A DNA stretch of 64,000 nt from an uncultured Candidatus Rokubacteria bacterium (GCA_963826115.1 CAWGVS010000006.1:640001-704000); one strand, 5' to 3'. Positions 1-64,000 are shown, counted from the stretch's first letter. Program-made: numbers and translations. The notes: generated by a model not told the origin, from the letters alone.

Positions 1-1
1 G

Positions 2-1351
2 CCCGCGGCCCTCCCGCCGTACTGGCTCGCCATCAAGCCCGGGCCAGGGGAGGAGATCCTCAAGTTCCTCAAGACGATCCCCCAGGACCCCAATCCGCTC
101 GGCGTGCGCGCGGCGCTCTTCCGCACCCAGACGTATCCGGACAGCTTCACGCGGACCACGCTCTCGAGCCTCGACGGGACGACGCTGGTCGGGCGCTGGG
201 CCGTCCACCGCTCGCCTCGCCCCGGCGTGGTCCTGGCCCACGGGTTCAGCCAGAGCAAGGACCAGAAGTACATCGTCGAGCTCGCCGACCTGTTCGCGCG
301 GAACGGCTGGCACGTCCTCGCCATCGACTTCCGCGATCACGGCGAGACGCGGCAGGCGTCGAAGGCGCCGTACACCGAGGGGTGGAAGGAGACCGACGAC
401 GTCATCGCGGCCGTCCGCGCTCTCCGGGCCGAGAGCCGGGCCACCTCGATCTCGGTGATCGGGTTCAGCGACGGGGGGCGGGCGCTCGTCAAGGCGATGG
501 CCCGGGACACCGGCGACATCGCGGCCGGCATCGCGGTGACGGCGCCGCTCGGCCCGTACGCGCCGGCGACGCCGCCGGACCCCGGCTACACGCCGAGCCC
601 CATGGCGCGCTTCTTCCTCGACTTCCTGGGGACGAAGTCCTTCTACGAGTACTCCGAGCGCGCCGCCCGCTTCTACGGCGTCGACGTCCGGGGGCTCGAG
701 GCCGGGAACGTCGTGGGGGACGAGATCGCGAAGGTGAAGGCGCCGCTCCTCGTCCTCGACGCGCTCGACGACTCGCTCCGGCTGGCCCGGATCAAGGGGG
801 GCGCCCACGACGGGGCCCACTGGAGCCTCGCCTACCGGGACCTCGTCAAGGACAACCCGCACGTGCACCCGTACCTGGTCGACCGCGGGAACCACGGGGG
901 CCTCCTGTACCTGTCGGACCCCTACTGGTTCGGCGTCACCGCGATGAGCTACCTCAAGCACTGGCAGGCGCGCGCGGAGGACCGGGTCACGGCCCGGGCG
1001 CCCGTGCTGGACGTGCTCGCCGAGGGGGCGGTCAGCGGGCCGACGGCGACCTATCGCTTCGTCGTCCGGAACCACGGGCCGAAGTCGTTCGGCCCGCTCG
1101 ACGTGTATCTCGGCATGCCGGCCGGCGCCCGGCTGGCCCATTGCTGGCTCGGCGCCGAGGGCCTGGGCCGCTGCGCGGTGGACGGCGGCCGCCTGGTCTG
1201 GAGCCTGCCTCGCCTGTCCGGCGAGAGCACGGCGGGGACGTTCGGCGCCGTCCTGGACCTCGCCGGCGTCAAGTCCGGCTCCTTCGAGGCGCTCGTGAGC
1301 GTGGCGCAGGAAGGCGCGCTGACGCAGGAGGTGTCGCTCGAGAAGCCGTAG
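2..1351 (+). CDS. alpha/beta hydrolase with C-terminal Ig-like (DUF11-like) domain, 5' partial
   Basis: HGF oxyanion motif, GFSDG nucleophile elbow, late His (GNHGG); tail TYRFVVRNHGP resembles DUF11; frame open back to window start. Confidence 0.8.
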   Translation, partial: PAALPPYWLAIKPGPGEEILKFLKTIPQDPNPLGVRAALFRTQTYPDSFTRTTLSSLDGTTLVGRWAVHRSPRPGVVLAHGFSQSKDQKYIVELADLFARNGWHVLAIDFRDHGETRQASKAPYTEGWKETDDVIAAVRALRAESRATSISVIGFSDGGRALVKAMARDTGDIAAGIAVTAPLGPYAPATPPDPGYTPSPMARFFLDFLGTKSFYEYSERAARFYGVDVRGLEAGNVVGDEIAKVKAPLLVLDALDDSLRLARIKGGAHDGAHWSLAYRDLVKDNPHVHPYLVDRGNHGGLLYLSDPYWFGVTAMSYLKHWQARAEDRVTARAPVLDVLAEGAVSGPTATYRFVVRNHGPKSFGPLDVYLGMPAGARLAHCWLGAEGLGRCAVDGGRLVWSLPRLSGESTAGTFGAVLDLAGVKSGSFEALVSVAQEGALTQEVSLEKP

Positions 1352-1372
1352 CGGCTCGCGCCGGCGGCCCCT

Positions 1373-1957
1373 CTAGCGTGTCTTGAACGCGATCTCCTCG
1401 CCTTTGCCGACCGGCACCGTCACGCTCAGGAGATCCGGGTGGGCTTTCACGCGCGCGAGGAAATCCGTGAGCTCCGACTGGTGCGAGACGACGTTGTCGG
1501 CGACGAGGAGGCCGCCGGGCGCGAGGCGCGGCACGGCCAGCTCGAGGTACGCGCGGTAGCTCCCGCGGTCGGCGTCGAGGAAGACCAGGTCGAACGGACC
1601 CGGCAGGGCGGCGAGCGTGTCGGCGGCTGGGCCCTCCCGGACGTCCACCCACGCGGCGACGCCCGCGCGGTCGAGGTTCTGCCGCGCGAGCCGCACCTTG
1701 TTCGGGTCGCGCTCGAGGGTCGTCACGCGCCCGCCGGTCGCCCGCGCGGCGTCGGCGAGCCAGATCGTCGAGTACGCGTTCGACGTGCCGACCTCGAGGA
1801 TCCGCGTCGCGCGCGCGGCGCGGATCAGGATCCAGAGGAGGCGCCCGGTATCCGGCGTGATGTTGAGCATGCGCCGCGGGCGCTCGGTCTCGCGCGCGTC
1901 GTTGTCGTCGCCGGCCTGCCAGAGCTCGTCCAGGAGCGTGTGCAGCGCTGGGTCCAT
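1373..1957 (-). CDS. class I SAM-dependent O-methyltransferase
   Basis: ILEVGTSNAYS and FDLVFLDA motifs, LVADNV; GAGGAGG SD before ATG 1957. Confidence 0.9.
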   Translation of the reverse strand: MDPALHTLLDELWQAGDDNDARETERPRRMLNITPDTGRLLWILIRAARATRILEVGTSNAYSTIWLADAARATGGRVTTLERDPNKVRLARQNLDRAGVAAWVDVREGPAADTLAALPGPFDLVFLDADRGSYRAYLELAVPRLAPGGLLVADNVVSHQSELTDFLARVKAHPDLLSVTVPVGKGEEIAFKTR

Positions 1958-2039
1958 CGACGCCTCCTCAGCGCCCCGGTCGGGCGCCGGCGCCGACTCT
2001 AGCACGGCGGCCCGTGCCGCGCCTCGCCCCCCAACATTG

Positions 2040-2120
2040 ACGCCCGGGGTCAGGAACGCCCGGGGTCAGGCCCCAGACTGCGGCTTTCCGCCAAGATCAA
2101 GGTCTGAGGCCTGACCCCGG
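2040..2120. repeat. REP-like palindromic element with tandem 15-bp duplication
   Basis: ACGCCCGGGGTCAGG twice (2040, 2056); inverted repeat 2060-2078 / 2102-2120 with 18/19 match. Confidence 0.6.
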
Positions 2121-2177
2121 ACTTCGAGGGAGCGCGCCTTGACCGGCGCGCGGGGGCCGGGCTAGCCTCGTCGGACG

Positions 2178-2945
2178 ATGGGAGACCGCCTCCGGGGCAA
2201 GGTGGCGATCGTCACGGGCGCCGGCTCGCGGGGGCCCGGGCTCGGCAACGGCAAGGCGGCCGCCATCCTCTTCGCGCGCGAGGGCGCGCGGGTCCTCTGC
2301 GTCGACCAGGAGCTGGCGCGCGCCGAGGAGACCGTGGCCCTGATCCACGCGGAGGGCGGCGACGCGGCGGCCGCCCCCGCGAACGTCACGCGAGCCGACG
2401 ATTGCCAGGCCATGGTCGAGGCGGCGGTGGCGCGCTGGGGCGGGCTCGACGTGCTGCACAACAACGTCGGGATCGAGTCCCGCAAGGACCTCCTCGAGAC
2501 CACCGAGGCGGAGTGGGACCGGGTGCTCGACGTCGACCTGAAGTCGGTCTTCCTCGCCACCCGGGCGGCGGTGCCCGCGATGATCGCCCGCGGCGGGGGC
2601 TCGGTGATCTGCGTGTCGTCGATCGCCGGGCGCGTCGGCCACGGCCGCCCGGCCTACGCGGCGGCCAAGGCGGGGATCGATGGCTTCGTCCGCACCGTCG
2701 CCGTCCAGCTCGGCCCGAAGGGCGTCCGCGTCAACGCGATCGCGCCCGGCACCGTGTGGACGCCCATGGTCTCCGCCCTCGGCGAGGAGGCGCGGGAGCG
2801 CCGCCGGAGGGCGAGCCCCCTCGGCACGGAAGGGACCGGCTGGGACGTGGGCTGGGGCGCGGTCTACCTGGCGAGCGACGAGTCGCGCTGGGTCACCGGC
2901 CACGTCCTCGTGATCGACGCCGGCCTCAGCGCCACGACGCGCTAG
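2178..2945 (+). CDS. SDR family oxidoreductase
   Basis: VAIVTGAGS..GNG, HNNVG, YAAAK, VNAIAPG. Confidence 0.92.
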   Translation: MGDRLRGKVAIVTGAGSRGPGLGNGKAAAILFAREGARVLCVDQELARAEETVALIHAEGGDAAAAPANVTRADDCQAMVEAAVARWGGLDVLHNNVGIESRKDLLETTEAEWDRVLDVDLKSVFLATRAAVPAMIARGGGSVICVSSIAGRVGHGRPAYAAAKAGIDGFVRTVAVQLGPKGVRVNAIAPGTVWTPMVSALGEEARERRRRASPLGTEGTGWDVGWGAVYLASDESRWVTGHVLVIDAGLSATTR

Positions 2946-3569
2946 CTAGCCCGCGAAGCCCTTCTGGCGGAGCGTCTCGTCGATGCGGGCGCGGTGGGCC
3001 TTCTCCCAGGCGTCGAGGCTCGTCGCCGCGTCCTTCTCCGCGCGGGCCCGGGCGGCCTGGAGGACGTGCGTCGCGCGCGCGAGCGGCACGACCACCACGC
3101 CCTCCTCGTCGCCCACGACGATGTCGCCCGGCTGGACGTCCACGCCGCCGACCCGCACGGGCCCGCCGAGCGCGCCCAGGACGTCCTTGGCCCCCGGGAT
3201 CGGGATGACGCCGCGGGCGAGGACGGGGAACGCCTTTTCCCGCGCCTCGGCGACGTCGCGGATCACCCCGTCGACCACGAAGCCCGCCACGCCGCGTCGC
3301 TGGGCGACCGCGCACACGTTCCCGCCGGCGACCGCGTAGTCCACGTCGCCGGCCTCGACCACGATCACGTCCCCCGGCGCCGCCCGGTAGATCGCCGCGT
3401 GGACCATGAGGTTGTCGCCGGGCGGGCAGCGGACGGTGAAGGCCGGGCCGGCGAGGCGCGGCATCCCGGGCCAGAGCGGGCGAATCCCGATGTCCATGAC
3501 GCGATCGCGGGTGAGCGCGTCGGCCAGGCTCGTGGGCGACAGCTTCAGGAAGTCGGCGGCGAGGGACAT
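2946..3569 (-). CDS. RraA/HMG-aldolase family protein
   Basis: GPAFTV, GDNL, VVDGVIRD, PGDIVVGDEEGVVVVP motifs. Confidence 0.9.
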   Translation of the reverse strand: MSLAADFLKLSPTSLADALTRDRVMDIGIRPLWPGMPRLAGPAFTVRCPPGDNLMVHAAIYRAAPGDVIVVEAGDVDYAVAGGNVCAVAQRRGVAGFVVDGVIRDVAEAREKAFPVLARGVIPIPGAKDVLGALGGPVRVGGVDVQPGDIVVGDEEGVVVVPLARATHVLQAARARAEKDAATSLDAWEKAHRARIDETLRQKGFAG

Positions 3570-3689
3570 GGGGCCTCCTGTGGGTCGACGCGGATGCGGC
3601 GCTGCCGGGCCGGAGCGCGGTCAGCGACCCGCCGGCCCGCCCAGCGTAGCACGCGCCGCCGGAGCCCCGGCGCGCCGCGCCGTACGCTA

Positions 3690-3701
3690 GCATACGTATG
3701 C
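3690..3701. promoter_or_regulatory. perfect 12-bp palindrome, candidate operator for the RHH antitoxin
   Basis: GCATACGTATGC 36 nt upstream of the CopG-like ATG. Confidence 0.4.
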
Positions 3702-3737
3702 GTGCCGATGGCGGCGGCTGGGGGAGTGAGGGCCGGG

Positions 3738-3968
3738 ATGCGCCGAACGACGATCTTTCTGGACGAGGACGTGCTCCGGAGACTGCGCGAGATCGCGAAG
3801 CGCGAGAACATGAGCCTGTCCGACGCCATCAGGGCCGCGCTCGACCGCTACGTCGCGCGCCGCGGGCCCAGGTGAGCTCGCCTGTCGCTGATCGGCATCG
3901 GCCGCAGCGGCCGGCGCGACGTCGCCGAGCGCGCGGAAGACCTGCTGGGCAGGAGCGTCGGGCGCTGA
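3738..3968 (+). pseudogene. CopG/ribbon-helix-helix antitoxin (VapB-like) with internal TGA
   Basis: MRRTTIFLDEDVLRRLREIAKRENMSLSDAIRAALDRY; TGA 3873-3875 followed in frame by ARLSLIGIGRSGRRDVAERAEDLL, a typical antitoxin tail. Confidence 0.7.
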
Positions 3969-4036
3969 TGCCGCCGACCCTGGTGGGGACCACCTTCCTC
4001 TCGCGTCACCGCAAGACGCTCGAGCTGCTGCCCTGA
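3968..4036 (+). pseudogene. collapsed PIN-domain toxin (VapC-like) remnant
   Basis: TGATG-coupled 22-aa ORF MPPTLVGTTFLSRHRKTLELLP: PIN-like start (xLVDT) joined to a PIN-like end (RH..LELLP). Confidence 0.5.
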
Positions 4037-4052
4037 CCGGCAGGATGCGCGC

Positions 4053-4853
4053 GTGAGAGCGCGGGAGCTGGCCGGGCGCGTCGTCGTGATCACGGGCGCC
4101 TCGAGCGGGATCGGCGCCGCGACGGCGATCGCGTGCGGGCGCGAAGGGATGCGGGTCGTCCTCGCCGCGCGCCGCGCGGACCGGCTCGAGGCGGTGGCGC
4201 GCGAGGTGACCGCCGCGGGCGGGGCGGCGCGGGTCGCGCCGACCGACGTCGCCGACGAGGCCCAGGTCCGGGCGCTGATCGATGGCACGGTCGACGCGTG
4301 GGGGCGCCTCGACGTCCTCGTCAACAACGCGGGCGTCGGGATCCTCGCGACGGTGGAGCAGACGACGTCCGCGGAGTTCGAGGAGATCGTCCGGGTGAAC
4401 TACCTCGGCACGGTCTACGGGGTGCTCGCCGCGCTGCCGCACATGCGGCGCCAGGGCGCCGGCCACCTGGTCAACGTCGCCTCGGTGGTGGGGAAGCGCG
4501 CGAGCCCCTTCCGCGCGGCCTACGTCGCCTCGAAGTTCGCGGTGGTCGGTCTCTCGGAGGCGCTCCGCATGGAGCTCCCGGGGACGGGGATCGACGTGAC
4601 GTGCGTGTGCCCGATCGGCACCGCGACGGAGTTCCACGCGGTTGAGCCGAACCGCCTCGGCGTGCCCGGGCGCGGCGGCCCGATCCAGAGCGCCGAGCAC
4701 GTCGCCCGCGCGATCGTGCGGACGCTCCGGCGCCCCCGCGCCGAGGTGCATCCCTATCCGCCGGCGCGCTTCCTGTTCCTCGCGAACGCGCTCGCGCCCG
4801 CCCTCGTCGACCGGCTGCTCCTCCGCCTCAGCCCGCGCGCTCGCGCCCGCTGA
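4053..4853 (+). CDS. SDR family oxidoreductase
   Basis: TGASSGIG, NNAG, YVASK. Confidence 0.92.
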   Translation: MRARELAGRVVVITGASSGIGAATAIACGREGMRVVLAARRADRLEAVAREVTAAGGAARVAPTDVADEAQVRALIDGTVDAWGRLDVLVNNAGVGILATVEQTTSAEFEEIVRVNYLGTVYGVLAALPHMRRQGAGHLVNVASVVGKRASPFRAAYVASKFAVVGLSEALRMELPGTGIDVTCVCPIGTATEFHAVEPNRLGVPGRGGPIQSAEHVARAIVRTLRRPRAEVHPYPPARFLFLANALAPALVDRLLLRLSPRARAR

Positions 4854-6009
4854 CCGGCACCGCGCGCCGGCACGTCTGCCAGAGCAGCAGGTCGTAGACG
4901 ATCTTCAGCACGCCCCCCAGGACGAACGGCGCCGACAGCGACACCGCCTGCATGACGTAGCCCGTGAGGGCCGGGCTCACCGCCTGCGCCACGGTCCGGC
5001 CCGCGTTGGTCACCGTCGCCGTCGCCTCCCGCTCGTCGTCCCGCACGACCTGCATCAGGAACGCCTGGCGCGTCGGCACGTCGATCTGCGCGAGGAGCGC
5101 GCGCGCCAGCAGGAGGCCGACCGCCACGGCGGCCGTGGGCGCGAGCCCCATCGCGACCAGGAGGACGTTCGAGCAGAGATGGGAGAACACCATCGTGTTC
5201 ACGAGCCCGAACCAGCGGGACGCCCGCACCGCGAGCAGGACCGAGCACGCCGTCAGCAGCTGGGCCGCGAAGAACACGGCGCCGATGGCGGAGGGCGTGA
5301 GCTCGAAGTGCGCGTAGAGCCAGTAGACCAGGAGGCTCTGGAGCACGAAGCCGCCGGCGAAGGAGTCGAGCGCGAAGAGGGCCGCGATGCGGTAGATCAG
5401 GCGCCGTGACGGGAAGTGGGGGCCGCCGGGCGCCGGCGGGTCCACGGGGACGGCCGGGAGGCGCGCGTAGAGGAGGGCCTGGAGAACGCCCGCGAGCGCG
5501 AAGCCCCAGAAGAGGAGCACGGCGCCGTCGGGCATCGCGGCGACCGCGAGGGCGCCCAGCCCCGAGGCCATGTAACCCACCAGGTTGTAGAGGCTCATCC
5601 AGAGCGTGAGGTCGCGCGTCGCGGCCGCGCGCGCGACCAGGACCTGCTCGATCGACAGGAACGGCCCCGTCTCCCCCGTGCTGACTGCCACGTTGCCGAG
5701 CATGGCTGCCAGGACGACCAGGGCCGGCGCGCGCGCCGTCGCGAGGAGGACGCCGGCCCCCGCCACGAGCCACGCCAGCGCGACCAGGACCGCGCGCCCG
5801 CCGTGCCGCTCGGCGGGGCGGCGGATCAGGAGCGTCAGCGCGGCGCTCGCGGCGAGCGTCAGCGTGACCGCCCAGCCGATGCCGGCCGCGTCGAGCCCGA
5901 GCGCCGCGAGGTGAAGGGGCAGCAGGATGCCGAGATAGCCGTAGCAGAAGGTGCGGACCGCCTTCGCCGCGAAGACGAGGACGAGGGTCGACGTGGCCGC
6001 CGGCGCCAT
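4828..6009 (-). CDS. MFS transporter
   Basis: many hydrophobic segments, GPFLSIEQ, DSFAGG, QIDVPTRQ motifs. Confidence 0.88.
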   Translation of the reverse strand: MAPAATSTLVLVFAAKAVRTFCYGYLGILLPLHLAALGLDAAGIGWAVTLTLAASAALTLLIRRPAERHGGRAVLVALAWLVAGAGVLLATARAPALVVLAAMLGNVAVSTGETGPFLSIEQVLVARAAATRDLTLWMSLYNLVGYMASGLGALAVAAMPDGAVLLFWGFALAGVLQALLYARLPAVPVDPPAPGGPHFPSRRLIYRIAALFALDSFAGGFVLQSLLVYWLYAHFELTPSAIGAVFFAAQLLTACSVLLAVRASRWFGLVNTMVFSHLCSNVLLVAMGLAPTAAVAVGLLLARALLAQIDVPTRQAFLMQVVRDDEREATATVTNAGRTVAQAVSPALTGYVMQAVSLSAPFVLGGVLKIVYDLLLWQTCRRAVPVSGRERAG

Positions 6010-6082
6010 GGTCCCACAAGGGTACGTCAACGCGCGCGCGGCGGGCCCGGGCGCGCAAGCGCCCCCTGAATACCGGCGGTCG

Positions 6083-6098
6083 TGGCACCGTCATTGCT
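6083..6098 (+). promoter_or_regulatory. sigma54 (-24/-12) promoter
   Basis: TGGCACCGTCATTGCT matches TGGCAC-N5-TTGC with GG-N10-GC spacing, in AT-richer intergenic DNA. Confidence 0.7.
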
Positions 6099-6199
6099 TC
6101 TGTACAAGATGTAGCGGATTGCCTGACTACTAAACAGGTGTTAGCATCCAGGCTGGGACGAGGGAACGCACGTAGAGAAGGATGGGAAGGAGGCAACCG

Positions 6200-6496
6200 A
6201 TGAGACGGTCAGGACTGCTGGAGACGATGGCGAGCGGCGACCTCGAGGCCGTGACGCGCGCCGTGGGCCGAGGCTACCGGGCGGGAAGCGTCGAGCGTCT
6301 CGCCGCGCGCGATCCCGAGTGGCGCGAGGCGCTGGAGCGGGCGGAGGGCGAGGTCGGGACGCTCTACGCCGAGCTCTGCCAGGCGGACGACACGCTCGTC
6401 CGCTGGCGCGAGGCGATCAGCGAGCTCTACCGGGTCTGGTCGCGCGTGAACGACGCGGCGGTCGAGGACGAGGTGCACCTGGAGGAGGTCGCGTAG
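6200..6496 (+). CDS. small helical hypothetical protein
   Basis: GGAAGGAGG SD, GC3-biased codons, acidic LEEVA tail. Confidence 0.7.
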   Translation: MRRSGLLETMASGDLEAVTRAVGRGYRAGSVERLAARDPEWREALERAEGEVGTLYAELCQADDTLVRWREAISELYRVWSRVNDAAVEDEVHLEEVA

Positions 6497-6500
6497 CATC

Positions 6501-6689
6501 GTGACGGCGCCGGGCTCGGGGCGCGAGCGCGTCGAGGCGCGGGGGCTCGAGGCCGCGTCCGGCCGCGGCGCATCGGCGCCCGTGACGGACGGGTCGCTCG
6601 AGGAAGTGGTGGTCTGCCGGCTCTGCGGGCTCGTCATGCGGCGCCCGTTTCCGCCGGAGTGTCCCGCCTGCGGCGGCGGCTTCGGCTGA
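6501..6689 (+). CDS. small rubredoxin-like/zinc-ribbon protein
   Basis: CRLCG...CPACGG. Confidence 0.55.
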   Translation: MTAPGSGRERVEARGLEAASGRGASAPVTDGSLEEVVVCRLCGLVMRRPFPPECPACGGGFG

Positions 6690-6783
6690 TGCGGCTAGGC
6701 GGCCCCGGTCGGGGCCTGGCCCGCGGGAGCCTGGTCGGCTAGGATCGGGCCCAGGCGGAGAGACCCTTCTCCGCTTCCCGGGC

Positions 6784-7641
6784 ATGCGCGTGGAGCGTCC
6801 GCAGCGCATCCGAAGACCGAGGGCCGGCAGCGACCTTCGCCGCGCCGGCCGGATGGCGGCGCTCGCCTTCCTGGCCTGGGCGCCGGCGGCTTCCGCCCAG
6901 GATCCGATCGAACGGACCTGGACGACGGACAGCGGGGCCCAGGGCTACCGGCTATCGCCGGGGGTCGTGCCCGCGCTCCGGGGCTTCGACGTCGGCTACA
7001 CGCGGAGCGACCACCAGGTGAAGCACCTTCTCCTCGGGCCGGTCACCACCTCCCCCCTCGCCTCTGGCGATTTCGTCATCTCGCTCCAGGACCACGACGG
7101 GCGCGACGCCGTCTCGGGGAGCGTCAAGCTGACGGACCTGCGCCGCCTCGGCCGGCACTCCGAGGTGTCGCGGCGAGACTGCCCGCGCGAGTGTCGATTG
7201 CGGATCCCGAACCTGATCGGCCCCGAAGCGTTCCTCCTGACCGGCTTCGCCTTCCAGCTCGCCTCGGGCGGCGACCGGAACGTGCTCCAGGTGAAGGTGC
7301 GGCAGGCCGCCCACAACGGCTACGTCGACGTCGCGTTCGTCGACGGGGCGGGGACGGAGCCCTACTACGCGCACGTGACCTACGCGGTGATCCCGAGGGC
7401 GTTGCTCGGGCCGTACCTGGTGCAGGCCCGCTCCGCGGGGGCCGTGCGCGGCGAGGCGGCCGTCGCGCGCCCGCCGGGCCTGGCGCTCCTCCAGTCGTTC
7501 GACCTCCGCTTCCTCAACGGAGACCACCACCTCCAGCGGATCGCCGTCGACCTCACCGGAAACCGCATCCTGGTGCGGTTCCGCGACCAGAACGGCGACG
7601 ACCCGTTCGAGTGGCACGTGGAGTACTCCGTCCTGCGCTGA
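6784..7641 (+). CDS. secreted protein with three internal beta-rich repeats (start may be 6853)
   Basis: signal peptide ending ASA-QD; three Lx(G/S)F...D(H/R) repeats. Confidence 0.75.
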   Translation: MRVERPQRIRRPRAGSDLRRAGRMAALAFLAWAPAASAQDPIERTWTTDSGAQGYRLSPGVVPALRGFDVGYTRSDHQVKHLLLGPVTTSPLASGDFVISLQDHDGRDAVSGSVKLTDLRRLGRHSEVSRRDCPRECRLRIPNLIGPEAFLLTGFAFQLASGGDRNVLQVKVRQAAHNGYVDVAFVDGAGTEPYYAHVTYAVIPRALLGPYLVQARSAGAVRGEAAVARPPGLALLQSFDLRFLNGDHHLQRIAVDLTGNRILVRFRDQNGDDPFEWHVEYSVLR

Positions 7642-7714
7642 ACGGCACCCGGGCCGTCGCACCTCGCCGCGTTCCCTCCTGCGCGCCTCGCGAGTCGCGG
7701 GCATAATCGGGGGA

Positions 7715-8539
7715 ATGCTCGCCCGCCAGGCTCCCCGCGACCGCTTCGTCACCGTCCACGGGCTCCGGCTCCGCTATCGCGACTGGGGCGGCGGCGGCCG
7801 TCCGCTCCTCGCCCTCCACGGCGCCGTGGCCCACGCGCACTGGTGGGACCCGGTGGCGCCCTACCTGGCGCGCCGCTTTCGCGTGCTGGCCCTCGACTGG
7901 CGGGGGCACGGCCGGAGCGCGTGGCCCCGGCCGCCCGCCTATCGCAGCGAGGACTTCGCCGCCGAGCTCGCCGGGGTGATCGACGGGCTCGGCTTGAAGG
8001 ACGTGGTCGTTGCCGGGCACTCGATGGGCGGCCACAACGCGATCGCGTTCGCCGCCTGGTACCCGGACCGGCTCGCGCGCCTGGTCGTCGTCGACGCGCG
8101 CCCCCACGTCAACTACGACCGGCTCCGGGCGCTCCAGCGCCGCGCGCCGCGCCCGCCGACCGACTTTCCCACGCTGGCGGCCGCGCTCGCCCGGTTCCGG
8201 CTCCGCCCGCCGGAGACCACCGCCTCGCCGGCTCTCGTCCGGCGCATCGGCCGTGCCGGCGTCGCGCGGCTCCCGTCGGGGCGCTGGCGCTACCGCTTCG
8301 ATCCCGCGTGCGAGCAGACCCGGGTGCCGGTGGACTGCTGGGCGCTGCTCCCGCGTATCGGTTCGCCGACGCTGGTGGTGCGGGGCGAGCACAGCACGAT
8401 CCTCGAGCGGGACGTCGCCGAGCGCATGGTCAAGGCCCTGCCCTCGGGGACGCTCGAGGAGATCCCCGGCGCCCACCACCACGTGACCTTCGACGCGCCC
8501 CGCGCGCTGGCCGATCGCATCGTCGACTGGGTCGGCTGA
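7715..8539 (+). CDS. alpha/beta hydrolase
   Basis: LHG, DWRGHGRS, GHSMGG, AHHH. Confidence 0.92.
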   Translation: MLARQAPRDRFVTVHGLRLRYRDWGGGGRPLLALHGAVAHAHWWDPVAPYLARRFRVLALDWRGHGRSAWPRPPAYRSEDFAAELAGVIDGLGLKDVVVAGHSMGGHNAIAFAAWYPDRLARLVVVDARPHVNYDRLRALQRRAPRPPTDFPTLAAALARFRLRPPETTASPALVRRIGRAGVARLPSGRWRYRFDPACEQTRVPVDCWALLPRIGSPTLVVRGEHSTILERDVAERMVKALPSGTLEEIPGAHHHVTFDAPRALADRIVDWVG

Positions 8540-8631
8540 GGGCGTGGTCCGGCCGGGGCCCGGCGGACGGCGGCCCCTGGTATGCTGAGCCGCCGAAGGC
8601 GACCCACCTCGAGAGGAGCGGGAGGGCGACG

Positions 8632-9426
8632 ATGCGCGTGCTCGTGACGGGAGCGGCCAGCGGGATCGGCCGCGCGACGTGCGTGAGGCTTGCCCGGGAG
8701 GCCCGGGCGGCGGGCCGGACCGCGGGGGTGGCGGCGGTGGACGTCGGGCCCCCGGCGGCGCTGGACGGCCTGGTCGCGGAGCTCCGCGAGCTCGGGGCCG
8801 ACGCGCTGTCGATCCTCGCCGACATGGGCACGCCGGAAGCGCCGGAGCGGGCGGTGGCCGAGGCCGTCGCGCGCTTCGGCGGCCTCGACGGGCTCGTCAG
8901 CAACGCCGGCATCAACCGCCCGGGCCCGCTCCTCGACTACGCCGTCGAGGACTGGGACCGGCTCTTCGCGGTGAACACGCGGGCGACCTGGCTCCTCGCC
9001 AAGGCGGCCCACCCGGCGCTTCGCGCGTCGGGCGGCGCGATCGTGGCCGTCGCCTCGATGTCGGGCTCCCACGCCCACGCGGGCCTCGGCGCCTACGCCC
9101 CGAGCAAGGCGGCCGTCATCATGCTGGCCCGGGTCCTCGCCCAGGAGTTCGGCCGGGACGGCATCCGCGTCAACACCGTCTCGCCCGGCATGACGCGCAC
9201 CGGCATGACGACCCGCGTCTACGCGGACCCGAAGGTCGCCGCCGACCGCGACGCGCTCGTGCCGCTCGGACGCGTGGCCACGCCCGACGACATGGCCGCG
9301 GCCATCCTGTTCCTGCTCTCGCCCGACGCCCGCTACGTCAACGGCCACGACCTGATCGTCGACGGCGGGCTCACCGGCAGCTTCCTCGGCCGCCTGCCGG
9401 GGCTCTCGCAGGTCACGCGCGCCTGA
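8632..9426 (+). CDS. SDR family oxidoreductase
   Basis: MRVLVTGAASGIG, SNAG, YAPSK; 3' part of track ORF 7843..9426. Confidence 0.9.
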   Translation: MRVLVTGAASGIGRATCVRLAREARAAGRTAGVAAVDVGPPAALDGLVAELRELGADALSILADMGTPEAPERAVAEAVARFGGLDGLVSNAGINRPGPLLDYAVEDWDRLFAVNTRATWLLAKAAHPALRASGGAIVAVASMSGSHAHAGLGAYAPSKAAVIMLARVLAQEFGRDGIRVNTVSPGMTRTGMTTRVYADPKVAADRDALVPLGRVATPDDMAAAILFLLSPDARYVNGHDLIVDGGLTGSFLGRLPGLSQVTRA

Positions 9427-9451
9427 CGGCGCGGCACAGAGGAGACCGACC

Positions 9452-10309
9452 GTGTCCCCACGACGCCTCCGATTCGGGATCAAGGTCGCCCAGATGGGCG
9501 GCACCTTCGCAGAGATCCGCGACGCGTGGCTCGAGGCCGACCGCCTGGGCTTCGACACCGGCTGGGCCCACGACCACCTCTTGAACCAGAACGACCACAC
9601 GAAGTCCGAGGACGAGGGCTGGACCATCCTGACCGCGCTCCTCGTCGAGACGAAGCGCATCCGCGGCGGGCTCATGGTGACGGCCAACACGTTCCGCCAC
9701 CCCGGCATGCTCGCGAAGATCGCGACCACGGTCGACGTCGTCTCGCACGGACGCGTCGAGGTGGGAATCGGGGCCGGCTGGCACGAGGACGAGCACAAGC
9801 AGTACGGGCTCCCGCTCCCGCCGCTCGGCGAGCGGATGCGCCGCCTCGAGGAGGCGTGCCAGATCATGAAGGCGCTCTGGACCGAGACGCGCGCGACGGT
9901 CGAGGGGACCTACTACCAGGTGCGCGAGGCGTACCACGAGCCGAAGCCCGTCCACAAGCCGCACCCGCCCATCGTCATCGGGACCAGCGGCGAGAAGGTC
10001 GGCCTCCGCATCGTCGCGCGCCACGCCCAGGAGTGGAACATGTCGAAGGGCACGCCGGACGAGTTCCGGCGCCTCTCGACGCTGGTCGACGGCTTCTGCC
10101 GCGAGGCCGGCCGCGATCCCGCGGCCGTCGAGCGCTCGATCCAGTTCGGGGCGGACGCGCTCCAGAACGGCGCGCCCGCGCTGGTCCAGCTCTCGCGCGA
10201 GTTCGTGGCGGCGGGCGCGACCCATCTCATCTACACGTGCCCCATCCCGTACAGCGCCGCCGGCGCCCGCCGCCTCTGGCACGAGGTCGTCACGCCCCTC
10301 AAGGGCTGA
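9452..10309 (+). CDS. LLM-class (F420/flavin-dependent) oxidoreductase
   Basis: GFDTGWAHDH, FRHPGMLAK, GRVEVGIGAGW, PKPVHKPHPPI. Confidence 0.9.
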   Translation: MSPRRLRFGIKVAQMGGTFAEIRDAWLEADRLGFDTGWAHDHLLNQNDHTKSEDEGWTILTALLVETKRIRGGLMVTANTFRHPGMLAKIATTVDVVSHGRVEVGIGAGWHEDEHKQYGLPLPPLGERMRRLEEACQIMKALWTETRATVEGTYYQVREAYHEPKPVHKPHPPIVIGTSGEKVGLRIVARHAQEWNMSKGTPDEFRRLSTLVDGFCREAGRDPAAVERSIQFGADALQNGAPALVQLSREFVAAGATHLIYTCPIPYSAAGARRLWHEVVTPLKG

Positions 10310-10317
10310 GCTCCGCG

Positions 10318-10812
10318 GTGGACGGGTCGGTCGGCGCGCTCGTCCTCTGGATCCTGGCCGCCGGGCTGGTCCTGGTCGGCGTCGTCGGCGTGGTGGTGCC
10401 GGGGCTCCCCGGCGCGATCCTGGTGCTGGCCGGCCTCGCGCTCGCGGCCTGGATCGACGGGTTCGCGCGGGTCGGCCTCGGGACCCTCGCCGTGCTCGCC
10501 GCGCTCACCGCCCTGACGTATGTCCTCGACTTCGTGGCCACCGCGGTGGGCGCGCGCCGCTTCGGGACCGGCTGGTGGGGCGTCGTCGGCGCGCTCCTCG
10601 GCACGATCGCCGGGCTCTTCTTCGGGCTGCCGGGCCTCCTCGTCGGGCCGTTCGCCGGCGCCTTCGTCGCGGAGCTGATCGCGCGGCGGGACGTCCGCCA
10701 GGCCGGCCGCGCGGGCGTCGGGGCGTGGCTCGGCCTCCTGCTCGGGACCGCCGCGCGCCTCGGCGTCGTGCTGGCGATGATCGGGATCTTCGCCGTCGCC
10801 TACGTGCGCTGA
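10318..10812 (+). CDS. DUF456 family membrane protein
   Basis: VVPGLPG, GLLVGPFAGAFVAEL motifs. Confidence 0.85.
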   Translation: MDGSVGALVLWILAAGLVLVGVVGVVVPGLPGAILVLAGLALAAWIDGFARVGLGTLAVLAALTALTYVLDFVATAVGARRFGTGWWGVVGALLGTIAGLFFGLPGLLVGPFAGAFVAELIARRDVRQAGRAGVGAWLGLLLGTAARLGVVLAMIGIFAVAYVR

Positions 10813-10994
10813 CGCCGGCGTCGGCGTTCTGTCGCCGGCTCGCCGTGGCCGCGCCCTGGGCTCCGTCACCCGTGCGCGGTCAGGCCGTGATCTGACCCTC
10901 GCGGCCTGATGCCGAAGGGGTCCCGCGGCCTCGGCGCGCCGGGTCTTCGCCGGCGTCACGCCCGATGCCGGCGCCAGAACGGGGGCAGGGCCGG

Positions 10995-11033
10995 GAGACG
11001 GCTGAGGCCGCCGGAGGTTCCTCCGGCGGCCTC
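10995..11033. terminator. GC-rich hairpin downstream of amtB
   Basis: GAGGCCGCCGGAGG-TT-CCTCCGGCGGCCTC; homologous element at 16198-16239. Confidence 0.5.
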
Positions 11034-11060
11034 GATGGCCTGCGGCGGCGGAGCCGGCCG

Positions 11061-12524
<1,464 letters not shown>

Positions 12525-12565
12525 CGTTGACTCTCCTTTCAGCAGGGATTCGGCGCCGAGCGTGT

Positions 12566-15060
<2,495 letters not shown>

Positions 15061-15064
<4 letters not shown>

Positions 15065-16191
15065 CGCGCCGCCAGCGCCTCGCGCGCGCCGAAGTAGGCG
15101 GGCTTGGGCGCGTAGTCCCGGTCGAAGAGGAGCGGCGCGTCCTCGCCGAACCGCGCGTGGATCCACGAGTGGCGGTCCGTCACGCCCCAGAACGTGACGC
15201 CCGCGAACCCCGGCAGGCCGACGCACGCGGCGATGGCGTCCCGGTACGCGCGGCGCTGGCGGGCGAGGGGGTCGCCCCGGCGGACGGTGCGGACGCGGAC
15301 GTCCATCTCGGAGATGCGGACCTCGAGGCCGAGCCGGAGGAGCCGCTCGACGTTGGCGCGGATCGCGCGGGGCCGGGGCGGCCGGGTCGCCCGGATGTGC
15401 ATCTGGAGGCCGACGCCGTGGACCGGGACGCCCGCGTCGAGGAGGCGCCGGACGAGCTCGTGGACGGCGTCCGCCTTCCGCCCGCCGCCCTCGGCGTCGA
15501 AGTCGTTGTAGTAGAGCCGCGCGCCAGGATCCGCCGCGTGGGCCCGACGGAACGCCTCCGCGACGTAGCCCACCCCCACGGCGCGCCGGAAGTACGTGTC
15601 GCGGAGGCGGCCGTCGCCGTCGATCGCCTCGTTGACGACGTCCCAGGCGGCGACGCGCCCCGCGTAGCGGCCGACCAGGGTCTCGACGTGCTCGGCGAGG
15701 GCGCCGCTCGCCGCGGCCCGGGAGAGCGCGGGCGTGAGCCAGCCGGGCAGCTGCTCGTGCCAGACGAGCGTGTGGCCGTGGACGCGGAGCCCGTGGGCCT
15801 CGGCGAAGCGGACGAGCGCGTCCGCCGGCTCGAAGTCCCACCGATCCGGCTCGGGGTGGACGCGCTCCCACTTCATGACGTTCTCGGGTGTGATCGCGTC
15901 GAACTCGCGGAGGAGCGTCCGCGCGTACACGGGCTCCTGCAGGAGCTCCGGCTCGACCGCGGCGCCGACGGAGACGCCGGCGACCGCCCGGAGGCCGGCC
16001 CCCGGCGTCGCGGGCGCGGCGGGGGTCAGCGGGCGCCGGGGAGCCGCGCGCGGAAGTGCTCGACCGCGGCCCGGAGCGAGAGCGGCGTGACCTGGTCCGA
16101 TCGGTCGAGACGGCTGAGCATCACGCCACAGGATAGCCCGGGGCCAGACCCCGCGGCGCGTGACGCCGTCCCGCCGGGGAGCGGGGGGCAC
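15061..16191 (-). CDS. GH10 endo-1,4-beta-xylanase-like glycoside hydrolase
   Basis: TPENVMKW, GHTLVWH, WDVVNEA, YYNDF, GLQMH, ISEMDV; true start probably internal. Confidence 0.9.
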
Positions 16192-16197
16192 GAGGTA

Positions 16198-16239
16198 GAG
16201 ACGGCTCAGGCCGCCGGAAGCCGTCTCCGGCGGCCTGAG
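16198..16239. terminator. GC-rich hairpin downstream of second glnK
   Basis: CTCAGGCCGCCGGA...TCCGGCGGCCTGAG. Confidence 0.5.
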
Positions 16240-16271
16240 AGCGTCCAGCGCGCGCGATCGAGAGACAGCCG

Positions 16272-16619
<348 letters not shown>

Positions 16620-16632
16620 TCAGGCGTCCGGA

Positions 16633-18208
16633 TCAGTGCTCGGTCACGGGCCGGGAGACGGCGTGGGCCATGCTGGCGGTCCCGCCCCCGGGGAGCGCGG
16701 CGCCCATGCGGGCGTGCGGCGCCACGACCGCGAAGTCCGGGTACGCCCCGATCCCGTGCTCGCCGACGTCCAGCCCCTCGAGCTCCTCCTCCGGGCTGAC
16801 GCGGATGCCCATGACCGCCTTGATGACCGCCCAGGCGGCCAGGCCCACCGCGAAGGTGAAGGCGCCGACGGCGACGACGCCGATGAGCTGGGCCATGAAG
16901 AGCCCCAGCCCGCCGCCGAAGAAGAGGCCGTTCCCGGTGGTGTTGGGCGTCATGGAGTCCTGGGCGAAGAGGCCCACCGCCAGCGTGCCGAAGATGCCGC
17001 AGACCAGGTGGACCGAGAGGGCGCCGACCGGATCGTCGATCTTGACCCGGTCGAAGAAGAGGACGGCGAAGACGACGAGGACCCCGGCGATGAGCCCGAT
17101 GATCACCGAGCTCCCGACGCTGACGAAGGCGCACGGCGCGGTGATCGCGACGAGGCCGGCGAGGGACCCGTTGATGATCATGCGAGAGGTCCGGCTTGCC
17201 GAGGAGCTTCCAGGCGACCAGGGTGGCGCTGAACGCGGCCGCGGCGGCGGCCATGTTGGTCGTGACCGCGATGCGCGCGATGTCGCCGGGCGAGGCGGCC
17301 ATCGTGCTGCCCGGGTTGAACCCGAACCACCCGAACCACAGGACCAGCGCCCCGATCGTGGCGGACGTCATGTTGTGGCCGGGGATGGGGTTGATCCGCC
17401 CATCCTTGCCGAACTTGCCGATGCGCGGGCCGAGGAGGATCACGCCCGCGAGGGCCGCCCAGCCGCCGACCGAGTGGACGACCGTCGAGCCGGCGAAGTC
17501 CCACATGCCGAGCTTGGCGAGGAAGCCGCCGCCCCAGATCCAGTGGCCGGTGATCGGGTACATGAGACCGACGATGACGAAGCTGAAGACGATGAAGGCG
17601 TGGAACTTGATCCGCTCGGCGACCGCGCCGGAGACGATCGTGGCCGCGGTGCCGGCGAAGACGAGCTGGAAGAAGAACTTGGCCCAGATCGGGACGCCCG
17701 TCCAGTTGATCGCCGAGTAGACGCCCTTGTAGGCCTCGCCGGTGGCCGGGCTGTTGTCCGCGCCGCCCACGAAGAAGAGGCCCTGCGCCCCGAAGAGCGA
17801 CGTCCCGTCGCCGAACATGAGCCCCCAGCCGATGATGAAGAACGCGAGCGACGACACCGCGAAGACGATGAAGTTCTTCGTGAGGATGTTGACGGCGTTC
17901 TTGGCCCGGCAGAGCCCGGACTCCACCATCGCGAACCCGAGGTTCATGAAGAAGACGAGGAACGCGGTGATGAGCACCCACGCGGTGTCCGCCGCGACCT
18001 TGAGGTCGCCGACCTTGCTCGCCAGCTCCGCCAGGGGATCGACCGGCGCCGCGGGGGCCGGAGCGGCGGCGGGAGCCGGCGCGGGGGCCGGCGCCGGGGT
18101 CTGCGCGCTCGCGCCGGCGGCGCCGAGCAGGACCGCGGCCAGGGCGAGGGCCAGCGGGAGCCACGCGGCCATGCTTCGAGAAGGACGTCGCGAGTAGCGT
18201 TGTGCCAT
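16633..18208 (-). CDS. amt: ammonium transporter (second clade), +1 frameshift at 17182
   Basis: [32 protein letters not shown]; removing base 17182 restores [19 protein letters not shown] and [10 protein letters not shown]. Confidence 0.9.
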
Positions 18209-18330
18209 GACCTCTCCTCGGGCTCGAAGGTTTACCCAGCCCCCCCGCGTCGTTGAGAGAGGGTGTGTATCCGCCACGCAGGTGCCGGCGCCATTGCCGC
18301 GCGACGCCGTGTGCTGCCCGCGCGAGGGAT

Positions 18331-18346
18331 AGCAAGCCGAATGCCC
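18331..18346 (-). promoter_or_regulatory. sigma54 promoter of amt-glnK
   Basis: minus strand GGGCATTCGGCTTGCT (GG-N10-GC). Confidence 0.65.
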
Positions 18347-18465
18347 GTCGAGACCGCGATCCGGGGGAGAGGCCCGGCGATCAGCGGTGACGGGCACTTC
18401 CGGCGCGATGGCGGCTGCGTGGCCGGGAGCTCGCCGCCCGAGGCGTGATGCGGGAGAGGGCAGGG

Positions 18466-18482
18466 TGCCTATGGACTGGGCA
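18466..18482. promoter_or_regulatory. NtrC-like enhancer palindrome
   Basis: TGCCT-ATGGACT-GGGCA about 120 bp upstream of the sigma54 site. Confidence 0.5.
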
Positions 18483-18639
18483 TCGGTGGGCGGGCACTCG
18501 GCCCCGAGGCCGGATGTCAGCGCCCGGTCCGGCGGGTGCGGATCCTTCGGCCCCGAGGGCGCGTGGAGCTGGCGCTCGGGACGGCGCGGGTCGGGAGGGC
18601 CCGCGGGGCGGTGGCTCCCCGCGGGCCCGGACTCGCGGC

Positions 18640-19429
18640 CTAGTAGGCGGGGAGCTTGCCGCTGGCGACGGTCTGCTTGACGGCGGCGGCCTCCTCGGAG
18701 GCCCGGGCCGCGAGGAACCGGCTGTCGCTGGCGAGCGTCACGAACTGCCAGCCCTGACTCGCCATCTTGAGCGCGTACTGGCTCGTCGCGTTGTGGAGGC
18801 CGGCGACGACCTTGTGGCGCTTGCAGGCCTCCAGGATCTTCCCGAGGGCCTCGACGACGGGCGGCCTCCGTCTGGTCGAGCTTCGGCGTGCAGCCCATCG
18901 TGAGCGAGAGGTCGGCAGGCCCGACGTAGATGGCGTCGACGCCCGGCGTGCTCAGGATCTCGTCGATGTTCTGGACGGCTTCCTTCGTCTCGATCATGGG
19001 CATCACGACCAGCGTGTCGTTCGCCGCCGTCGCGTAGTCCGTGCCGCCGTAGATCGAGGCGCGCACCGGGCCGAAGCTCCGGTAGCCCTTCGGGGCGTAC
19101 TTGCACGTCCTGACCAGCTGCTCGGCCTCCTTCCGGGAGTTGATCATCGGGCAGATGATCCCGTAGGCGCCGGCGTCGAGGATCTTCATGATGTGGGCCG
19201 GATCGTTCCACGGCACCCGCGCGAACGGGATCACGCTCGTCGTCGAGATCGCCTGGAGCATCGTCACCGCCGTCTGGTAGTCGACGACGCCGTGCTGCAT
19301 GTCCACGACCAGGGAGTCGAAGCCCTGGTGCGCCATCACCTCCGCCGAGAAGCTCGACGGGATCGACAGCCACCCGTTGACCACGACCCCGCCCTTCGCC
19401 CAGATCGACTTCACCGTGTTCTCGCGCAC
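18640..19429 (-). CDS. HpcH/HpaI aldolase family protein, +1 frameshift near 18864
   Basis: DMQHG, KILDAGAYGIICPM, MIET, YVGPADL; C-terminus continues in another frame to GKLPAY*. Confidence 0.88.
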
Positions 19430-19568
19430 CGTCGGGCTCCTTCCTGAATAGGTCCGTCGTGAGTATCGAATCGCCGCGCCGCGGCCGGCCCGATGCCGGG
19501 AGATCCGCGGCACCCGAGGAGTATAGGCGCGCCGCGCCGGCCGCGCCACCCCGCCGCCGCCGCGATCA

Positions 19569-20894
19569 TCAGTTCGCGAGGTAGGCGTTCACGTCCGTGA
19601 AGGTGGTGATCTTCGTCGTCGAGTACGAGGGATAGTTCTTGTCGGCCTCGTAGACGGCCGCGTGGACCTTGGGGACACAGTCCGAGAACGGGATACCCCA
19701 CGCGAGCGTGAGGGAGGATGACGAGCCCGCGCCGCCGTACGCGGGGAGGGCGGCCAGAGGCAGATCCACGGTCGGGTAGCACCCGTTGTCGTCCCAGACG
19801 TGCACGGTCGTCGGGAAGGAGGCGGTACTGCCGTAGTTCCTGACGCGTACGCGGATCGCTCCCGGGCCGCCCAGCGCATTCCCCGGCTTGTAGATCCGGA
19901 TCATCACCGGCCAGAGCGACCACGTGTGCGGCTGGATCTGGATCTTCGGCCCCTCGAAGACCGCGACCTTGTCGGCGCTCGGTACGTTCCCCGGCTGCTC
20001 GATCTCGATGCTGATCTGGTAGATACCCTTGTCGACGCCGCTGGTGCCGCCGGTCGCCATCGTCAGGACGTCGGCCCGGCTGTGGCCCGCGGCGAGCGCG
20101 GGGACGTTCACGGTGGTGCCGATGCCTCCGGTCTTCCCGTCGAGCCAGATGGTCAGGGCGATCGACTGGCCCAGCCGCACGTTCGCCGGCCCGCCGCCGA
20201 CGTTCTTCACGGTGGTCCTCAGCTTGATCGGCTCGCCCAGCCCGAGGTAGTAGTCCGCCTGGATGAAGCCGGGGGCCGTCGAGGCGAACGCCTCCACGTC
20301 GTACGCCTTCCCGCTGAGCTTCTCCAGTCCGGTGAGCTTGTACTTCGCCGTCTTCTTGCCCTCCGTCAGCGCTACCACGACCGTGTTGGTCTCGTCGCCC
20401 GTGTACTGCGCGCTCGGGTCCATGAGGCAGCCCTTGACCGCGTACGACTTGCCGACCGCGAACTTCGACTGCGTCAGCGGGAGGTCGAAGCTGCCGGTCA
20501 AGCCGGGCAGGTACGCGGAGTCGAGGGTGTCGTCACGCTTGCCCGGGCAGTCGCCCGGCGCGATGGACCCCTCGCGGATCCGGATCTGGACGCCCGTCGC
20601 GGCGCCGACCTGGGTCGGGTCGAGCCCCCAGCTGGCCGTGACCTTGTCGGTCTTCTCCGCCTCGATGGAGAAGAGGCTCCCGTTGAGCTTCAGCGAGTTC
20701 AGCTTGACGTCGAGCGGCCGCACCGGGCGAGTGCGCGTGACGGCGCGCCCGGGCGGCGCCGAGGGCGGCGCGCTGCCGCGTGCGGGCTCCTCCGGGGCTT
20801 TGCGGGGTTGCTGGGCCGGCGCGAGCAGCGGCACGGCCATCACGAGGGCGAGGACGGCGTGAGGGAGCGCATGGACGGACCGACGAGGCTTCAT
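19569..20894 (-). CDS. secreted multi-domain beta-sandwich (CARDB/Ig-like) protein
   Basis: signal peptide; TVKNVGGGPA...VPALAAG and RVRNYGS...LAALPA CARDB-like motifs; AGGAGG SD. Confidence 0.75.
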   Translation of the reverse strand: MKPRRSVHALPHAVLALVMAVPLLAPAQQPRKAPEEPARGSAPPSAPPGRAVTRTRPVRPLDVKLNSLKLNGSLFSIEAEKTDKVTASWGLDPTQVGAATGVQIRIREGSIAPGDCPGKRDDTLDSAYLPGLTGSFDLPLTQSKFAVGKSYAVKGCLMDPSAQYTGDETNTVVVALTEGKKTAKYKLTGLEKLSGKAYDVEAFASTAPGFIQADYYLGLGEPIKLRTTVKNVGGGPANVRLGQSIALTIWLDGKTGGIGTTVNVPALAAGHSRADVLTMATGGTSGVDKGIYQISIEIEQPGNVPSADKVAVFEGPKIQIQPHTWSLWPVMIRIYKPGNALGGPGAIRVRVRNYGSTASFPTTVHVWDDNGCYPTVDLPLAALPAYGGAGSSSSLTLAWGIPFSDCVPKVHAAVYEADKNYPSYSTTKITTFTDVNAYLAN

Positions 20895-21200
20895 ATCGGG
20901 CCTCCTGTCCTGCGGTCTTGGGGTGAGTATGATCCGACTCCGCGGGGGGTCAACCGGCGAAACGCGCGCCGGAGAGAGGGGCGGTGCGGCGGCTCCCGGG
21001 CGGCGCGGCCGCGCGTCAGGAAGCGCGGTCGACGTCGCGCGGGAACTGGTCGATTAGGCGTCCGTCACCGGCTCGGCGACGCGTCGGCCACGCACGTCTG
21101 CATCTTCACCGCGGCCGGCGCGCCGGATGAGCGGATCGACGCGCCGACCTCCGAGGATCTGCGGCCTCCGTCCTGAGCCCGCCCTGGGCGCGGGGTCAGG

Positions 21201-21608
21201 TCAGCCGAGGGGCTCGGTCGGCGTCCAGGCGCCCATCGCGCGAATCGCCTCGTCGGGCCCGGGCCAGGATGGCATCGTGATCGCGATGGCCGTGAGATCG
21301 CCGGGGCCGCGCGACCGGAACTGGAAGTGCGTGCCGAGCGGGATCGTGAGGCACACGCCTGGCTCGAGCGGGACGGTCTCCTCGCGCTCGCCCTGGCGGC
21401 GCCACATCTCGCCGCGCCCGCCCAGCACGTACCAGATCTCCTCGACGGTCCGGTGGGTCACCGCGCGCGAGACGCGGCCCGGGCCGAGCGCGAAGTGCGC
21501 CATGCCGCCGCCAGCGAGTCGAAGGAGCACGCGCACGTCGGCGCCGTCCGGCGCGCGGGCGTCAGGCCGGGCGGGGAGCCGTCTCGTCGCGAAGGCCGTC
21601 TCGGTCAC
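21201..21608 (-). CDS. cupin domain protein
   Basis: HRTVEEIWYVLGGRG, IPLGTHFQF. Confidence 0.88.
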   Translation of the reverse strand: MTETAFATRRLPARPDARAPDGADVRVLLRLAGGGMAHFALGPGRVSRAVTHRTVEEIWYVLGGRGEMWRRQGEREETVPLEPGVCLTIPLGTHFQFRSRGPGDLTAIAITMPSWPGPDEAIRAMGAWTPTEPLG

Positions 21609-21647
21609 GCCGGGCTCCTTTCGCTGCGGGGGTGCGCTCCGCCGGGC

Positions 21648-23171
21648 TCACGCGCGGCGGGCCCGGAGGTGGTCCGCGAGGCGGAGGGCGAGGGCGACGA
21701 TCGTGAGCACCGGGTTCGCGTAGCCGCCCGTCGGGAACACCGACGGCCCGGCGACGTAGAGGTTCTCGATCCCGTGGACGCGGGCGTCGGCGCCGACGAC
21801 GCCCTGGCGCGGGTCCTCGTGCATGCGGGTCGTGCCCATGTGGTGGTGGCCGCCGCCCGGCGGCCGCGCCCAGCGGAGGTCGTCCGCGTCCAGCCCCGCG
21901 TCCCAGCGTCCGATCCCGGCGCGCGTCACCTCCTCGCCCAGGATCTCGAGCGCCCGCCGCATGCTGCGCTTGTCGAGGGGCGAGAGCCGCCAGTGGAGTT
22001 CCGCCCGGCGGCGGCCGAGCGCATCGCGCCCGGCGCCGAGCGTCACGCGGCTCTCCGGGTTCGGCGCCTGCTCCGCTCGCGAGTGGACGACGAGGGCGAC
22101 CGGCCCCGTCCGCGGGCCGCGCTCCCGCCGCGGGTTCCGCCGCCGGCGCGCCCGGGCGGTCCGGAGGCGCCACGCGACGCGCTCGGGCACGAGGCGGCGG
22201 AGGAGCCCGAGGGCCAGGCGCCGAGGGCGCGGGAGCGGCGGGCGGTCGACGAGCGCGCTGTAGCCGAGGAGCCCCTCCTGGCGACGCGTGTCGGCCGAGA
22301 GGACGAGCGTGCCCTTGACGCAGGTCGCGCCGGCGAAGTGGGGCGCGTAGAGGGCGGCGAGCCGCGCGTCCGCGAGGCGCACCGTGCCGCAGTCGAGGTG
22401 GAGGTGCTCCATGAAGCAGCGGCCGACCAGGTCGTGCGCGTTGCCGAGCCCCGCGGGGCCCGAGAGGAGCAGGAGGCGCGGTGTCTCGATGCCGCCGGCC
22501 GCCAGGACGACCACGCGCGCCGCGACGCGGAAGCGCGGCCCCCGGAGGCAGGCGACGCGGACGTGGGTCACCCGCTCGCCGCCGGGCGACGTCTCGAGCT
22601 CCGTCGCCGAGGCGTGGAGGTAGACGGCGACGCGGGGCGCCGCGGCGAGCTCCGCTCGGTAGACGGCCCCGAAGCGGGTCGGCGGGCTCATCTGGAACAT
22701 CGCCGTGCCGACGCGGCCGCCGTCGAGGGGCCAGGCGGGCCGCGCGCGGTCGGCCCAGTGCTCGGCGTCGTAGGCGAACGGGCCGAGCTGGCAGACCGCG
22801 TGCGCCCGCCGGTAGTAGGGCAGGAGGTGCGCGCGCCCGAACGGCCAGCCGCTCCGCGGGATCTCGGGGCGCGCCTCGAAGTCGACCTCGTCCAAGGGCC
22901 GGCACTGGCCGCCCCACTGGTCGGTCGTCCCGCCGAGGGCGGCGGTGCGGATCCAGTCGAGCGGGTAGTACGGCGCGCCGACGTTCGGGGCCCGGAGGAG
23001 CGCGCGCGTCCGCCGGCCGGGGACGAGGCCGCCGCTCTCGAGGACGACGACCCGGAGCGGCGTCCCGATCAGCTCGCGCGCGAGGGCGATCCCGGCGGCG
23101 CCGGCCCCGACGACGCAGACGTCGGCCTCGAGGACAATCTCGGACGGGACGTCCCGCGCGTCACGGAGCAC
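21648..23171 (-). CDS. GMC family FAD oxidoreductase
   Basis: VVGAGAAG, LAAGGIETPRLLL, HHMGTTRM, ANPVLTIVALA. Confidence 0.92.
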   Translation of the reverse strand: MLRDARDVPSEIVLEADVCVVGAGAAGIALARELIGTPLRVVVLESGGLVPGRRTRALLRAPNVGAPYYPLDWIRTAALGGTTDQWGGQCRPLDEVDFEARPEIPRSGWPFGRAHLLPYYRRAHAVCQLGPFAYDAEHWADRARPAWPLDGGRVGTAMFQMSPPTRFGAVYRAELAAAPRVAVYLHASATELETSPGGERVTHVRVACLRGPRFRVAARVVVLAAGGIETPRLLLLSGPAGLGNAHDLVGRCFMEHLHLDCGTVRLADARLAALYAPHFAGATCVKGTLVLSADTRRQEGLLGYSALVDRPPLPRPRRLALGLLRRLVPERVAWRLRTARARRRRNPRRERGPRTGPVALVVHSRAEQAPNPESRVTLGAGRDALGRRRAELHWRLSPLDKRSMRRALEILGEEVTRAGIGRWDAGLDADDLRWARPPGGGHHHMGTTRMHEDPRQGVVGADARVHGIENLYVAGPSVFPTGGYANPVLTIVALALRLADHLRARRA

Positions 23172-23958
23172 GGTCGACGTCGCGGAGGAACTCGTCGACG
23201 AGCCGGTTGAAGGCGACGGGGCGCTCGAAGTAGACGGAGTGCCCCGCGGCCGGCACCCGCGCGAGGCGCGCGCCCGGCACGATCGACGCGAGGACGGCGA
23301 CGGCGTCCGGCGGGATGACGACGTCCTCCTCGCCGACGACGCAGAGGAGCGGCGGCCCGAGCGTGGCGACCGTCGCGCGCGGCGTCGCCCGCATCGCGAT
23401 CAGCTTCTTCCGGATCGCGGTCTTGTCGAGGTCCTGCGAGAGCGCGTCCACCTCCCGGTAGAGGAAGTGGAGGGCCGGCTGCTCCCGCGCCATCCGCTCG
23501 CCGGCCGCCGGGTGGATGCCGCGGTCGAACAGCGCCTTCTCCGGCTGCGCCGCCCCGTGGGCCTTGAAGATCGCGTGCGTCTCGGGGTCGCCGAGCGTGC
23601 CGGTCGTCGCCGCCATGACGAGCGCCTTCACGCGCTCCGGGTGCCGGAGCGCGTAGCCGAGGCACGTCCAGCCGCCCATCGACTGGGCGACGAGCCGCAC
23701 GTCGGCCAGCCCCAGGTGGTCGACCAGGGCCGCGAGGTCGTCGGCGTACGCGTCGGGCCCGGGCCGGTCCGGGGACTCCGTCGAGAGGCCGAACCCGCGG
23801 TGGTCGAGGGTCACGCACGTGTAGCGGTCGCGGAAGTGCGGGACCTGCTGCCACCAGGAGAGGTGGCCGCCGCCCAGGCCGTGGACGAAGACGAGGGCCG
23901 GGCCCGCGCCGTGGGTCTCGTAGTAGAGCCGCGCGCCGTCGCGCTCGAGGAAGGGCAT
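23161..23958 (-). CDS. alpha/beta hydrolase
   Basis: VHGLGG, DHRGFG, AQSMGG, AGHSVYFE. Confidence 0.92.
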   Translation of the reverse strand: MPFLERDGARLYYETHGAGPALVFVHGLGGGHLSWWQQVPHFRDRYTCVTLDHRGFGLSTESPDRPGPDAYADDLAALVDHLGLADVRLVAQSMGGWTCLGYALRHPERVKALVMAATTGTLGDPETHAIFKAHGAAQPEKALFDRGIHPAAGERMAREQPALHFLYREVDALSQDLDKTAIRKKLIAMRATPRATVATLGPPLLCVVGEEDVVIPPDAVAVLASIVPGARLARVPAAGHSVYFERPVAFNRLVDEFLRDVDRAP

Positions 23959-23974
23959 CGCGGAGTCCTCCGGG

Positions 23975-24736
23975 TCAGGCCGCGGCGCTCGCGCGCCCGG
24001 CGTGGGTGATCGAGGTGGCGGAACCGACGCGGCCGACGTGGATCGTCACGGTGCCGAGGCCGACCTTCCGGACGCGGACGTCGCGAAGCCCGACCGCCTC
24101 CATGAGGTGCGCGAGCTCGCCCGGCGTCACGAAGCGGTCGACGGACTGGGGGAGGTAGGTGTACGCGTCGCGATTCCCCGAGATCAGCCCGCCGATCGCC
24201 GGGACGACGTGGTGGAAGTAGAGCCGGAAGGCCTGGCGCCAGCCGGGGAGCGTCGGCTGGGTGATCTCGAGGGCGACGACGCTCCCGCCGGGCGCCGTCA
24301 CGCGCCGCATCTCGGCGAGGCCCGCGCGGAGGTCGGCGAGGTTCCGGAGGAGGAACGCCGACGCCACGCAGCCGAAGGAGGCGTCGGCGAACGGGAGCGC
24401 GAGGGCGTCCCCCGCGAGGAAGCGCACCCGCCGCTCGCCGGCCGCCTGCGCCTTCACCCGGCCGAGGCGGAGCATGCCCTCGACGAAGTCGACGCCGACC
24501 ACGGCGCGCACGCCCGCTTCCGCGAGGAGCGCCCGCGCGAGGTCGCCCGTGCCGGTGGCGAGGTCGAGGGCGAGGGCGCCGCGGGGCGGCGCCGCCGCGC
24601 GCGCGGCGGCCCGGCGCCAGGCCTGGTCGCGGCCCCCGGTCATGAGCGCGTTCATGAGGTCGTAGCGCGGCGCGATGCCCGCGAACATCGCCCGCACGCG
24701 GGTCGCCTTGTCGCCGCCGGCGGCCGGCTGGATCAT
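23975..24736 (-). CDS. ubiE: demethylmenaquinone/ubiquinone methyltransferase
   Basis: MFAGIAPRYDLMN, LDLATGTGD, FLLRN, AYTYLPQSV. Confidence 0.9.
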   Translation of the reverse strand: MIQPAAGGDKATRVRAMFAGIAPRYDLMNALMTGGRDQAWRRAAARAAAPPRGALALDLATGTGDLARALLAEAGVRAVVGVDFVEGMLRLGRVKAQAAGERRVRFLAGDALALPFADASFGCVASAFLLRNLADLRAGLAEMRRVTAPGGSVVALEITQPTLPGWRQAFRLYFHHVVPAIGGLISGNRDAYTYLPQSVDRFVTPGELAHLMEAVGLRDVRVRKVGLGTVTIHVGRVGSATSITHAGRASAAA

Positions 24737-25345
24737 GCGCGCTGGCGGACGCGGAGCCACGTCGCCGTGCCGAGACACGCCATCGCCGCGGTGCCCCAGG
24801 GGAACGGGTGGCCGATCGCGAAGAGGGCGCCGGCGAGCGCCACGAGGCCGGCGACGGCCCGGCCCGCGCCCGCCTGGCGGAGCGCGACGGCCGCGGCCCC
24901 GGCCGCGACCAGCCACGAGAGAATGGCGATGCTGATCACGAGGAAGATCGCCGCGCCCCCCGGCGTCCGCTGCGCGTCCCAGAACGCCTGGATCTGCTGT
25001 ATCGCCGCGACCCGGGCCTCGCCGTCCAGGCCGCGCAGGAGGCCGATCAGCGTGCCGGTGCCGATCCCGACGACCGCGTCGAAGGCGCTGTAGAAGGCCA
25101 GGAACGGTACCAGCGCCAGCCGGCACACGGTGGCGGCGCGGAGTCGCGCATCCCTCGACGAGGAGCCAGAGCGTCGCGGCGAGGAGCGCGAGCAGGACGA
25201 GCTGGACGACGTGGACCGCCAGCCAGCGGCCGAGGCTCGGCTCGAGCGCCTCGACGATCGAGCGCCCCCGGGGACGCGGATGGAGCACGCTCACGACGCC
25301 GAAGGCGACCGGAGTCCCGAGGAGGACGAGCCGCCGGGCGTCCAT
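24733..25345 (-). CDS. membrane protein, +1 frameshift near 25140
   Basis: N-half MDARRLVLL..WLAVHVVQL and C-half FYSAFDAVVGIGTG in different frames; coupled to both neighbours. Confidence 0.65.
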
Positions 25346-26193
25346 CAGTACCAGAGACCCGCGACCGCGGCGACGAACGTGATCACGCTGATGTAGCCGT
25401 TCACGTTGAAGAAGGCCATGTCGAGCTTCGAGAGGTCGGTCGCCGAGACGAGGGAGTGCTCGTAGACGAGGAGCCCCACCACGACCAGCCAGCCGACCCA
25501 GTAGAGGACGCCGAGCCCGAGCGTCCAGCCGGCGGCCGCGAGGGCGAGCGCGGTCAGGACGTGGCACGCGCGCGCGGCCTGGAGCGCCGCGGGGATCCCG
25601 AAGCGCGCGGGCACCGAGTGGAGGCCCTCCCGCCGGTCGAACTCGACGTCCTGGCACGCGTAGAGGAGGTCGAACCCCGCGATCCACACGGTGACGGCGA
25701 GCCAGAGGAGCCACGCGGGCCACTCCATCGTCCCGCGCACCGCGATCCACGCGCCCGCCGCCGCCGCGCCGTCGGTGAAGCCGAGGATCCAGTGGGAGAG
25801 CCAGGTGAAGCGCTTCGTGTAGGAGTAGCCGACGAGGAAGACCAGCGCGATCGGCGCGAGCGCGAGGCAGAGGGGCCCGAGCTGCCACGCCGCGACGAAG
25901 AAGAGCGCGGCCGAGGCGATCGTGGCGAGCGTGAGGTCGCGCGGCTTCAGGATCCCGCGCGGCAGGTGCCGCCCTGCCGTCCTTGGGTTCCGCGCGTCGA
26001 GCTGGCGGTCGATCAGCCGGTTCGCGGCCATGGCCGTCGTCCGCGCCGCCACCATCGCGATCGTGATCCAGAGGACGGCGTGCCACCCCGGCCAGCCGCG
26101 CGCCGCCAGCACCATCCCCAGGTAGGCGAACGGCAGCGCGAACACGGTGTGCTCCACCTTGATCGCGTCGAGGAAGTGCCGGAGCGTCGACAT
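25345..26193 (-). CDS. mqnP: UbiA-family prenyltransferase (MqnP type)
   Basis: IKVEHTVFALPF, NRLIDRQLDARNPRT, YSYTKRFT, GFDLLYACQD. Confidence 0.9.
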   Translation of the reverse strand: MSTLRHFLDAIKVEHTVFALPFAYLGMVLAARGWPGWHAVLWITIAMVAARTTAMAANRLIDRQLDARNPRTAGRHLPRGILKPRDLTLATIASAALFFVAAWQLGPLCLALAPIALVFLVGYSYTKRFTWLSHWILGFTDGAAAAGAWIAVRGTMEWPAWLLWLAVTVWIAGFDLLYACQDVEFDRREGLHSVPARFGIPAALQAARACHVLTALALAAAGWTLGLGVLYWVGWLVVVGLLVYEHSLVSATDLSKLDMAFFNVNGYISVITFVAAVAGLWY

Positions 26194-26408
26194 GATGGCG
26201 GCTCCAGGGTACCCCGAGTCTGACCGGGGTCAGCCACGCAGGTGGCGCCGGCTCCGAGCCGGACCCTGCGTGCCGCGGCTAGCAGCTGCGCGAATCGAGC
26301 GCCGCAGGCTCGAGATGCGCCAACCGAGACGGGCAACGCCGGGGCGATCTGGCGGGACCGGAGCGAACCGACGCCAGGGCCCGCGGCAGGGCCAGGACGC
26401 GGCGGCGC

Positions 26409-27983
26409 TCAGCGCGGGCTGTGGAGGTGGAGGACCTTCCCCGCCGACGTGGCCATCGGCGGCCGGCGCTCGAGCGTGAGGAGCCGCGCCCCGCGCCACG
26501 CGAGCTCGCCGACGCGCTGGGCGCCCCCGCGCTCGCCGAGGGTCCGCAGGAACTCGTCCACGACGAGGGCGGCGTCGAGCGGGCCCACGCGCGGATGGAC
26601 GAGGAGGCGGAGCCGCGGCCGGCCGTCCTGCGCCTCCTCCTCGACGAGCTGGTAGTCGCCCGGCCCGCCGCCGAACCGCCGCGGGAGCGCCTCCTCCAGG
26701 ATGGCGACGACGTCGGTGTCGAGGAACGCCATCCCGGCGGCGGTCAGCTTCTCCGCGCTCCGGACGCCCCCGAGGTGCGTCCGCCAGCCCGGCCGGTCGA
26801 GCGGGCAGCCGCAGCGGCGCTCGCCGAGGCCGCCGCCGTCGCCGAGGGACAGGTTCACGAGGAGGAGCGTCGCCGTCGGACGGAGCGACGTGATCAGGAA
26901 CGTGTCGGCGTCGACGCCATGCCCGAGCGCGGCTCCCACCTGAACCACGGCGTGGAGCTCGCCCAGCACGTGGACGTCGTCGGGGCCGTCCGGCCGGGCG
27001 CAGCCGAAGGCGACCGGCCCCGTCTCGACGCTTCCGTAGCGCGCGACCGTCTCGGCGCCCGTGTCGCGCACCGTCCGGAGCCGGGCCACGGTGACCGGCT
27101 CGCTGCCCATCGTGAGGCGGACGCCGTCGAGGGCCTGGCCGCGGGCGCGCGCCGCCTCGGCCAGGCGCACCGCCGCGCTCGAGATCGTGTGAAGGTAGGG
27201 CCGTCCGCCGGCGGCGAGGACCGCGCGGATCCAGTCGAGCACCGGCGTCGGGTCCTCGGGCAGGACGTGGGTGGCCCGCGGCAGCGCCGCGCCGGCCGCG
27301 AGGCTCGCCCAGCGCATGATCCGCGCGCTCCACCGGTAGCGCGCGTGGAGCCCCGGCGAGTCCGGCCGGACCGGGGAGAACCAGCGCTCCGGCCGCATGC
27401 CGGCGGCCGCGTACTCGAGGATGCGCACCATCGCTGCCGCGCCCGGCATGCCCCAGACGGCCACGCGGGAGCCCCGCCAGCCCAGCGCGTCGAACGCGAC
27501 CGGCACGTGAACGGCCCGGTCGCGGAGCCACGCGAGGTCGATCGGGACCGGCGTGCCCTCGCTCCGGCTCCCGCCCGTCCGCGCCGAGAGGGAGGTCGCC
27601 GCCCCCGGGTTCATGAACGCCCGCGGCGTCGCCTCGATGGAGAGCGCGCCGCGGACGATCGGCCGGCGGCCCTTGAACTCGTCGACCGTCACGTACACGC
27701 CCTCGCGGGCGAGCCGGCGGAGCGCGCCCTCGAGGCCGTCCTCGCGGACGAGGCGCGCCAGGTCGCCGGCCTCGCAGCCGGCGTGGCGGAGGAGCGCGCG
27801 ATAGGGGCTCGCGGCAGTGTCGACCGCGGCCCGCGCCACGCGAAGGAAGTCGGCCTCGCGCTGCGCCAGCCGCTCGCCGAGGAGGCGCCGGGACTCCGCC
27901 AGCGTGAGCGGCCGGCGGACAAACACGGGGAGCCCGGTGACGAGCCGGAGCCCCGCCCGGAGATCCTCCGCCACTACCCCCAC
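26409..27983 (-). CDS. adenylate-forming (phenylacetate-CoA ligase-like) protein
   Basis: RTGGSRS P-loop variant, YGSVETG, NLSLGD, CGCPL. Confidence 0.65.
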   Translation of the reverse strand: MGVVAEDLRAGLRLVTGLPVFVRRPLTLAESRRLLGERLAQREADFLRVARAAVDTAASPYRALLRHAGCEAGDLARLVREDGLEGALRRLAREGVYVTVDEFKGRRPIVRGALSIEATPRAFMNPGAATSLSARTGGSRSEGTPVPIDLAWLRDRAVHVPVAFDALGWRGSRVAVWGMPGAAAMVRILEYAAAGMRPERWFSPVRPDSPGLHARYRWSARIMRWASLAAGAALPRATHVLPEDPTPVLDWIRAVLAAGGRPYLHTISSAAVRLAEAARARGQALDGVRLTMGSEPVTVARLRTVRDTGAETVARYGSVETGPVAFGCARPDGPDDVHVLGELHAVVQVGAALGHGVDADTFLITSLRPTATLLLVNLSLGDGGGLGERRCGCPLDRPGWRTHLGGVRSAEKLTAAGMAFLDTDVVAILEEALPRRFGGGPGDYQLVEEEAQDGRPRLRLLVHPRVGPLDAALVVDEFLRTLGERGGAQRVGELAWRGARLLTLERRPPMATSAGKVLHLHSPR

Positions 27984-28108
27984 CGACGCTCCCCGCGCGT
28001 CCAGACGGTGGCGGCGGCCCAGCCCGTGAGGACCTCTCGTGGGTCGTCCTCATCCGGGGTGGCGAGCCACGTTGGTGCGGGGGGCGAGCAGTCCACCGTC
28101 GTCGAGCT

Positions 28109-29035
28109 CTAGCGGCCGCCCCGCCGCTCGTCGGGGAATTCGCGCTCGGAACGGGGGATCCGCTGCCGATAGTTCTCCACGCCGACGTAGACGGTCCGAC
28201 CGGCGAGCTGTCGGCGGTACCCGGCGACAATGACCTCGAGCCGATGGGCTCGCGTGTCGGAGGGCGGGTGCGACCAGAGGTACGAGCCCATGGCCTCACC
28301 CGCCGCCTGTGCGATCTCGCCCACCGGTGTCGTCGCGCGGGGCGGGTGAGGTCTGCCGAAGCGCCCGGCGAGGCGCTCGAAGACCTTGGCTCCGGCCTCC
28401 GGCGCGTACCCACCCTCGACGCTCACTCGCACGCCTTGCGCGTCGGCCTCGACCTCCTGGTACTTGGTGTAGCCCGCGGCCAGCACGCGCCGGGTCAGCG
28501 CGGCGAGCTGGCCAACCTCCCGGAGCCCGACTTTCCCGAGGGCGGCCTGATACTGGTACCGCTCCACGCAGTGCCGGAGGTCGACATGTGCCATCTCGTG
28601 GCCGAGGATCGCCGCCAGCTCTGCCTCGGATTGGAGGAAGTCCAGCATGCCGGTGAAGACGAAGACCTGTCCGCCGGGAATCGCGAACGCGTTGATGGAG
28701 GGGGAGCGGACCACGTGGAACTCGTACCGGATCCCGCGGCGGCGGACGTGGGGCGCCAGCGCCTGGCCGACCGCCGACACGTATCGCGTCGCCTCCAGGT
28801 CCTCCCGCCAGCTCCCGACGACCTGGCCGGCGATCGTCCGGCCGAGGTCCATCTCCTCGCGGTCGCCCATTCGCGTCAGCCGGAGCCCGAACTGGTCGGC
28901 GTCGCGCAGCACGTCGCCCCACATCTCGGCCACGGAGGACAGGGTCACCTCCTCGTCGGGTCGCCCGACCCAGGTGGCGACGCCACCGGCGAGGAGGAGC
29001 GCGAGGACGACGGCGAGAGCGCGGCGATCGGCCAA
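28109..29035 (-). CDS. M48 family metallopeptidase
   Basis: INAFAIPGG, ELAAILGHEMAH, EVEAD, SHP; AGGAGG SD before TTG. Confidence 0.88.
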   Translation of the reverse strand: MADRRALAVVLALLLAGGVATWVGRPDEEVTLSSVAEMWGDVLRDADQFGLRLTRMGDREEMDLGRTIAGQVVGSWREDLEATRYVSAVGQALAPHVRRRGIRYEFHVVRSPSINAFAIPGGQVFVFTGMLDFLQSEAELAAILGHEMAHVDLRHCVERYQYQAALGKVGLREVGQLAALTRRVLAAGYTKYQEVEADAQGVRVSVEGGYAPEAGAKVFERLAGRFGRPHPPRATTPVGEIAQAAGEAMGSYLWSHPPSDTRAHRLEVIVAGYRRQLAGRTVYVGVENYRQRIPRSEREFPDERRGGR

Positions 29036-29043
29036 TGGGCCTC

Positions 29044-32000
29044 CTAGAGGTAGCGCCGGAGCTGCGCGCCGAAGCGCGCATAGACGAACGACACGCCCAG
29101 GAGGACGAGACCGAGCCCGACGAACGAGAGGATGCGGGCGGGGGTGTCCAGCCCGCGGAAGTCGAGCGCGAACAGCTTCAGGGTGCAGACCGCGAGGAGG
29201 AGGAGACCCGAGAGCCTGAGGACCCGCTCCCGGAGCGGCAGACCGACCGTCAGGAGCAGGGCCCCCGCGATCGCCCATGCCAGGGTCAGGAGCCGTCCCG
29301 ACACCTCGTAGGACAGGAGCACCGCGAGGAGCGCGGTGCCGAGGATCGAGTAGACCGCCCGCGCGTGGAGGTCGAACCGGACGAGGCCGCGCACGATCCG
29401 GTTGCGCGAGATGACAGCCGGGACGGCGGGTGACCGCGGCGAGAGAAACTGCCCGGCGTAGAAGCTGGCGATGACGACGGCCCCCGTCCCGATGCGACCG
29501 AGCGGCCCGGCGAGGCTCTCCGGGATGTAGAAGTTCGTGGCCCAGCTGCGGCCGAAGGTGAGGAGCGCCACGGCGTAGGCTTGCCACCGCAGGTCGCGCT
29601 CGTCGGCACGGACACCCCACCAGAGGAGCCCGAGCCCAAGGAGCGCCCAGCCGATCACGGCCATGGCGCGACCCGCCTCGAAGCGCACGAGGAAGACGGC
29701 GAGGACTGCCGGCGCGTAGAGATACAGGCGCGGGAGCCGCGCCTCCCAGACGGCCAGCGTGGCCGCCGCGCTGGCCCGGAGCCTGGCCGACAGGTAGTAG
29801 AGGAGGACGATGAAGGGGAGGACCGTCAGGATCCGATGGGACACGCCCACCGTCTCTCCCAGGTTGGCGAAGTTCGCGAGGAACAGTCGGCCGAACGCGG
29901 CCGCGACCACGAGATGCCCCTGGAGCCTGAGCGCGGGAAGCACCCGCGAGAAGCCCAGCTCGATCAGAAGGAGTCCCAGTATGCCCCAGGCCACTGCGAC
30001 GACCGGCGCCGGGAGGACGTGCCAGAGCAGGGTCGCCAGGAGGACGGTGCCGGCAGCCGAGGCCGCGTCCCGAGCCATCCGCCGTTCCGTGACCGGGAGT
30101 CCGCCCGGGGTCAGCCGGAAGAGCCTGACGGCGGCGCCGTACGTCAAGAGCACCCCGGGCACGAGCGGGACCCAGAGGTAGCGGCCGGACGTGGCGCCGA
30201 ACCCCAGCTCGTTGACGACCAGGAAGGCGGCCAGGCCCAGCGTGGCGATTCCGTACGCCTGGGCCCGCAGCTCGTCGAGGGACCGGCGGAGGCCGAGCTC
30301 GAACAGCGCCGCCGCGAGCAGGAGCCAACCGGTCCCGACATACTCGCGGGGCAGCTCGTAGCCGAGGACCAGCGCGAGCAGCGCGGACCCACCGAAGCTG
30401 TAGGCGGTCTCGGCGGCTCGGAGCCGTGGCCCCGCCCGGCTCGCGGCGGCCAGCGCGCGGTTCACGTAGAACACCGTGACGGACAGCAGCGCGAGTGGCG
30501 TCACGGCCATGAGTGACCGACCGGCAACGGTCACGTGGCCGGCACTCGTCAGGTCGACCAGCGCGAGCTTGACCAGGGAGATGGCGAAGACCACGCCGCC
30601 CAGGGCTCGGAGATACGGCTGGCCGAGGCGGAGGCCAGCCAGGAAGAGCAGCTCGGCCTCCAGGAGGAGGCCGAGGTTGACGCGCAGCCCCGAGAAACGC
30701 ATCGCGATGGCGGCGATTCCCAGCGCGGCGGCCAAGGCGATCGGGGCTTCGTAGCTGCCCGACAGCGCCCGCGCCAGTGCGTCCGCCTCCGCAGCGACGC
30801 CGGTCGGCGGCGGCCGCAGGCGCGCCCGGATCAGGGCACTGGCGAGGTAGGCGACCCCGCTACCCGCCAGGAGGAGGTAGAGGGCGTCGGCCTGGGCCGT
30901 CGGCCAGTACAGGAGCGACACCCCGAGGAAACCGCACGCGTTGAGCGGGAAAAGCGTCCGCGCGAGCTGCGGCCGGGTGTCCCGCCTCAACCCCAGGAGG
31001 TCGAAGCCCTCGAAGAGAAGCCAGTAGGCGGCGAGGACCGACTGGCCCGTGAGCGGGTCGGGCCCCGTGCCGGGCGAGAGCCCGGGGCCGAAGCGCAGGG
31101 CATACGCGGCGTAGGTGGCGATGAGCCCCCCGACCGCGAGCGAAACCCACGCGAAGCGCTGGGCCACGAGGACGAGGGAGGCCACGAGCGGCAACGAGGC
31201 GGCCAGGGCAAATCCGGACAGCGGGCTGAGGATCAGCGTGATGAACCCGACGCCGTAGGCGACGCCGGTGACGACCTCCCGGCGATACGTCAGCGAGTGG
31301 CAGACGAGGCCGGCGGCCACTGCGGCCAGCAGCAGCATCCCGCTCAGGGGGTTGTCGATCACCCGCGCGGCTTCGAGGCCGTGCGCGGCGTAGGTGGTGA
31401 AGTAGAGGGCCGCCCACCCGCCCCCGATCAGGCCGCGGGCGAAGATCACATAGCGGGCGCGCCGTTCCAGGACGACTCCGCCGGCCAGCATCGCCACGCC
31501 GACGCCGAGTCCGACGGCGACCCTTCCCGCGGGGCCGAGGTTGGTGAGCGAGTAGCCCAGGAACAGGCTGATCCCGATGACGAGGACGAGGACGCCAACC
31601 TTGTTCGCCCAGCTCCCGCCGACGACGGCCTCCCACTCGCCACCCCGAAGCTCCGCGCGGAGCCGCTCGCCCAGCCGGGCCAGGAACGAGGGTTGTGCGG
31701 GTTCGCGCGGGATGCCTTCGGGCTCCTCGGTTCCCTCCGTAGCGACGCTCTGGGCCGCGACGACCGGAGTCGGAGGGAGCGGCGGGCCGCGCCGAAGCGC
31801 CTCGGCGGCAGCCGGATGAATCCAGACGGACCCCGGAGGCTTGGCCCCGACCGTGGCTTGGGCGGGCGCCAGCGACTCCCGAGTCGGATCCCGGAGGGCC
31901 TCCTCGAGGCGCGCCACGCGCGCGAGCAGGTCCTGGACGAGGGGTTCGGTGTCAGGCGGAGGTCGATCCGAGCTCAGCTGCTCGACCCGGCGGCCCAGCT

Positions 32001-32064
32001 TCACCACGCGCCAGATCAAGAACGCCAAGACCACGAAGACGATGAGAGGGGTCACGGGGTCCAT
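29044..32064 (-). CDS. DUF2339 family large polytopic membrane protein
   Basis: WEAVVGGSWANKVG, GGGWAALYFTTYAAH, KLFALDF..RILSFVGLG..SFVY. Confidence 0.85.
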   Translation of the reverse strand: MDPVTPLIVFVVLAFLIWRVVKLGRRVEQLSSDRPPPDTEPLVQDLLARVARLEEALRDPTRESLAPAQATVGAKPPGSVWIHPAAAEALRRGPPLPPTPVVAAQSVATEGTEEPEGIPREPAQPSFLARLGERLRAELRGGEWEAVVGGSWANKVGVLVLVIGISLFLGYSLTNLGPAGRVAVGLGVGVAMLAGGVVLERRARYVIFARGLIGGGWAALYFTTYAAHGLEAARVIDNPLSGMLLLAAVAAGLVCHSLTYRREVVTGVAYGVGFITLILSPLSGFALAASLPLVASLVLVAQRFAWVSLAVGGLIATYAAYALRFGPGLSPGTGPDPLTGQSVLAAYWLLFEGFDLLGLRRDTRPQLARTLFPLNACGFLGVSLLYWPTAQADALYLLLAGSGVAYLASALIRARLRPPPTGVAAEADALARALSGSYEAPIALAAALGIAAIAMRFSGLRVNLGLLLEAELLFLAGLRLGQPYLRALGGVVFAISLVKLALVDLTSAGHVTVAGRSLMAVTPLALLSVTVFYVNRALAAASRAGPRLRAAETAYSFGGSALLALVLGYELPREYVGTGWLLLAAALFELGLRRSLDELRAQAYGIATLGLAAFLVVNELGFGATSGRYLWVPLVPGVLLTYGAAVRLFRLTPGGLPVTERRMARDAASAAGTVLLATLLWHVLPAPVVAVAWGILGLLLIELGFSRVLPALRLQGHLVVAAAFGRLFLANFANLGETVGVSHRILTVLPFIVLLYYLSARLRASAAATLAVWEARLPRLYLYAPAVLAVFLVRFEAGRAMAVIGWALLGLGLLWWGVRADERDLRWQAYAVALLTFGRSWATNFYIPESLAGPLGRIGTGAVVIASFYAGQFLSPRSPAVPAVISRNRIVRGLVRFDLHARAVYSILGTALLAVLLSYEVSGRLLTLAWAIAGALLLTVGLPLRERVLRLSGLLLLAVCTLKLFALDFRGLDTPARILSFVGLGLVLLGVSFVYARFGAQLRRYL

Positions 32065-32609
32065 CAGGCCGAGACGAGGCGTCTCGCCGGCTTCGAGCTC
32101 GGGTGGCTCGGGGGACACCGGAAGGTGGCCATCGCGAAGGGCGGGCGCCCGTGTATCGGGGCCCGGCCGAGCGGAGCTCGTTTCCGGGATTTTCGACGTG
32201 GACCCATATCCGCCACCTGTCATGGCCCTGAACGAGCGGGCCATCCGTCTGGCGAGTCGCTCGCCCGGCGAGTGGACGTGACCTCAGCGCACGGCGGAGG
32301 GGGGACTTCCTTCTCGGCGAGCCTCCGTACCCTCGGGAGCGTGGAGGGTCTGGGCAGGCGTGAGGGACCCGGAAGCCAGGGGCCTCCAGCACCCCTGCGG
32401 GCGGTCGGTTAGCTGGCCGGAATGGTCCCCGACTCTACGTCGTCACCGGAGGTGCGTCAATGCGCTCCGCGAAGTGGAGCGTCGACACCGTCGAATGGGA
32501 GCCAGCTCTGATGTGCTGCTCCTGTTGGCACGGCGACGGGGCGTCCGAAACAGGCGGAGCCGCGCCGGCGACGCCGGTCAGCGGACTGTGCCCGGCCGGC
32601 CCGCGTGGC

Positions 32610-34073
32610 TTACCGTTCGAGCCCGTACTCGCGCCAGCGCTGGGCGACGCGCTGGCGGACCTCGTCCGACATGCGGATCTCGTCCGGCCACGGCTGCTCG
32701 ACGCGGTCGAGGGGCGCCCGCTTCTCGGTCGCGTCGATGCCGAGCTTCCCGCCGTAGCGGTGGCGGAGCGCCGCGTGGTCGAGGTCGTCCGTCGGCCCCT
32801 CCACGATCACGAGGTCGCGCGCGGGGTCGATGTTGTTGGTCACGCGCCAGGCGACCTCGGAGAGGTCGTGGACGTTGACGCCCTCGTCGACCACGATCAC
32901 GTTCTTCGCCAGCATGAGGAGGCCGAGGCCCCAGAGCCCGTACATCACCTTGCGGACCTGCCCCGGGTAGCGCTTCTTGACCGAGACGATCACGAGGTTG
33001 TGGAAGACGCCCTCGGCCGGCATGTTCATGTCGACGATCTCCGGCACCATCATCCGGATGAGCGGCAGGAACATCCGCTCCGTCGCCTTGCCGAGCCAGT
33101 AGTCCTCCATCGGCGGCCGTCCGACGACGATCGTCGGGTAGATCGCGTCGCGCCGCCGCGTCACCGCGGTCAGGTGGAAGACGGGGTAGGGGTTCGCGAG
33201 CGAGTAGAAGCCCGTGTGGTCGCCGAACGGCCCCTCGACGCGCGACTCCGCCGGGTCGCAGTAGCCCTCCAGCACGATCTCCGCCTGCGCCGGCACCTCG
33301 AGGTCGATCGTCCGGCACTTCACCATCTCGACGCCCTTGCCCCGGATCCAGCCAGACAGCAGCATCTCGTCGAGCCCCGGCGGGAGCGGCGCCGTCCCGC
33401 TGTACATGGTCGCCGGGTCGGCGCCGAGGGCGATCGCCACCGGGATGCGCTCAAGCCCGGTGCGGCGCGCCTCGCGCTCGTGCTCGGCGCCGCCCTTGTG
33501 GGTCTGCCAGTGGAGGCCGAGCGTCCGCTCGTCGTAGACCTGGATCCGGTAGGTGCCGACGTTCCGGAGCCCGGTGACGGGGTCCCGCGTGATGACGAGC
33601 GGGAAGGTGATGTAGTGGCCCGCGTCCTTCGGCCAGCACCAGAGGATCGGGAGCGACGCGACCGACGGGCGGTCGGTCTCCACGACCTCCTGGCAGGGGC
33701 CGCTCTTCACGCTCCGCGGGCCCGCGCGCGCCACGTCGAGGAGCTCGAGCCCCTTCCTCATCTTGTCGAGGAGCGAGCCCGGCATCTTGAGCTCGAGGAG
33801 GCCCTTGATCTTCTCGCCGAGGTCGTCGAGCCGCTCGACGCCGAGGGCCCACGCCATCCGCTCCTCGGTCCCGAACGCGTTGATGAGGACCGGCATCGCC
33901 GCGCCCTCGACGTGCTCGAAGAGGAGCGCGAGGTTCTGCGCCTTCGGGCCCTTCACCGTGCGGTCCGCGATCTCCGTGATCTCGAGCTCGCGGCTGACGG
34001 GCGCGTCGATGCGCCGGAGCTGGCCCCGGTCCTCGAGGAGCTGGATGAACTCCCGGAGATCCAGAAAGCTCAC
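32610..34073 (-). CDS. ubiD: UbiD-family menaquinone biosynthesis decarboxylase (MqnL type)
   Basis: ELEITEI, RNVGTYR, EIVLEG, EGPFGDHTGFY, KKRYPGQ, GKLGIDAT. Confidence 0.92.
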   Translation of the reverse strand: MSFLDLREFIQLLEDRGQLRRIDAPVSRELEITEIADRTVKGPKAQNLALLFEHVEGAAMPVLINAFGTEERMAWALGVERLDDLGEKIKGLLELKMPGSLLDKMRKGLELLDVARAGPRSVKSGPCQEVVETDRPSVASLPILWCWPKDAGHYITFPLVITRDPVTGLRNVGTYRIQVYDERTLGLHWQTHKGGAEHEREARRTGLERIPVAIALGADPATMYSGTAPLPPGLDEMLLSGWIRGKGVEMVKCRTIDLEVPAQAEIVLEGYCDPAESRVEGPFGDHTGFYSLANPYPVFHLTAVTRRRDAIYPTIVVGRPPMEDYWLGKATERMFLPLIRMMVPEIVDMNMPAEGVFHNLVIVSVKKRYPGQVRKVMYGLWGLGLLMLAKNVIVVDEGVNVHDLSEVAWRVTNNIDPARDLVIVEGPTDDLDHAALRHRYGGKLGIDATEKRAPLDRVEQPWPDEIRMSDEVRQRVAQRWREYGLER

Positions 34074-34325
34074 GGTGTCACCGCTCCGCTGGTGGCGCTG
34101 AGTCCGCGCGCGGGGCGGCGCAGCCCAGTAGGTCGCCGCGGATCGAGCGCCGCAGACGCGAGACGCGCCGGCCGAGACGGACACGGCCCCCTTCGCCATC
34201 GGACCGCGACCGAGCAGGTCGCAGCCTGTGGCGAACGGGTGACGGAGCGAAGCCGCGCCGCGGGCCGGCCCGGAGACAGGACCGGCGGCATGGCAAACGT
34301 GGCGGTCGAAGCGGCGGCAGGCACG

Positions 34326-34817
34326 CTAGTCGTCGTAGATGAAGCGGACGAGGTAGCCCGCGATGATCGGGAACGCGAGGGTCGGGAGGACGCGCGCGAT
34401 GAGGAAGCGCGTCCCCATGAACGGCAGCTCCCACGCGAGGACCCGCTGGAACCCGAAGAGCGACCAGCTCGTCATGTACGCGACCAGCGCCGACAGGGAC
34501 GCCCCGCCCTTGTAGAACACCGCCATGATCGGGAAGCTCACGAGCGGCCCGCCCGGCGTCAGGATGCCCGCCACGAAGCCGGCGAAGATCGCGCGGTGCG
34601 TGTTGCCCCGGCCGAGCCAGTGCTGGATCAGGTCGGGCGAGATCATGACCTGGATCATCCCGGTCAGGACCAGCGCGGCGACCAGCCGGGGCATGATGTC
34701 GAGGAGGAGCTGGGCGCCGGCGCGGAGGCCGACCGCCGGCAGGCTCGGGTCGCGGAGGTACGCGGCGACCGTCACGGCGATCGCGAGGCCGTAGATGATG
34801 AAGTCGAACGTGTGCAT
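34326..34817 (-). CDS. small predicted permease
   Basis: AGILTPGGP, YMTSWSL, WELPFMG. Confidence 0.8.
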   Translation of the reverse strand: MHTFDFIIYGLAIAVTVAAYLRDPSLPAVGLRAGAQLLLDIMPRLVAALVLTGMIQVMISPDLIQHWLGRGNTHRAIFAGFVAGILTPGGPLVSFPIMAVFYKGGASLSALVAYMTSWSLFGFQRVLAWELPFMGTRFLIARVLPTLAFPIIAGYLVRFIYDD

Positions 34818-34916
34818 GCGGAGCCAGCTCCTCCGGGCAGGGGGATCCACGGAGCTCGCGGTGCGGGCGAGGGGGGCGCGCGCCAAAGCGCGGCCAGTAT
34901 AGCCTCGCCGCGACCC

Positions 34917-36104
34917 CTAGATAAAGGAGGAGTCGGGCTCGAGCCCGAGGAGGAAGCGCCCGACCGTCTCGAAGTGCGTCTGGCGGCCCTGGACCTGCTG
35001 GGCCACCGTGTGCGCGTCCCGGAAGCGCCGCTCGAAGGGGTTCGCGTCGAAGATCGCGGTCGCGCCGGCCGTGTGGTAGGCGAAGTCCACGGCCGCCGTC
35101 GCCTCGGTGATCGCGTGGGTCGCCGCCAGCCGGATCCGGACGCGCTGGTCGAGGCCGAGCGTCCCCGCCCCGACGACGTCCCGCCAGACCTCCTCCAGCG
35201 AGCCGAGGAGGAGCGCCCGCGCGGCGCCGACCCGCGCCTCGACCCGGGCGAGCTCCGACTGGACGACGGCGCTCTCGCGGAGCGGGTGGCGGAGGCCACG
35301 CGGCGTCTTCGTCCGGGCGAGCGCGACGAAGGCGTCGAGCGTCGTCCGCGCGTTCCCCAGGGCGACGCCGGCGAAGCCCGAGGCGTAGAGGCTCGTGGTG
35401 GGGAAGCAGTAGAGCGGGCCTCCGTGCCGGCGCTCGGCGGGGTCGTCCCGCGCCGCCGAGCGCTCGCGGGGCACGAAGAGGTCCGCGACCGTGAACGAGT
35501 CGCTGCCGGTCGCCCGGAGGCCGATCACGTGCCAGGTGTCGAGGATCGTCGCGCGGGCCGCCGGGAACAGCATCCAGCGCGTCTCGGCCGCGCCATCCGG
35601 CCGACGGCGCGGCGCCCCGTCGGGCTCGTGGATCGCGCACTGGCCGCCGAGCCAGGTCGCCTGGCGGCAGCCGCTCGCGAAGGTGAACGTGCCCGTCACG
35701 CGGTAGCCGCCGTCGACGGGCACCGCGCGGGCGTCCGGGCTCGGCCCCCAGGCAAGGACGGCCCGCCGGTCGCCGAAGACCTCGCGCGCGACCTCGGGCG
35801 CCACGTAGCCCGAGATCATGGTGCAGCCCGCCGCCTGGCAGAGGCACCAGGCCGTGCTGGCGTCCGCGCGGCTCACCTCCTCGATGACGCGCGCGAAGGC
35901 CGCGGGGTCGAGCTCGGCCCCGTCGAGGGCGCGGGGGAGGAGGAGGCGGTAGAGGCCCGCCTCGTGGAGCGCGGCGACCAGGGGCTCGGGGAGGCGCCGC
36001 TCCCGCTCGCCGTCGGCCGCGGCCGCGGCGATCAGCGGGGCGAGCGCGCGGGCGCGGGCGAGGGGGTCAGCGGGCTCGCCGCGGGCGGGGGCGGCATCGG
36101 CCAT
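34917..36104 (-). CDS. acyl-CoA dehydrogenase-fold flavin-dependent hydroxylase (HsaA-like)
   Basis: DASTAW, FASGC, DTWHVIGLRATGS, ERRFRD. Confidence 0.88.
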   Translation of the reverse strand: MADAAPARGEPADPLARARALAPLIAAAAADGERERRLPEPLVAALHEAGLYRLLLPRALDGAELDPAAFARVIEEVSRADASTAWCLCQAAGCTMISGYVAPEVAREVFGDRRAVLAWGPSPDARAVPVDGGYRVTGTFTFASGCRQATWLGGQCAIHEPDGAPRRRPDGAAETRWMLFPAARATILDTWHVIGLRATGSDSFTVADLFVPRERSAARDDPAERRHGGPLYCFPTTSLYASGFAGVALGNARTTLDAFVALARTKTPRGLRHPLRESAVVQSELARVEARVGAARALLLGSLEEVWRDVVGAGTLGLDQRVRIRLAATHAITEATAAVDFAYHTAGATAIFDANPFERRFRDAHTVAQQVQGRQTHFETVGRFLLGLEPDSSFI

Positions 36105-36203
36105 GGCGGGATGGTACCCCGGCCGGCCGGGGCGCGGGAGGCAGCCGGCCGCGCGCCGGCCGGCCGGCCCGGACCGTGGCCCGCCTCGACGCGCCGCGTT
36201 GCC

Positions 36204-36233
36204 TTGACGCCCGCCGGGGCCGGCCCGTAGAAT
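36204..36233 (+). promoter_or_regulatory. sigma70 promoter of the tRNA pair
   Basis: TTGACG-18-TAGAAT, 10 nt before tRNA-Gln. Confidence 0.7.
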
Positions 36234-36243
36234 GGCCTCGCGC

Positions 36244-36317
36244 TGGGAGATCGTCTAGTGGTAGGACGCGTGGCTCTGGACCACGTAGCGGAGGTTCGAC
36301 TCCTCCTCTCCCAGCCA
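36244..36317 (+). tRNA. tRNA-Gln(CTG)
   Basis: acceptor TGGGAGA/TCTCCCA, anticodon arm CGTGG-CTCTGGA-CCACG, GTTCGAC T-loop, CCA end. Confidence 0.95.
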
Positions 36318-36348
36318 TTTTCTTTGTCTGTTGCGGGTGGTGGGAGCC

Positions 36349-36426
36349 GGCTCCATCGTCTAGCCCGGTCTAGGACACGGCCCTCTCAAGGCTGAAACAC
36401 GGGTTCGAATCCCGTTGGAGCCACCA
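36349..36426 (+). tRNA. tRNA-Glu(CTC)
   Basis: acceptor GGCTCCA/TGGAGCC, anticodon arm CGGCC-CTCTCAA-GGCTG, GTTCGAAT, CCA end. Confidence 0.95.
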
Positions 36427-37036
36427 CCGTTCTGACGCGGGTTTCCGCAGCATCAGCCCTTCCGCTCAGACTCTTGTTGCCACGGCTTGTTGCCATTCCG
36501 GCAGCTTCAACCACTCCAGCGAGGTTTGGATTCCCGTCCCGAAGCCTGGCGCGATATTAGGAGAGCGTGAGGCAAAGGACACCGGACAAACGGACAGTTC
36601 CGGCTGCCAGGCCCCAGGCGGTGGGTCAATGGCGACGCAGCCGAGTGACCGGCGGATGAGGTTGAGGCAGCAGAACTGGCCAATTGCCCGAGCACGTCCG
36701 GCCGCACTCAGAACGCTCCGCTCCTTCACCCGTGCGGCAGTTCGAGCCGATGAAAGACCAGGGTAGAAGTCGCAGGGTGCAATCGGATCCGATGCATCAA
36801 CACAACCGACTTGCAGCCGGACGGCGCCGAGCAGGGTGATTAGAAGGTGGCCCTGGATCATCGCAATAGCAGGAAACAGTCGCCACGGGACTCCCGTATG
36901 TCTTCTGTTGAGGACACAGTCAGTTATGAACCGAGCCGGTACCCCGGGGCGACCGGCTTCGGCTTCTATCCCTACCTCCGCCTCGTACACAGCGTTTCCG
37001 ATGTAGCGTGATCGGGGCCTGACCCTGATCACGACG

Positions 37037-37465
37037 GTGGCGGGGAACGGGATCGGCAGGACGGACCCTAGCTACCAGGATGAAGAAGTCGAGATCGCAC
37101 GTGTGTCGCTCCAGTCCACGACTGGGGACGTCATCAGCATTCGCGCGCGTCGAGAAGGAGGCGTCATTCGATATCGCGTTGTGGACGAGTACGGCACCAA
37201 GATAGTCTGCTCGCCGACGGAGAGCACGGAACCGCTATCACTCAGAGAATTGATCGGCCTGATGGACACAGCCCAGTATGATAACTCCCCGGAGTTCGTT
37301 GGACTCACGAACGCCTTTCGCGACTACGACGCTGGGTCTGATCCGGAGGAACTCCTGGCGTTCGTATCGGTATCGTCGGAGTTCTATTCAGAGCTTGAAT
37401 CCTACTACGATGACGACGGGCAACGTTGGCTCGAGGAGAGGCGGAGGTCCGAGACAAGCGGGTGA
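37037..37465 (+). CDS. acidic hypothetical protein, possibly N-terminally truncated
   Basis: protein-like EVEIARVSLQSTTGDVISIRAR..YRVVDEY; GTGA-coupled to the next gene; no clear SD. Confidence 0.6.
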   Translation: MAGNGIGRTDPSYQDEEVEIARVSLQSTTGDVISIRARREGGVIRYRVVDEYGTKIVCSPTESTEPLSLRELIGLMDTAQYDNSPEFVGLTNAFRDYDAGSDPEELLAFVSVSSEFYSELESYYDDDGQRWLEERRRSETSG

Positions 37466-37995
37466 GTGAGCCGGATCTGGTTCCCGCGCAGGAGCCCACG
37501 AAGCGCCCCCAACGCAAGGCCTTGAGTAAGCGCCTCCAGGTCGAGGTCTACCGACGCGACCGCTCGCTGTGCAGGTGGTGCGGGCGGTCCGTGATATTCG
37601 CTCCGGCCATGAAGTACCTCGAGCGGTACGCGCGGAGCCGCGGCTATACGGGTCCGCTCGCCTGGTTGTCGTTTGCTTGGCGTCGGGATGCATCACCGTT
37701 GCTGGATCACCTCGGGGCGGTCATCGATCATGTGAAGGCGTTTTCGACAGGAGGCGCGCACGAGGCGAGCAACTTCGCGACGGCCTGCGCAAAATGCAGC
37801 ATGCGAAAGAGTGCGGGCGCCGCGAAGGAGCCGCTCAGGAAGGTCAAAGCGAAATATGGAGAGCCTGAGCACTGGGACGGGTTCTCGGTGCTGTTCGTTT
37901 TGATGGTACGAGGCGATAAGAGCGGCGTCACACGGTCAGAAATGGAGTGGTACGAAGCGTTCAGTGGTGAGCGTGATGTACCTAGAACTAAGTGA
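37462..37995 (+). CDS. HNH endonuclease family protein
   Basis: RDRSLCRWCG, IDHV..GG...SNFATACAKCS; stop codon lies inside repeat site 1. Confidence 0.8.
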   Translation: MSEPDLVPAQEPTKRPQRKALSKRLQVEVYRRDRSLCRWCGRSVIFAPAMKYLERYARSRGYTGPLAWLSFAWRRDASPLLDHLGAVIDHVKAFSTGGAHEASNFATACAKCSMRKSAGAAKEPLRKVKAKYGEPEHWDGFSVLFVLMVRGDKSGVTRSEMEWYEAFSGERDVPRTK

Positions 37996-38004
37996 TCCCG
38001 GAAG
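37978..38004 (+). repeat. 27-bp cassette-boundary site 1
   Basis: GTACCTAGAAC-TAAGT-GATCCCGGAAG. Confidence 0.85.
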
Positions 38005-38046
38005 TAGGCATTCGCCGCCGGTGGGGCGGTAGCTGGAGAGAATGGC

Positions 38047-38856
38047 ATGAGAAACAATCAGACGCTCGACCTTAGCGGCTCACCGGCCGAGATCTATGAA
38101 CGGTACCTTGTCCCGCGCTTCTTCCTGCCGTGGGCACGGGATCTCATTGAGGCGGTTGCCCCGAAACCGGGTGAGCACGCCCTGGATGTCGCCTGCGGCA
38201 CCGGCGCCGTGACCCGGTTGGTTGCAGAGCGTGTCGCGCCTGGAGGCAGCGTTGTCGGCCTCGATGTCAACGCTGGCATGATTGCAGTGGCGCGATTGTC
38301 GGTGGCCAGTCCTAAGGTGGAGTGGCGAGAGGCGAACGTCCTCGAGCTCCCCTTTGGCGACAGCGCCTTCGACATCGTCGTCTGTCAGCAAGGACTCCAA
38401 TTCTTCCCGGATCGACCACTAGCGCTTTGGCAGATGAGACGGGTCCTAGGGCCACGCGGGCGTTTGGGCCTATCTTGTTGGCGTACCTCTGCCGAAAGTC
38501 CGGCCTATGCGGCCATCGAGCGAGCCCTTGCGCGCCGCCTCGGAGAGGAAAAGAGCAGCTTGCCGCCATTTGCGCTAAGCGACCTTCGGCACCTGGAGAA
38601 GCTAGTCGAGGGCGCTGGCTTTCGGGAAATCAAGGTGCAGAGCAAGACGAAGATGGTCGAGTGGCCGTCAGTGAATGTCTTCGTCCGGGCGACTGCGGCC
38701 TCCGCTCCGACGATGCTGGGTTCTCTCGCTGAGCAGGGTGACGCGATGCTGTCCGAGATTGTGGCCGAAGTGGAGGCGGATACTGAACGGTTCCGCAGCG
38801 CAGATGGTGAAATCAGGTTTCCGATGGCCAGTAATCTGCTCACTGCGCGCGCCTAA
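38047..38856 (+). CDS. class I SAM-dependent methyltransferase
   Basis: YERYLVP, LDVACGTG, FDIVVCQQGLQFFPD. Confidence 0.92.
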   Translation: MRNNQTLDLSGSPAEIYERYLVPRFFLPWARDLIEAVAPKPGEHALDVACGTGAVTRLVAERVAPGGSVVGLDVNAGMIAVARLSVASPKVEWREANVLELPFGDSAFDIVVCQQGLQFFPDRPLALWQMRRVLGPRGRLGLSCWRTSAESPAYAAIERALARRLGEEKSSLPPFALSDLRHLEKLVEGAGFREIKVQSKTKMVEWPSVNVFVRATAASAPTMLGSLAEQGDAMLSEIVAEVEADTERFRSADGEIRFPMASNLLTARA

Positions 38857-38886
38857 TCTGGCAGTTAGGCAACGTGTGTCGTAAAT

Positions 38887-38913
38887 GTTCCTAGAACCAA
38901 GTGATCTAAGGAG
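38887..38913 (+). repeat. 27-bp cassette-boundary site 2
   Basis: GTTCCTAGAAC-CAAGT-GATCTAAGGAG. Confidence 0.85.
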
Positions 38914-38959
38914 TGGAGCCGTGGGCCGCGCGTTGGCGTGGCCCGTAGGGAGGATTCCG

Positions 38960-39385
38960 ATGCTCCGTGGATTGAGTTCGATAGTCTGCCTCGTGGTTTT
39001 GGGCCTCCTCGCTCTGGCTGGTACCCGCGTGCTCGCTCAGTCAAGCACGGCTGGCTCGCCGGTCGGAGCGGACCAGATCGAGGCCATTCTGACCCAGCAA
39101 CCATCTTGGACGGTCTATTGGTCAAGCGCTGGAGCGGCACCGAGACCGCCCGCATCGGCAGCGGCGGATACGATCCAATTCCGTCGAGATGGCAACCAGT
39201 TCATGGGACACCTGAAAACCGTTTTCGGGCAAGAGTGTGACTTCGCGGTGACGGTCAAGGAGAATGGTTTCATCTATCCCGGCTGCGCACGATATGACAA
39301 AGAACTGATCTATGATCCGTCGGATAGCGAATATCCGTTCAAGGGGACGGCCAGATCATATGGGTTCTGGCTTCGGCGACAATGA
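38960..39385 (+). CDS. secreted hypothetical protein
   Basis: GGGAGG SD, signal peptide ending VLA-Q, two Cys. Confidence 0.75.
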   Translation: MLRGLSSIVCLVVLGLLALAGTRVLAQSSTAGSPVGADQIEAILTQQPSWTVYWSSAGAAPRPPASAAADTIQFRRDGNQFMGHLKTVFGQECDFAVTVKENGFIYPGCARYDKELIYDPSDSEYPFKGTARSYGFWLRRQ

Positions 39386-39417
39386 ATGGGGCGACGAGGC
39401 TGTCTTGTTGTCGCAAC

Positions 39418-39444
39418 ATTCCTAGAATCAAGTGATCCAAGGAT
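39418..39444 (+). repeat. 27-bp cassette-boundary site 3
   Basis: ATTCCTAGAAT-CAAGT-GATCCAAGGAT. Confidence 0.85.
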
Positions 39445-39447
39445 GGC

Positions 39448-39681
39448 ATGGCTGGACAGGTAACTCGGCGCCAGATGGAAACGTGGCTACTGGGCAATGG
39501 GTTCCGCCGTCTCAAGGGAGGAATGAGCGGACATGTTCAGTACGAGAGGCAGGGTGTGAAGATAACCTTGCCCGGGCATGGGCCGCAGGACCTGACAAAG
39601 AAGCATGTGGCGCTCATTATTCGGGCGCTTAATGGGGCAGGATTTGACCGGGAGCAGGTGCGCCGCGAACTCGGTGGATGA
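39448..39681 (+). CDS. HicA-like toxin (no adjacent HicB)
   Basis: 77 aa; L..NGF...G..SGH..Y....KITLPGH..DL pattern of the HicA fold. Confidence 0.7.
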   Translation: MAGQVTRRQMETWLLGNGFRRLKGGMSGHVQYERQGVKITLPGHGPQDLTKKHVALIIRALNGAGFDREQVRRELGG

Positions 39682-39686
39682 GTAAT

Positions 39687-39713
39687 GTTCTTAGAAGCAA
39701 GTGATCCAGGAAT
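39687..39713 (+). repeat. 27-bp cassette-boundary site 4
   Basis: GTTCTTAGAAG-CAAGT-GATCCAGGAAT. Confidence 0.85.
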
Positions 39714-39732
39714 CGTTTTGAAGGAGTAGGCC

Positions 39733-39969
39733 ATGGCACGCGTGCGTTGTGTGGCGTGCGCGCTGGAAACTCGCCGGTACGTTAACCATGTGCTGCCGGT
39801 AGGGTACCCTGACAGCGGGGTAATCTGTGGCGTGCCTTCGTGTCGGCTGCCCGGTCTCATCTGGTTGGAAGCAAAGGAGGCCCGAGCCTATGATCGGGCG
39901 AGCGGATCTTTCTGCTGCGCTCGAAGACGATCCAGGTCAGGGCTCAATGATGCGCTGGCAAAGTTCTGA
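39733..39969 (+). CDS. small Cys-rich hypothetical protein (possible missing G near 39897; alternative stop 39950)
   Basis: AAGGAG SD; CVAC..PVGYP..CGVPSC..PGLIWL; another frame gives a more protein-like GERIFLLRSKTIQVRAQ tail. Confidence 0.55.
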   Translation: MARVRCVACALETRRYVNHVLPVGYPDSGVICGVPSCRLPGLIWLEAKEARAYDRASGSFCCARRRSRSGLNDALAKF

Positions 39970-40067
39970 AGGCGTGCTGGCGGTCAGATAGGCTCTCGAC
40001 AGAAGATGCCATAGGCGTCAGAGGCGACGCCTATTTGCTTCGCACACAGGACTGCAGGGAGGCGGAT

Positions 40068-40421
40068 GTGGCCAAGTTCGAGACGGTTCCGATCGGAGAA
40101 CTCAAGCACCGGCTTCCGGCGAAGCTCCTGCCGCTGGTGGAGGAGTATCGGTAGAAGATGGAGAAACTTACGGCGGAGCAAGGCGGGCGCCTCACCCTCG
40201 AGAAAGGCGATGACGCGAAGGAGCTCCGGCGCGCCCTGAAGGCGGCCGCTGCAGCTGTGAACCGGCGCGTGCGGTTCCCCTTCCGGGGCGAGGAGGGGTC
40301 GCTGAGCTTTTATCTGGAGGGCCAGCGAGGACGACGAAGAGGGCGGCGGCCGAAGGGGGCGGGCGGTGCTGGCGAGGCGCCCAAGCGGAAGCGTGGACGG
40401 CCGAAGAAGGCGACCAGCTAG
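40068..40421 (+). pseudogene. basic AT-hook-tailed DNA-binding protein with in-frame TAG
   Basis: GGGAGG SD + GTG 40068, TAG 40152-40154, in frame with ORF ending KRKRGRPKK. Confidence 0.65.
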
Positions 40422-40547
40422 AGGCTACGAGCTCCATGTATATATGTAAGAGTCCGTCGTGTGGGACGGGACGGGCCCTTGGACACCTCCACCGGCTTGA
40501 GGGTAGGTTCGCGCGACGGCTAACCGGTCAGTTGAGGAGGGCCACCC

Positions 40548-40712
40548 ATGCCCCGCTATGAATTCCTCTGCGAGAAATGCCAGAAGACCTTCGAGCAGAC
40601 CATGACCATCTCGGAACACGAGAAGGGGAAGGTCCGGTGCCCGACGTGCAAGAGCACGAGAGTCGTGCCGCAGCTCAGCGGCTTCATGGGGCAGACGAAG
40701 AAGAAGAGCTGA
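40548..40712 (+). CDS. FmdB-family zinc-ribbon protein (absent from ORF track)
   Basis: MPRYEFLCEKCQKTFE...CPTCKS; GAGGAGG SD. Confidence 0.88.
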   Translation: MPRYEFLCEKCQKTFEQTMTISEHEKGKVRCPTCKSTRVVPQLSGFMGQTKKKS

Positions 40713-40727
40713 CAGTTGTGCCAGGAA

Positions 40728-40754
40728 GTCCCTAAAAGCGGGCGATCCAGGAAG
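40728..40754 (+). repeat. 27-bp cassette-boundary site 5
   Basis: GTCCCTAAAAG-CGGGC-GATCCAGGAAG. Confidence 0.7.
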
Positions 40755-40799
40755 TGAAGGAGGCGTCCTGGGTGTGAGCCGAGAACTACCCTTCGGAGA

Positions 40800-40828
40800 T
40801 TGACGTCACCCCACTCCGGGCGTAGCAT
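40800..40828 (+). promoter_or_regulatory. sigma70-like promoter inside a cassette
   Basis: TTGACG-17-TAGCAT upstream of the ABC SBP. Confidence 0.5.
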
Positions 40829-40848
40829 CCCGCCACCCGGAGGTGACC

Positions 40849-41838
40849 ATGAAGCGACCGGGCCGCGTGTTCCTCCTTTCGCTGACGCTGGCCGTCGCCC
40901 TCCTCGCCGCGTCGCTCGCCGCCGAGGCACAGCTGGCGGGGGGAATCCCTCGAGTTGGCTTGCTCTCATTCGCCGACGGGTTGCCTCCGCGCATTGAGGC
41001 TGCACTCTTGGACGGGCTCCGCGAGGATGGGTGGGTCGAGGGAAAGAGCATCACGGTCGAGCGCCGATACGCCGGTGGCCGGGCCGACCGGCTTCCCGAG
41101 CTGGCGACGGAACTCGTGGGCTTGAAGGTGGACGTCATCATCGCCTCTGGCGCGTCCGCCGTACGCGCCGCCAAGATCGCCACGAGTACCATTCCAATCG
41201 TCTTCGCCGGGGCCGCTGATCCCGTAGGATTCGGGTTGGTGGTGAGCCTGGCACATCCCGGCGGCAATGTGACGGGCGTGTCCGATTCGACCGGCCGTGA
41301 GATCGAAGGGAAGCGCCTCCAGCTGCTGAAGGAGGCCGTGCCGGCGGCCACTCGCGTGGGGGTCGTGCTGGACTCCACCAGCCGGACCGATCCGGCCCCG
41401 ATGCGCGAGGCCGCGCGGGCGTTAGGATTGGCGTTGCTGGTCTCGCCGGAAGCGTCCACACCCGAGGAGTTCCGGGACGTCTTCGCGTGGTTCTCCCGGG
41501 AGCGGACTGGCGTGTTGTATGCGCCTGAGACACCGGTGAATGCTCGGCATCGCAGTTTGATCGTCAAGCTGGCGGGCCAGCATCGCCTTCCAGCAATGTA
41601 CGCATCCCGGGAATTCGTCGAGGCGGGCGGCCTGATGGCATACGGCCCGAGCCATGCCAAGGTGTTTCGACAGGCCGCCGGCTACGTGACGAGGATCTTA
41701 AGGGGCGCTCGGCCGAGCGACCTGCCGGTCGAGCAGCCGACTGAGTTCGAGCTGGTGGTGAATGCAAGGACGGCGAAGGCCCTGGGGCTGGTCCTGCCCC
41801 CGGCAATCCTCACTCGGGCCGACCACGTGATCCAGTGA
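40849..41838 (+). CDS. ABC transporter substrate-binding protein (ABC_sub_bind type)
   Basis: TIPIVF..ADPV..GLVVSLAHPGGNVTG, GGLMAYGP, DLPVEQPTEFELVVN. Confidence 0.92.
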   Translation: MKRPGRVFLLSLTLAVALLAASLAAEAQLAGGIPRVGLLSFADGLPPRIEAALLDGLREDGWVEGKSITVERRYAGGRADRLPELATELVGLKVDVIIASGASAVRAAKIATSTIPIVFAGAADPVGFGLVVSLAHPGGNVTGVSDSTGREIEGKRLQLLKEAVPAATRVGVVLDSTSRTDPAPMREAARALGLALLVSPEASTPEEFRDVFAWFSRERTGVLYAPETPVNARHRSLIVKLAGQHRLPAMYASREFVEAGGLMAYGPSHAKVFRQAAGYVTRILRGARPSDLPVEQPTEFELVVNARTAKALGLVLPPAILTRADHVIQ

Positions 41839-41859
41839 GAGGAAGGGAGGGCGACACGC

Positions 41860-42360
41860 ATGCCATTCGGGAGATTCCTTGTCATCGTCTTCTTCACCGG
41901 CCTCTGCCTCCTCGTCCCACTCGTCAGCATGGCCCAAGAGGCGGTCTTCATCATTCGGCATACGGAGCAGGTGGTCGATGGAGAGGATCCACCGCTCACG
42001 GACATCGGCCATCAGCGCGCTGCACGGCTGCCCAGCGTCCTCAAAGACGCAGGCATCCGCGTCATTTACACCAGCGAGTCTCTGCGGACGATTCAGACCG
42101 CGCAACCACTGGCGAAGGTGTTGGCGATCGACAGCCGGATCGTGCCGCGACGTGAGATCGAGGCACTGGTGAGGCGGCTTGCCGTCGAGCACACCCAGGA
42201 TCGTGTGCTCATCGTCAGCCATTCGCAGACCATCCCGGTGTTGCTCAAAGCGCTGGGACACACCGCAGAGGTTCCGATCGGCCGGGACGAGTATGATAGT
42301 GTGTTTCTGGTCTTTCCGCGACAGGGAATGCCGCCGGTGGTCGTCCGATTTCACTTCTAG
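41860..42360 (+). CDS. secreted histidine phosphatase family protein
   Basis: IIRHTE, RTIQTA, VSHSQT; signal peptide. Confidence 0.85.
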   Translation: MPFGRFLVIVFFTGLCLLVPLVSMAQEAVFIIRHTEQVVDGEDPPLTDIGHQRAARLPSVLKDAGIRVIYTSESLRTIQTAQPLAKVLAIDSRIVPRREIEALVRRLAVEHTQDRVLIVSHSQTIPVLLKALGHTAEVPIGRDEYDSVFLVFPRQGMPPVVVRFHF

Positions 42361-42594
42361 CGGGTCCGAAGACAAAACCGGCCGTGACGATTCCGCCCTC
42401 GATGCGGGCGCGAGCGGAATCAATGATCCGGGTAGATCACGTCATCGGCTGGCCGCAGTCACGGGAGCAGACCACGACCCAGGCTTCCCGCAGCATCAAG
42501 ATCAAGCAGGCCACCGCTACGCCGGACAACCAAGAAGGCACTCCTTCACTAAACTCATGACCCCGCTGTCTCATTCTTGTTGACAGGTTCCGCG

Positions 42595-42621
42595 GTGCCT
42601 AGAAGAGAGCGATCCAGGGAC
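42595..42621 (+). repeat. 27-bp cassette-boundary site 6
   Basis: GTGCCTAGAAG-AGAGC-GATCCAGGGAC. Confidence 0.75.
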
Positions 42622-42776
42622 AAAGCTGCTTCCCGGGAAACACGCTGGCGCTGTTCGAGCTGAAGCGGCGGGGGCAATGAGCCCTTCGCCGAGATGTCCG
42701 CAAGAGCTATCTTCGGGCATCGTCATGGTTGGTGTGAGGTCATTTACCGAAGCGGCTGTGGTGGAAGGAGCCGATC

Positions 42777-43607
42777 ATGAGCACCACGACCACGACGTTC
42801 GTCGCGACGGACCCGAGTGCCTACGAGCAGTTCATGGGGCGATGGAGCCAGCGGCTCGCGCCGTCATTCGTTGGGTTCGTCGGCGTTCAAACAGGTGAGG
42901 AGGTTCTTGATGTCGGGTGCGGTACGGGAAACCTGACCCTTGCTTTGGCTCAGGTGCAAGTGAAGTCGGCGGTTGGCATCGACCCATCGAGCCCCTACAT
43001 CGATTTCGCGCGGAGCCGTACCTCCGATCCGATGGTCCGCTTCGACGTAGGTGATGGGACCGCGCTCCCATACGGGAGGGGGGCCTTCGATCGGGGCCTC
43101 TCAATGCTGGTGCTCGACGTCGTCCCAGACCCTGCTCCGATGGTGGCCGAGATGTGCCGGGTCACGCACCCGGGCGGCACTGTAGCCGGGCTTGTCAACG
43201 ACTTCCGGTGCGGGCACCCAGTCTTCACCATGTTGTGGGACACCGCGGCCGTGCTAGAGCCGGGCTTCGCCGACCTCCGTGACCATCTAACGTCGAAGCG
43301 GATCGGGTGGCCCGGGGGCTTAGCCGAGCTGTGGCACGCAGCGGGACTGACTGACATCCACGAGGGACGGCTGACTATGCCGTTCGACTTCGGTTCGTTC
43401 GCCGATTATTGGTCGACGTTCACGACGGGACAGGGCAAGACCGGGGGGCATCTCATGAGCCTGCCGGAGCCGAAGCGGCGAGAGATCGAACAGTGCGTGC
43501 GGGCGGCGTACCTCTGCGGGCAACCCGACGGCCCACGGGCGTTCCTGATGACGTTCTGGGTGGTCCGAGGAGTTGTCCGGGAGAACCCTTCCCAAATGAG
43601 CGGGTAA
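42777..43607 (+). CDS. class I SAM-dependent methyltransferase
   Basis: YEQFMGRWS, LDVGCGTG; AAGGAG SD. Confidence 0.92.
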   Translation: MSTTTTTFVATDPSAYEQFMGRWSQRLAPSFVGFVGVQTGEEVLDVGCGTGNLTLALAQVQVKSAVGIDPSSPYIDFARSRTSDPMVRFDVGDGTALPYGRGAFDRGLSMLVLDVVPDPAPMVAEMCRVTHPGGTVAGLVNDFRCGHPVFTMLWDTAAVLEPGFADLRDHLTSKRIGWPGGLAELWHAAGLTDIHEGRLTMPFDFGSFADYWSTFTTGQGKTGGHLMSLPEPKRREIEQCVRAAYLCGQPDGPRAFLMTFWVVRGVVRENPSQMSG

Positions 43608-43695
43608 AGGAGCTTGTGACTTCCTCGGGTGTCGAGCAACGCTCATGCGTTGAGGGAGATGAGAACACAACCCTCCAGGGGGTGCCTTCCCAGGA

Positions 43696-43721
43696 GTTCC
43701 TGGATCAGACCGATCCAGAAC
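43696..43721. repeat. cassette-boundary site 7 (most symmetric copy, one base shorter)
   Basis: GTTCCTGGATC-AGACC-GATCCAGAAC. Confidence 0.65.
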
Positions 43722-43907
43722 GTCGTCGAATCTAACCGCGGTGCCCACACGAAGGCGATTCGGGCAATCCCGGACGCTCTATTCAGCTCGAGTACGGATA
43801 GAAGTGCATCGTAGATATCCACGGGCGAGATTGCAATGAGACACGCCAAGGGCTTAGGGTCCCCAAGGTCGGCTCGACGGAGTGAGTGGCCGTAGGGAAG
43901 GCGACCT

Positions 43908-44862
43908 CTAGGCGTGAAGTCTCACGAGATTGTCCGCACTCGACCGCGACAGGCGGCTGATGGGCGGACGGCCGTGCAGACCGGCATGGTCCCGTTCCAC
44001 ATTGTAGTAGTGCAGCCAGTGGGGCAAGGCCCCGAGGCGCTCGGCCGAGGTCCGGTACGGCCGGATGTAGGCCCACTGGCGCAGCAGGGTCTGGATGAAG
44101 CGCTCGGCCTTGCCGTTCGTCCGGGGCGTGTAGGGGCGTGTCCGGAGATGCCGGATCCGGGCGCTGTGGCAGCACTGGGCGAAGACGTGCGACAGATACC
44201 CCGCGCCGTTATCCGTCAGGAGGCGGCGGACCCGGATGCCCAGGCGGCGGTACCAGGCCAGCGCCCGCCAGAGAAACGCGGTCACGGTCACGCCCTGCTC
44301 ATCGGGCAAGACCTCGACATAGGCGAGCCGCGTCGCGTCATCGACGGCCACGTGGACGTACTCCCAGCCGATGCCGCGGACCCGGGCGCGCCGGTCCCCG
44401 GTGATGCGGTGCCCGATGCGGCCGATCCGCCCGAGTTTCTTGATGTCCAGGTGCACCAGGCCGCCGGGCTCGGTGTACTCGTAGCGCACGACCGGCACGC
44501 GGGGCTCAAGGGCCCGCAGCCGGGCCAGCCGCAGCCGCGTGAGGTACCGGGCGACCGTGGCGGGGCTGAGCTGCAAGGCGCGGGCGATCTGAGCGCCGGT
44601 CCAGCGCTGGCGCCGCAGGCGTTCGATCCACCGCGACGAGCTCGGGGGCGACGGCGGCCGGGGCCCGGCGCGGCCGACAGGAGCGATCCTGCAAGCCGGC
44701 CCGGCCGGCGAGGCGGTATCGCTGGACCCACTTGCGGACGGTGCGGTCGCTGATCCCCAGGGCATCGGCCACGTCGCGAATCGACTCGGCCCCGTGCAGG
44801 ACTCGCTGGACGAGACGCTCTCGACTGCGCGGGGTGGTCCGGGCATGCTGGTGGATGTTCAT
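43908..44862 (-). CDS. IS481-family DDE transposase, +1 frameshift near 44630
   Basis: MNIHQHARTT, HLDIKKLGRI, AVDDATR, LTDNG, PRTNGKAERFIQT. Confidence 0.9.
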
Positions 44863-44950
44863 CCGAGCCTCCTGGCTGTGAAGGGTGGCGGCGTCGCAAC
44901 CACCAGCCTTCCAGACGAGGCTCGGGTGAACAACCTCCTGAGAGTTCACA
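43913..44950 (-). mobile_element. IS481-family insertion sequence (1038 bp)
   Basis: 23-bp imperfect terminal inverted repeats (CGTGAAGTCTCACGAGATTGTCC vs TGTGAACTCTCAGGAGGTTGTTC); TCTAGG target duplication at 43907-43912 and 44951-44956. Confidence 0.92.
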
Positions 44951-45075
44951 TCTAGGCGTGTCCAGAAGCCAGTCCACGTGGGCTTGTGCGCCGATAGGCC
45001 AGCGTCGGCGAGATGCCGAACGCTGACCTCCGGGGGAACCTCGATGATCCGATGATTGACCCGCGCCCCTGACTG

Positions 45076-45966
45076 TCAGGGCGGGCGCACGGCAGCCAGG
45101 GCGATCCTCCAGCAGGCGAGCACGAGCGCGCCGGCGGCGAGGGCCAGGAGCCACTGACTCGACCGGCCGAGTGGTTGGCGCTGTGCCAGTGCCGGGCCAA
45201 TGCCCAGGAGGCCTCCAACGAGGAGGCCAAAGACGTGGGCGAGTACATCTGACCCCGGCGCGGTCCCGAGCATACCGAGCAGCGCGAGGCTGGCGGCCAT
45301 TACCACCCAGCCCTTGTGCACCGACGCCCGGTCCCGCCCGCGCGCTACGTACTGGCGAGCGGCCAGAATGCCGAGGGCGCCGAAGATGGCGGTCGAGGCG
45401 CCGACTGAGACGGACGACGGCCCATGCGCGAGCGCCGTCAGCGCGTTTCCCCCCGCCCCGGCCAGTAGCACGAGCCATGTGCCCACGCCTGGCCCGAGCC
45501 ACCAGGCCACCGCGGTGACGAACACCAGGCAGGCGAGGGCGTTGCTGAGCACGTGGGCGAGGTCGGCATGGAGTGTCAGGGCGGTCACTGTGCGCCATAC
45601 CTCACCGGACAGAATCGGCTGGGCAGCAGCACTGCCTCGGTCGAACCAGAGGTTGGATCCACGTGGGCCGGTGACCGCAAAGAACCCAACCAGCAGCACG
45701 GCGATCACCCCCCCGATCCAGGTGGTGCCGTAGGGGGGCGGGGAGGGATCACTCGGCGCCTCGTCGCGGTTCTCCCGGTCATACTCGGCCAGCGCGCTGC
45801 TCGCCCGTTCAGCATCACCCGCCGCGACCATCACCATCCAGCCGGCGTCAGTCGGCTCCAGGCGGTGAGCAATCCCATTCGACGCCAACACGACCGCGCA
45901 CTCCTCCGCCCGCTTCGCACTCGGGGTCACACACACGGCGGCCTCACTCGGTTTATCGGTCGTCAT
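45076..45966 (-). CDS. rhomboid family intramembrane serine protease
   Basis: WRTVTALTLH..HVLSN, GASTA, AHVFG. Confidence 0.88.
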   Translation of the reverse strand: MTTDKPSEAAVCVTPSAKRAEECAVVLASNGIAHRLEPTDAGWMVMVAAGDAERASSALAEYDRENRDEAPSDPSPPPYGTTWIGGVIAVLLVGFFAVTGPRGSNLWFDRGSAAAQPILSGEVWRTVTALTLHADLAHVLSNALACLVFVTAVAWWLGPGVGTWLVLLAGAGGNALTALAHGPSSVSVGASTAIFGALGILAARQYVARGRDRASVHKGWVVMAASLALLGMLGTAPGSDVLAHVFGLLVGGLLGIGPALAQRQPLGRSSQWLLALAAGALVLACWRIALAAVRPP

Positions 45967-46746
45967 TGATGCAGCCTGAGCTGGACGATGATGGGGTGGT
46001 TCGGCACGATCGGCCATCGCTTAGCCCTGATCCGAAAGTAACTCACGCAGTTAGCACATGGCCACGCGCCCGGAGAGGGTCTGGGTCGCAGAGATCTCGG
46101 TCGGTCTGCCCGGGAGCCACAGCGACACCGCGCCAAAACCATAGCGCGGCGCCGTCTGAGCGGACAAGGGCGTCGGGAGATCGAAGGGATGCCCCGAACC
46201 TGCCCTGCAGGGGCCGGGGAACGGAGGGGGACCGCGGCACCTGGGCGTGCTCGAGTGCCGGTCAGGCGGCCGAGACCGGTCGCCCCGGCGGCGGGTCGGC
46301 GGCAAAATCGAGCGCGTGAGGAGCCGGCGTACGGTGTGACTCGACATTTACGAGCGGTGCTGGCCGGCGGCCCCACCAGCAGCGTTGTGGCCCTATGTCA
46401 GCCGTCCGAGCGACCGGGGGCCTGTGGAGCCAGCGCTGCGCGGCTCGGACGACTGGCCTCTTCGGCAGCCTGAATCTCGTCTGCGGATCCCCGGGCTACC
46501 TCCTCATCGACCCGCCGGCCTGGCGCGGTTCTGGCGCCCGAAACTGGCCGTTTGTCCGGCGTCTGGACAAAGGCTGTCCTCGTTGTTACGCCTGTCGGGT
46601 CACGGCAGAACCCCGCGGAAGTTCAGCGTACAAAGGCGTTCGAATCCCGTTGGAGCCACCACCGGCGTGATGGCGAGAGTCCCGGTCGAAGAGCCGATTC
46701 GAACCCGCGCACCACGTTGACGCGCTAGGGGCGGCGCTGCCCAGGC

Positions 46747-46773
46747 ATCCCTAATACCTTGTCTTCCAGGTAC
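46747..46773. repeat. degenerate copy of the 27-bp site
   Basis: ATCCCTAATAC-CTTGT-CTTCCAGGTAC (18/27 to consensus), 8 nt past the helicase stop codon. Confidence 0.5.
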
Positions 46774-46781
46774 ATCCGCTA

Positions 46782-49700
46782 CTATGGTCCAGCGGCGGCT
46801 CGGGTCGGTACACCCAACACGCTACGCCACCGCTCGGGTACCGGGCTCTTCAACTTCCAGTGGACGGTGATCGGGCGATCGCCGCTCCAACGAAGGAACT
46901 CGCACTCGCCGCAGTAGAAAAACGGGGCCGCGCGCCCGTCGACTTTCGATGCTTTTCGTACGAAGAGGTGAACGGGGATGCCCCGTTCAACGTGGCGGGC
47001 CAGCTTCTGCTCGGTCGCTCCTCCACGGTGCTGCTTGTTCTGACTCTGCCATTGAAAGCGATCGGGAGCTTCGAAACGATCCTCGTAGCGATGCGCTTTC
47101 GCCTTATCGGATTTGTCGAGCGTGACGAGGAGGATGACTCGGTCATTCTTGAAGATGAACCCCTGGTTCCAGACGGGAGCGTTGTAGACGAGGCCGAAGA
47201 GTGGGGGAATCGCCTCACGTGAATACTGTCGCCACGTCTCAGGTCCCTGGTCCGGAGAGGTCTGCCGACGCAGCGGCACAAGTTGGTACACGTTATCGGC
47301 CGTGGGTTCAAAGGAAACCTGAAAGCTGGTGCCCGGAAGCCCGGCGTCGGGCCCGAACCAGGCCCGGAGAAGGCCAGGTAGCTCGTTCCGTGGGGAGCCG
47401 GGGGCCCGAACTACGTTCACCGCAATCTTGGCGAACTCGGCATGATATTGCCGGCCGTCGATCAGTACTGGGATGTTCCCCATTGGGATGTCGGGCCGCC
47501 CGGAGCGATCAGGGAGAAAGAGGATCGGCCGACTCCCGGCATGGCTGACCTTGCAGATTATGCTCGCCTCGGTCCCCGGCTGCCGCTGCAGGTACTCAGC
47601 AAGGCGCCAGTCCACAAGCTCACGCACAAGTTCCTGGAAGGCCTCTCGGTGAGGCGCCGGAACATCGAAACGACTCCCGAAATGGCCCTCCTGGTAGGCG
47701 AAGTATGGGACGCCGTGTGTACCCGCCCCGCCGGACCAGGCGGCGATCGGATTGATCTCGAGGTGACGGGTCAAGGCGGCAGGATCGGTGAGCGCCGGGC
47801 CGAAGTCCTGCTGAAGCCGTGCAGACCGTCGCGCGAGCTGAGTGACCGTCTGGGCCAGATCGCCAATCGGGACTGTTCCCGGGAGACGATCCTCGTTTAG
47901 CATCGCAAGCAGGACGATCATCTTGTAGCTCTTGGTCATTGGAGTCGTTTCGAGCTCGTCAAGGAACGCTTGGATCGAGGGAGCGCCGACGTGGCCCGTG
48001 ATGGCCCCCTTGACCAGAGTGACCTGGGCCTCGGGGAGGTTACCCATCTGATCCACGAACCGAAGCCACGAGCCGTACGAGCGCCGGACCGTCCGGGGTG
48101 CGTAACCCTCGTGGAACGCTTCGACGGCGCGGGGCCGGATCCCATGACGCTCGCGAAAGTCCTCATACCAGGCTCGGAGGACGTCGGGCGTCTGCATCGG
48201 CAGGAGCGCTCGGAGGATTTCTATCGCGCGAAGCTCATAGGTGACCTCGCAGCCGGGTGGCAGCTCGAGCGAGTGGGCCTCGGCACGGGTCAAGGCTTCG
48301 GCCACCGTGGCCGGCGAGGCGTCGAGCCCCAAGAGCACCTGGGGCTTGAGCAGAAAGATGCGATGATTTCCGATGTAGTCGATGACTGTGAGATGGTCCT
48401 TATGCGCGGCCCTGCGAAGACCTCGACCGAACTGCTGCATCCAGACGATCCGTGACTCCGTGGGACGGAGCATCATGATCGTGTCCACATGGGGAAGGTC
48501 CACACCCTCGTTGAACATGTCCACCGCGAAGATCGCGTCGAGTTCACCCGCCTCCAATCGCTCCAGAGAGGCGGTCCGGGGCGCGCTGGTCGCATCCGAA
48601 TGCACCGCGACGGCTCGAATGCCGGCATTCGTGAAGAAGTCCGTCATGAAGTCGGCATGACGCGTAGAGCTGCAGAAGGCCAAGGTGCGCGACCCAGCGC
48701 GCAGCCGATACTGGTCCAAGGCATTCTGGGCCCTTGACTGAGTTGCCACCGCCTGGGTTAACGCCACCTCGTCGAAACGCGCGCTACGCCAAGGGATGTT
48801 CCGGTAGTCGACCTCGTCAGGGATGCCGAAGTAGTGGAAGGGTGCCAGGAGTCCCCGCCTGATGCCATCCCAGAGGTCACACCGATAGACGAGGTTCTCG
48901 CCGCACAGACCCAGTAGGTCGCCCCCATCCGTTCGTTCCGGCGTTGCGGTCAAGCCGAGGAGAAACCTGGGCTGGAAATGATCGATAAGGCGGCGGTATG
49001 TCGCGGCCGCGGCGTGGTGGAACTCGTCGACAATGATGTAGTCGAAGGCGTCCGGGGGAAACTGGCCCAGGTGACGGACCCGGCCGAGCGTCTGGATGGA
49101 TGCGAACAGCACATCGGCTTCCGGAACCCTCTCATCGCCAGTGTAGAGGCCGAGCGAGGCGGTCGGGCGAATGCGCCGAAATGTCGACAGAGCCTGGGCA
49201 AGGATCTCCTCTCGGTGGGCGACGAAGAGCACTCGGTGATACTCGGGGCGATCGGTATCGAAGGCGGCTAGCCAAGTTTTCCCCAGCCCGGTTGCCAGGA
49301 CGACGAGCCCAGCGGCATTGCCATCGACTCGAGTCCGTTCAAGGGCTGTCAGTGCTTCTCGCTGGACCGCATGCGGCTCGGGCGGGGGTGGCAGAGGCTC
49401 CGGGACCACGTCTACGATTCGTCTCAACTCGGGAGACCGTCGGGCGCTGTACTGGGCGATCCACGCTGCGTCTAGAGGCGTCGTCTTGGGATGCTGGAAG
49501 AGCATTCGGAACGCCGCGACGACCGTGCCGAAGCCGGCCCGGTCACGAGCCGGGACGACACGGTAGTTCCACTCGATCCCGCGCCCGAGCGCGAGCTCGG
49601 AGAGATTGGAGCTACCGACGAAAGCGACGGCGTCGCCGTTGGACCCATGAACGATATAGGCCTTTGGATGGAAACTCTGGCCGGCCGTCACGAACACCCG

Positions 49701-50444
49701 AAGCTCCACTGTGCCCGCAGCTTGGCTGGCGAGAACCGTCAAGTCGAGCAAACGCCTGAGCGCGTTCGGCTCTGTGATGTCGAGGTAGTCGCCGGTCAGC
49801 ACCCGGAGGTGTCCTCCCCTTCGCACGACGTCCTTGAGGTGCTCGTCGATCTGTGTCACTCCGCGTTCAAGAATGAAGGCGACCGCGATGTCAACGCGCA
49901 CGGCGGTAGCCAGGGCGGCTCGCAGATGCGGGAGCAGTGGATCGTCTCCGCCGCGCACCAGTGCCTGCCAATGCGGCGGCCGTATGATGGCTGGCTCCGA
50001 CAGTCCGGTGGGGACGGTCGGCGAAATGGCGATGTAGGGTGCCGCCAGCGCTTCCCGAGCCGCAAGGACATAGTCGGCCTTCTCGGGAATGACATGCCTC
50101 ACCCCGCCGCGCGGGGCTCGCACGTCGCCGTGGTATCGCGGAATCACATGGATGTGCAGATGAGAGATCGTCTGCCCGGCAGCGTCGCCGATGTTCACGC
50201 CGAGGTTGTAGCCATCGGGTTGATGGACACGCTCGATCGCGGCTTTGGCGTCGGAGACCGCGGCCATCAGCTCGATGCGTTCCTCGCTCGTGGCTTCGAA
50301 CCACGACGCCACATGCCGCTGCGGGATGACTAGCGCATGGCCAGGGGAAGCTGGGAAGTGATCCCAAAGACCAAGGACCAGGCGCCCACGATGAAAGAGC
50401 CCATCAATATCCGGGCTGCAGAAGGGGCACCCGGGTTCGGTCAT
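46782..50444 (-). CDS. HIT-PLD nuclease-SF2 helicase-DUF3427 fusion (SauUSI-like restriction/defence protein)
   Basis: CPFC and HLHIH (HIT); HPKAY...GSSNLS (PLD); ATGLGKT, DEFHH, TATP, QQFGRGLR (SF2); Y.DRF...FQWQSQ, HLFVRK (DUF3427-like). Confidence 0.9.
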   Translation of the reverse strand: MTEPGCPFCSPDIDGLFHRGRLVLGLWDHFPASPGHALVIPQRHVASWFEATSEERIELMAAVSDAKAAIERVHQPDGYNLGVNIGDAAGQTISHLHIHVIPRYHGDVRAPRGGVRHVIPEKADYVLAAREALAAPYIAISPTVPTGLSEPAIIRPPHWQALVRGGDDPLLPHLRAALATAVRVDIAVAFILERGVTQIDEHLKDVVRRGGHLRVLTGDYLDITEPNALRRLLDLTVLASQAAGTVELRVFVTAGQSFHPKAYIVHGSNGDAVAFVGSSNLSELALGRGIEWNYRVVPARDRAGFGTVVAAFRMLFQHPKTTPLDAAWIAQYSARRSPELRRIVDVVPEPLPPPPEPHAVQREALTALERTRVDGNAAGLVVLATGLGKTWLAAFDTDRPEYHRVLFVAHREEILAQALSTFRRIRPTASLGLYTGDERVPEADVLFASIQTLGRVRHLGQFPPDAFDYIIVDEFHHAAAATYRRLIDHFQPRFLLGLTATPERTDGGDLLGLCGENLVYRCDLWDGIRRGLLAPFHYFGIPDEVDYRNIPWRSARFDEVALTQAVATQSRAQNALDQYRLRAGSRTLAFCSSTRHADFMTDFFTNAGIRAVAVHSDATSAPRTASLERLEAGELDAIFAVDMFNEGVDLPHVDTIMMLRPTESRIVWMQQFGRGLRRAAHKDHLTVIDYIGNHRIFLLKPQVLLGLDASPATVAEALTRAEAHSLELPPGCEVTYELRAIEILRALLPMQTPDVLRAWYEDFRERHGIRPRAVEAFHEGYAPRTVRRSYGSWLRFVDQMGNLPEAQVTLVKGAITGHVGAPSIQAFLDELETTPMTKSYKMIVLLAMLNEDRLPGTVPIGDLAQTVTQLARRSARLQQDFGPALTDPAALTRHLEINPIAAWSGGAGTHGVPYFAYQEGHFGSRFDVPAPHREAFQELVRELVDWRLAEYLQRQPGTEASIICKVSHAGSRPILFLPDRSGRPDIPMGNIPVLIDGRQYHAEFAKIAVNVVRAPGSPRNELPGLLRAWFGPDAGLPGTSFQVSFEPTADNVYQLVPLRRQTSPDQGPETWRQYSREAIPPLFGLVYNAPVWNQGFIFKNDRVILLVTLDKSDKAKAHRYEDRFEAPDRFQWQSQNKQHRGGATEQKLARHVERGIPVHLFVRKASKVDGRAAPFFYCGECEFLRWSGDRPITVHWKLKSPVPERWRSVLGVPTRAAAGP

Positions 50445-50971
50445 GTACGCTCGCGCACTGGCTGGGAGTGGATTTCGAACTGCCCAGGGAGCCCGGCTGC
50501 TACGCACGCGGCACAGCGCCACTTCCTGACCGGACGCCAGGCGCTCAATTGGAGTTGGCAAACAGGACAGCGGTGGACGTATCGGCGCCGCCGCGCAGTG
50601 ACCGGTTGCGTCCGTGGCGAGGGCGCCGACCATGGGATTCGGCGCCGCGGCTTAAATCCCGCGGTGCGGACTAATTCGACCCATTCGGGACCATGGGGCT
50701 GGCAACGACGGCCGTAGAGATCGCTGGCGGCGAGATGGGCACTTTCGTGGCAGAGCACCTCGAGGAGCAGGTCGACCGGCGCCGCCGCCAGTTCCGTGGA
50801 CAGCCGGACTACGCGGCGCTCAATATGGACCCGTCCCAGTGACCGGCGAAGGCGGTGGCCCCACTCGACTCGAACACTCTGCTCGAAACCAGCGAGCCCC
50901 CAGCGCTCGCCGCAATGTCGGAGCAGCCTCTGAATACGGTCCTCAATACGACGGGTGTCTAGCGCGGGCAT
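50441..50971 (-). CDS. SprT-like zinc metalloprotease
   Basis: HESAH, HGPEW, CPVC..CAAC zinc ribbon; ATGA overlap with the helicase gene. Confidence 0.85.
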   Translation of the reverse strand: MPALDTRRIEDRIQRLLRHCGERWGLAGFEQSVRVEWGHRLRRSLGRVHIERRVVRLSTELAAAPVDLLLEVLCHESAHLAASDLYGRRCQPHGPEWVELVRTAGFKPRRRIPWSAPSPRTQPVTARRRRYVHRCPVCQLQLSAWRPVRKWRCAACVAAGLPGQFEIHSQPVRERT

Positions 50972-51004
50972 ACTGTGGACGCTAGCACACGACGGCCCGT
51001 CAGC

Positions 51005-51153
51005 GTCCTCCATGAGCCTGGGGTGGAGATCCCCTCGGACTACGACGGCGTGGTGTCTGTCCCGCTGGACCCGGCGGCGCGTGGTAGCTCCGCCTGGCCA
51101 AGGAGATGAAGACCGTCGCCTTCAACGACATTGATCTCAACCGCGTGATGTGA
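51005..51153 (+). pseudogene. C-terminal remnant of a TIR-like nucleotide-binding protein
   Basis: GVEIPSDYDGVV.VPLD / AW*LRLAKEMK....IDLNR with a frameshift and a stop. Confidence 0.65.
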
Positions 51154-51323
51154 AGACGCGGGGCGGAGGGGGCTTGATGGTACGGCTTTAGGCCGCGCCC
51201 AGTCGGCCCTGGACGGGGAGGACCCAGGGGAGGAGAGCGCCCCACCAGCCGCACCTACGTCGCGCGAATCCCGTTGGAGCCACCACCGTCCGTCGCCGCC
51301 CGCCACCCCGACCGCGGCGCGGC

Positions 51324-51707
51324 TCAGAGACTCCGCTTCCGCCCTCGCAACCCCCGGCGGCTGCCCTTGCGCTTCACCGGTCGCCCGCCCGCGGGCGGCC
51401 GATCCCGCCCAAAGCTCGGGACGCGCGGCTCGAACGATCGCGGGCCCGCCGAGCGGGCCGGCCGGTCCTCGGCCGCGTTGACCGTCAGCCGGCGCCCCTC
51501 GACTTCGCGGTCGTTGAAGAGCTGGATCGCCGTGGCGGCCTCGGACTCGGAGGCGAACTGGACGAACGCGAAGCCCCGGGGCCGCCCGGTCTCGCGATCC
51601 GAGGGCAGGTAGACCTCGACGACGCTGCCGGCTTCGGACAGGAGCGCGGTCAGCGAATCGGCGGTGGTGCCGAAGGTCAGATTCCCGACGAAGATGCGGG
51701 TCGCGAT
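51324..51707 (-). CDS. RRM RNA-binding protein with ATC start codon (absent from ORF track)
   Basis: RNP2 IFVGNL, RNP1 RGFAFVQF, GRRLTVN; GGAGG SD 8 nt upstream of ATC; in-frame TAA just upstream. Confidence 0.88.
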   Translation of the reverse strand: MATRIFVGNLTFGTTADSLTALLSEAGSVVEVYLPSDRETGRPRGFAFVQFASESEAATAIQLFNDREVEGRRLTVNAAEDRPARSAGPRSFEPRVPSFGRDRPPAGGRPVKRKGSRRGLRGRKRSL

Positions 51708-51771
51708 GGCTGGTTCCTCCCGTGTTGGTTAGAGTCGGAGTGTGTCGATCACCGGCGCTGGTCGCTCAGGC

Positions 51772-52011
51772 TCAGTACTCTTCACGGCGGGCTTCGCGGG
51801 CCGCCGCGGCGGCCCGGATCTCCTCGGCGAACATGCCCACGTGGAGCGGACACGGGGGCGCATTCGCCTCGACGTACTGGCACTCGTCCTGGTTGCACTG
51901 GACGAAGTGCTCGCCCGGTCCCATGAGACGGGTCAACCGCGTCAGCCGGATGAGCACGGGCTCCGACACGACGGGACACCAGAACTCGCGGGGGCGGGAA
52001 CGGCCCGACAA
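51772..52011 (-). CDS. small Cys-rich hypothetical protein
   Basis: FWCPV...CNQDECQY..N.PPCPL; GAGG SD before TTG. Confidence 0.6.
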   Translation of the reverse strand: MSGRSRPREFWCPVVSEPVLIRLTRLTRLMGPGEHFVQCNQDECQYVEANAPPCPLHVGMFAEEIRAAAAAREARREEY

Positions 52012-52142
52012 TCCTCAGGCCTTCACGGCCGGCGGCCGCGCGCGGCGGTGGCCGGCTCGCCCGGCGCCGCGGATCCGTTCAGCCTCGCGGACTGGGAGTC
52101 CCGGGTCGATCCGAGGATCGGCGCCGCAACCACGGCAGGGCT

Positions 52143-52457
52143 TCAGGATGCCCGGCCGAGCCGCTCGAGATGCTTGGCCAGCTTCGCGGCCTGGATGTAC
52201 TCGTCCTGGCGACCCGACGTGGTCAATCGGTATCCGCGCTCGCCCTCGTGCTTCCACATCGTGATCAGCCCGGCCCGGTACGCGGCGATCAGCGCCTCGC
52301 GGTCCGCCGCCGGCATCTCGGCGGGCGCCACCGGAGGCGCCACGGGCTTCGTCCGCCGTCGTGGCACGGGCTGTCGTGTCGCGGGCTGGGCGGCGCGAGC
52401 TCGCCGGCCGGCCGGGGAGGGAGTCGGGGAGGGCGCAGGAGATGGCCTTGACCGCAT
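52143..52457 (-). CDS. hypothetical protein
   Basis: protein-like C-terminal half (REALIAAYRAGLITMWK..RGYRLT); start uncertain. Confidence 0.5.
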   Translation of the reverse strand: MRSRPSPAPSPTPSPAGRRARAAQPATRQPVPRRRTKPVAPPVAPAEMPAADREALIAAYRAGLITMWKHEGERGYRLTTSGRQDEYIQAAKLAKHLERLGRAS

Positions 52458-52487
52458 TGCCCTAGTGTACTACTGTGGTCATACAGT
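52448..52487 (+). promoter_or_regulatory. sigma70-like promoter overlapped by a GntR-type operator
   Basis: TTGACC-17-TACTGT; TGTACTA-N8-ATACAGT at 52466-52487. Confidence 0.55.
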
Positions 52488-52711
52488 TCAAACAGCCTGT
52501 TGTGGTCTACCCTCCGGAGACTCGTCCTTCCCGCGATTCGAGCTCTCACGGGGTCGTCGGCCAGCGACGGGCCGGTCCGTCACCAGATGAGGAGGCCAGG
52601 CGTGATCAGCCCGGATCCGGATACCTCGAGCGCGTCGCGGCCGCCCGTCGGGTGGGCCCGGGTAGCGCTCGTGCCGGTCGATGAACGGCGTCGTGCACCG
52701 CGGGAGCGCCC

Positions 52712-52918
52712 TTGTTGAGGATCCCGGTCTTCGACAATCAGATCGAGCCCGCGCTGAAGTCCCTCAAGCGGGAGATGCTGAAGGACGGGCTGTTCAAGGA
52801 GATGAAGCTGCGGGCCTTCTACGAGAAGCCCTCAGTGAAGCGCAAGCGCAAGCAGGCCGAGGCCCGCAGGAAGCGACGGAAGGCCCTGGCCAGGCGCGCG
52901 CGGACCATGGGTGACTGA
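52712..52918 (+). CDS. rpsU: 30S ribosomal protein bS21
   Basis: IEPALKSLKR...GLFKEMK.RAFYEKPSVKRKRK. Confidence 0.9.
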   Translation: MLRIPVFDNQIEPALKSLKREMLKDGLFKEMKLRAFYEKPSVKRKRKQAEARRKRRKALARRARTMGD

Positions 52919-53000
52919 GCCAGGACGTGACCTGATGCAGCCGATGCCTCCACGGGATCGGCGCCGGGCGGCCGGAGCGACGGCCCCGGAGGGAGAAGCC

Positions 53001-53222
53001 ATGCCTTCAGTGACCCCGACGTGCCCCCTCTGTTCGTCCCCGGTCCTCGTGGGCGCCTACAACATGTCGAGTCACGGGGAGATGGCGCACCTGAAGTGCC
53101 CGCCGTCGCCCGCCTCCGGCAACCGGTGGCCCGAGGGCGTCCGGCAGATGGTCTGCCTGAACTGCAGCCGGACCTTCCCGAGCGAATCGAAGATGCAGCG
53201 TCTCTGCCGGGCATGCCGGTAG
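53001..53222 (+). CDS. small double zinc-finger protein
   Basis: CPLC...H..C and CLNC..F.SE....RLCRAC; GGAG SD. Confidence 0.65.
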   Translation: MPSVTPTCPLCSSPVLVGAYNMSSHGEMAHLKCPPSPASGNRWPEGVRQMVCLNCSRTFPSESKMQRLCRACR

Positions 53223-53389
53223 GGAGTGACAGGGAGTCGACCACTGGCGGCACGAGCGCGCGGTGACCTTCACGGTGCGCTGCGGACGCCGCTCCTGATG
53301 TCCGGCTCGCCGGCACCTCGTCGAGCCGTCCCCCCCAACCGGGCCAGCGGTCTGGAGTCTGGGGATTTCCAGCAAAGCCCCTGCGTATC

Positions 53390-53398
53390 TGCTATACT
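53390..53398 (+). promoter_or_regulatory. extended -10 promoter giving a long leader to the RRM gene
   Basis: TGCTATACT about 180 nt upstream of ATG 53581. Confidence 0.5.
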
Positions 53399-53580
53399 CC
53401 TCGTTGCGCGTTGTCGGAGACCCTCGGGACCGTCAACCACGCAGGGTCTGTTTGCCAGACTTCCCCTCTCTGAGAGACTGGCCTCGCCTCCGTCGGTTCA
53501 TCCGCGTCTACGGAGCGTGTTCGAGATGCGGATGAGTCCGTGAGCGCCCCGACCTCGTCGGGGCCAGAAGGAGGCGCCCC

Positions 53581-53895
53581 ATGGCGTCCAAGCTTTATGT
53601 CGGCGGTCTGTCCTATTCCACCACCTCCGAGAGCCTGCGCGAGTACTTCGGCCAGTGCGGCACGGTCGAGTCGGCCACGGTGATCACCGATCGCATGACC
53701 GGTGATTCCCGCGGATTCGGATTCGTCGAGATGTCGACGGAGGCCGAGGCGCAGGCGGCCATCAGCAAGCTGAACGACCAGTCGTTCGAGGGTCGGAAGC
53801 TGATGGTGAACGTGGCGAAGGCACCCGGGTCGGGCGGCGGTGGCGGCGCGCGGTCCGGTGGCTTCGGCGGTCCCCGCAAGACGGCCCGCTGGTAA
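53581..53895 (+). CDS. RRM RNA-binding protein with Gly-rich tail
   Basis: KLYVGGL, RGFGFVEM, GRKLMVN; AAGGAGG SD. Confidence 0.95.
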   Translation: MASKLYVGGLSYSTTSESLREYFGQCGTVESATVITDRMTGDSRGFGFVEMSTEAEAQAAISKLNDQSFEGRKLMVNVAKAPGSGGGGGARSGGFGGPRKTARW

Positions 53896-54042
53896 GCTCG
53901 ACAGACCAGGTCGTGAAGACGGCGCAGGGGTTGATGCCCCTGCGCCGTCGCGGTTCCCGGGGTCGACGGCGTCGACGGATGCGCGTCGCCGCCCGTCCCG
54001 CGCTGGACGTCGGCGCGGAGCTCCTCGCGCCCTCCGCGTTCA

Positions 54043-54083
54043 TTGACGCCGATCGTGCCACTGTACTATCATAGCGATACAGT
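54043..54083 (+). promoter_or_regulatory. sigma70 promoter with autoregulatory GntR operator
   Basis: TTGACG-18-TATCAT; palindrome ACTGTA-N12-TACAGT at 54060-54083. Confidence 0.65.
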
Positions 54084-54084
54084 C

Positions 54085-55185
54085 ATGGCCGTCCCCATCC
54101 GCCTGCGCGTCGACGCCCGGAGCCCGATCCCGATCCGCTGGCAGCTGGCGGAGCAGCTCAAGCACGTCGTCGAGGCGGGCGGCGTCCCGCGGGACCAGCC
54201 GCTGCCCAGCATCCGGGAGCTCGCCGGCTTTCTCGGCATCAATCCGAACACCGTGGCGCGCGCGATCGAGGATCTCAAACGCAGCGGCCACGTGGAGGCG
54301 CGCCGTGGCCGGGGCGTCTTCGTGGCCGGGGCGTCGCCGCCGCGCCCGTCCCTGACCCACCGCGAGGGCTTCCTGAAGGACACGGTGATCCGCGCGGCCG
54401 CGCTCGGCCTGACGCCCGATGACGTGGCGGTGGGCGTCCTGAGCCTGGCCAGTGTCGGCGTCGCCGCCCTCCGGGCGACCGCCGAGGTGCTCCTCGTCGA
54501 GTGCAGCGCGCCGGAGCTCGAGTTCTTCGCGCGCGAGCTCCAGGCCCAGCTGCCGGTCCGGGTGGCCAAGGTGCTCCTCAAGGACCTGGCGACCACCGTG
54601 GGGCGGCAGGCGCGCCCGGGCCACTGGGCCGCGGCGGTGACCAGCTTCGGGCATCTCCCGGAGGTGGAGCGCCTCCTGGAGGGTCTGGGGGTCCCCGTGC
54701 TCGCGCTCCTGGCGGAGACGCATCTCGAGACGCTGCAGCGCCTGGCTCAGCTGCCGCGCGGCGCGCGGGTGGGGGTGGTCGCCGCGGCCGTGGAGACGAC
54801 GCACACCGTGGAGCACTCGATCGCCGCCGCCGCCCTGCCGAACATCGCGCGGATCGAGACGTGTCCCGCCGAGGGGCCCGCGCTCCAGCGGCTCGTGCGC
54901 CGGGTGAGCGTCATCGTCTGCTCGAGCTCGACCGCCAAGCAGGTCCAGGGCCTCGTGGATCCGGCCGTCCCCGTGATCGTCGACGATCGGGCTCTCAACC
55001 AGCGCGCCATCCAGATGCTGGGGGCCGTGCTGGCGCAACGCGGCGTCGACCACCCGCCCGCGCCGCCGGCGTCGGCCCCGGTCGCCCGGAAGCCGCCCGG
55101 TCGTCGGCCGTCCGGGGCTGTCTCTCTGCCCGCGCCCCGCCTCGCGCCACGGCGAGCCGGCAACCGGACGGCGCGGAGGACCTGA
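54085..55185 (+). CDS. GntR (YtrA-like) regulator with long C-terminal domains
   Basis: LPSIRELA.FLGINPNTVARA...GRGVFV. Confidence 0.88.
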   Translation: MAVPIRLRVDARSPIPIRWQLAEQLKHVVEAGGVPRDQPLPSIRELAGFLGINPNTVARAIEDLKRSGHVEARRGRGVFVAGASPPRPSLTHREGFLKDTVIRAAALGLTPDDVAVGVLSLASVGVAALRATAEVLLVECSAPELEFFARELQAQLPVRVAKVLLKDLATTVGRQARPGHWAAAVTSFGHLPEVERLLEGLGVPVLALLAETHLETLQRLAQLPRGARVGVVAAAVETTHTVEHSIAAAALPNIARIETCPAEGPALQRLVRRVSVIVCSSSTAKQVQGLVDPAVPVIVDDRALNQRAIQMLGAVLAQRGVDHPPAPPASAPVARKPPGRRPSGAVSLPAPRLAPRRAGNRTARRT

Positions 55186-55541
55186 CGGCTCGGTGCGGGA
55201 CCTTGTCCACGGCACACGCGGGCGACCGGGACGTCGTCCTGCACCACGACGCGCGGGTGCTGACGGGGCTCCTTCTCTGGCTCGACTGGCGCCTCGGCCG
55301 ACCCCTGGCGCAGATCGCCAGCCTGGGAGTGCGCCCGTGGCAAGCCCGGGGCCTCGCATGACCCACGCGACGAGTCGGCGTTCGGACGGACCGCGCGCCC
55401 GCGGCCACGCACGCCATGCCGCTCGTGCCGGCAAACCGTACGGTCCGGGCCCCGCCTCCGCGCCGACCGGCCTCCGCTCGCAGGGCTCGAGCCGTGCGGC
55501 GGTGGTTCGCCGAGACGCCCTCTAGACTCGTCGAGCCAAGG

Positions 55542-56846
55542 ATGCAAAACACAGAGGCGGCGTCCGTCTGGTCCCGGCCCGAGCCCACCCGGGCCGGGTC
55601 CCCGACGCGCGCGCTCACCTTCGGCGGCGATCCGGCCTTCCAGCAGGCACTGCGGGAGCGGGTCGCGGCGCACTTCGCCACGACGGGCCAGCGGCCGCGC
55701 GACGCCTGGCAGATGTACGCGAAGACGGCGATCCTCCTCGCCGCCTTCGCGGGGCTGTACGGGCTGCTCGTGTTCGGGGCCCGGACCTGGGTCGAGGGCG
55801 TGCCCCTGGCCATCCTGCTCGGGCTGTGTGCCGCCGGCATCGGACTCAACGTCCAGCACGACGGCGGACACCGGGCCTATTCGTCCTCGCCGTGGATCAA
55901 CCGGCTGATGGCCATGACGCTCGAGCTGATCGGGGGCAGCTCCTACCTGTGGCGCTGGAAGCACGGCGTCTTCCACCACACGTACGTGAACGTCACGGGC
56001 CATGACACCGACATCGAGCTCGGCTACCTCGCGCGGCTCGCCCCGCAGCAGCGGCGGCTCCCGTTTCATCGCTGGCAGCACCTGTATCTCTGGCCGCTCT
56101 ACGGGTTCCTGACCATCAAGTGGCAGTGCCTGGACGATTTCCAGAAGCTGCTCCGCGGCCGGATCAACGAGCATCGCGTGCCGCGGCCCACGGGATGGGA
56201 GCTGGTGGTCTTCATCGGCGGCAAGGCGGTGTTCTTCGCGCTGGCGCTCGCGATCCCGATGCTCTTCCACTCGCCATGGGTCGTGCTCGGCTACTACGTG
56301 CTGACCGGGATCGTCATGGGCTTCCTGCTGAGCGTGGTGTTCCAGGTGGCCCACTGCGTCGAGGAGGCCGAGTTCCCCGCGCCGCGCCCCAGCACCGGGC
56401 GCCTCGATCACGCGTGGGCGGTCCATCAAGCCGAGACGAGCGTCGATTTCTCTCGCGAGAGCCGGCTCGTGTCGTGGCTCGTCGGGGGTCTCAATTTCCA
56501 GATCGAGCACCACCTGTTCCCCCGGATCAGCCACGTCCACTACCCGGCCATCGCCGGGCTGGTGGAGCAGACGTGCCGGGAGTTCGGGATCCGGTACACG
56601 GCGCACCCGACGTTCTGGGCGGGGATCCGCTCGCACTTTCGCTGGCTGCGCCGCATGGGGATGCCGGACACGGTCGGTCCGCCGTGGGCCGGTGGCTCCC
56701 GATCCGGGCCGGCGCTCGAGGATCGCCCATCGCCTCAGCGCCTGAGATCGGTGGGGGGGCGGGCGGGGGTCCTGAGCCAGAGCACGGAGCTCGGTCCCGT
56801 CAATCTTCCGGGGCGGAACGCCGGCAATTCGGCCGAGCCGGCCTGA
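55542..56846 (+). CDS. membrane fatty acid (acyl-CoA) desaturase
   Basis: His boxes HDGGH, HGVFHH, QIEHHLFP. Confidence 0.92.
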   Translation: MQNTEAASVWSRPEPTRAGSPTRALTFGGDPAFQQALRERVAAHFATTGQRPRDAWQMYAKTAILLAAFAGLYGLLVFGARTWVEGVPLAILLGLCAAGIGLNVQHDGGHRAYSSSPWINRLMAMTLELIGGSSYLWRWKHGVFHHTYVNVTGHDTDIELGYLARLAPQQRRLPFHRWQHLYLWPLYGFLTIKWQCLDDFQKLLRGRINEHRVPRPTGWELVVFIGGKAVFFALALAIPMLFHSPWVVLGYYVLTGIVMGFLLSVVFQVAHCVEEAEFPAPRPSTGRLDHAWAVHQAETSVDFSRESRLVSWLVGGLNFQIEHHLFPRISHVHYPAIAGLVEQTCREFGIRYTAHPTFWAGIRSHFRWLRRMGMPDTVGPPWAGGSRSGPALEDRPSPQRLRSVGGRAGVLSQSTELGPVNLPGRNAGNSAEPA

Positions 56847-57695
56847 CCGTCGCCCGCTCCGCGCTTCCGCCGCCGGAGCGCCTCGGTGTGCGGCTTCAGG
56901 GCCTGGCGAGACCCTGGGCGTCACGGGGGGCAGCCGCTGACGCCGCCGGCGCCGGCCGGGGCGGACTGATCCCGACGGCACGCGGCGCGGAGCCGGCGAC
57001 GATCGAGCCCCTCGCCACGCCGTGGCGGCCCGCCGGGCCATGCCATCTCGAAGCTGGGCATGAGCGGCGCACACGAGGCGATCCAGAGGCCGGGCAGCGG
57101 AGCCGCGATCAGCATCGCCTGCTGACGTTCCACGCGCTCTGCCCCGGCCCTGAGGGAGACGAGGGTCGACCAGGGATCCCGGCGCGTGGAGCCGCCGGAA
57201 CGGGATCGACCTGAGCGCCGCGCCGGAGCCCTTCCTGCCGCCCGGCGCGCTCTCGACGACGAACAATCGCTGGAGCGTCTCGTACGCCTTCGAGTAGACG
57301 CTCGGGCGGAGCGAGAAAGCCACCCGGAAGGCCATCGGCCTCTTCGGCCAGCTCGCAGTCGATCGGGAAGCCGAACCCCGTCCGCTTCCGGGTCCCCGGC
57401 GGCGTGAGCGGCACGAGCCCGATTCCCGGGCGGGAGGCCGATCGGTTCGGCCCGGCCCCGTTCCCGTGGGGCTCGGTGACGCCCTGACGGGGCCCCCGGG
57501 GTCCCTGCGCATCGATGGCCAGTCTGGCGGCGAGGTGTTCTACAATCGCTGTCACCCATGGTTCCTGGTCACCGCCGACATCCGCATGATCTCGCCGGCG
57601 TCCGGCGACAGCCCCGCCGTGCTCTTCGGGCTGCGCGCGGAGCTGAAGCTCCGGACGGCGGGGGAGCCGAACGCACGACAGGAGGAGAAACGCTC

Positions 57696-58715
57696 ATGCG
57701 AGCTCGATCGACGGCGCCGGCACGACCCGGATTCTCCCGGGGATGGCTGAGCCTGAGTGGCGCGGCCCTGGCACTCGTGCTGAGCGCGGGGCTGGCCCGG
57801 GCCCAGACGCTGCCCCCGGGCGCCCTCGAGCAGCTCGACAACCTGGTCGGGAGCCGGGTCGAGACGTTCTCGGTGCTCGACACCCAGAGCGGCGCGGCGG
57901 GCGGCACGTACGTGTCCAAGGTCAACGACACCGATCTCGCGATCACGCGCGTCACGGGCCGGGGGGACGTGGCGGCGAAGCGGCCGCTGGGGGATACCGG
58001 GATCTTCTGGGCCCCGATGATCGAAGGGGGGATCGGGTACGGGACGTTCGAGAACCACTTCGACGGCGGCGCGCTGGCTGGAAACCAGAGCACGGTCACG
58101 AGCCTCGCCGTGTTCCTCGGCGGCGGGGTCCGGTTCACGGTCTGGGACGATTTCAGCCTGGCCCCGACGTTCGGCATCGTCTACGCGCACAACGAGAACG
58201 ACTTCGACGCGAAGAACGACCTTGGGCGGCAGGTGGTGCAGGTCGCCGGCACCGGCTCGGGGAACGACCTCGTCAACTGGACAGCGGACACGTTCACGCT
58301 CGTTCCGGGGCTCGAGGGGCGCTACCGGCACCTGTTCGGCGGCATCATCCAGCTGACGGTGAAGTCGCTGTTCAAGTACTTCCACACCCAGCCGATCTCG
58401 CGGTCCACGACGGCGCTGAGCTTCGAGAGCACGTCCCAGTGGTGGCTCAACGAGATAGACGTCGAGTGGCGGATGCCCGTGTACCTGTGGGGCCGTCAGC
58501 TCCGCACGGGCGCGTACATCAGCCGGTCCGAGCTCTACGGCGGGCTGGAAACCACGCTCCATACGGACCACTTCTACAACGCCGGTGGCCGGCTGGTGAT
58601 GGACATCCAGGGGCTGCTGTGGCACGTCGAGTACATCGGCATCGGGGGAGGGTACTTCTGGGCGGACAAGTTCTCGGGCTGGACCATCGGCGCCGAGATC
58701 AGCTTCGCCTTCTGA
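57696..58715 (+). CDS. outer-membrane beta-barrel protein, paralog of 14024..15064
   Basis: shared QLD..VG.RVE, ENDFDA, LVNW, YFWA..FSGWT motifs; terminal Phe; AGGAGG SD. Confidence 0.75.
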   Translation: MRARSTAPARPGFSRGWLSLSGAALALVLSAGLARAQTLPPGALEQLDNLVGSRVETFSVLDTQSGAAGGTYVSKVNDTDLAITRVTGRGDVAAKRPLGDTGIFWAPMIEGGIGYGTFENHFDGGALAGNQSTVTSLAVFLGGGVRFTVWDDFSLAPTFGIVYAHNENDFDAKNDLGRQVVQVAGTGSGNDLVNWTADTFTLVPGLEGRYRHLFGGIIQLTVKSLFKYFHTQPISRSTTALSFESTSQWWLNEIDVEWRMPVYLWGRQLRTGAYISRSELYGGLETTLHTDHFYNAGGRLVMDIQGLLWHVEYIGIGGGYFWADKFSGWTIGAEISFAF

Positions 58716-58983
58716 TCCAGCGTTCCCGCATCTCCGGGTCGGTGCAGGAGGGAACGGCGTTGCGCGCCAGCATGCCGGCAGGACCGACAACGGGCGGAAG
58801 CCGCTCTTCCCGCCGCTCTCGGAGATGGATACGATGAGGGGCGGGCAGCCCTTCGGTACCGGCGGAGCGGCTCGAGGCGCGGAACCCGGACCAGCGTGGC
58901 TGGAGGATTCCCGTCCGCGGCCGTCGACCGCCCGTGCGCACACGGCGTGGTACAGAAACCCTGACCTGAGGAGGACTACGACG

Positions 58984-59982
58984 ATGCGACAGACCCGGAT
59001 CCGGCCTCTCGGGCGCCTCGCCGCCACGGTGGCGGTCCTCGTGCTGGGGGTAGCGCTCGCCGGGAGTGCCATGGCCCAGGCCAAGTATCCGACGCGGCCG
59101 ATCGAGGTGGTGGTGCCCTACGCGCCCGGCGGCGGCACCGACAACCTCATGCGGATGATCGTCGGGATCATCGACGAGAACAAGTGGTCGCCCGTGTCGC
59201 TCAGCGTCGTCAACAAGGCCGGCGGCAGCGGCGCCGTCGGCTACAGCTACACGATCGGCAAGAAGGGCAACCCCTACGTGGTGTGCGGGGCCACGCCCAC
59301 GATCGTGAGCGGCAAGCTCGAGGGGCGGCTGTCGGGCGACCACCGGGACGCGCTCCCGATCCTCATGATCGTGGCGATCGACGAGTTGATGCTGTCGGTC
59401 CGCGCCGAGTCGCCCTACCAGACGATCGAGGACTTCGTGAAGGGGGCCAAGGACAAGCCCGGCCAGCTGACGGTGGGCGGCACCTCCACGAACTCCGAGG
59501 ACCACATCTTCACCTTCCTCTTCGAGAAGGCGGCGGGGATCAAGGTCAAGTACGTCCCCTTCAACTCCGGGGGCGAGGTGACGGCGGCCCTGATGGGTGG
59601 GCACATCGACGGGGCGGTGGAGAACCCCAACGAGATCGTGGCCCAGATCGAGGCCAAGAAGGCCCGGAACCTGGCGGTGGCCGCAAAGCAGCGGATGAAA
59701 GACGCCCAGGACGTGCCGACCTTCAAGGAGAAGGGCATCGACTTCCTGTGGGAGCAGATGCGCGGGGTATGCGGGCCGGCCGACATGGGCGCCGAGGCCA
59801 TCAAGTGGTGGCAGGACACCCTCCGGAAGGTCACCGAGACCCCCAAGTGGCAGACCCAGTACATCAAGCGGAACCTCCTGACCCCGGTCCAGTGGGTGGG
59901 GGAGGAGGCCAACGAGTACCTGGACGGCCTCCGGGGCAAGTACACGGACGCCCTGACCGGCCTCGGGGCCATCAAGAAGTAG
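58984..59982 (+). CDS. tctC: tripartite tricarboxylate transporter substrate-binding protein
   Basis: YPTRPIEVVVPYAPGGGTD, NKAGGSG, YVPFNSGG, VPTFKEKG. Confidence 0.92.
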   Translation: MRQTRIRPLGRLAATVAVLVLGVALAGSAMAQAKYPTRPIEVVVPYAPGGGTDNLMRMIVGIIDENKWSPVSLSVVNKAGGSGAVGYSYTIGKKGNPYVVCGATPTIVSGKLEGRLSGDHRDALPILMIVAIDELMLSVRAESPYQTIEDFVKGAKDKPGQLTVGGTSTNSEDHIFTFLFEKAAGIKVKYVPFNSGGEVTAALMGGHIDGAVENPNEIVAQIEAKKARNLAVAAKQRMKDAQDVPTFKEKGIDFLWEQMRGVCGPADMGAEAIKWWQDTLRKVTETPKWQTQYIKRNLLTPVQWVGEEANEYLDGLRGKYTDALTGLGAIKK

Positions 59983-60033
59983 ACGGCGGCGGGGTCGGGT
60001 CCCTCGAGGGCCTGGCCCCGCGCGAGCCTGTCG

Positions 60034-60489
60034 ATGCGCTCCGCTGACCGCGTGGCCGCGGTGGCCCTGATCGTTCTCGCGGCCTGGTTCGTCGCCATCG
60101 GGCGGCGCTTCCCCTACTGGCGCGCCGAGACGGGGCCCGGCTCCGGGTTCCTCCCGGTGTGGCTCGGCATCGCGCTCACGGTGCTGGCCGTCCTCCTGTT
60201 CCTGAACGCGGGCGGCACGGCGTCCGGGGACGGGCGCTGGATCCCCGACCGCGCGGCCCTGCGGCGGCTCGCCCTCATCCTGGGGGCCTGCGTCGTCTTC
60301 GTCGCGGCCATGGACGCCGTGGGCATGATCGCGGGGACCGCCCTGTTCCTGGTCTTCGTGCTCCGGGTCGTCGAGCGCTACCGCTGGAGGACGGTCCTGG
60401 GGGTGGCCGTCGCGGCGGCCGCCATGAACTACGTCGTGTTCACCTACTGGCTCAAGGTCCCGTTCCCCACCGGGTATCTGGGGATCTGA
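60034..60489 (+). CDS. tctB: tripartite tricarboxylate transporter small subunit
   Basis: GPGSGFLP, LKVPFPTG; lies between tctC and tctA. Confidence 0.88.
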   Translation: MRSADRVAAVALIVLAAWFVAIGRRFPYWRAETGPGSGFLPVWLGIALTVLAVLLFLNAGGTASGDGRWIPDRAALRRLALILGACVVFVAAMDAVGMIAGTALFLVFVLRVVERYRWRTVLGVAVAAAAMNYVVFTYWLKVPFPTGYLGI

Positions 60490-60598
60490 CCGGCATGCGC
60501 CTGTCGCTCGCGCGTCCGGTCGGCCTCGCGCGTGACGCCGGGACGGATACCCGCGCGACGGGCGGGCGCGCGCGCGCCGCGTCCCGAGGCGTGCGCTG

Positions 60599-62116
60599 AT
60601 GGTGGACCACCTCCTCGCCAACCTGACGCTCGGCTTCTCCATCGCGCTGAGCCCCTTCAACCTCCTGATGGCGGCGGTGGGCGTCACGGTGGGCCAGCTC
60701 ATCGGCGCCTTGCCGGGGATCGGCCCGGTCTCGGGCGTGGCGCTCCTCCTGCCGCTGACCTTCGGGATGGATCCGACGTCCGGCATCATCATGCTGGCCG
60801 GCATCTACTACGGCTCCCAGTACGGCGGCACCATCACCTCCGTCCTCATCAACACCCCGGGGGAGTCGGCCTCGGTCGTGACCTGCCTGGACGGCTACCC
60901 CATGGCGCTCAAGGGGCGGGCCGGGCCGGCGCTGGGGATCGCCGCCTTCGGCTCGTTCATCGCCGGGACGTTCGGGGTGGTGATGCTCATGCTGATGTCG
61001 CCCACCCTCGCCCGGTGGGCGCTGTCGTTCGGCCCTCCCGAGACCTTCGCCCTCATGCTGCTGGGCCTGACCACCGTGACGGGGCTCACGGGGGAGAACG
61101 CGATCAAGGGCTACATCAGCATGGTGCTGGGCCTGATGCTCGCGATGGTGGGCTTCGACATCATCTCCGGCGACCCCCGCTACGCCTTCGGCGTCAACGA
61201 GCTCCTCGACGGCTTCGACTTCCTGCCGGTGGCCATCGGTCTCTTCGGGATGGGCGAGGTGCTGGTCGGGGCCGAGCAGGCGCTCGACCTCAAGATCCTC
61301 CAGGGGCGGTACGGGATCCGTGACGTCCTGCCGACCGCCGCGGACTGGGTCCGGAGCCGCCTGGCCATCGTGCGCGGTACGCTCCTCGGCTTCTTCGTGG
61401 GGATCCTGCCCGGGGCCGGCTCGACCATCGCCTCCTTCTTCTCCTACGCGGTCGAGCGGAAGTACTCGAAGCACCCCGAGGAGTTCGGCCACGGGGCGAT
61501 CGAGGGGGTGGCCGGCCCCGAGTCGGCCAACAACGCCGCCTCGGCCGGGGCCATGGTGCCCCTCCTGACGCTGGGCATCCCGGGATCCGGCACCACGGCG
61601 ATCATGATGGGCGGCCTCATGATGTGGGGCCTCCAGCCCGGGCCGCTCCTGTTCGAGAAGAACCCCGCCTTCGTGTGGGGCCTGATCGCCTCCATGTACA
61701 TCGGGAACGTGATGCTGGTCATCCTGAACATCGCCTTCATCCCCGTCTTCGTGCGGGCGCTGCGCGTTCCCTACAGCATCCTGATGGCGCTGATCATCGT
61801 CTTCTGCGTCACGGGCGCGTACGCCGCCAACAACCGCGTGTGGGACGTCGGCGTGATGCTGGCGTTCGGGGTCGTCGGCTACCTCATGCGGAAGCTCGAC
61901 TACTCGGCGGCCGCCCTGACCCTGGCGCTGGTGCTGGGCCCGCTCGCCGAGCGGGCGCTCCGGCAGTCGCTGATCATCTCGGACACCGGCGTGCTGATCT
62001 TCTTCCAGCGCCCCATCGCGGCCGTGCTGACGTGTCTCGCGATCCTGGCCGTCCTGGTCCCCACCGCGCGCGGCATCTGGGCGCTGGCCCGCGGCTTCCG
62101 GCGCGCCGCGGCCTGA
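60599..62116 (+). CDS. tctA: tripartite tricarboxylate transporter large subunit
   Basis: GALPGIG, YGGTITSVLINTPG, PESANNA, LTLGIPGS. Confidence 0.95.
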   Translation: MVDHLLANLTLGFSIALSPFNLLMAAVGVTVGQLIGALPGIGPVSGVALLLPLTFGMDPTSGIIMLAGIYYGSQYGGTITSVLINTPGESASVVTCLDGYPMALKGRAGPALGIAAFGSFIAGTFGVVMLMLMSPTLARWALSFGPPETFALMLLGLTTVTGLTGENAIKGYISMVLGLMLAMVGFDIISGDPRYAFGVNELLDGFDFLPVAIGLFGMGEVLVGAEQALDLKILQGRYGIRDVLPTAADWVRSRLAIVRGTLLGFFVGILPGAGSTIASFFSYAVERKYSKHPEEFGHGAIEGVAGPESANNAASAGAMVPLLTLGIPGSGTTAIMMGGLMMWGLQPGPLLFEKNPAFVWGLIASMYIGNVMLVILNIAFIPVFVRALRVPYSILMALIIVFCVTGAYAANNRVWDVGVMLAFGVVGYLMRKLDYSAAALTLALVLGPLAERALRQSLIISDTGVLIFFQRPIAAVLTCLAILAVLVPTARGIWALARGFRRAAA

Positions 62117-62217
62117 CGGCGTGGTCGGCCGCCCGTCGACCGCCCCGCGGGACGCATTCGCGGTCCTCGACCTCGACGTCACCGGCCACCGTCCGGGCGG
62201 TCGCTCGTGAGCCCACG

Positions 62218-63222
62218 ATGAGCGGCGAGCGCCTGGGCGTGGGGTTCAGCCGCGGGCTCGCGCCGCGGGAGATCGTGGAGTGCGCCCGGCTGGCCGAGGA
62301 GCTCGGCTACGAGTCGGCTTGGGTGGCCGAGGGGCACTCGGGCGACCAGTTCGCGATCCTCGGCGCGTGCGCGGCGGTGACGCGTCGCATCCGGCTGGGG
62401 ACCGCCATCTCCAGCGTCTTCGTCCGGAGCGCGCCCACGATCGCGATGGCGGCCGCCACCGTCGACCATCTGTCCGCCGGCCGCCTGGTCCTCGGGCTCG
62501 GCACGAGCCATCGCGAGCAGGTGGAGCCGGAGCACGGCGTGCCGTTCGTCGCGCCGACCGCCCGCCTCCGCGACGTGGTCGAGGTCGTCCGGGCGCTCCT
62601 CCGCGACGGCACCGTCACGCACCGCGGGCGCGTCGTCACGATCGATCGCTTCGACCTCTGGTTCACGCCGGCCCGGCGTGAAGCCCCGGTCTACCTGGCC
62701 GGCCTGTTCCCGCCGATGCTGGAGCTGGCGGGCGAGATTGCCGACGGGGTGCTCCTCACGTGGCCCACGCTGGACGCGCCCGCGCGGGCAGCGCGCCACG
62801 TCGCCACCGGCGCCCGCCGAGCGGGGCGGCGTCCCGAGGACGTCGACCTCGCCTCCATCGTCCCGTGTGCCGTGGCGCGGGACCGGCGGGAAGCGCTCGA
62901 CCGGATGCGCGGCTCGGTGGCCTTCTACGCCGGCTTCTTTCCCCGCTACAACCGGCTGCTTGCCGAGAGCGGGTTCGCCGACGCCGCCCGTGCCATCAAG
63001 GCGGCGTGGGACGCGGGCGACCGCGGGCGGGCGACCGCGCTGGTCCCCGACGCGCTGGTCGAGGCGGTGGCGCTGGTGGGGCCGGCCGAGGCCTGCCGCG
63101 CCCGGCTTCTGGAGTACCGCGGAGCCGGCCTCACTCTCCCGATCGTCACGCCCCGGGTGGACGGTCCCAACGCCGTCGCCGAGGCCCTCGGCGTCCTGCG
63201 CGCCCTGGCCCCTGGAGGCTAG
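62218..63222 (+). CDS. LLM-class flavin-dependent oxidoreductase
   Basis: AEELGYESAWVAE, RIRLGTAI, GRLVLGLG, AGEIADG. Confidence 0.9.
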   Translation: MSGERLGVGFSRGLAPREIVECARLAEELGYESAWVAEGHSGDQFAILGACAAVTRRIRLGTAISSVFVRSAPTIAMAAATVDHLSAGRLVLGLGTSHREQVEPEHGVPFVAPTARLRDVVEVVRALLRDGTVTHRGRVVTIDRFDLWFTPARREAPVYLAGLFPPMLELAGEIADGVLLTWPTLDAPARAARHVATGARRAGRRPEDVDLASIVPCAVARDRREALDRMRGSVAFYAGFFPRYNRLLAESGFADAARAIKAAWDAGDRGRATALVPDALVEAVALVGPAEACRARLLEYRGAGLTLPIVTPRVDGPNAVAEALGVLRALAPGG

Positions 63223-63561
63223 CGGCGTCGGACCTGCCGCCGTGGCGGAGTCCGGTGGCGTGGCCCAGACCGATCGCACCGGACGATTCTGCGGCGTGTC
63301 AAACGGTCCGGGTCCGCGCGGCGCGCAGCATCGTCAGAGTGACGACGCTGGCCACCGCCGACAGGACGACCGGCCCGGCCACCCCCGTGTCGACTACGCC
63401 TTCAATGACCCATCCGGGCGCTCGGTGACCATGCGCTGGTCGTCGCGGAGCTGGAGCGCTGTGAGGGCGTCGCTCGCACCGCCCTTCCGCGCCCCCCGCT
63501 CCCCGTTCATAATGGCCCCCGGGTCGGGCACTCCACGCAGGCACGGACAAGGAGGCGGGGC

Positions 63562-64000
63562 ATGAGGCGGATGACGAGGTCTGGGCTCACCATGCTGCTG
63601 GCGGCGGCGGGCCTGGTGTCGATACAGCTCACCGCGACGCCGGCGGCGGCGCAGAAGATGACCGAGCAGGGGACGCCGCGGGCGGAGACGCTGGTCATGG
63701 ACCAGCTCAACGGGCGCGTCGCCAACGCGCGGCTCTTCAACCCCTACGTCCCGGGCGTGGAGATCAACAACGGGCTGAAGCCGCTGTTCCCGCCGCTCTG
63801 GGAGATGGACACGATGAAGGGCGAGCAGTTCCCCGCGGTGGCGGCGGAGCCGCTCAAGGCGCTGAACGCCGACTTCACGCGCTTCCAGATCAAGATCCGG
63901 CCGGGGATCTACTGGAGCGACGGCGTCGAGTTCACCGTCGAGGACGTCGCCTTCACGATCCGGATGCTGGTGACCACGAAGGAGCTGCCGACCAGCGCGT
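63562..64000 (+). CDS. family 5 ABC substrate-binding protein, 3' partial
   Basis: AAGGAGG SD, signal peptide, PRAETL, KIRPGIYWSDGVEFTVEDVAFT. Confidence 0.85.
   Translation, partial: MRRMTRSGLTMLLAAAGLVSIQLTATPAAAQKMTEQGTPRAETLVMDQLNGRVANARLFNPYVPGVEINNGLKPLFPPLWEMDTMKGEQFPAVAAEPLKALNADFTRFQIKIRPGIYWSDGVEFTVEDVAFTIRMLVTTKELPTSA

Follow-up and report, generated by a model that had tools for sequence, protein, structure and literature searches.

A 27-bp imperfect palindrome recurs between unrelated genes of an uncultured Candidatus Rokubacteria bacterium, in seven plus-strand copies plus one decayed copy that together span positions 37978-43767 of the window (the whole stretch of 64,000 nucleotides analysed here). 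With modest confidence, we read this region as an orphan array analogous to an integron, in which six cassettes are bounded by dif-like, double-stranded core-type sites and the cognate enzyme is absent. An integron-analogous array with a tyrosine-recombinase-type site had been predicted from this DNA, and comparative tests (distribution of the sites, breaks in homology and the presence of a recombinase near such sites) support that prediction.

Sites and cargo of the array

All seven sites were located on the plus strand at their predicted positions, and a repeat finder recovered the spacings of 909, 531, 269, 1041 and 1867 bp; the sixth spacing (43696 minus 42595) is 1101 bp. The features of the region are as follows.

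36349-36426, plus strand: tRNA-Glu at the left edge of a low-GC island; its last 27 nt recur downstream
37426-37995, plus strand: HNH endonuclease gene upstream of site 1 (PF01844, 24.2 bits)
37978-38004, plus strand: site 1, spacer class nCAAGTG, with the HNH stop codon within
38047-38856, plus strand: cassette 1, class I SAM methyltransferase (Pfam)
38887-38913, plus strand: site 2, nCAAGTG, the same sequence as L013:9998; start of homology with genome G013 and soil contig X4
38960-39385, plus strand: cassette 2, protein of 141 aa whose N-terminus is hydrophobic, without a family match
39418-39444, plus strand: site 3, nCAAGTG; the HicA start lies 3 nt after it
39448-39681, plus strand: cassette 3, HicA-like toxin without adjoining HicB (weak Pfam match)
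39687-39713, plus strand: site 4, nCAAGTG; the 99.6% block in common with G013 stops inside it, at position 22
39733-40712, plus strand: cassette 4, three small genes (ORFs 39733-39969 and 40158-40421; Zn_ribbon_8 gene 40548-40712)
40728-40754, plus strand: site 5, spacer class GCGGGCG
40843-42360, plus strand: cassette 5, ABC_sub_bind solute-binding protein and His_Phos_1 phosphatase (Pfam)
42595-42621, plus strand: site 6, spacer class GAGAGCG
42777-43607, plus strand: cassette 6, second class I methyltransferase (Pfam)
43696-43722, plus strand: site 7, spacer class CAGACCG, near-symmetric, profile E = 0.009
about 43741-43767 (limits approximate), plus strand: decayed eighth copy, its 5-nt left flank equal to that of site 6
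43908-44846, minus strand: rve-type transposase (IS) of host-like GC, just past the last site (Pfam)

With up to three mismatches, the consensus matched four times in the window and never in 100 shuffles, and a looser core pattern gave nine matches, six of them sites, against a mean expectation of 0.96. A weight matrix made from sites 1-6 scored these at 35.5-47.1 bits, the next best place in 6.24 Mb reaching 18.1, and a sequence-only profile (built from 87 sites in many genomes) had seven hits at E ≤ 0.05 in this genome, each of them in the array. A motif spread genome-wide as a transcription-factor box had been one foreseen objection; in both matrix and profile scans of the 6.24-Mb genome, it occurs only at the array. 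Site 7 has a chance-like 16.9 bits with the matrix from sites 1-6 and E = 0.009 with the 87-site profile; a 20-nt core is common to it and L017:5849, and its spacer class is recurrent.

The arms are inverted, about 10-11 bp long and of one consensus (GTYCCTRGAW and its mirror ATCYAGGRAC); they stay conserved around a spacer of 5-7 bp that falls into a few discrete, recurrent classes. To judge from arms, spacer and a switch of homology within the site (see below), the layout appears to be that of a tyrosine-recombinase core site of the loxP, FRT or dif type, in which inverted protein-binding arms of about 10-13 bp flank a 6-8-bp spacer. Across 87 unique sites, no covariation of mirrored arm positions rose above shuffles in the 12 testable pairs (lowest p = 0.16), a 13th pair being invariant, and no flank conservation was found between unrelated sites, the conserved element being the 27 bp alone. 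Because the two arms vary independently, the site fits a double-stranded, two-arm element whose half-sites would be bound by protein on duplex DNA, not an attC hairpin. Polarity along the array, which had been suggested from the divergence of copies 5-7, was not sustained, because these copies carry other, recurrent spacer classes (GCGGGCG, GAGAGCG and CAGACCG) found unchanged in other genomes; their divergence is not decay along the array.

Pfam bears out the predicted gene calls, with HNH, two class I methyltransferases, Zn_ribbon_8, ABC_sub_bind and His_Phos_1 in the array region, the HicA match being weak (21.8 bits, below the cut-off of 27). The HNH stop codon (37993-37995) does lie inside site 1, and the HicA ORF (39448-39681) occupies the unit 39418-39687. 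In tight units, the next gene begins 3-8 nt past a site and the previous gene stops 6 nt ahead of it. No site was found upstream of the HNH gene. The spacings of 269-1867 bp, filled with genes, are not CRISPR-like, as had been noted, and a CRISPR array, with its regular period of tens of bases and non-coding spacers, was rejected.

The array lies inside a low-GC island adjoining tRNA-Glu, the last 27 nt of which are repeated at 46638-46664 (27/27) and 51262-51288 (93%). An Rfam search of positions 34000-52000 returned only two tRNAs and three weak hits below gathering scores, with the sites unmatched, and no T-run follows the sites.

Distribution and homology breaks in relatives

A strict pattern matched in 9 of 41 related genomes and a reversed control in none. 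Order-wide, the profile gave at least one match in 30 of 151 genomes and at least two in 17, with 13 of 20 genomes positive in one family (f1) and 14 of 127 in another (f2). Clustering at the boundaries of variable genes, as predicted, was observed in many related Candidatus Rokubacteria genomes, where most neighbouring sites face the same way (50 adjacent pairs, with 5 opposed). Units in these clusters have a median length of 1056 bp and carry a single called gene in 26 of 50 cases; 79 of 94 unit genes are co-directed with the sites, and 20 of 80 nearest downstream genes lie on the opposite strand. The median distance is 48.5 nt from a site to the next called start and 57 nt from the preceding stop to a site. 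No conserved regulator gene accompanies the clusters. These arrays are integron-like in that their cassettes are co-oriented, mostly single-gene and variable in content between relatives. An IS110-family transposase abuts one site.

Cargo recurs in other contexts, with homology breaking inside the sites, again as predicted. In a comparison of homologous flanks (3916 pairs, 89 sites), homology was confined to the left in 9 pairs and to the right in 6, extended to both sides in 1 and was ambiguous in 14, counts that overstate the number of events because site pairs are not independent. Site positions 10-12 are identical in all nine left-only pairs, identity falling to 0.56 at position 13, and positions 12-17 are identical in all six right-only pairs, which places the switch at about position 12/13. 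Site windows make up 0.62% of the sequence and hold 32 of 433 distinct homology ends, a 12-fold enrichment over the 2.7 expected.

Individual cases illustrate this reshuffling of flanks. Window positions 38884-39708 are 99.6% identical to G013 (L013:9995-10821) along 827 bp, the flanks being unrelated; from this two-cassette block, we propose that at least two cassettes were recently exchanged with another species of the genus. The G013 counterpart of site 4 is 28 bp long and differs in its right arm. Two loci from different genera (L011 and L018) have in common a unit, 97.3% identical, that begins at position 8 of its first site and stops at position 22 of its second, and soil contig X4 equals 38887-39193 from its base 391 onwards with 0 differences, its first 390 nt being unlike the window. 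At site 2, homology with two other contexts begins at the left site edge, not at position 12, which is compatible with the model only if the likeness of the left arms stems from their match to the consensus. Cassette 1 has 77% DNA identity to a cassette of G014 (L017), starting at the same site position; the cassette 3 unit (269-271 bp) is also found in G019, G010 and G013, and the cassette 4 unit is absent from G013 between the same neighbours. The Zn-ribbon gene of cassette 4 is also found elsewhere without an adjoining site.

The mechanism that we favour starts from a dedicated Xer-like tyrosine recombinase that, as a dimer, would bind both arms of a site. A pair of directly oriented sites would recombine, releasing the intervening DNA as a circle with one hybrid site, and the circle could then recombine with any site and thereby be inserted. 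Crossover is predicted at the left spacer edge, near position 12/13, so that a cassette would comprise the right part of a site, one or more genes and the left 12 nt of the site that follows. We infer catalysis by the Xer-like enzyme, circular intermediates and exact cleavage points, and so recombination itself, from comparison of sequences. Neither excision circles nor empty sites nor junction reads were seen; two joints were found, neither at sites.

Candidate recombinase and alternative readings

The original prediction expected a recombinase near such sites elsewhere. A Xer-like tyrosine recombinase (L071:7470-8687) matches PF00589 at 111 bits and, among NCBIfam models, XerA at 167.5, XerC at 146 and XerD at 133.8 bits; because all three scores fall below the equivalog cut-offs, the enzyme is classed from its sequence as Xer-like, not XerC, XerD or XerA proper. 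Among 251 genomes, all four loci with homologues of at least 79% identity have sites within about 2 kb, and 1 of 14 loci with 35-38% homologues has a single weak site hit. The G019 array contains a fragment of the gene. In metagenomes, 10 of 70 loci have a site-like palindrome ahead of the recombinase gene at a fixed offset (at least the 99th percentile of 1554 control windows), and homologues of as little as 48% identity retain it; homologues of 46-52% identity occur in contigs of 31-58% GC. The candidate is rare: 3 of 251 genomes encode a close homologue, as do only 2 of the 17 that have at least two sites, and the gene is truncated in several places. Most arrays, this one included, are without a known enzyme. 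A recombinase acting in trans or lost, as predicted, agrees with the lack of a close homologue in the present genome (G000); its 1.24-Mb array contig (C6) has no PF00589 match, and five full-length tyrosine recombinases are encoded elsewhere in the genome. The link between enzyme and sites is one of association only, and the recombinase could itself be cargo or a site-targeting element.

That last point opens a rival account, which we consider unlikely: the sites do bound cassettes, and the enzyme is a housekeeping Xer (as for the pdif modules of Acinetobacter and Xer-exploiting elements) or another integrase, the rare Xer-like gene being cargo or a site-targeting element. Most array genomes do lack a dedicated recombinase, the five full-length enzymes of G000 are available, the size and layout of the sites are dif-like, and the IS110-family transposase suggests that elements may target sites. 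However, the two arms are alike in type, as suits a homodimer and not a XerC/XerD pair, and the fixed-offset palindrome before the recombinase gene is conserved to 48% identity. Moreover, cumulative GC skew rises monotonically along C6 and turns at 930-950 kb of contig C5; no site-like or arm-like place occurs near that turn, where dif is expected, and no further one was found in G000, whose own dif was not identified. An IMEX at the chromosomal dif was rejected on these positions, the array being on C6. A pdif or dif module with distinct XerC and XerD arms was likewise rejected, both arms being of one consensus, as was the alternating orientation of pdif modules (50 same-orientation adjacent pairs, 5 opposite).

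The remaining accounts dispense with the proposed cassette mechanism or assign it to known integrons. An improbable one takes the palindrome for an operator or promoter (a dimeric transcription-factor site with a TAGAAT-like -10 box) carried along with horizontally acquired genes, the breakpoints being a by-product. A quasi-palindrome with a variable centre is a typical operator form, sites stand upstream of co-oriented genes at the median distance given above, several contain TAGAAT or TAGAAC, and the copy before the recombinase gene could mean autoregulation; yet the preceding stop is as close as the next start, the motif is confined in G000 to one acquired island, its clusters come without a conserved regulator gene, and neither the enrichment of homology ends in sites nor the sharp switch at 12/13, where the left arm goes with the gene before the site and the right part with the gene after it, is explained by an operator. 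More improbable still is an ordinary integron remnant, a CALIN (a cluster of attC sites without integrase) served by the integron integrases of the order. IntI-like genes do occur in two relatives as paired adjacent matches to the integron-integrase model (G019:C24, 235.9 and 200.4 bits; G022:C87, 230.5 and 210 bits), the stretch upstream of the G022 gene has the core AACAAGTGAT in common with the sites, and the single-gene layout with diverse cargo is integron-like. Against this, the 27-bp site is about half of the shortest known attC and lacks both the inverse-core and core motifs (RYYYAAC and GTTRRRY), the absence of covariation points away from a hairpin under selection, and a longer attC structure is not expected because genes crowd the sites in some units, leaving no room. 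The G019 and G022 intI loci lack such sites, the G019 contig ending at the gene, and G000 has no IntI (best TIGR02249 match 77.6 bits, cut-off 265), although that absence alone does not exclude a CALIN, which is integrase-less by definition. The sites were therefore rejected as attC (hairpins of 55-140 nt with R''/R' and L''/L' boxes), given a 27-bp element without covariation in 12 testable pairs and with unconserved flanks. We give least credence to a structural or RNA-level repeat (REP-like, a MITE end, or a hairpin for termination or processing) that takes no part in recombination. The imperfect palindromes, intergenic and right after stop codons, would suit it, but base-pair covariation, an Rfam match and a following T-run are all absent, the copies are single and do not form inverted pairs flanking an element, and there are only seven or eight of them at a single locus of 6.24 Mb. 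REP/BIME repeats, with tens to hundreds of genome-spread copies, were rejected on the seven profile matches in one 5.8-kb stretch.

Relation to known systems

Beyond this array, we tentatively put forward a broader reading: Rokubacteria, and perhaps other soil phyla with contigs encoding the 46-52%-identical recombinases, may possess a second gene-capture system that evolved independently of integrons and uses a Xer-like enzyme, short duplex dif-like sites, single-point crossover and single-gene cassettes, with orphan arrays at several loci per genome inside tRNA-targeted islands. No published description of such a system was found in the literature. If the reading is true, cassette platforms arose repeatedly from chromosome-dimer resolvases, and an integron-like lifestyle needs neither folded attC sites nor the IntI-specific domain.

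As in integrons, cassettes are mostly single-gene, co-oriented and promoter-poor, accessory cargo is very diverse and includes a lone toxin gene, cassette order and content vary among close relatives, and many arrays have no nearby integrase. The single sharp crossover point beside a left arm often ending in AAC is a further likeness; PMC4792948 gives AAC as the canonical cleavage point of integrons. By contrast, the site here is a 27-bp duplex-type palindrome, not a folded attC of 55-140 nt, and is split in the middle, its two parts going to adjoining cassettes, whereas nearly all of an attC belongs to a single cassette. The enzyme is plain Xer-like (about 281-332 aa; 75.9 bits on the integron-integrase model, cut-off 265), and its gene stands inside the array in the same orientation, with a site ahead of it, rather than being divergent from an attI.

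Modules bounded by dif sites have alternating inverted sites with distinct XerC and XerD arms and depend on host XerC and XerD. The present sites are directly repeated (50 adjacent pairs, with 5 opposed), have two like arms and an associated dedicated recombinase, and are chromosomal, in Rokubacteria, resembling no other place in G000. In Acinetobacter plasmids, pdif sites of about 28 bp are dif-like, bound accessory modules that include toxin-antitoxin genes and are shuffled between replicons, and are targeted by IS; to that extent, the short dif-like sites, the discrete accessory modules and the IS at sites are alike.

Single-recombinase Xer systems resolve dimers at one terminus site per chromosome, whereas here many sites lie off the skew switch and bound cargo, and the recombinase is missing from most genomes. 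In common with XerS/difSL, XerH/difH, archaeal XerA/dif and IMEX are a Xer-type enzyme (best NCBIfam model XerA) and sites of dif-like size and symmetry. The gene for the recombinase is directly preceded by a site here, as it is in xerS/difSL.

Sites, spacers and distribution in the order

All seven positions at which the original prediction had placed 27-bp imperfect palindromes were borne out, as was the gene content given for the units between them. Every one of these copies lies on the + strand, and a decayed eighth copy follows the last:

37978, +: site 1, followed by cassette 1 (methyltransferase)
38887, +: site 2, followed by cassette 2 (secreted protein)
39418, +: site 3, followed by cassette 3 (HicA-like)
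39687, +: site 4, followed by cassette 4 (three small genes)
40728, +: site 5, followed by cassette 5 (solute-binding protein and phosphatase)
42595, +: site 6, followed by cassette 6 (methyltransferase)
43696, +: site 7
~43741-43767: decayed eighth copy, after site 7

Sites 1–6 form a single repeat-finder family (spacings of 909, 531, 269, 1041 and 1867 bp), and their consensus, with up to three mismatches, had four matches in the window versus none in 100 shuffles. Across the whole host genome (G000; 6.24 Mb, 72% GC, 12 contigs), in which the window spans C6:640001-704000, a weight matrix built from sites 1–6 scored these sites at 35.5–47.1 bits and the next-best position at 18.1 bits, a result that means only absence of further copies because the matrix was trained on the same six sites that it scores. 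A sequence-only profile from 87 sites in many genomes gave seven matches in G000 (E ≤ 0.05), all within the array. Site 7, which reached only 16.9 bits by the first matrix and at first appeared chance-like, has a 20-nt core in common with a site in the related genome G014 and is a member of a recurrent spacer class. Beyond the window, a local dip in GC contains two weak matches to the arms alone, 2.6 kb from each other (G000:C6:1199790 and 1202403), which may be a decayed second cluster; an arm-only match at C6:946159, in host-like GC, is probably due to chance. The gene of cassette 3 matches HicA weakly (21.8 bits; cut-off 27). This toxin-like gene (39448-39681) makes up a cassette by itself, with no recognisable HicB adjoining, and this same unit also stands alone in three other genomes (loci L011, L012 and L013).

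Among the 87 unique sites, C4, A9, G17, A18, T19, C20 and G24 are each at least 90% conserved, and the spacer falls into a few recurring classes (nCAAGTG, GCGGGCG, GAGAGCG, CAGACCG, CTTACTG and CACGGTG). The copies include perfect 13-1-13 palindromes and length variants, namely one copy of 28 bp and others of 29 bp. None of the 12 testable mirrored arm pairs exceeded column shuffles in Watson-Crick combinations (lowest p = 0.16); pair 9–19 is invariant, and pair 12–16 lies below the shuffle expectation. Selection therefore acts on the half-sites independently, the pattern of a protein dimer bound to duplex DNA, and leaves no stem under constraint; this disfavours both an attC-like fold and an RNA hairpin.

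A strict pattern derived from sites 1–4 matched G000 and 8 of its 40 relatives, 9 of 41 genomes in all, and its reversed control matched none. In a scan with one genome per species, multi-copy matches were found in Candidatus Rokubacteria/Methylomirabilota MAGs, the remainder being single matches in unrelated, mostly low-GC genomes. Sites in the relatives form small clusters in stretches of 59–71% GC: the window and 12 loci hold 50 instances (46 unique) of at least 16 bits, versus one in shuffles, and 38 further sites lie in 18 additional loci, with several loci per genome. The profile matched at least once (E ≤ 0.05) in 30 of 151 genomes of the order, about seven being expected by chance, and at least twice in 17, two of which carry 19 matches each; by family, positive genomes number 13 of 20 (f1), 14 of 127 (f2), 1 of 1 (f3) and 1 of 1 (f4). 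A permissive arms-only pattern, matching 115 of 251 genomes of the phylum, was not used for prevalence. Outside the order it mostly picks up GC-rich strings (CCTGGA...GATCCGGG, for example), several of which are conserved within genes, and the 30 loci fetched with it (L041–L070) contain almost no sites.

In three genomes of the genus, arrays with different cassettes occupy the same chromosomal neighbourhood (L012, L013 and L019), which has the same five core genes, with tRNA-Pro, tRNA-Arg and tmRNA nearby. Within L013, an IS110-family transposase gene (7225-8722; DEDD_Tnp_IS110 and Transposase_20) starts 38 nt past a site; members of the IS110 family are known to target palindromic repeats and attC sites.

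Exchange of flanks at the sites

Flanks of 50 nt on each side were compared for all pairs among 89 sites of at least 20 bits from 30 sources, with L016 left out as a near-copy of L015. The left flank alone was shared in 9 pairs, the right alone in 6 and both in 1; 14 pairs were ambiguous and 3886 shared neither. Left-only pairs are identical at site positions 10–12 in 9 of 9 cases, identity falling to 0.56 at position 13; right-only pairs are identical at positions 12–17 in 6 of 6, with positions 1–11 close to background. The pattern is clearest in a unit common to loci of two different genera (L011 and L018; 97.3% over 565 bp): at its downstream site the initial 12 nt are identical and the remainder unrelated, and at its upstream site identity runs unbroken from position 11 onward, after left arms that differ.

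The secreted-protein and HicA cassettes of the window (38884-39708) recur at 99.6% identity over 827 bp in L013:9995-10821 between unrelated flanks, the right end of the homology falling inside site 4; this relative (G013) is without cassette 4 between its HicA and solute-binding-protein units. A contig from an unrelated soil run (X4) matches 38887-39193 with no differences from its base 391, its first 390 nt being unlike the window. Against a strict 12/13 rule, the whole of site 2 is common to both other contexts, so that the rule requires the left arms to be alike through their match to the consensus. Among inter-locus homologies of at least 100 nt and 80% identity, 32 of 433 distinct ends, which are non-independent events, fall in site windows, versus 2.7 expected from the 0.62% of sequence that these windows occupy. 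The reshuffling of cargo at the sites, proposed as a check of the original prediction, is seen both in the exchange of flanks and in the enrichment of homology ends. Short metagenome contigs from four soil/plant runs, informative for the covered stretches only, have two joints inside the solute-binding-protein gene family, off the sites (41115 to 42782 and 41637 to 41718), and these gave no evidence of excision; L015 and L016 differ by indels, none of them bounded by sites.

Of the neighbouring sites separated by 60–5000 bp, 50 pairs share an orientation and 5 are opposed. The median unit is 1056 bp, 26 of 50 units have a single called gene, and of the 94 genes in units 79 are co-oriented with the sites; these counts come from a simple ORF caller, whose predictions run into 23 of the 89 sites by over 12 nt. 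The 94 unit proteins have matches to 78 Pfam families, the commonest cargo being solute-binding proteins (6), class I methyltransferases (6) and Zn_ribbon_8 (4).

A Xer-like candidate recombinase and alternative readings

No gene is conserved beside every cluster. When every tyrosine recombinase in five site-rich genomes was considered, two proved to adjoin sites, both in G008: one is a 405-aa open frame (L071:7470-8687) whose likely true start would give ~332 aa, relatives being mostly 281–332 aa, and the other is a deleted copy. The protein of the first has a Phage_integrase domain (111 bits) and scores best against XerA, XerC and XerD (167.5, 146 and 133.8 bits, all under the cut-offs); on the integron-integrase model it reaches 75.9 bits versus a cut-off of 265. 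A survey of 251 genomes of the phylum gave homologues of at least 79% identity at four places in three genomes, with sites within ~2 kb at all four; at 35–38% identity, 1 of 14 loci has a single 15.6-bit site match. A recombinase fragment also lies inside the G019 array. G000 has no homologue closer than 34%, and its array is an orphan copy.

Soil metagenomes yielded 462 confirmed stretches and at least 793 related proteins at E ≤ 1e-20, automatically named XerD; plasmid and phage collections gave no match at that threshold. The closest metagenome relatives have a same-orientation site before the gene and site-bearing cassettes upstream or downstream. Of 70 testable loci, 10 have a two-arm match (at or above the 99th percentile of 1554 control windows) whose offset ahead of the conserved core is fixed (−79 or −66 nt); they include 48%-identical homologues in contigs of 39–44% GC; by eye, several other loci have different-armed palindromes at the same offset. 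A search of the longer metagenome loci for 11-mers repeated at least three times found no consistent arrays around distant homologues. Contigs of other, lower-GC organisms with recombinases of 46–50% identity (L144:8717-9785, L137, L163 and L173) have repeated palindromes of their own, one of them present three times just upstream of the L144 gene; these may be sites of sister systems.

Distribution, flank exchange and recombinase association together support the original reading of a cassette array on recombinase-type sites, and we consider it likely that recombination takes place at the sites and that they delimit mobile cassettes. If so, the Xer-like family is probably, with somewhat less assurance, their enzyme; the link as read from sequence is an association and not proof, and catalysis of the exchange by this family is presumptive. 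A serine recombinase is unlikely because the site has an odd length, position 13 differs between partners with the same left flank, and the associated enzyme is a tyrosine recombinase. Dependence on the host Xer system may also apply, since most arrays are without a dedicated enzyme; against it, G000 has no other sequence similar to the site or to its arms. Short dif-like patterns had no match in G000.

The arrays resemble integrons in their shuffled single-gene cassettes, the many arrays without an enzyme and the single crossover point, and their type of site is akin to that of Acinetobacter dif modules, but the defining features of both fail here. The array is unlikely to be what remains of a true integron, since its site is too short and the folding of that site is not under selection, core motifs are lacking and G000 encodes no IntI. 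True integron-integrase genes occur in two relatives, both disrupted (G019:C24:97846-98792, loci L023/L024, by a frameshift, the contig ending 81 nt beyond the gene; G022:C87:2201-3089, L025, by an in-frame TAA, on a 3.3-kb contig), and the little DNA adjoining them is without such arrays. A stretch upstream of the G022 gene has the core AACAAGTGAT in common with the 27-bp sites. An operator or promoter role may coexist with recombination, but would leave the sharp exchange of flanks unaccounted for; when the flanks were inspected by eye for a promoter (−35/−10), no conserved −35 was apparent. A REP-like or RNA element fails on copy number and lack of covariation, and Rfam returned two tRNAs and three sub-threshold matches, nothing more.

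Integrons are the textbook bacterial device for stockpiling and shuffling single genes, and folded attC sites together with a specialised integrase are regarded as necessary to them. If the present reading is true, the cassette strategy is more general than the integron, being achievable by a plain Xer-type enzyme on minimal duplex sites of dif-like form, and abundant uncultured soil bacteria hold a mobile gene pool invisible to integron finders. It would also offer a natural intermediate for how integrons may derive from Xer recombinases, an origin that is among the questions raised in PMC4792948. A full-text search of the literature for integrons of Rokubacteria/Methylomirabilota, Xer-type cassette arrays and dif modules found no description of such a system. 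Should the enzyme prove active, a 27-bp site with interchangeable spacer classes could serve as a compact recombination tool.

Genomic setting at tRNA-Glu

The array lies within a stretch of 55–65% GC (~36.4–51 kb of the window) in a genome of 72% GC, away from the GC-skew turning point (C5:930-950 kb). This stretch starts directly after tRNA-Gln and tRNA-Glu. The last 27 nt of tRNA-Glu (36403-36429) are repeated exactly 10.2 kb downstream (46638-46664), and a third copy (51262-51288; 93%) lies another 4.6 kb on. From these repeats, which fit the low-GC stretch, the region reads as two islands in tandem, inserted at tRNA-Glu:

36430-46664: first island, containing the array, an IS and a rhomboid gene
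46782-50633, −: 1283-aa protein filling the second island, with HIT, PLD-like nuclease, ResIII/helicase and DUF3427 domains

The 1283-aa protein looks like a defence-type nuclease-helicase. No integrase lies in either island, and the whole of contig C6 (1.24 Mb) is free of tyrosine recombinases. The rhomboid protease gene (45078-45994) matches L018:7394-8310 at 94% over 917 bp; in both G000 and G014 it stands at the downstream end of the array, convergent with the cassettes, which differ between the two arrays.
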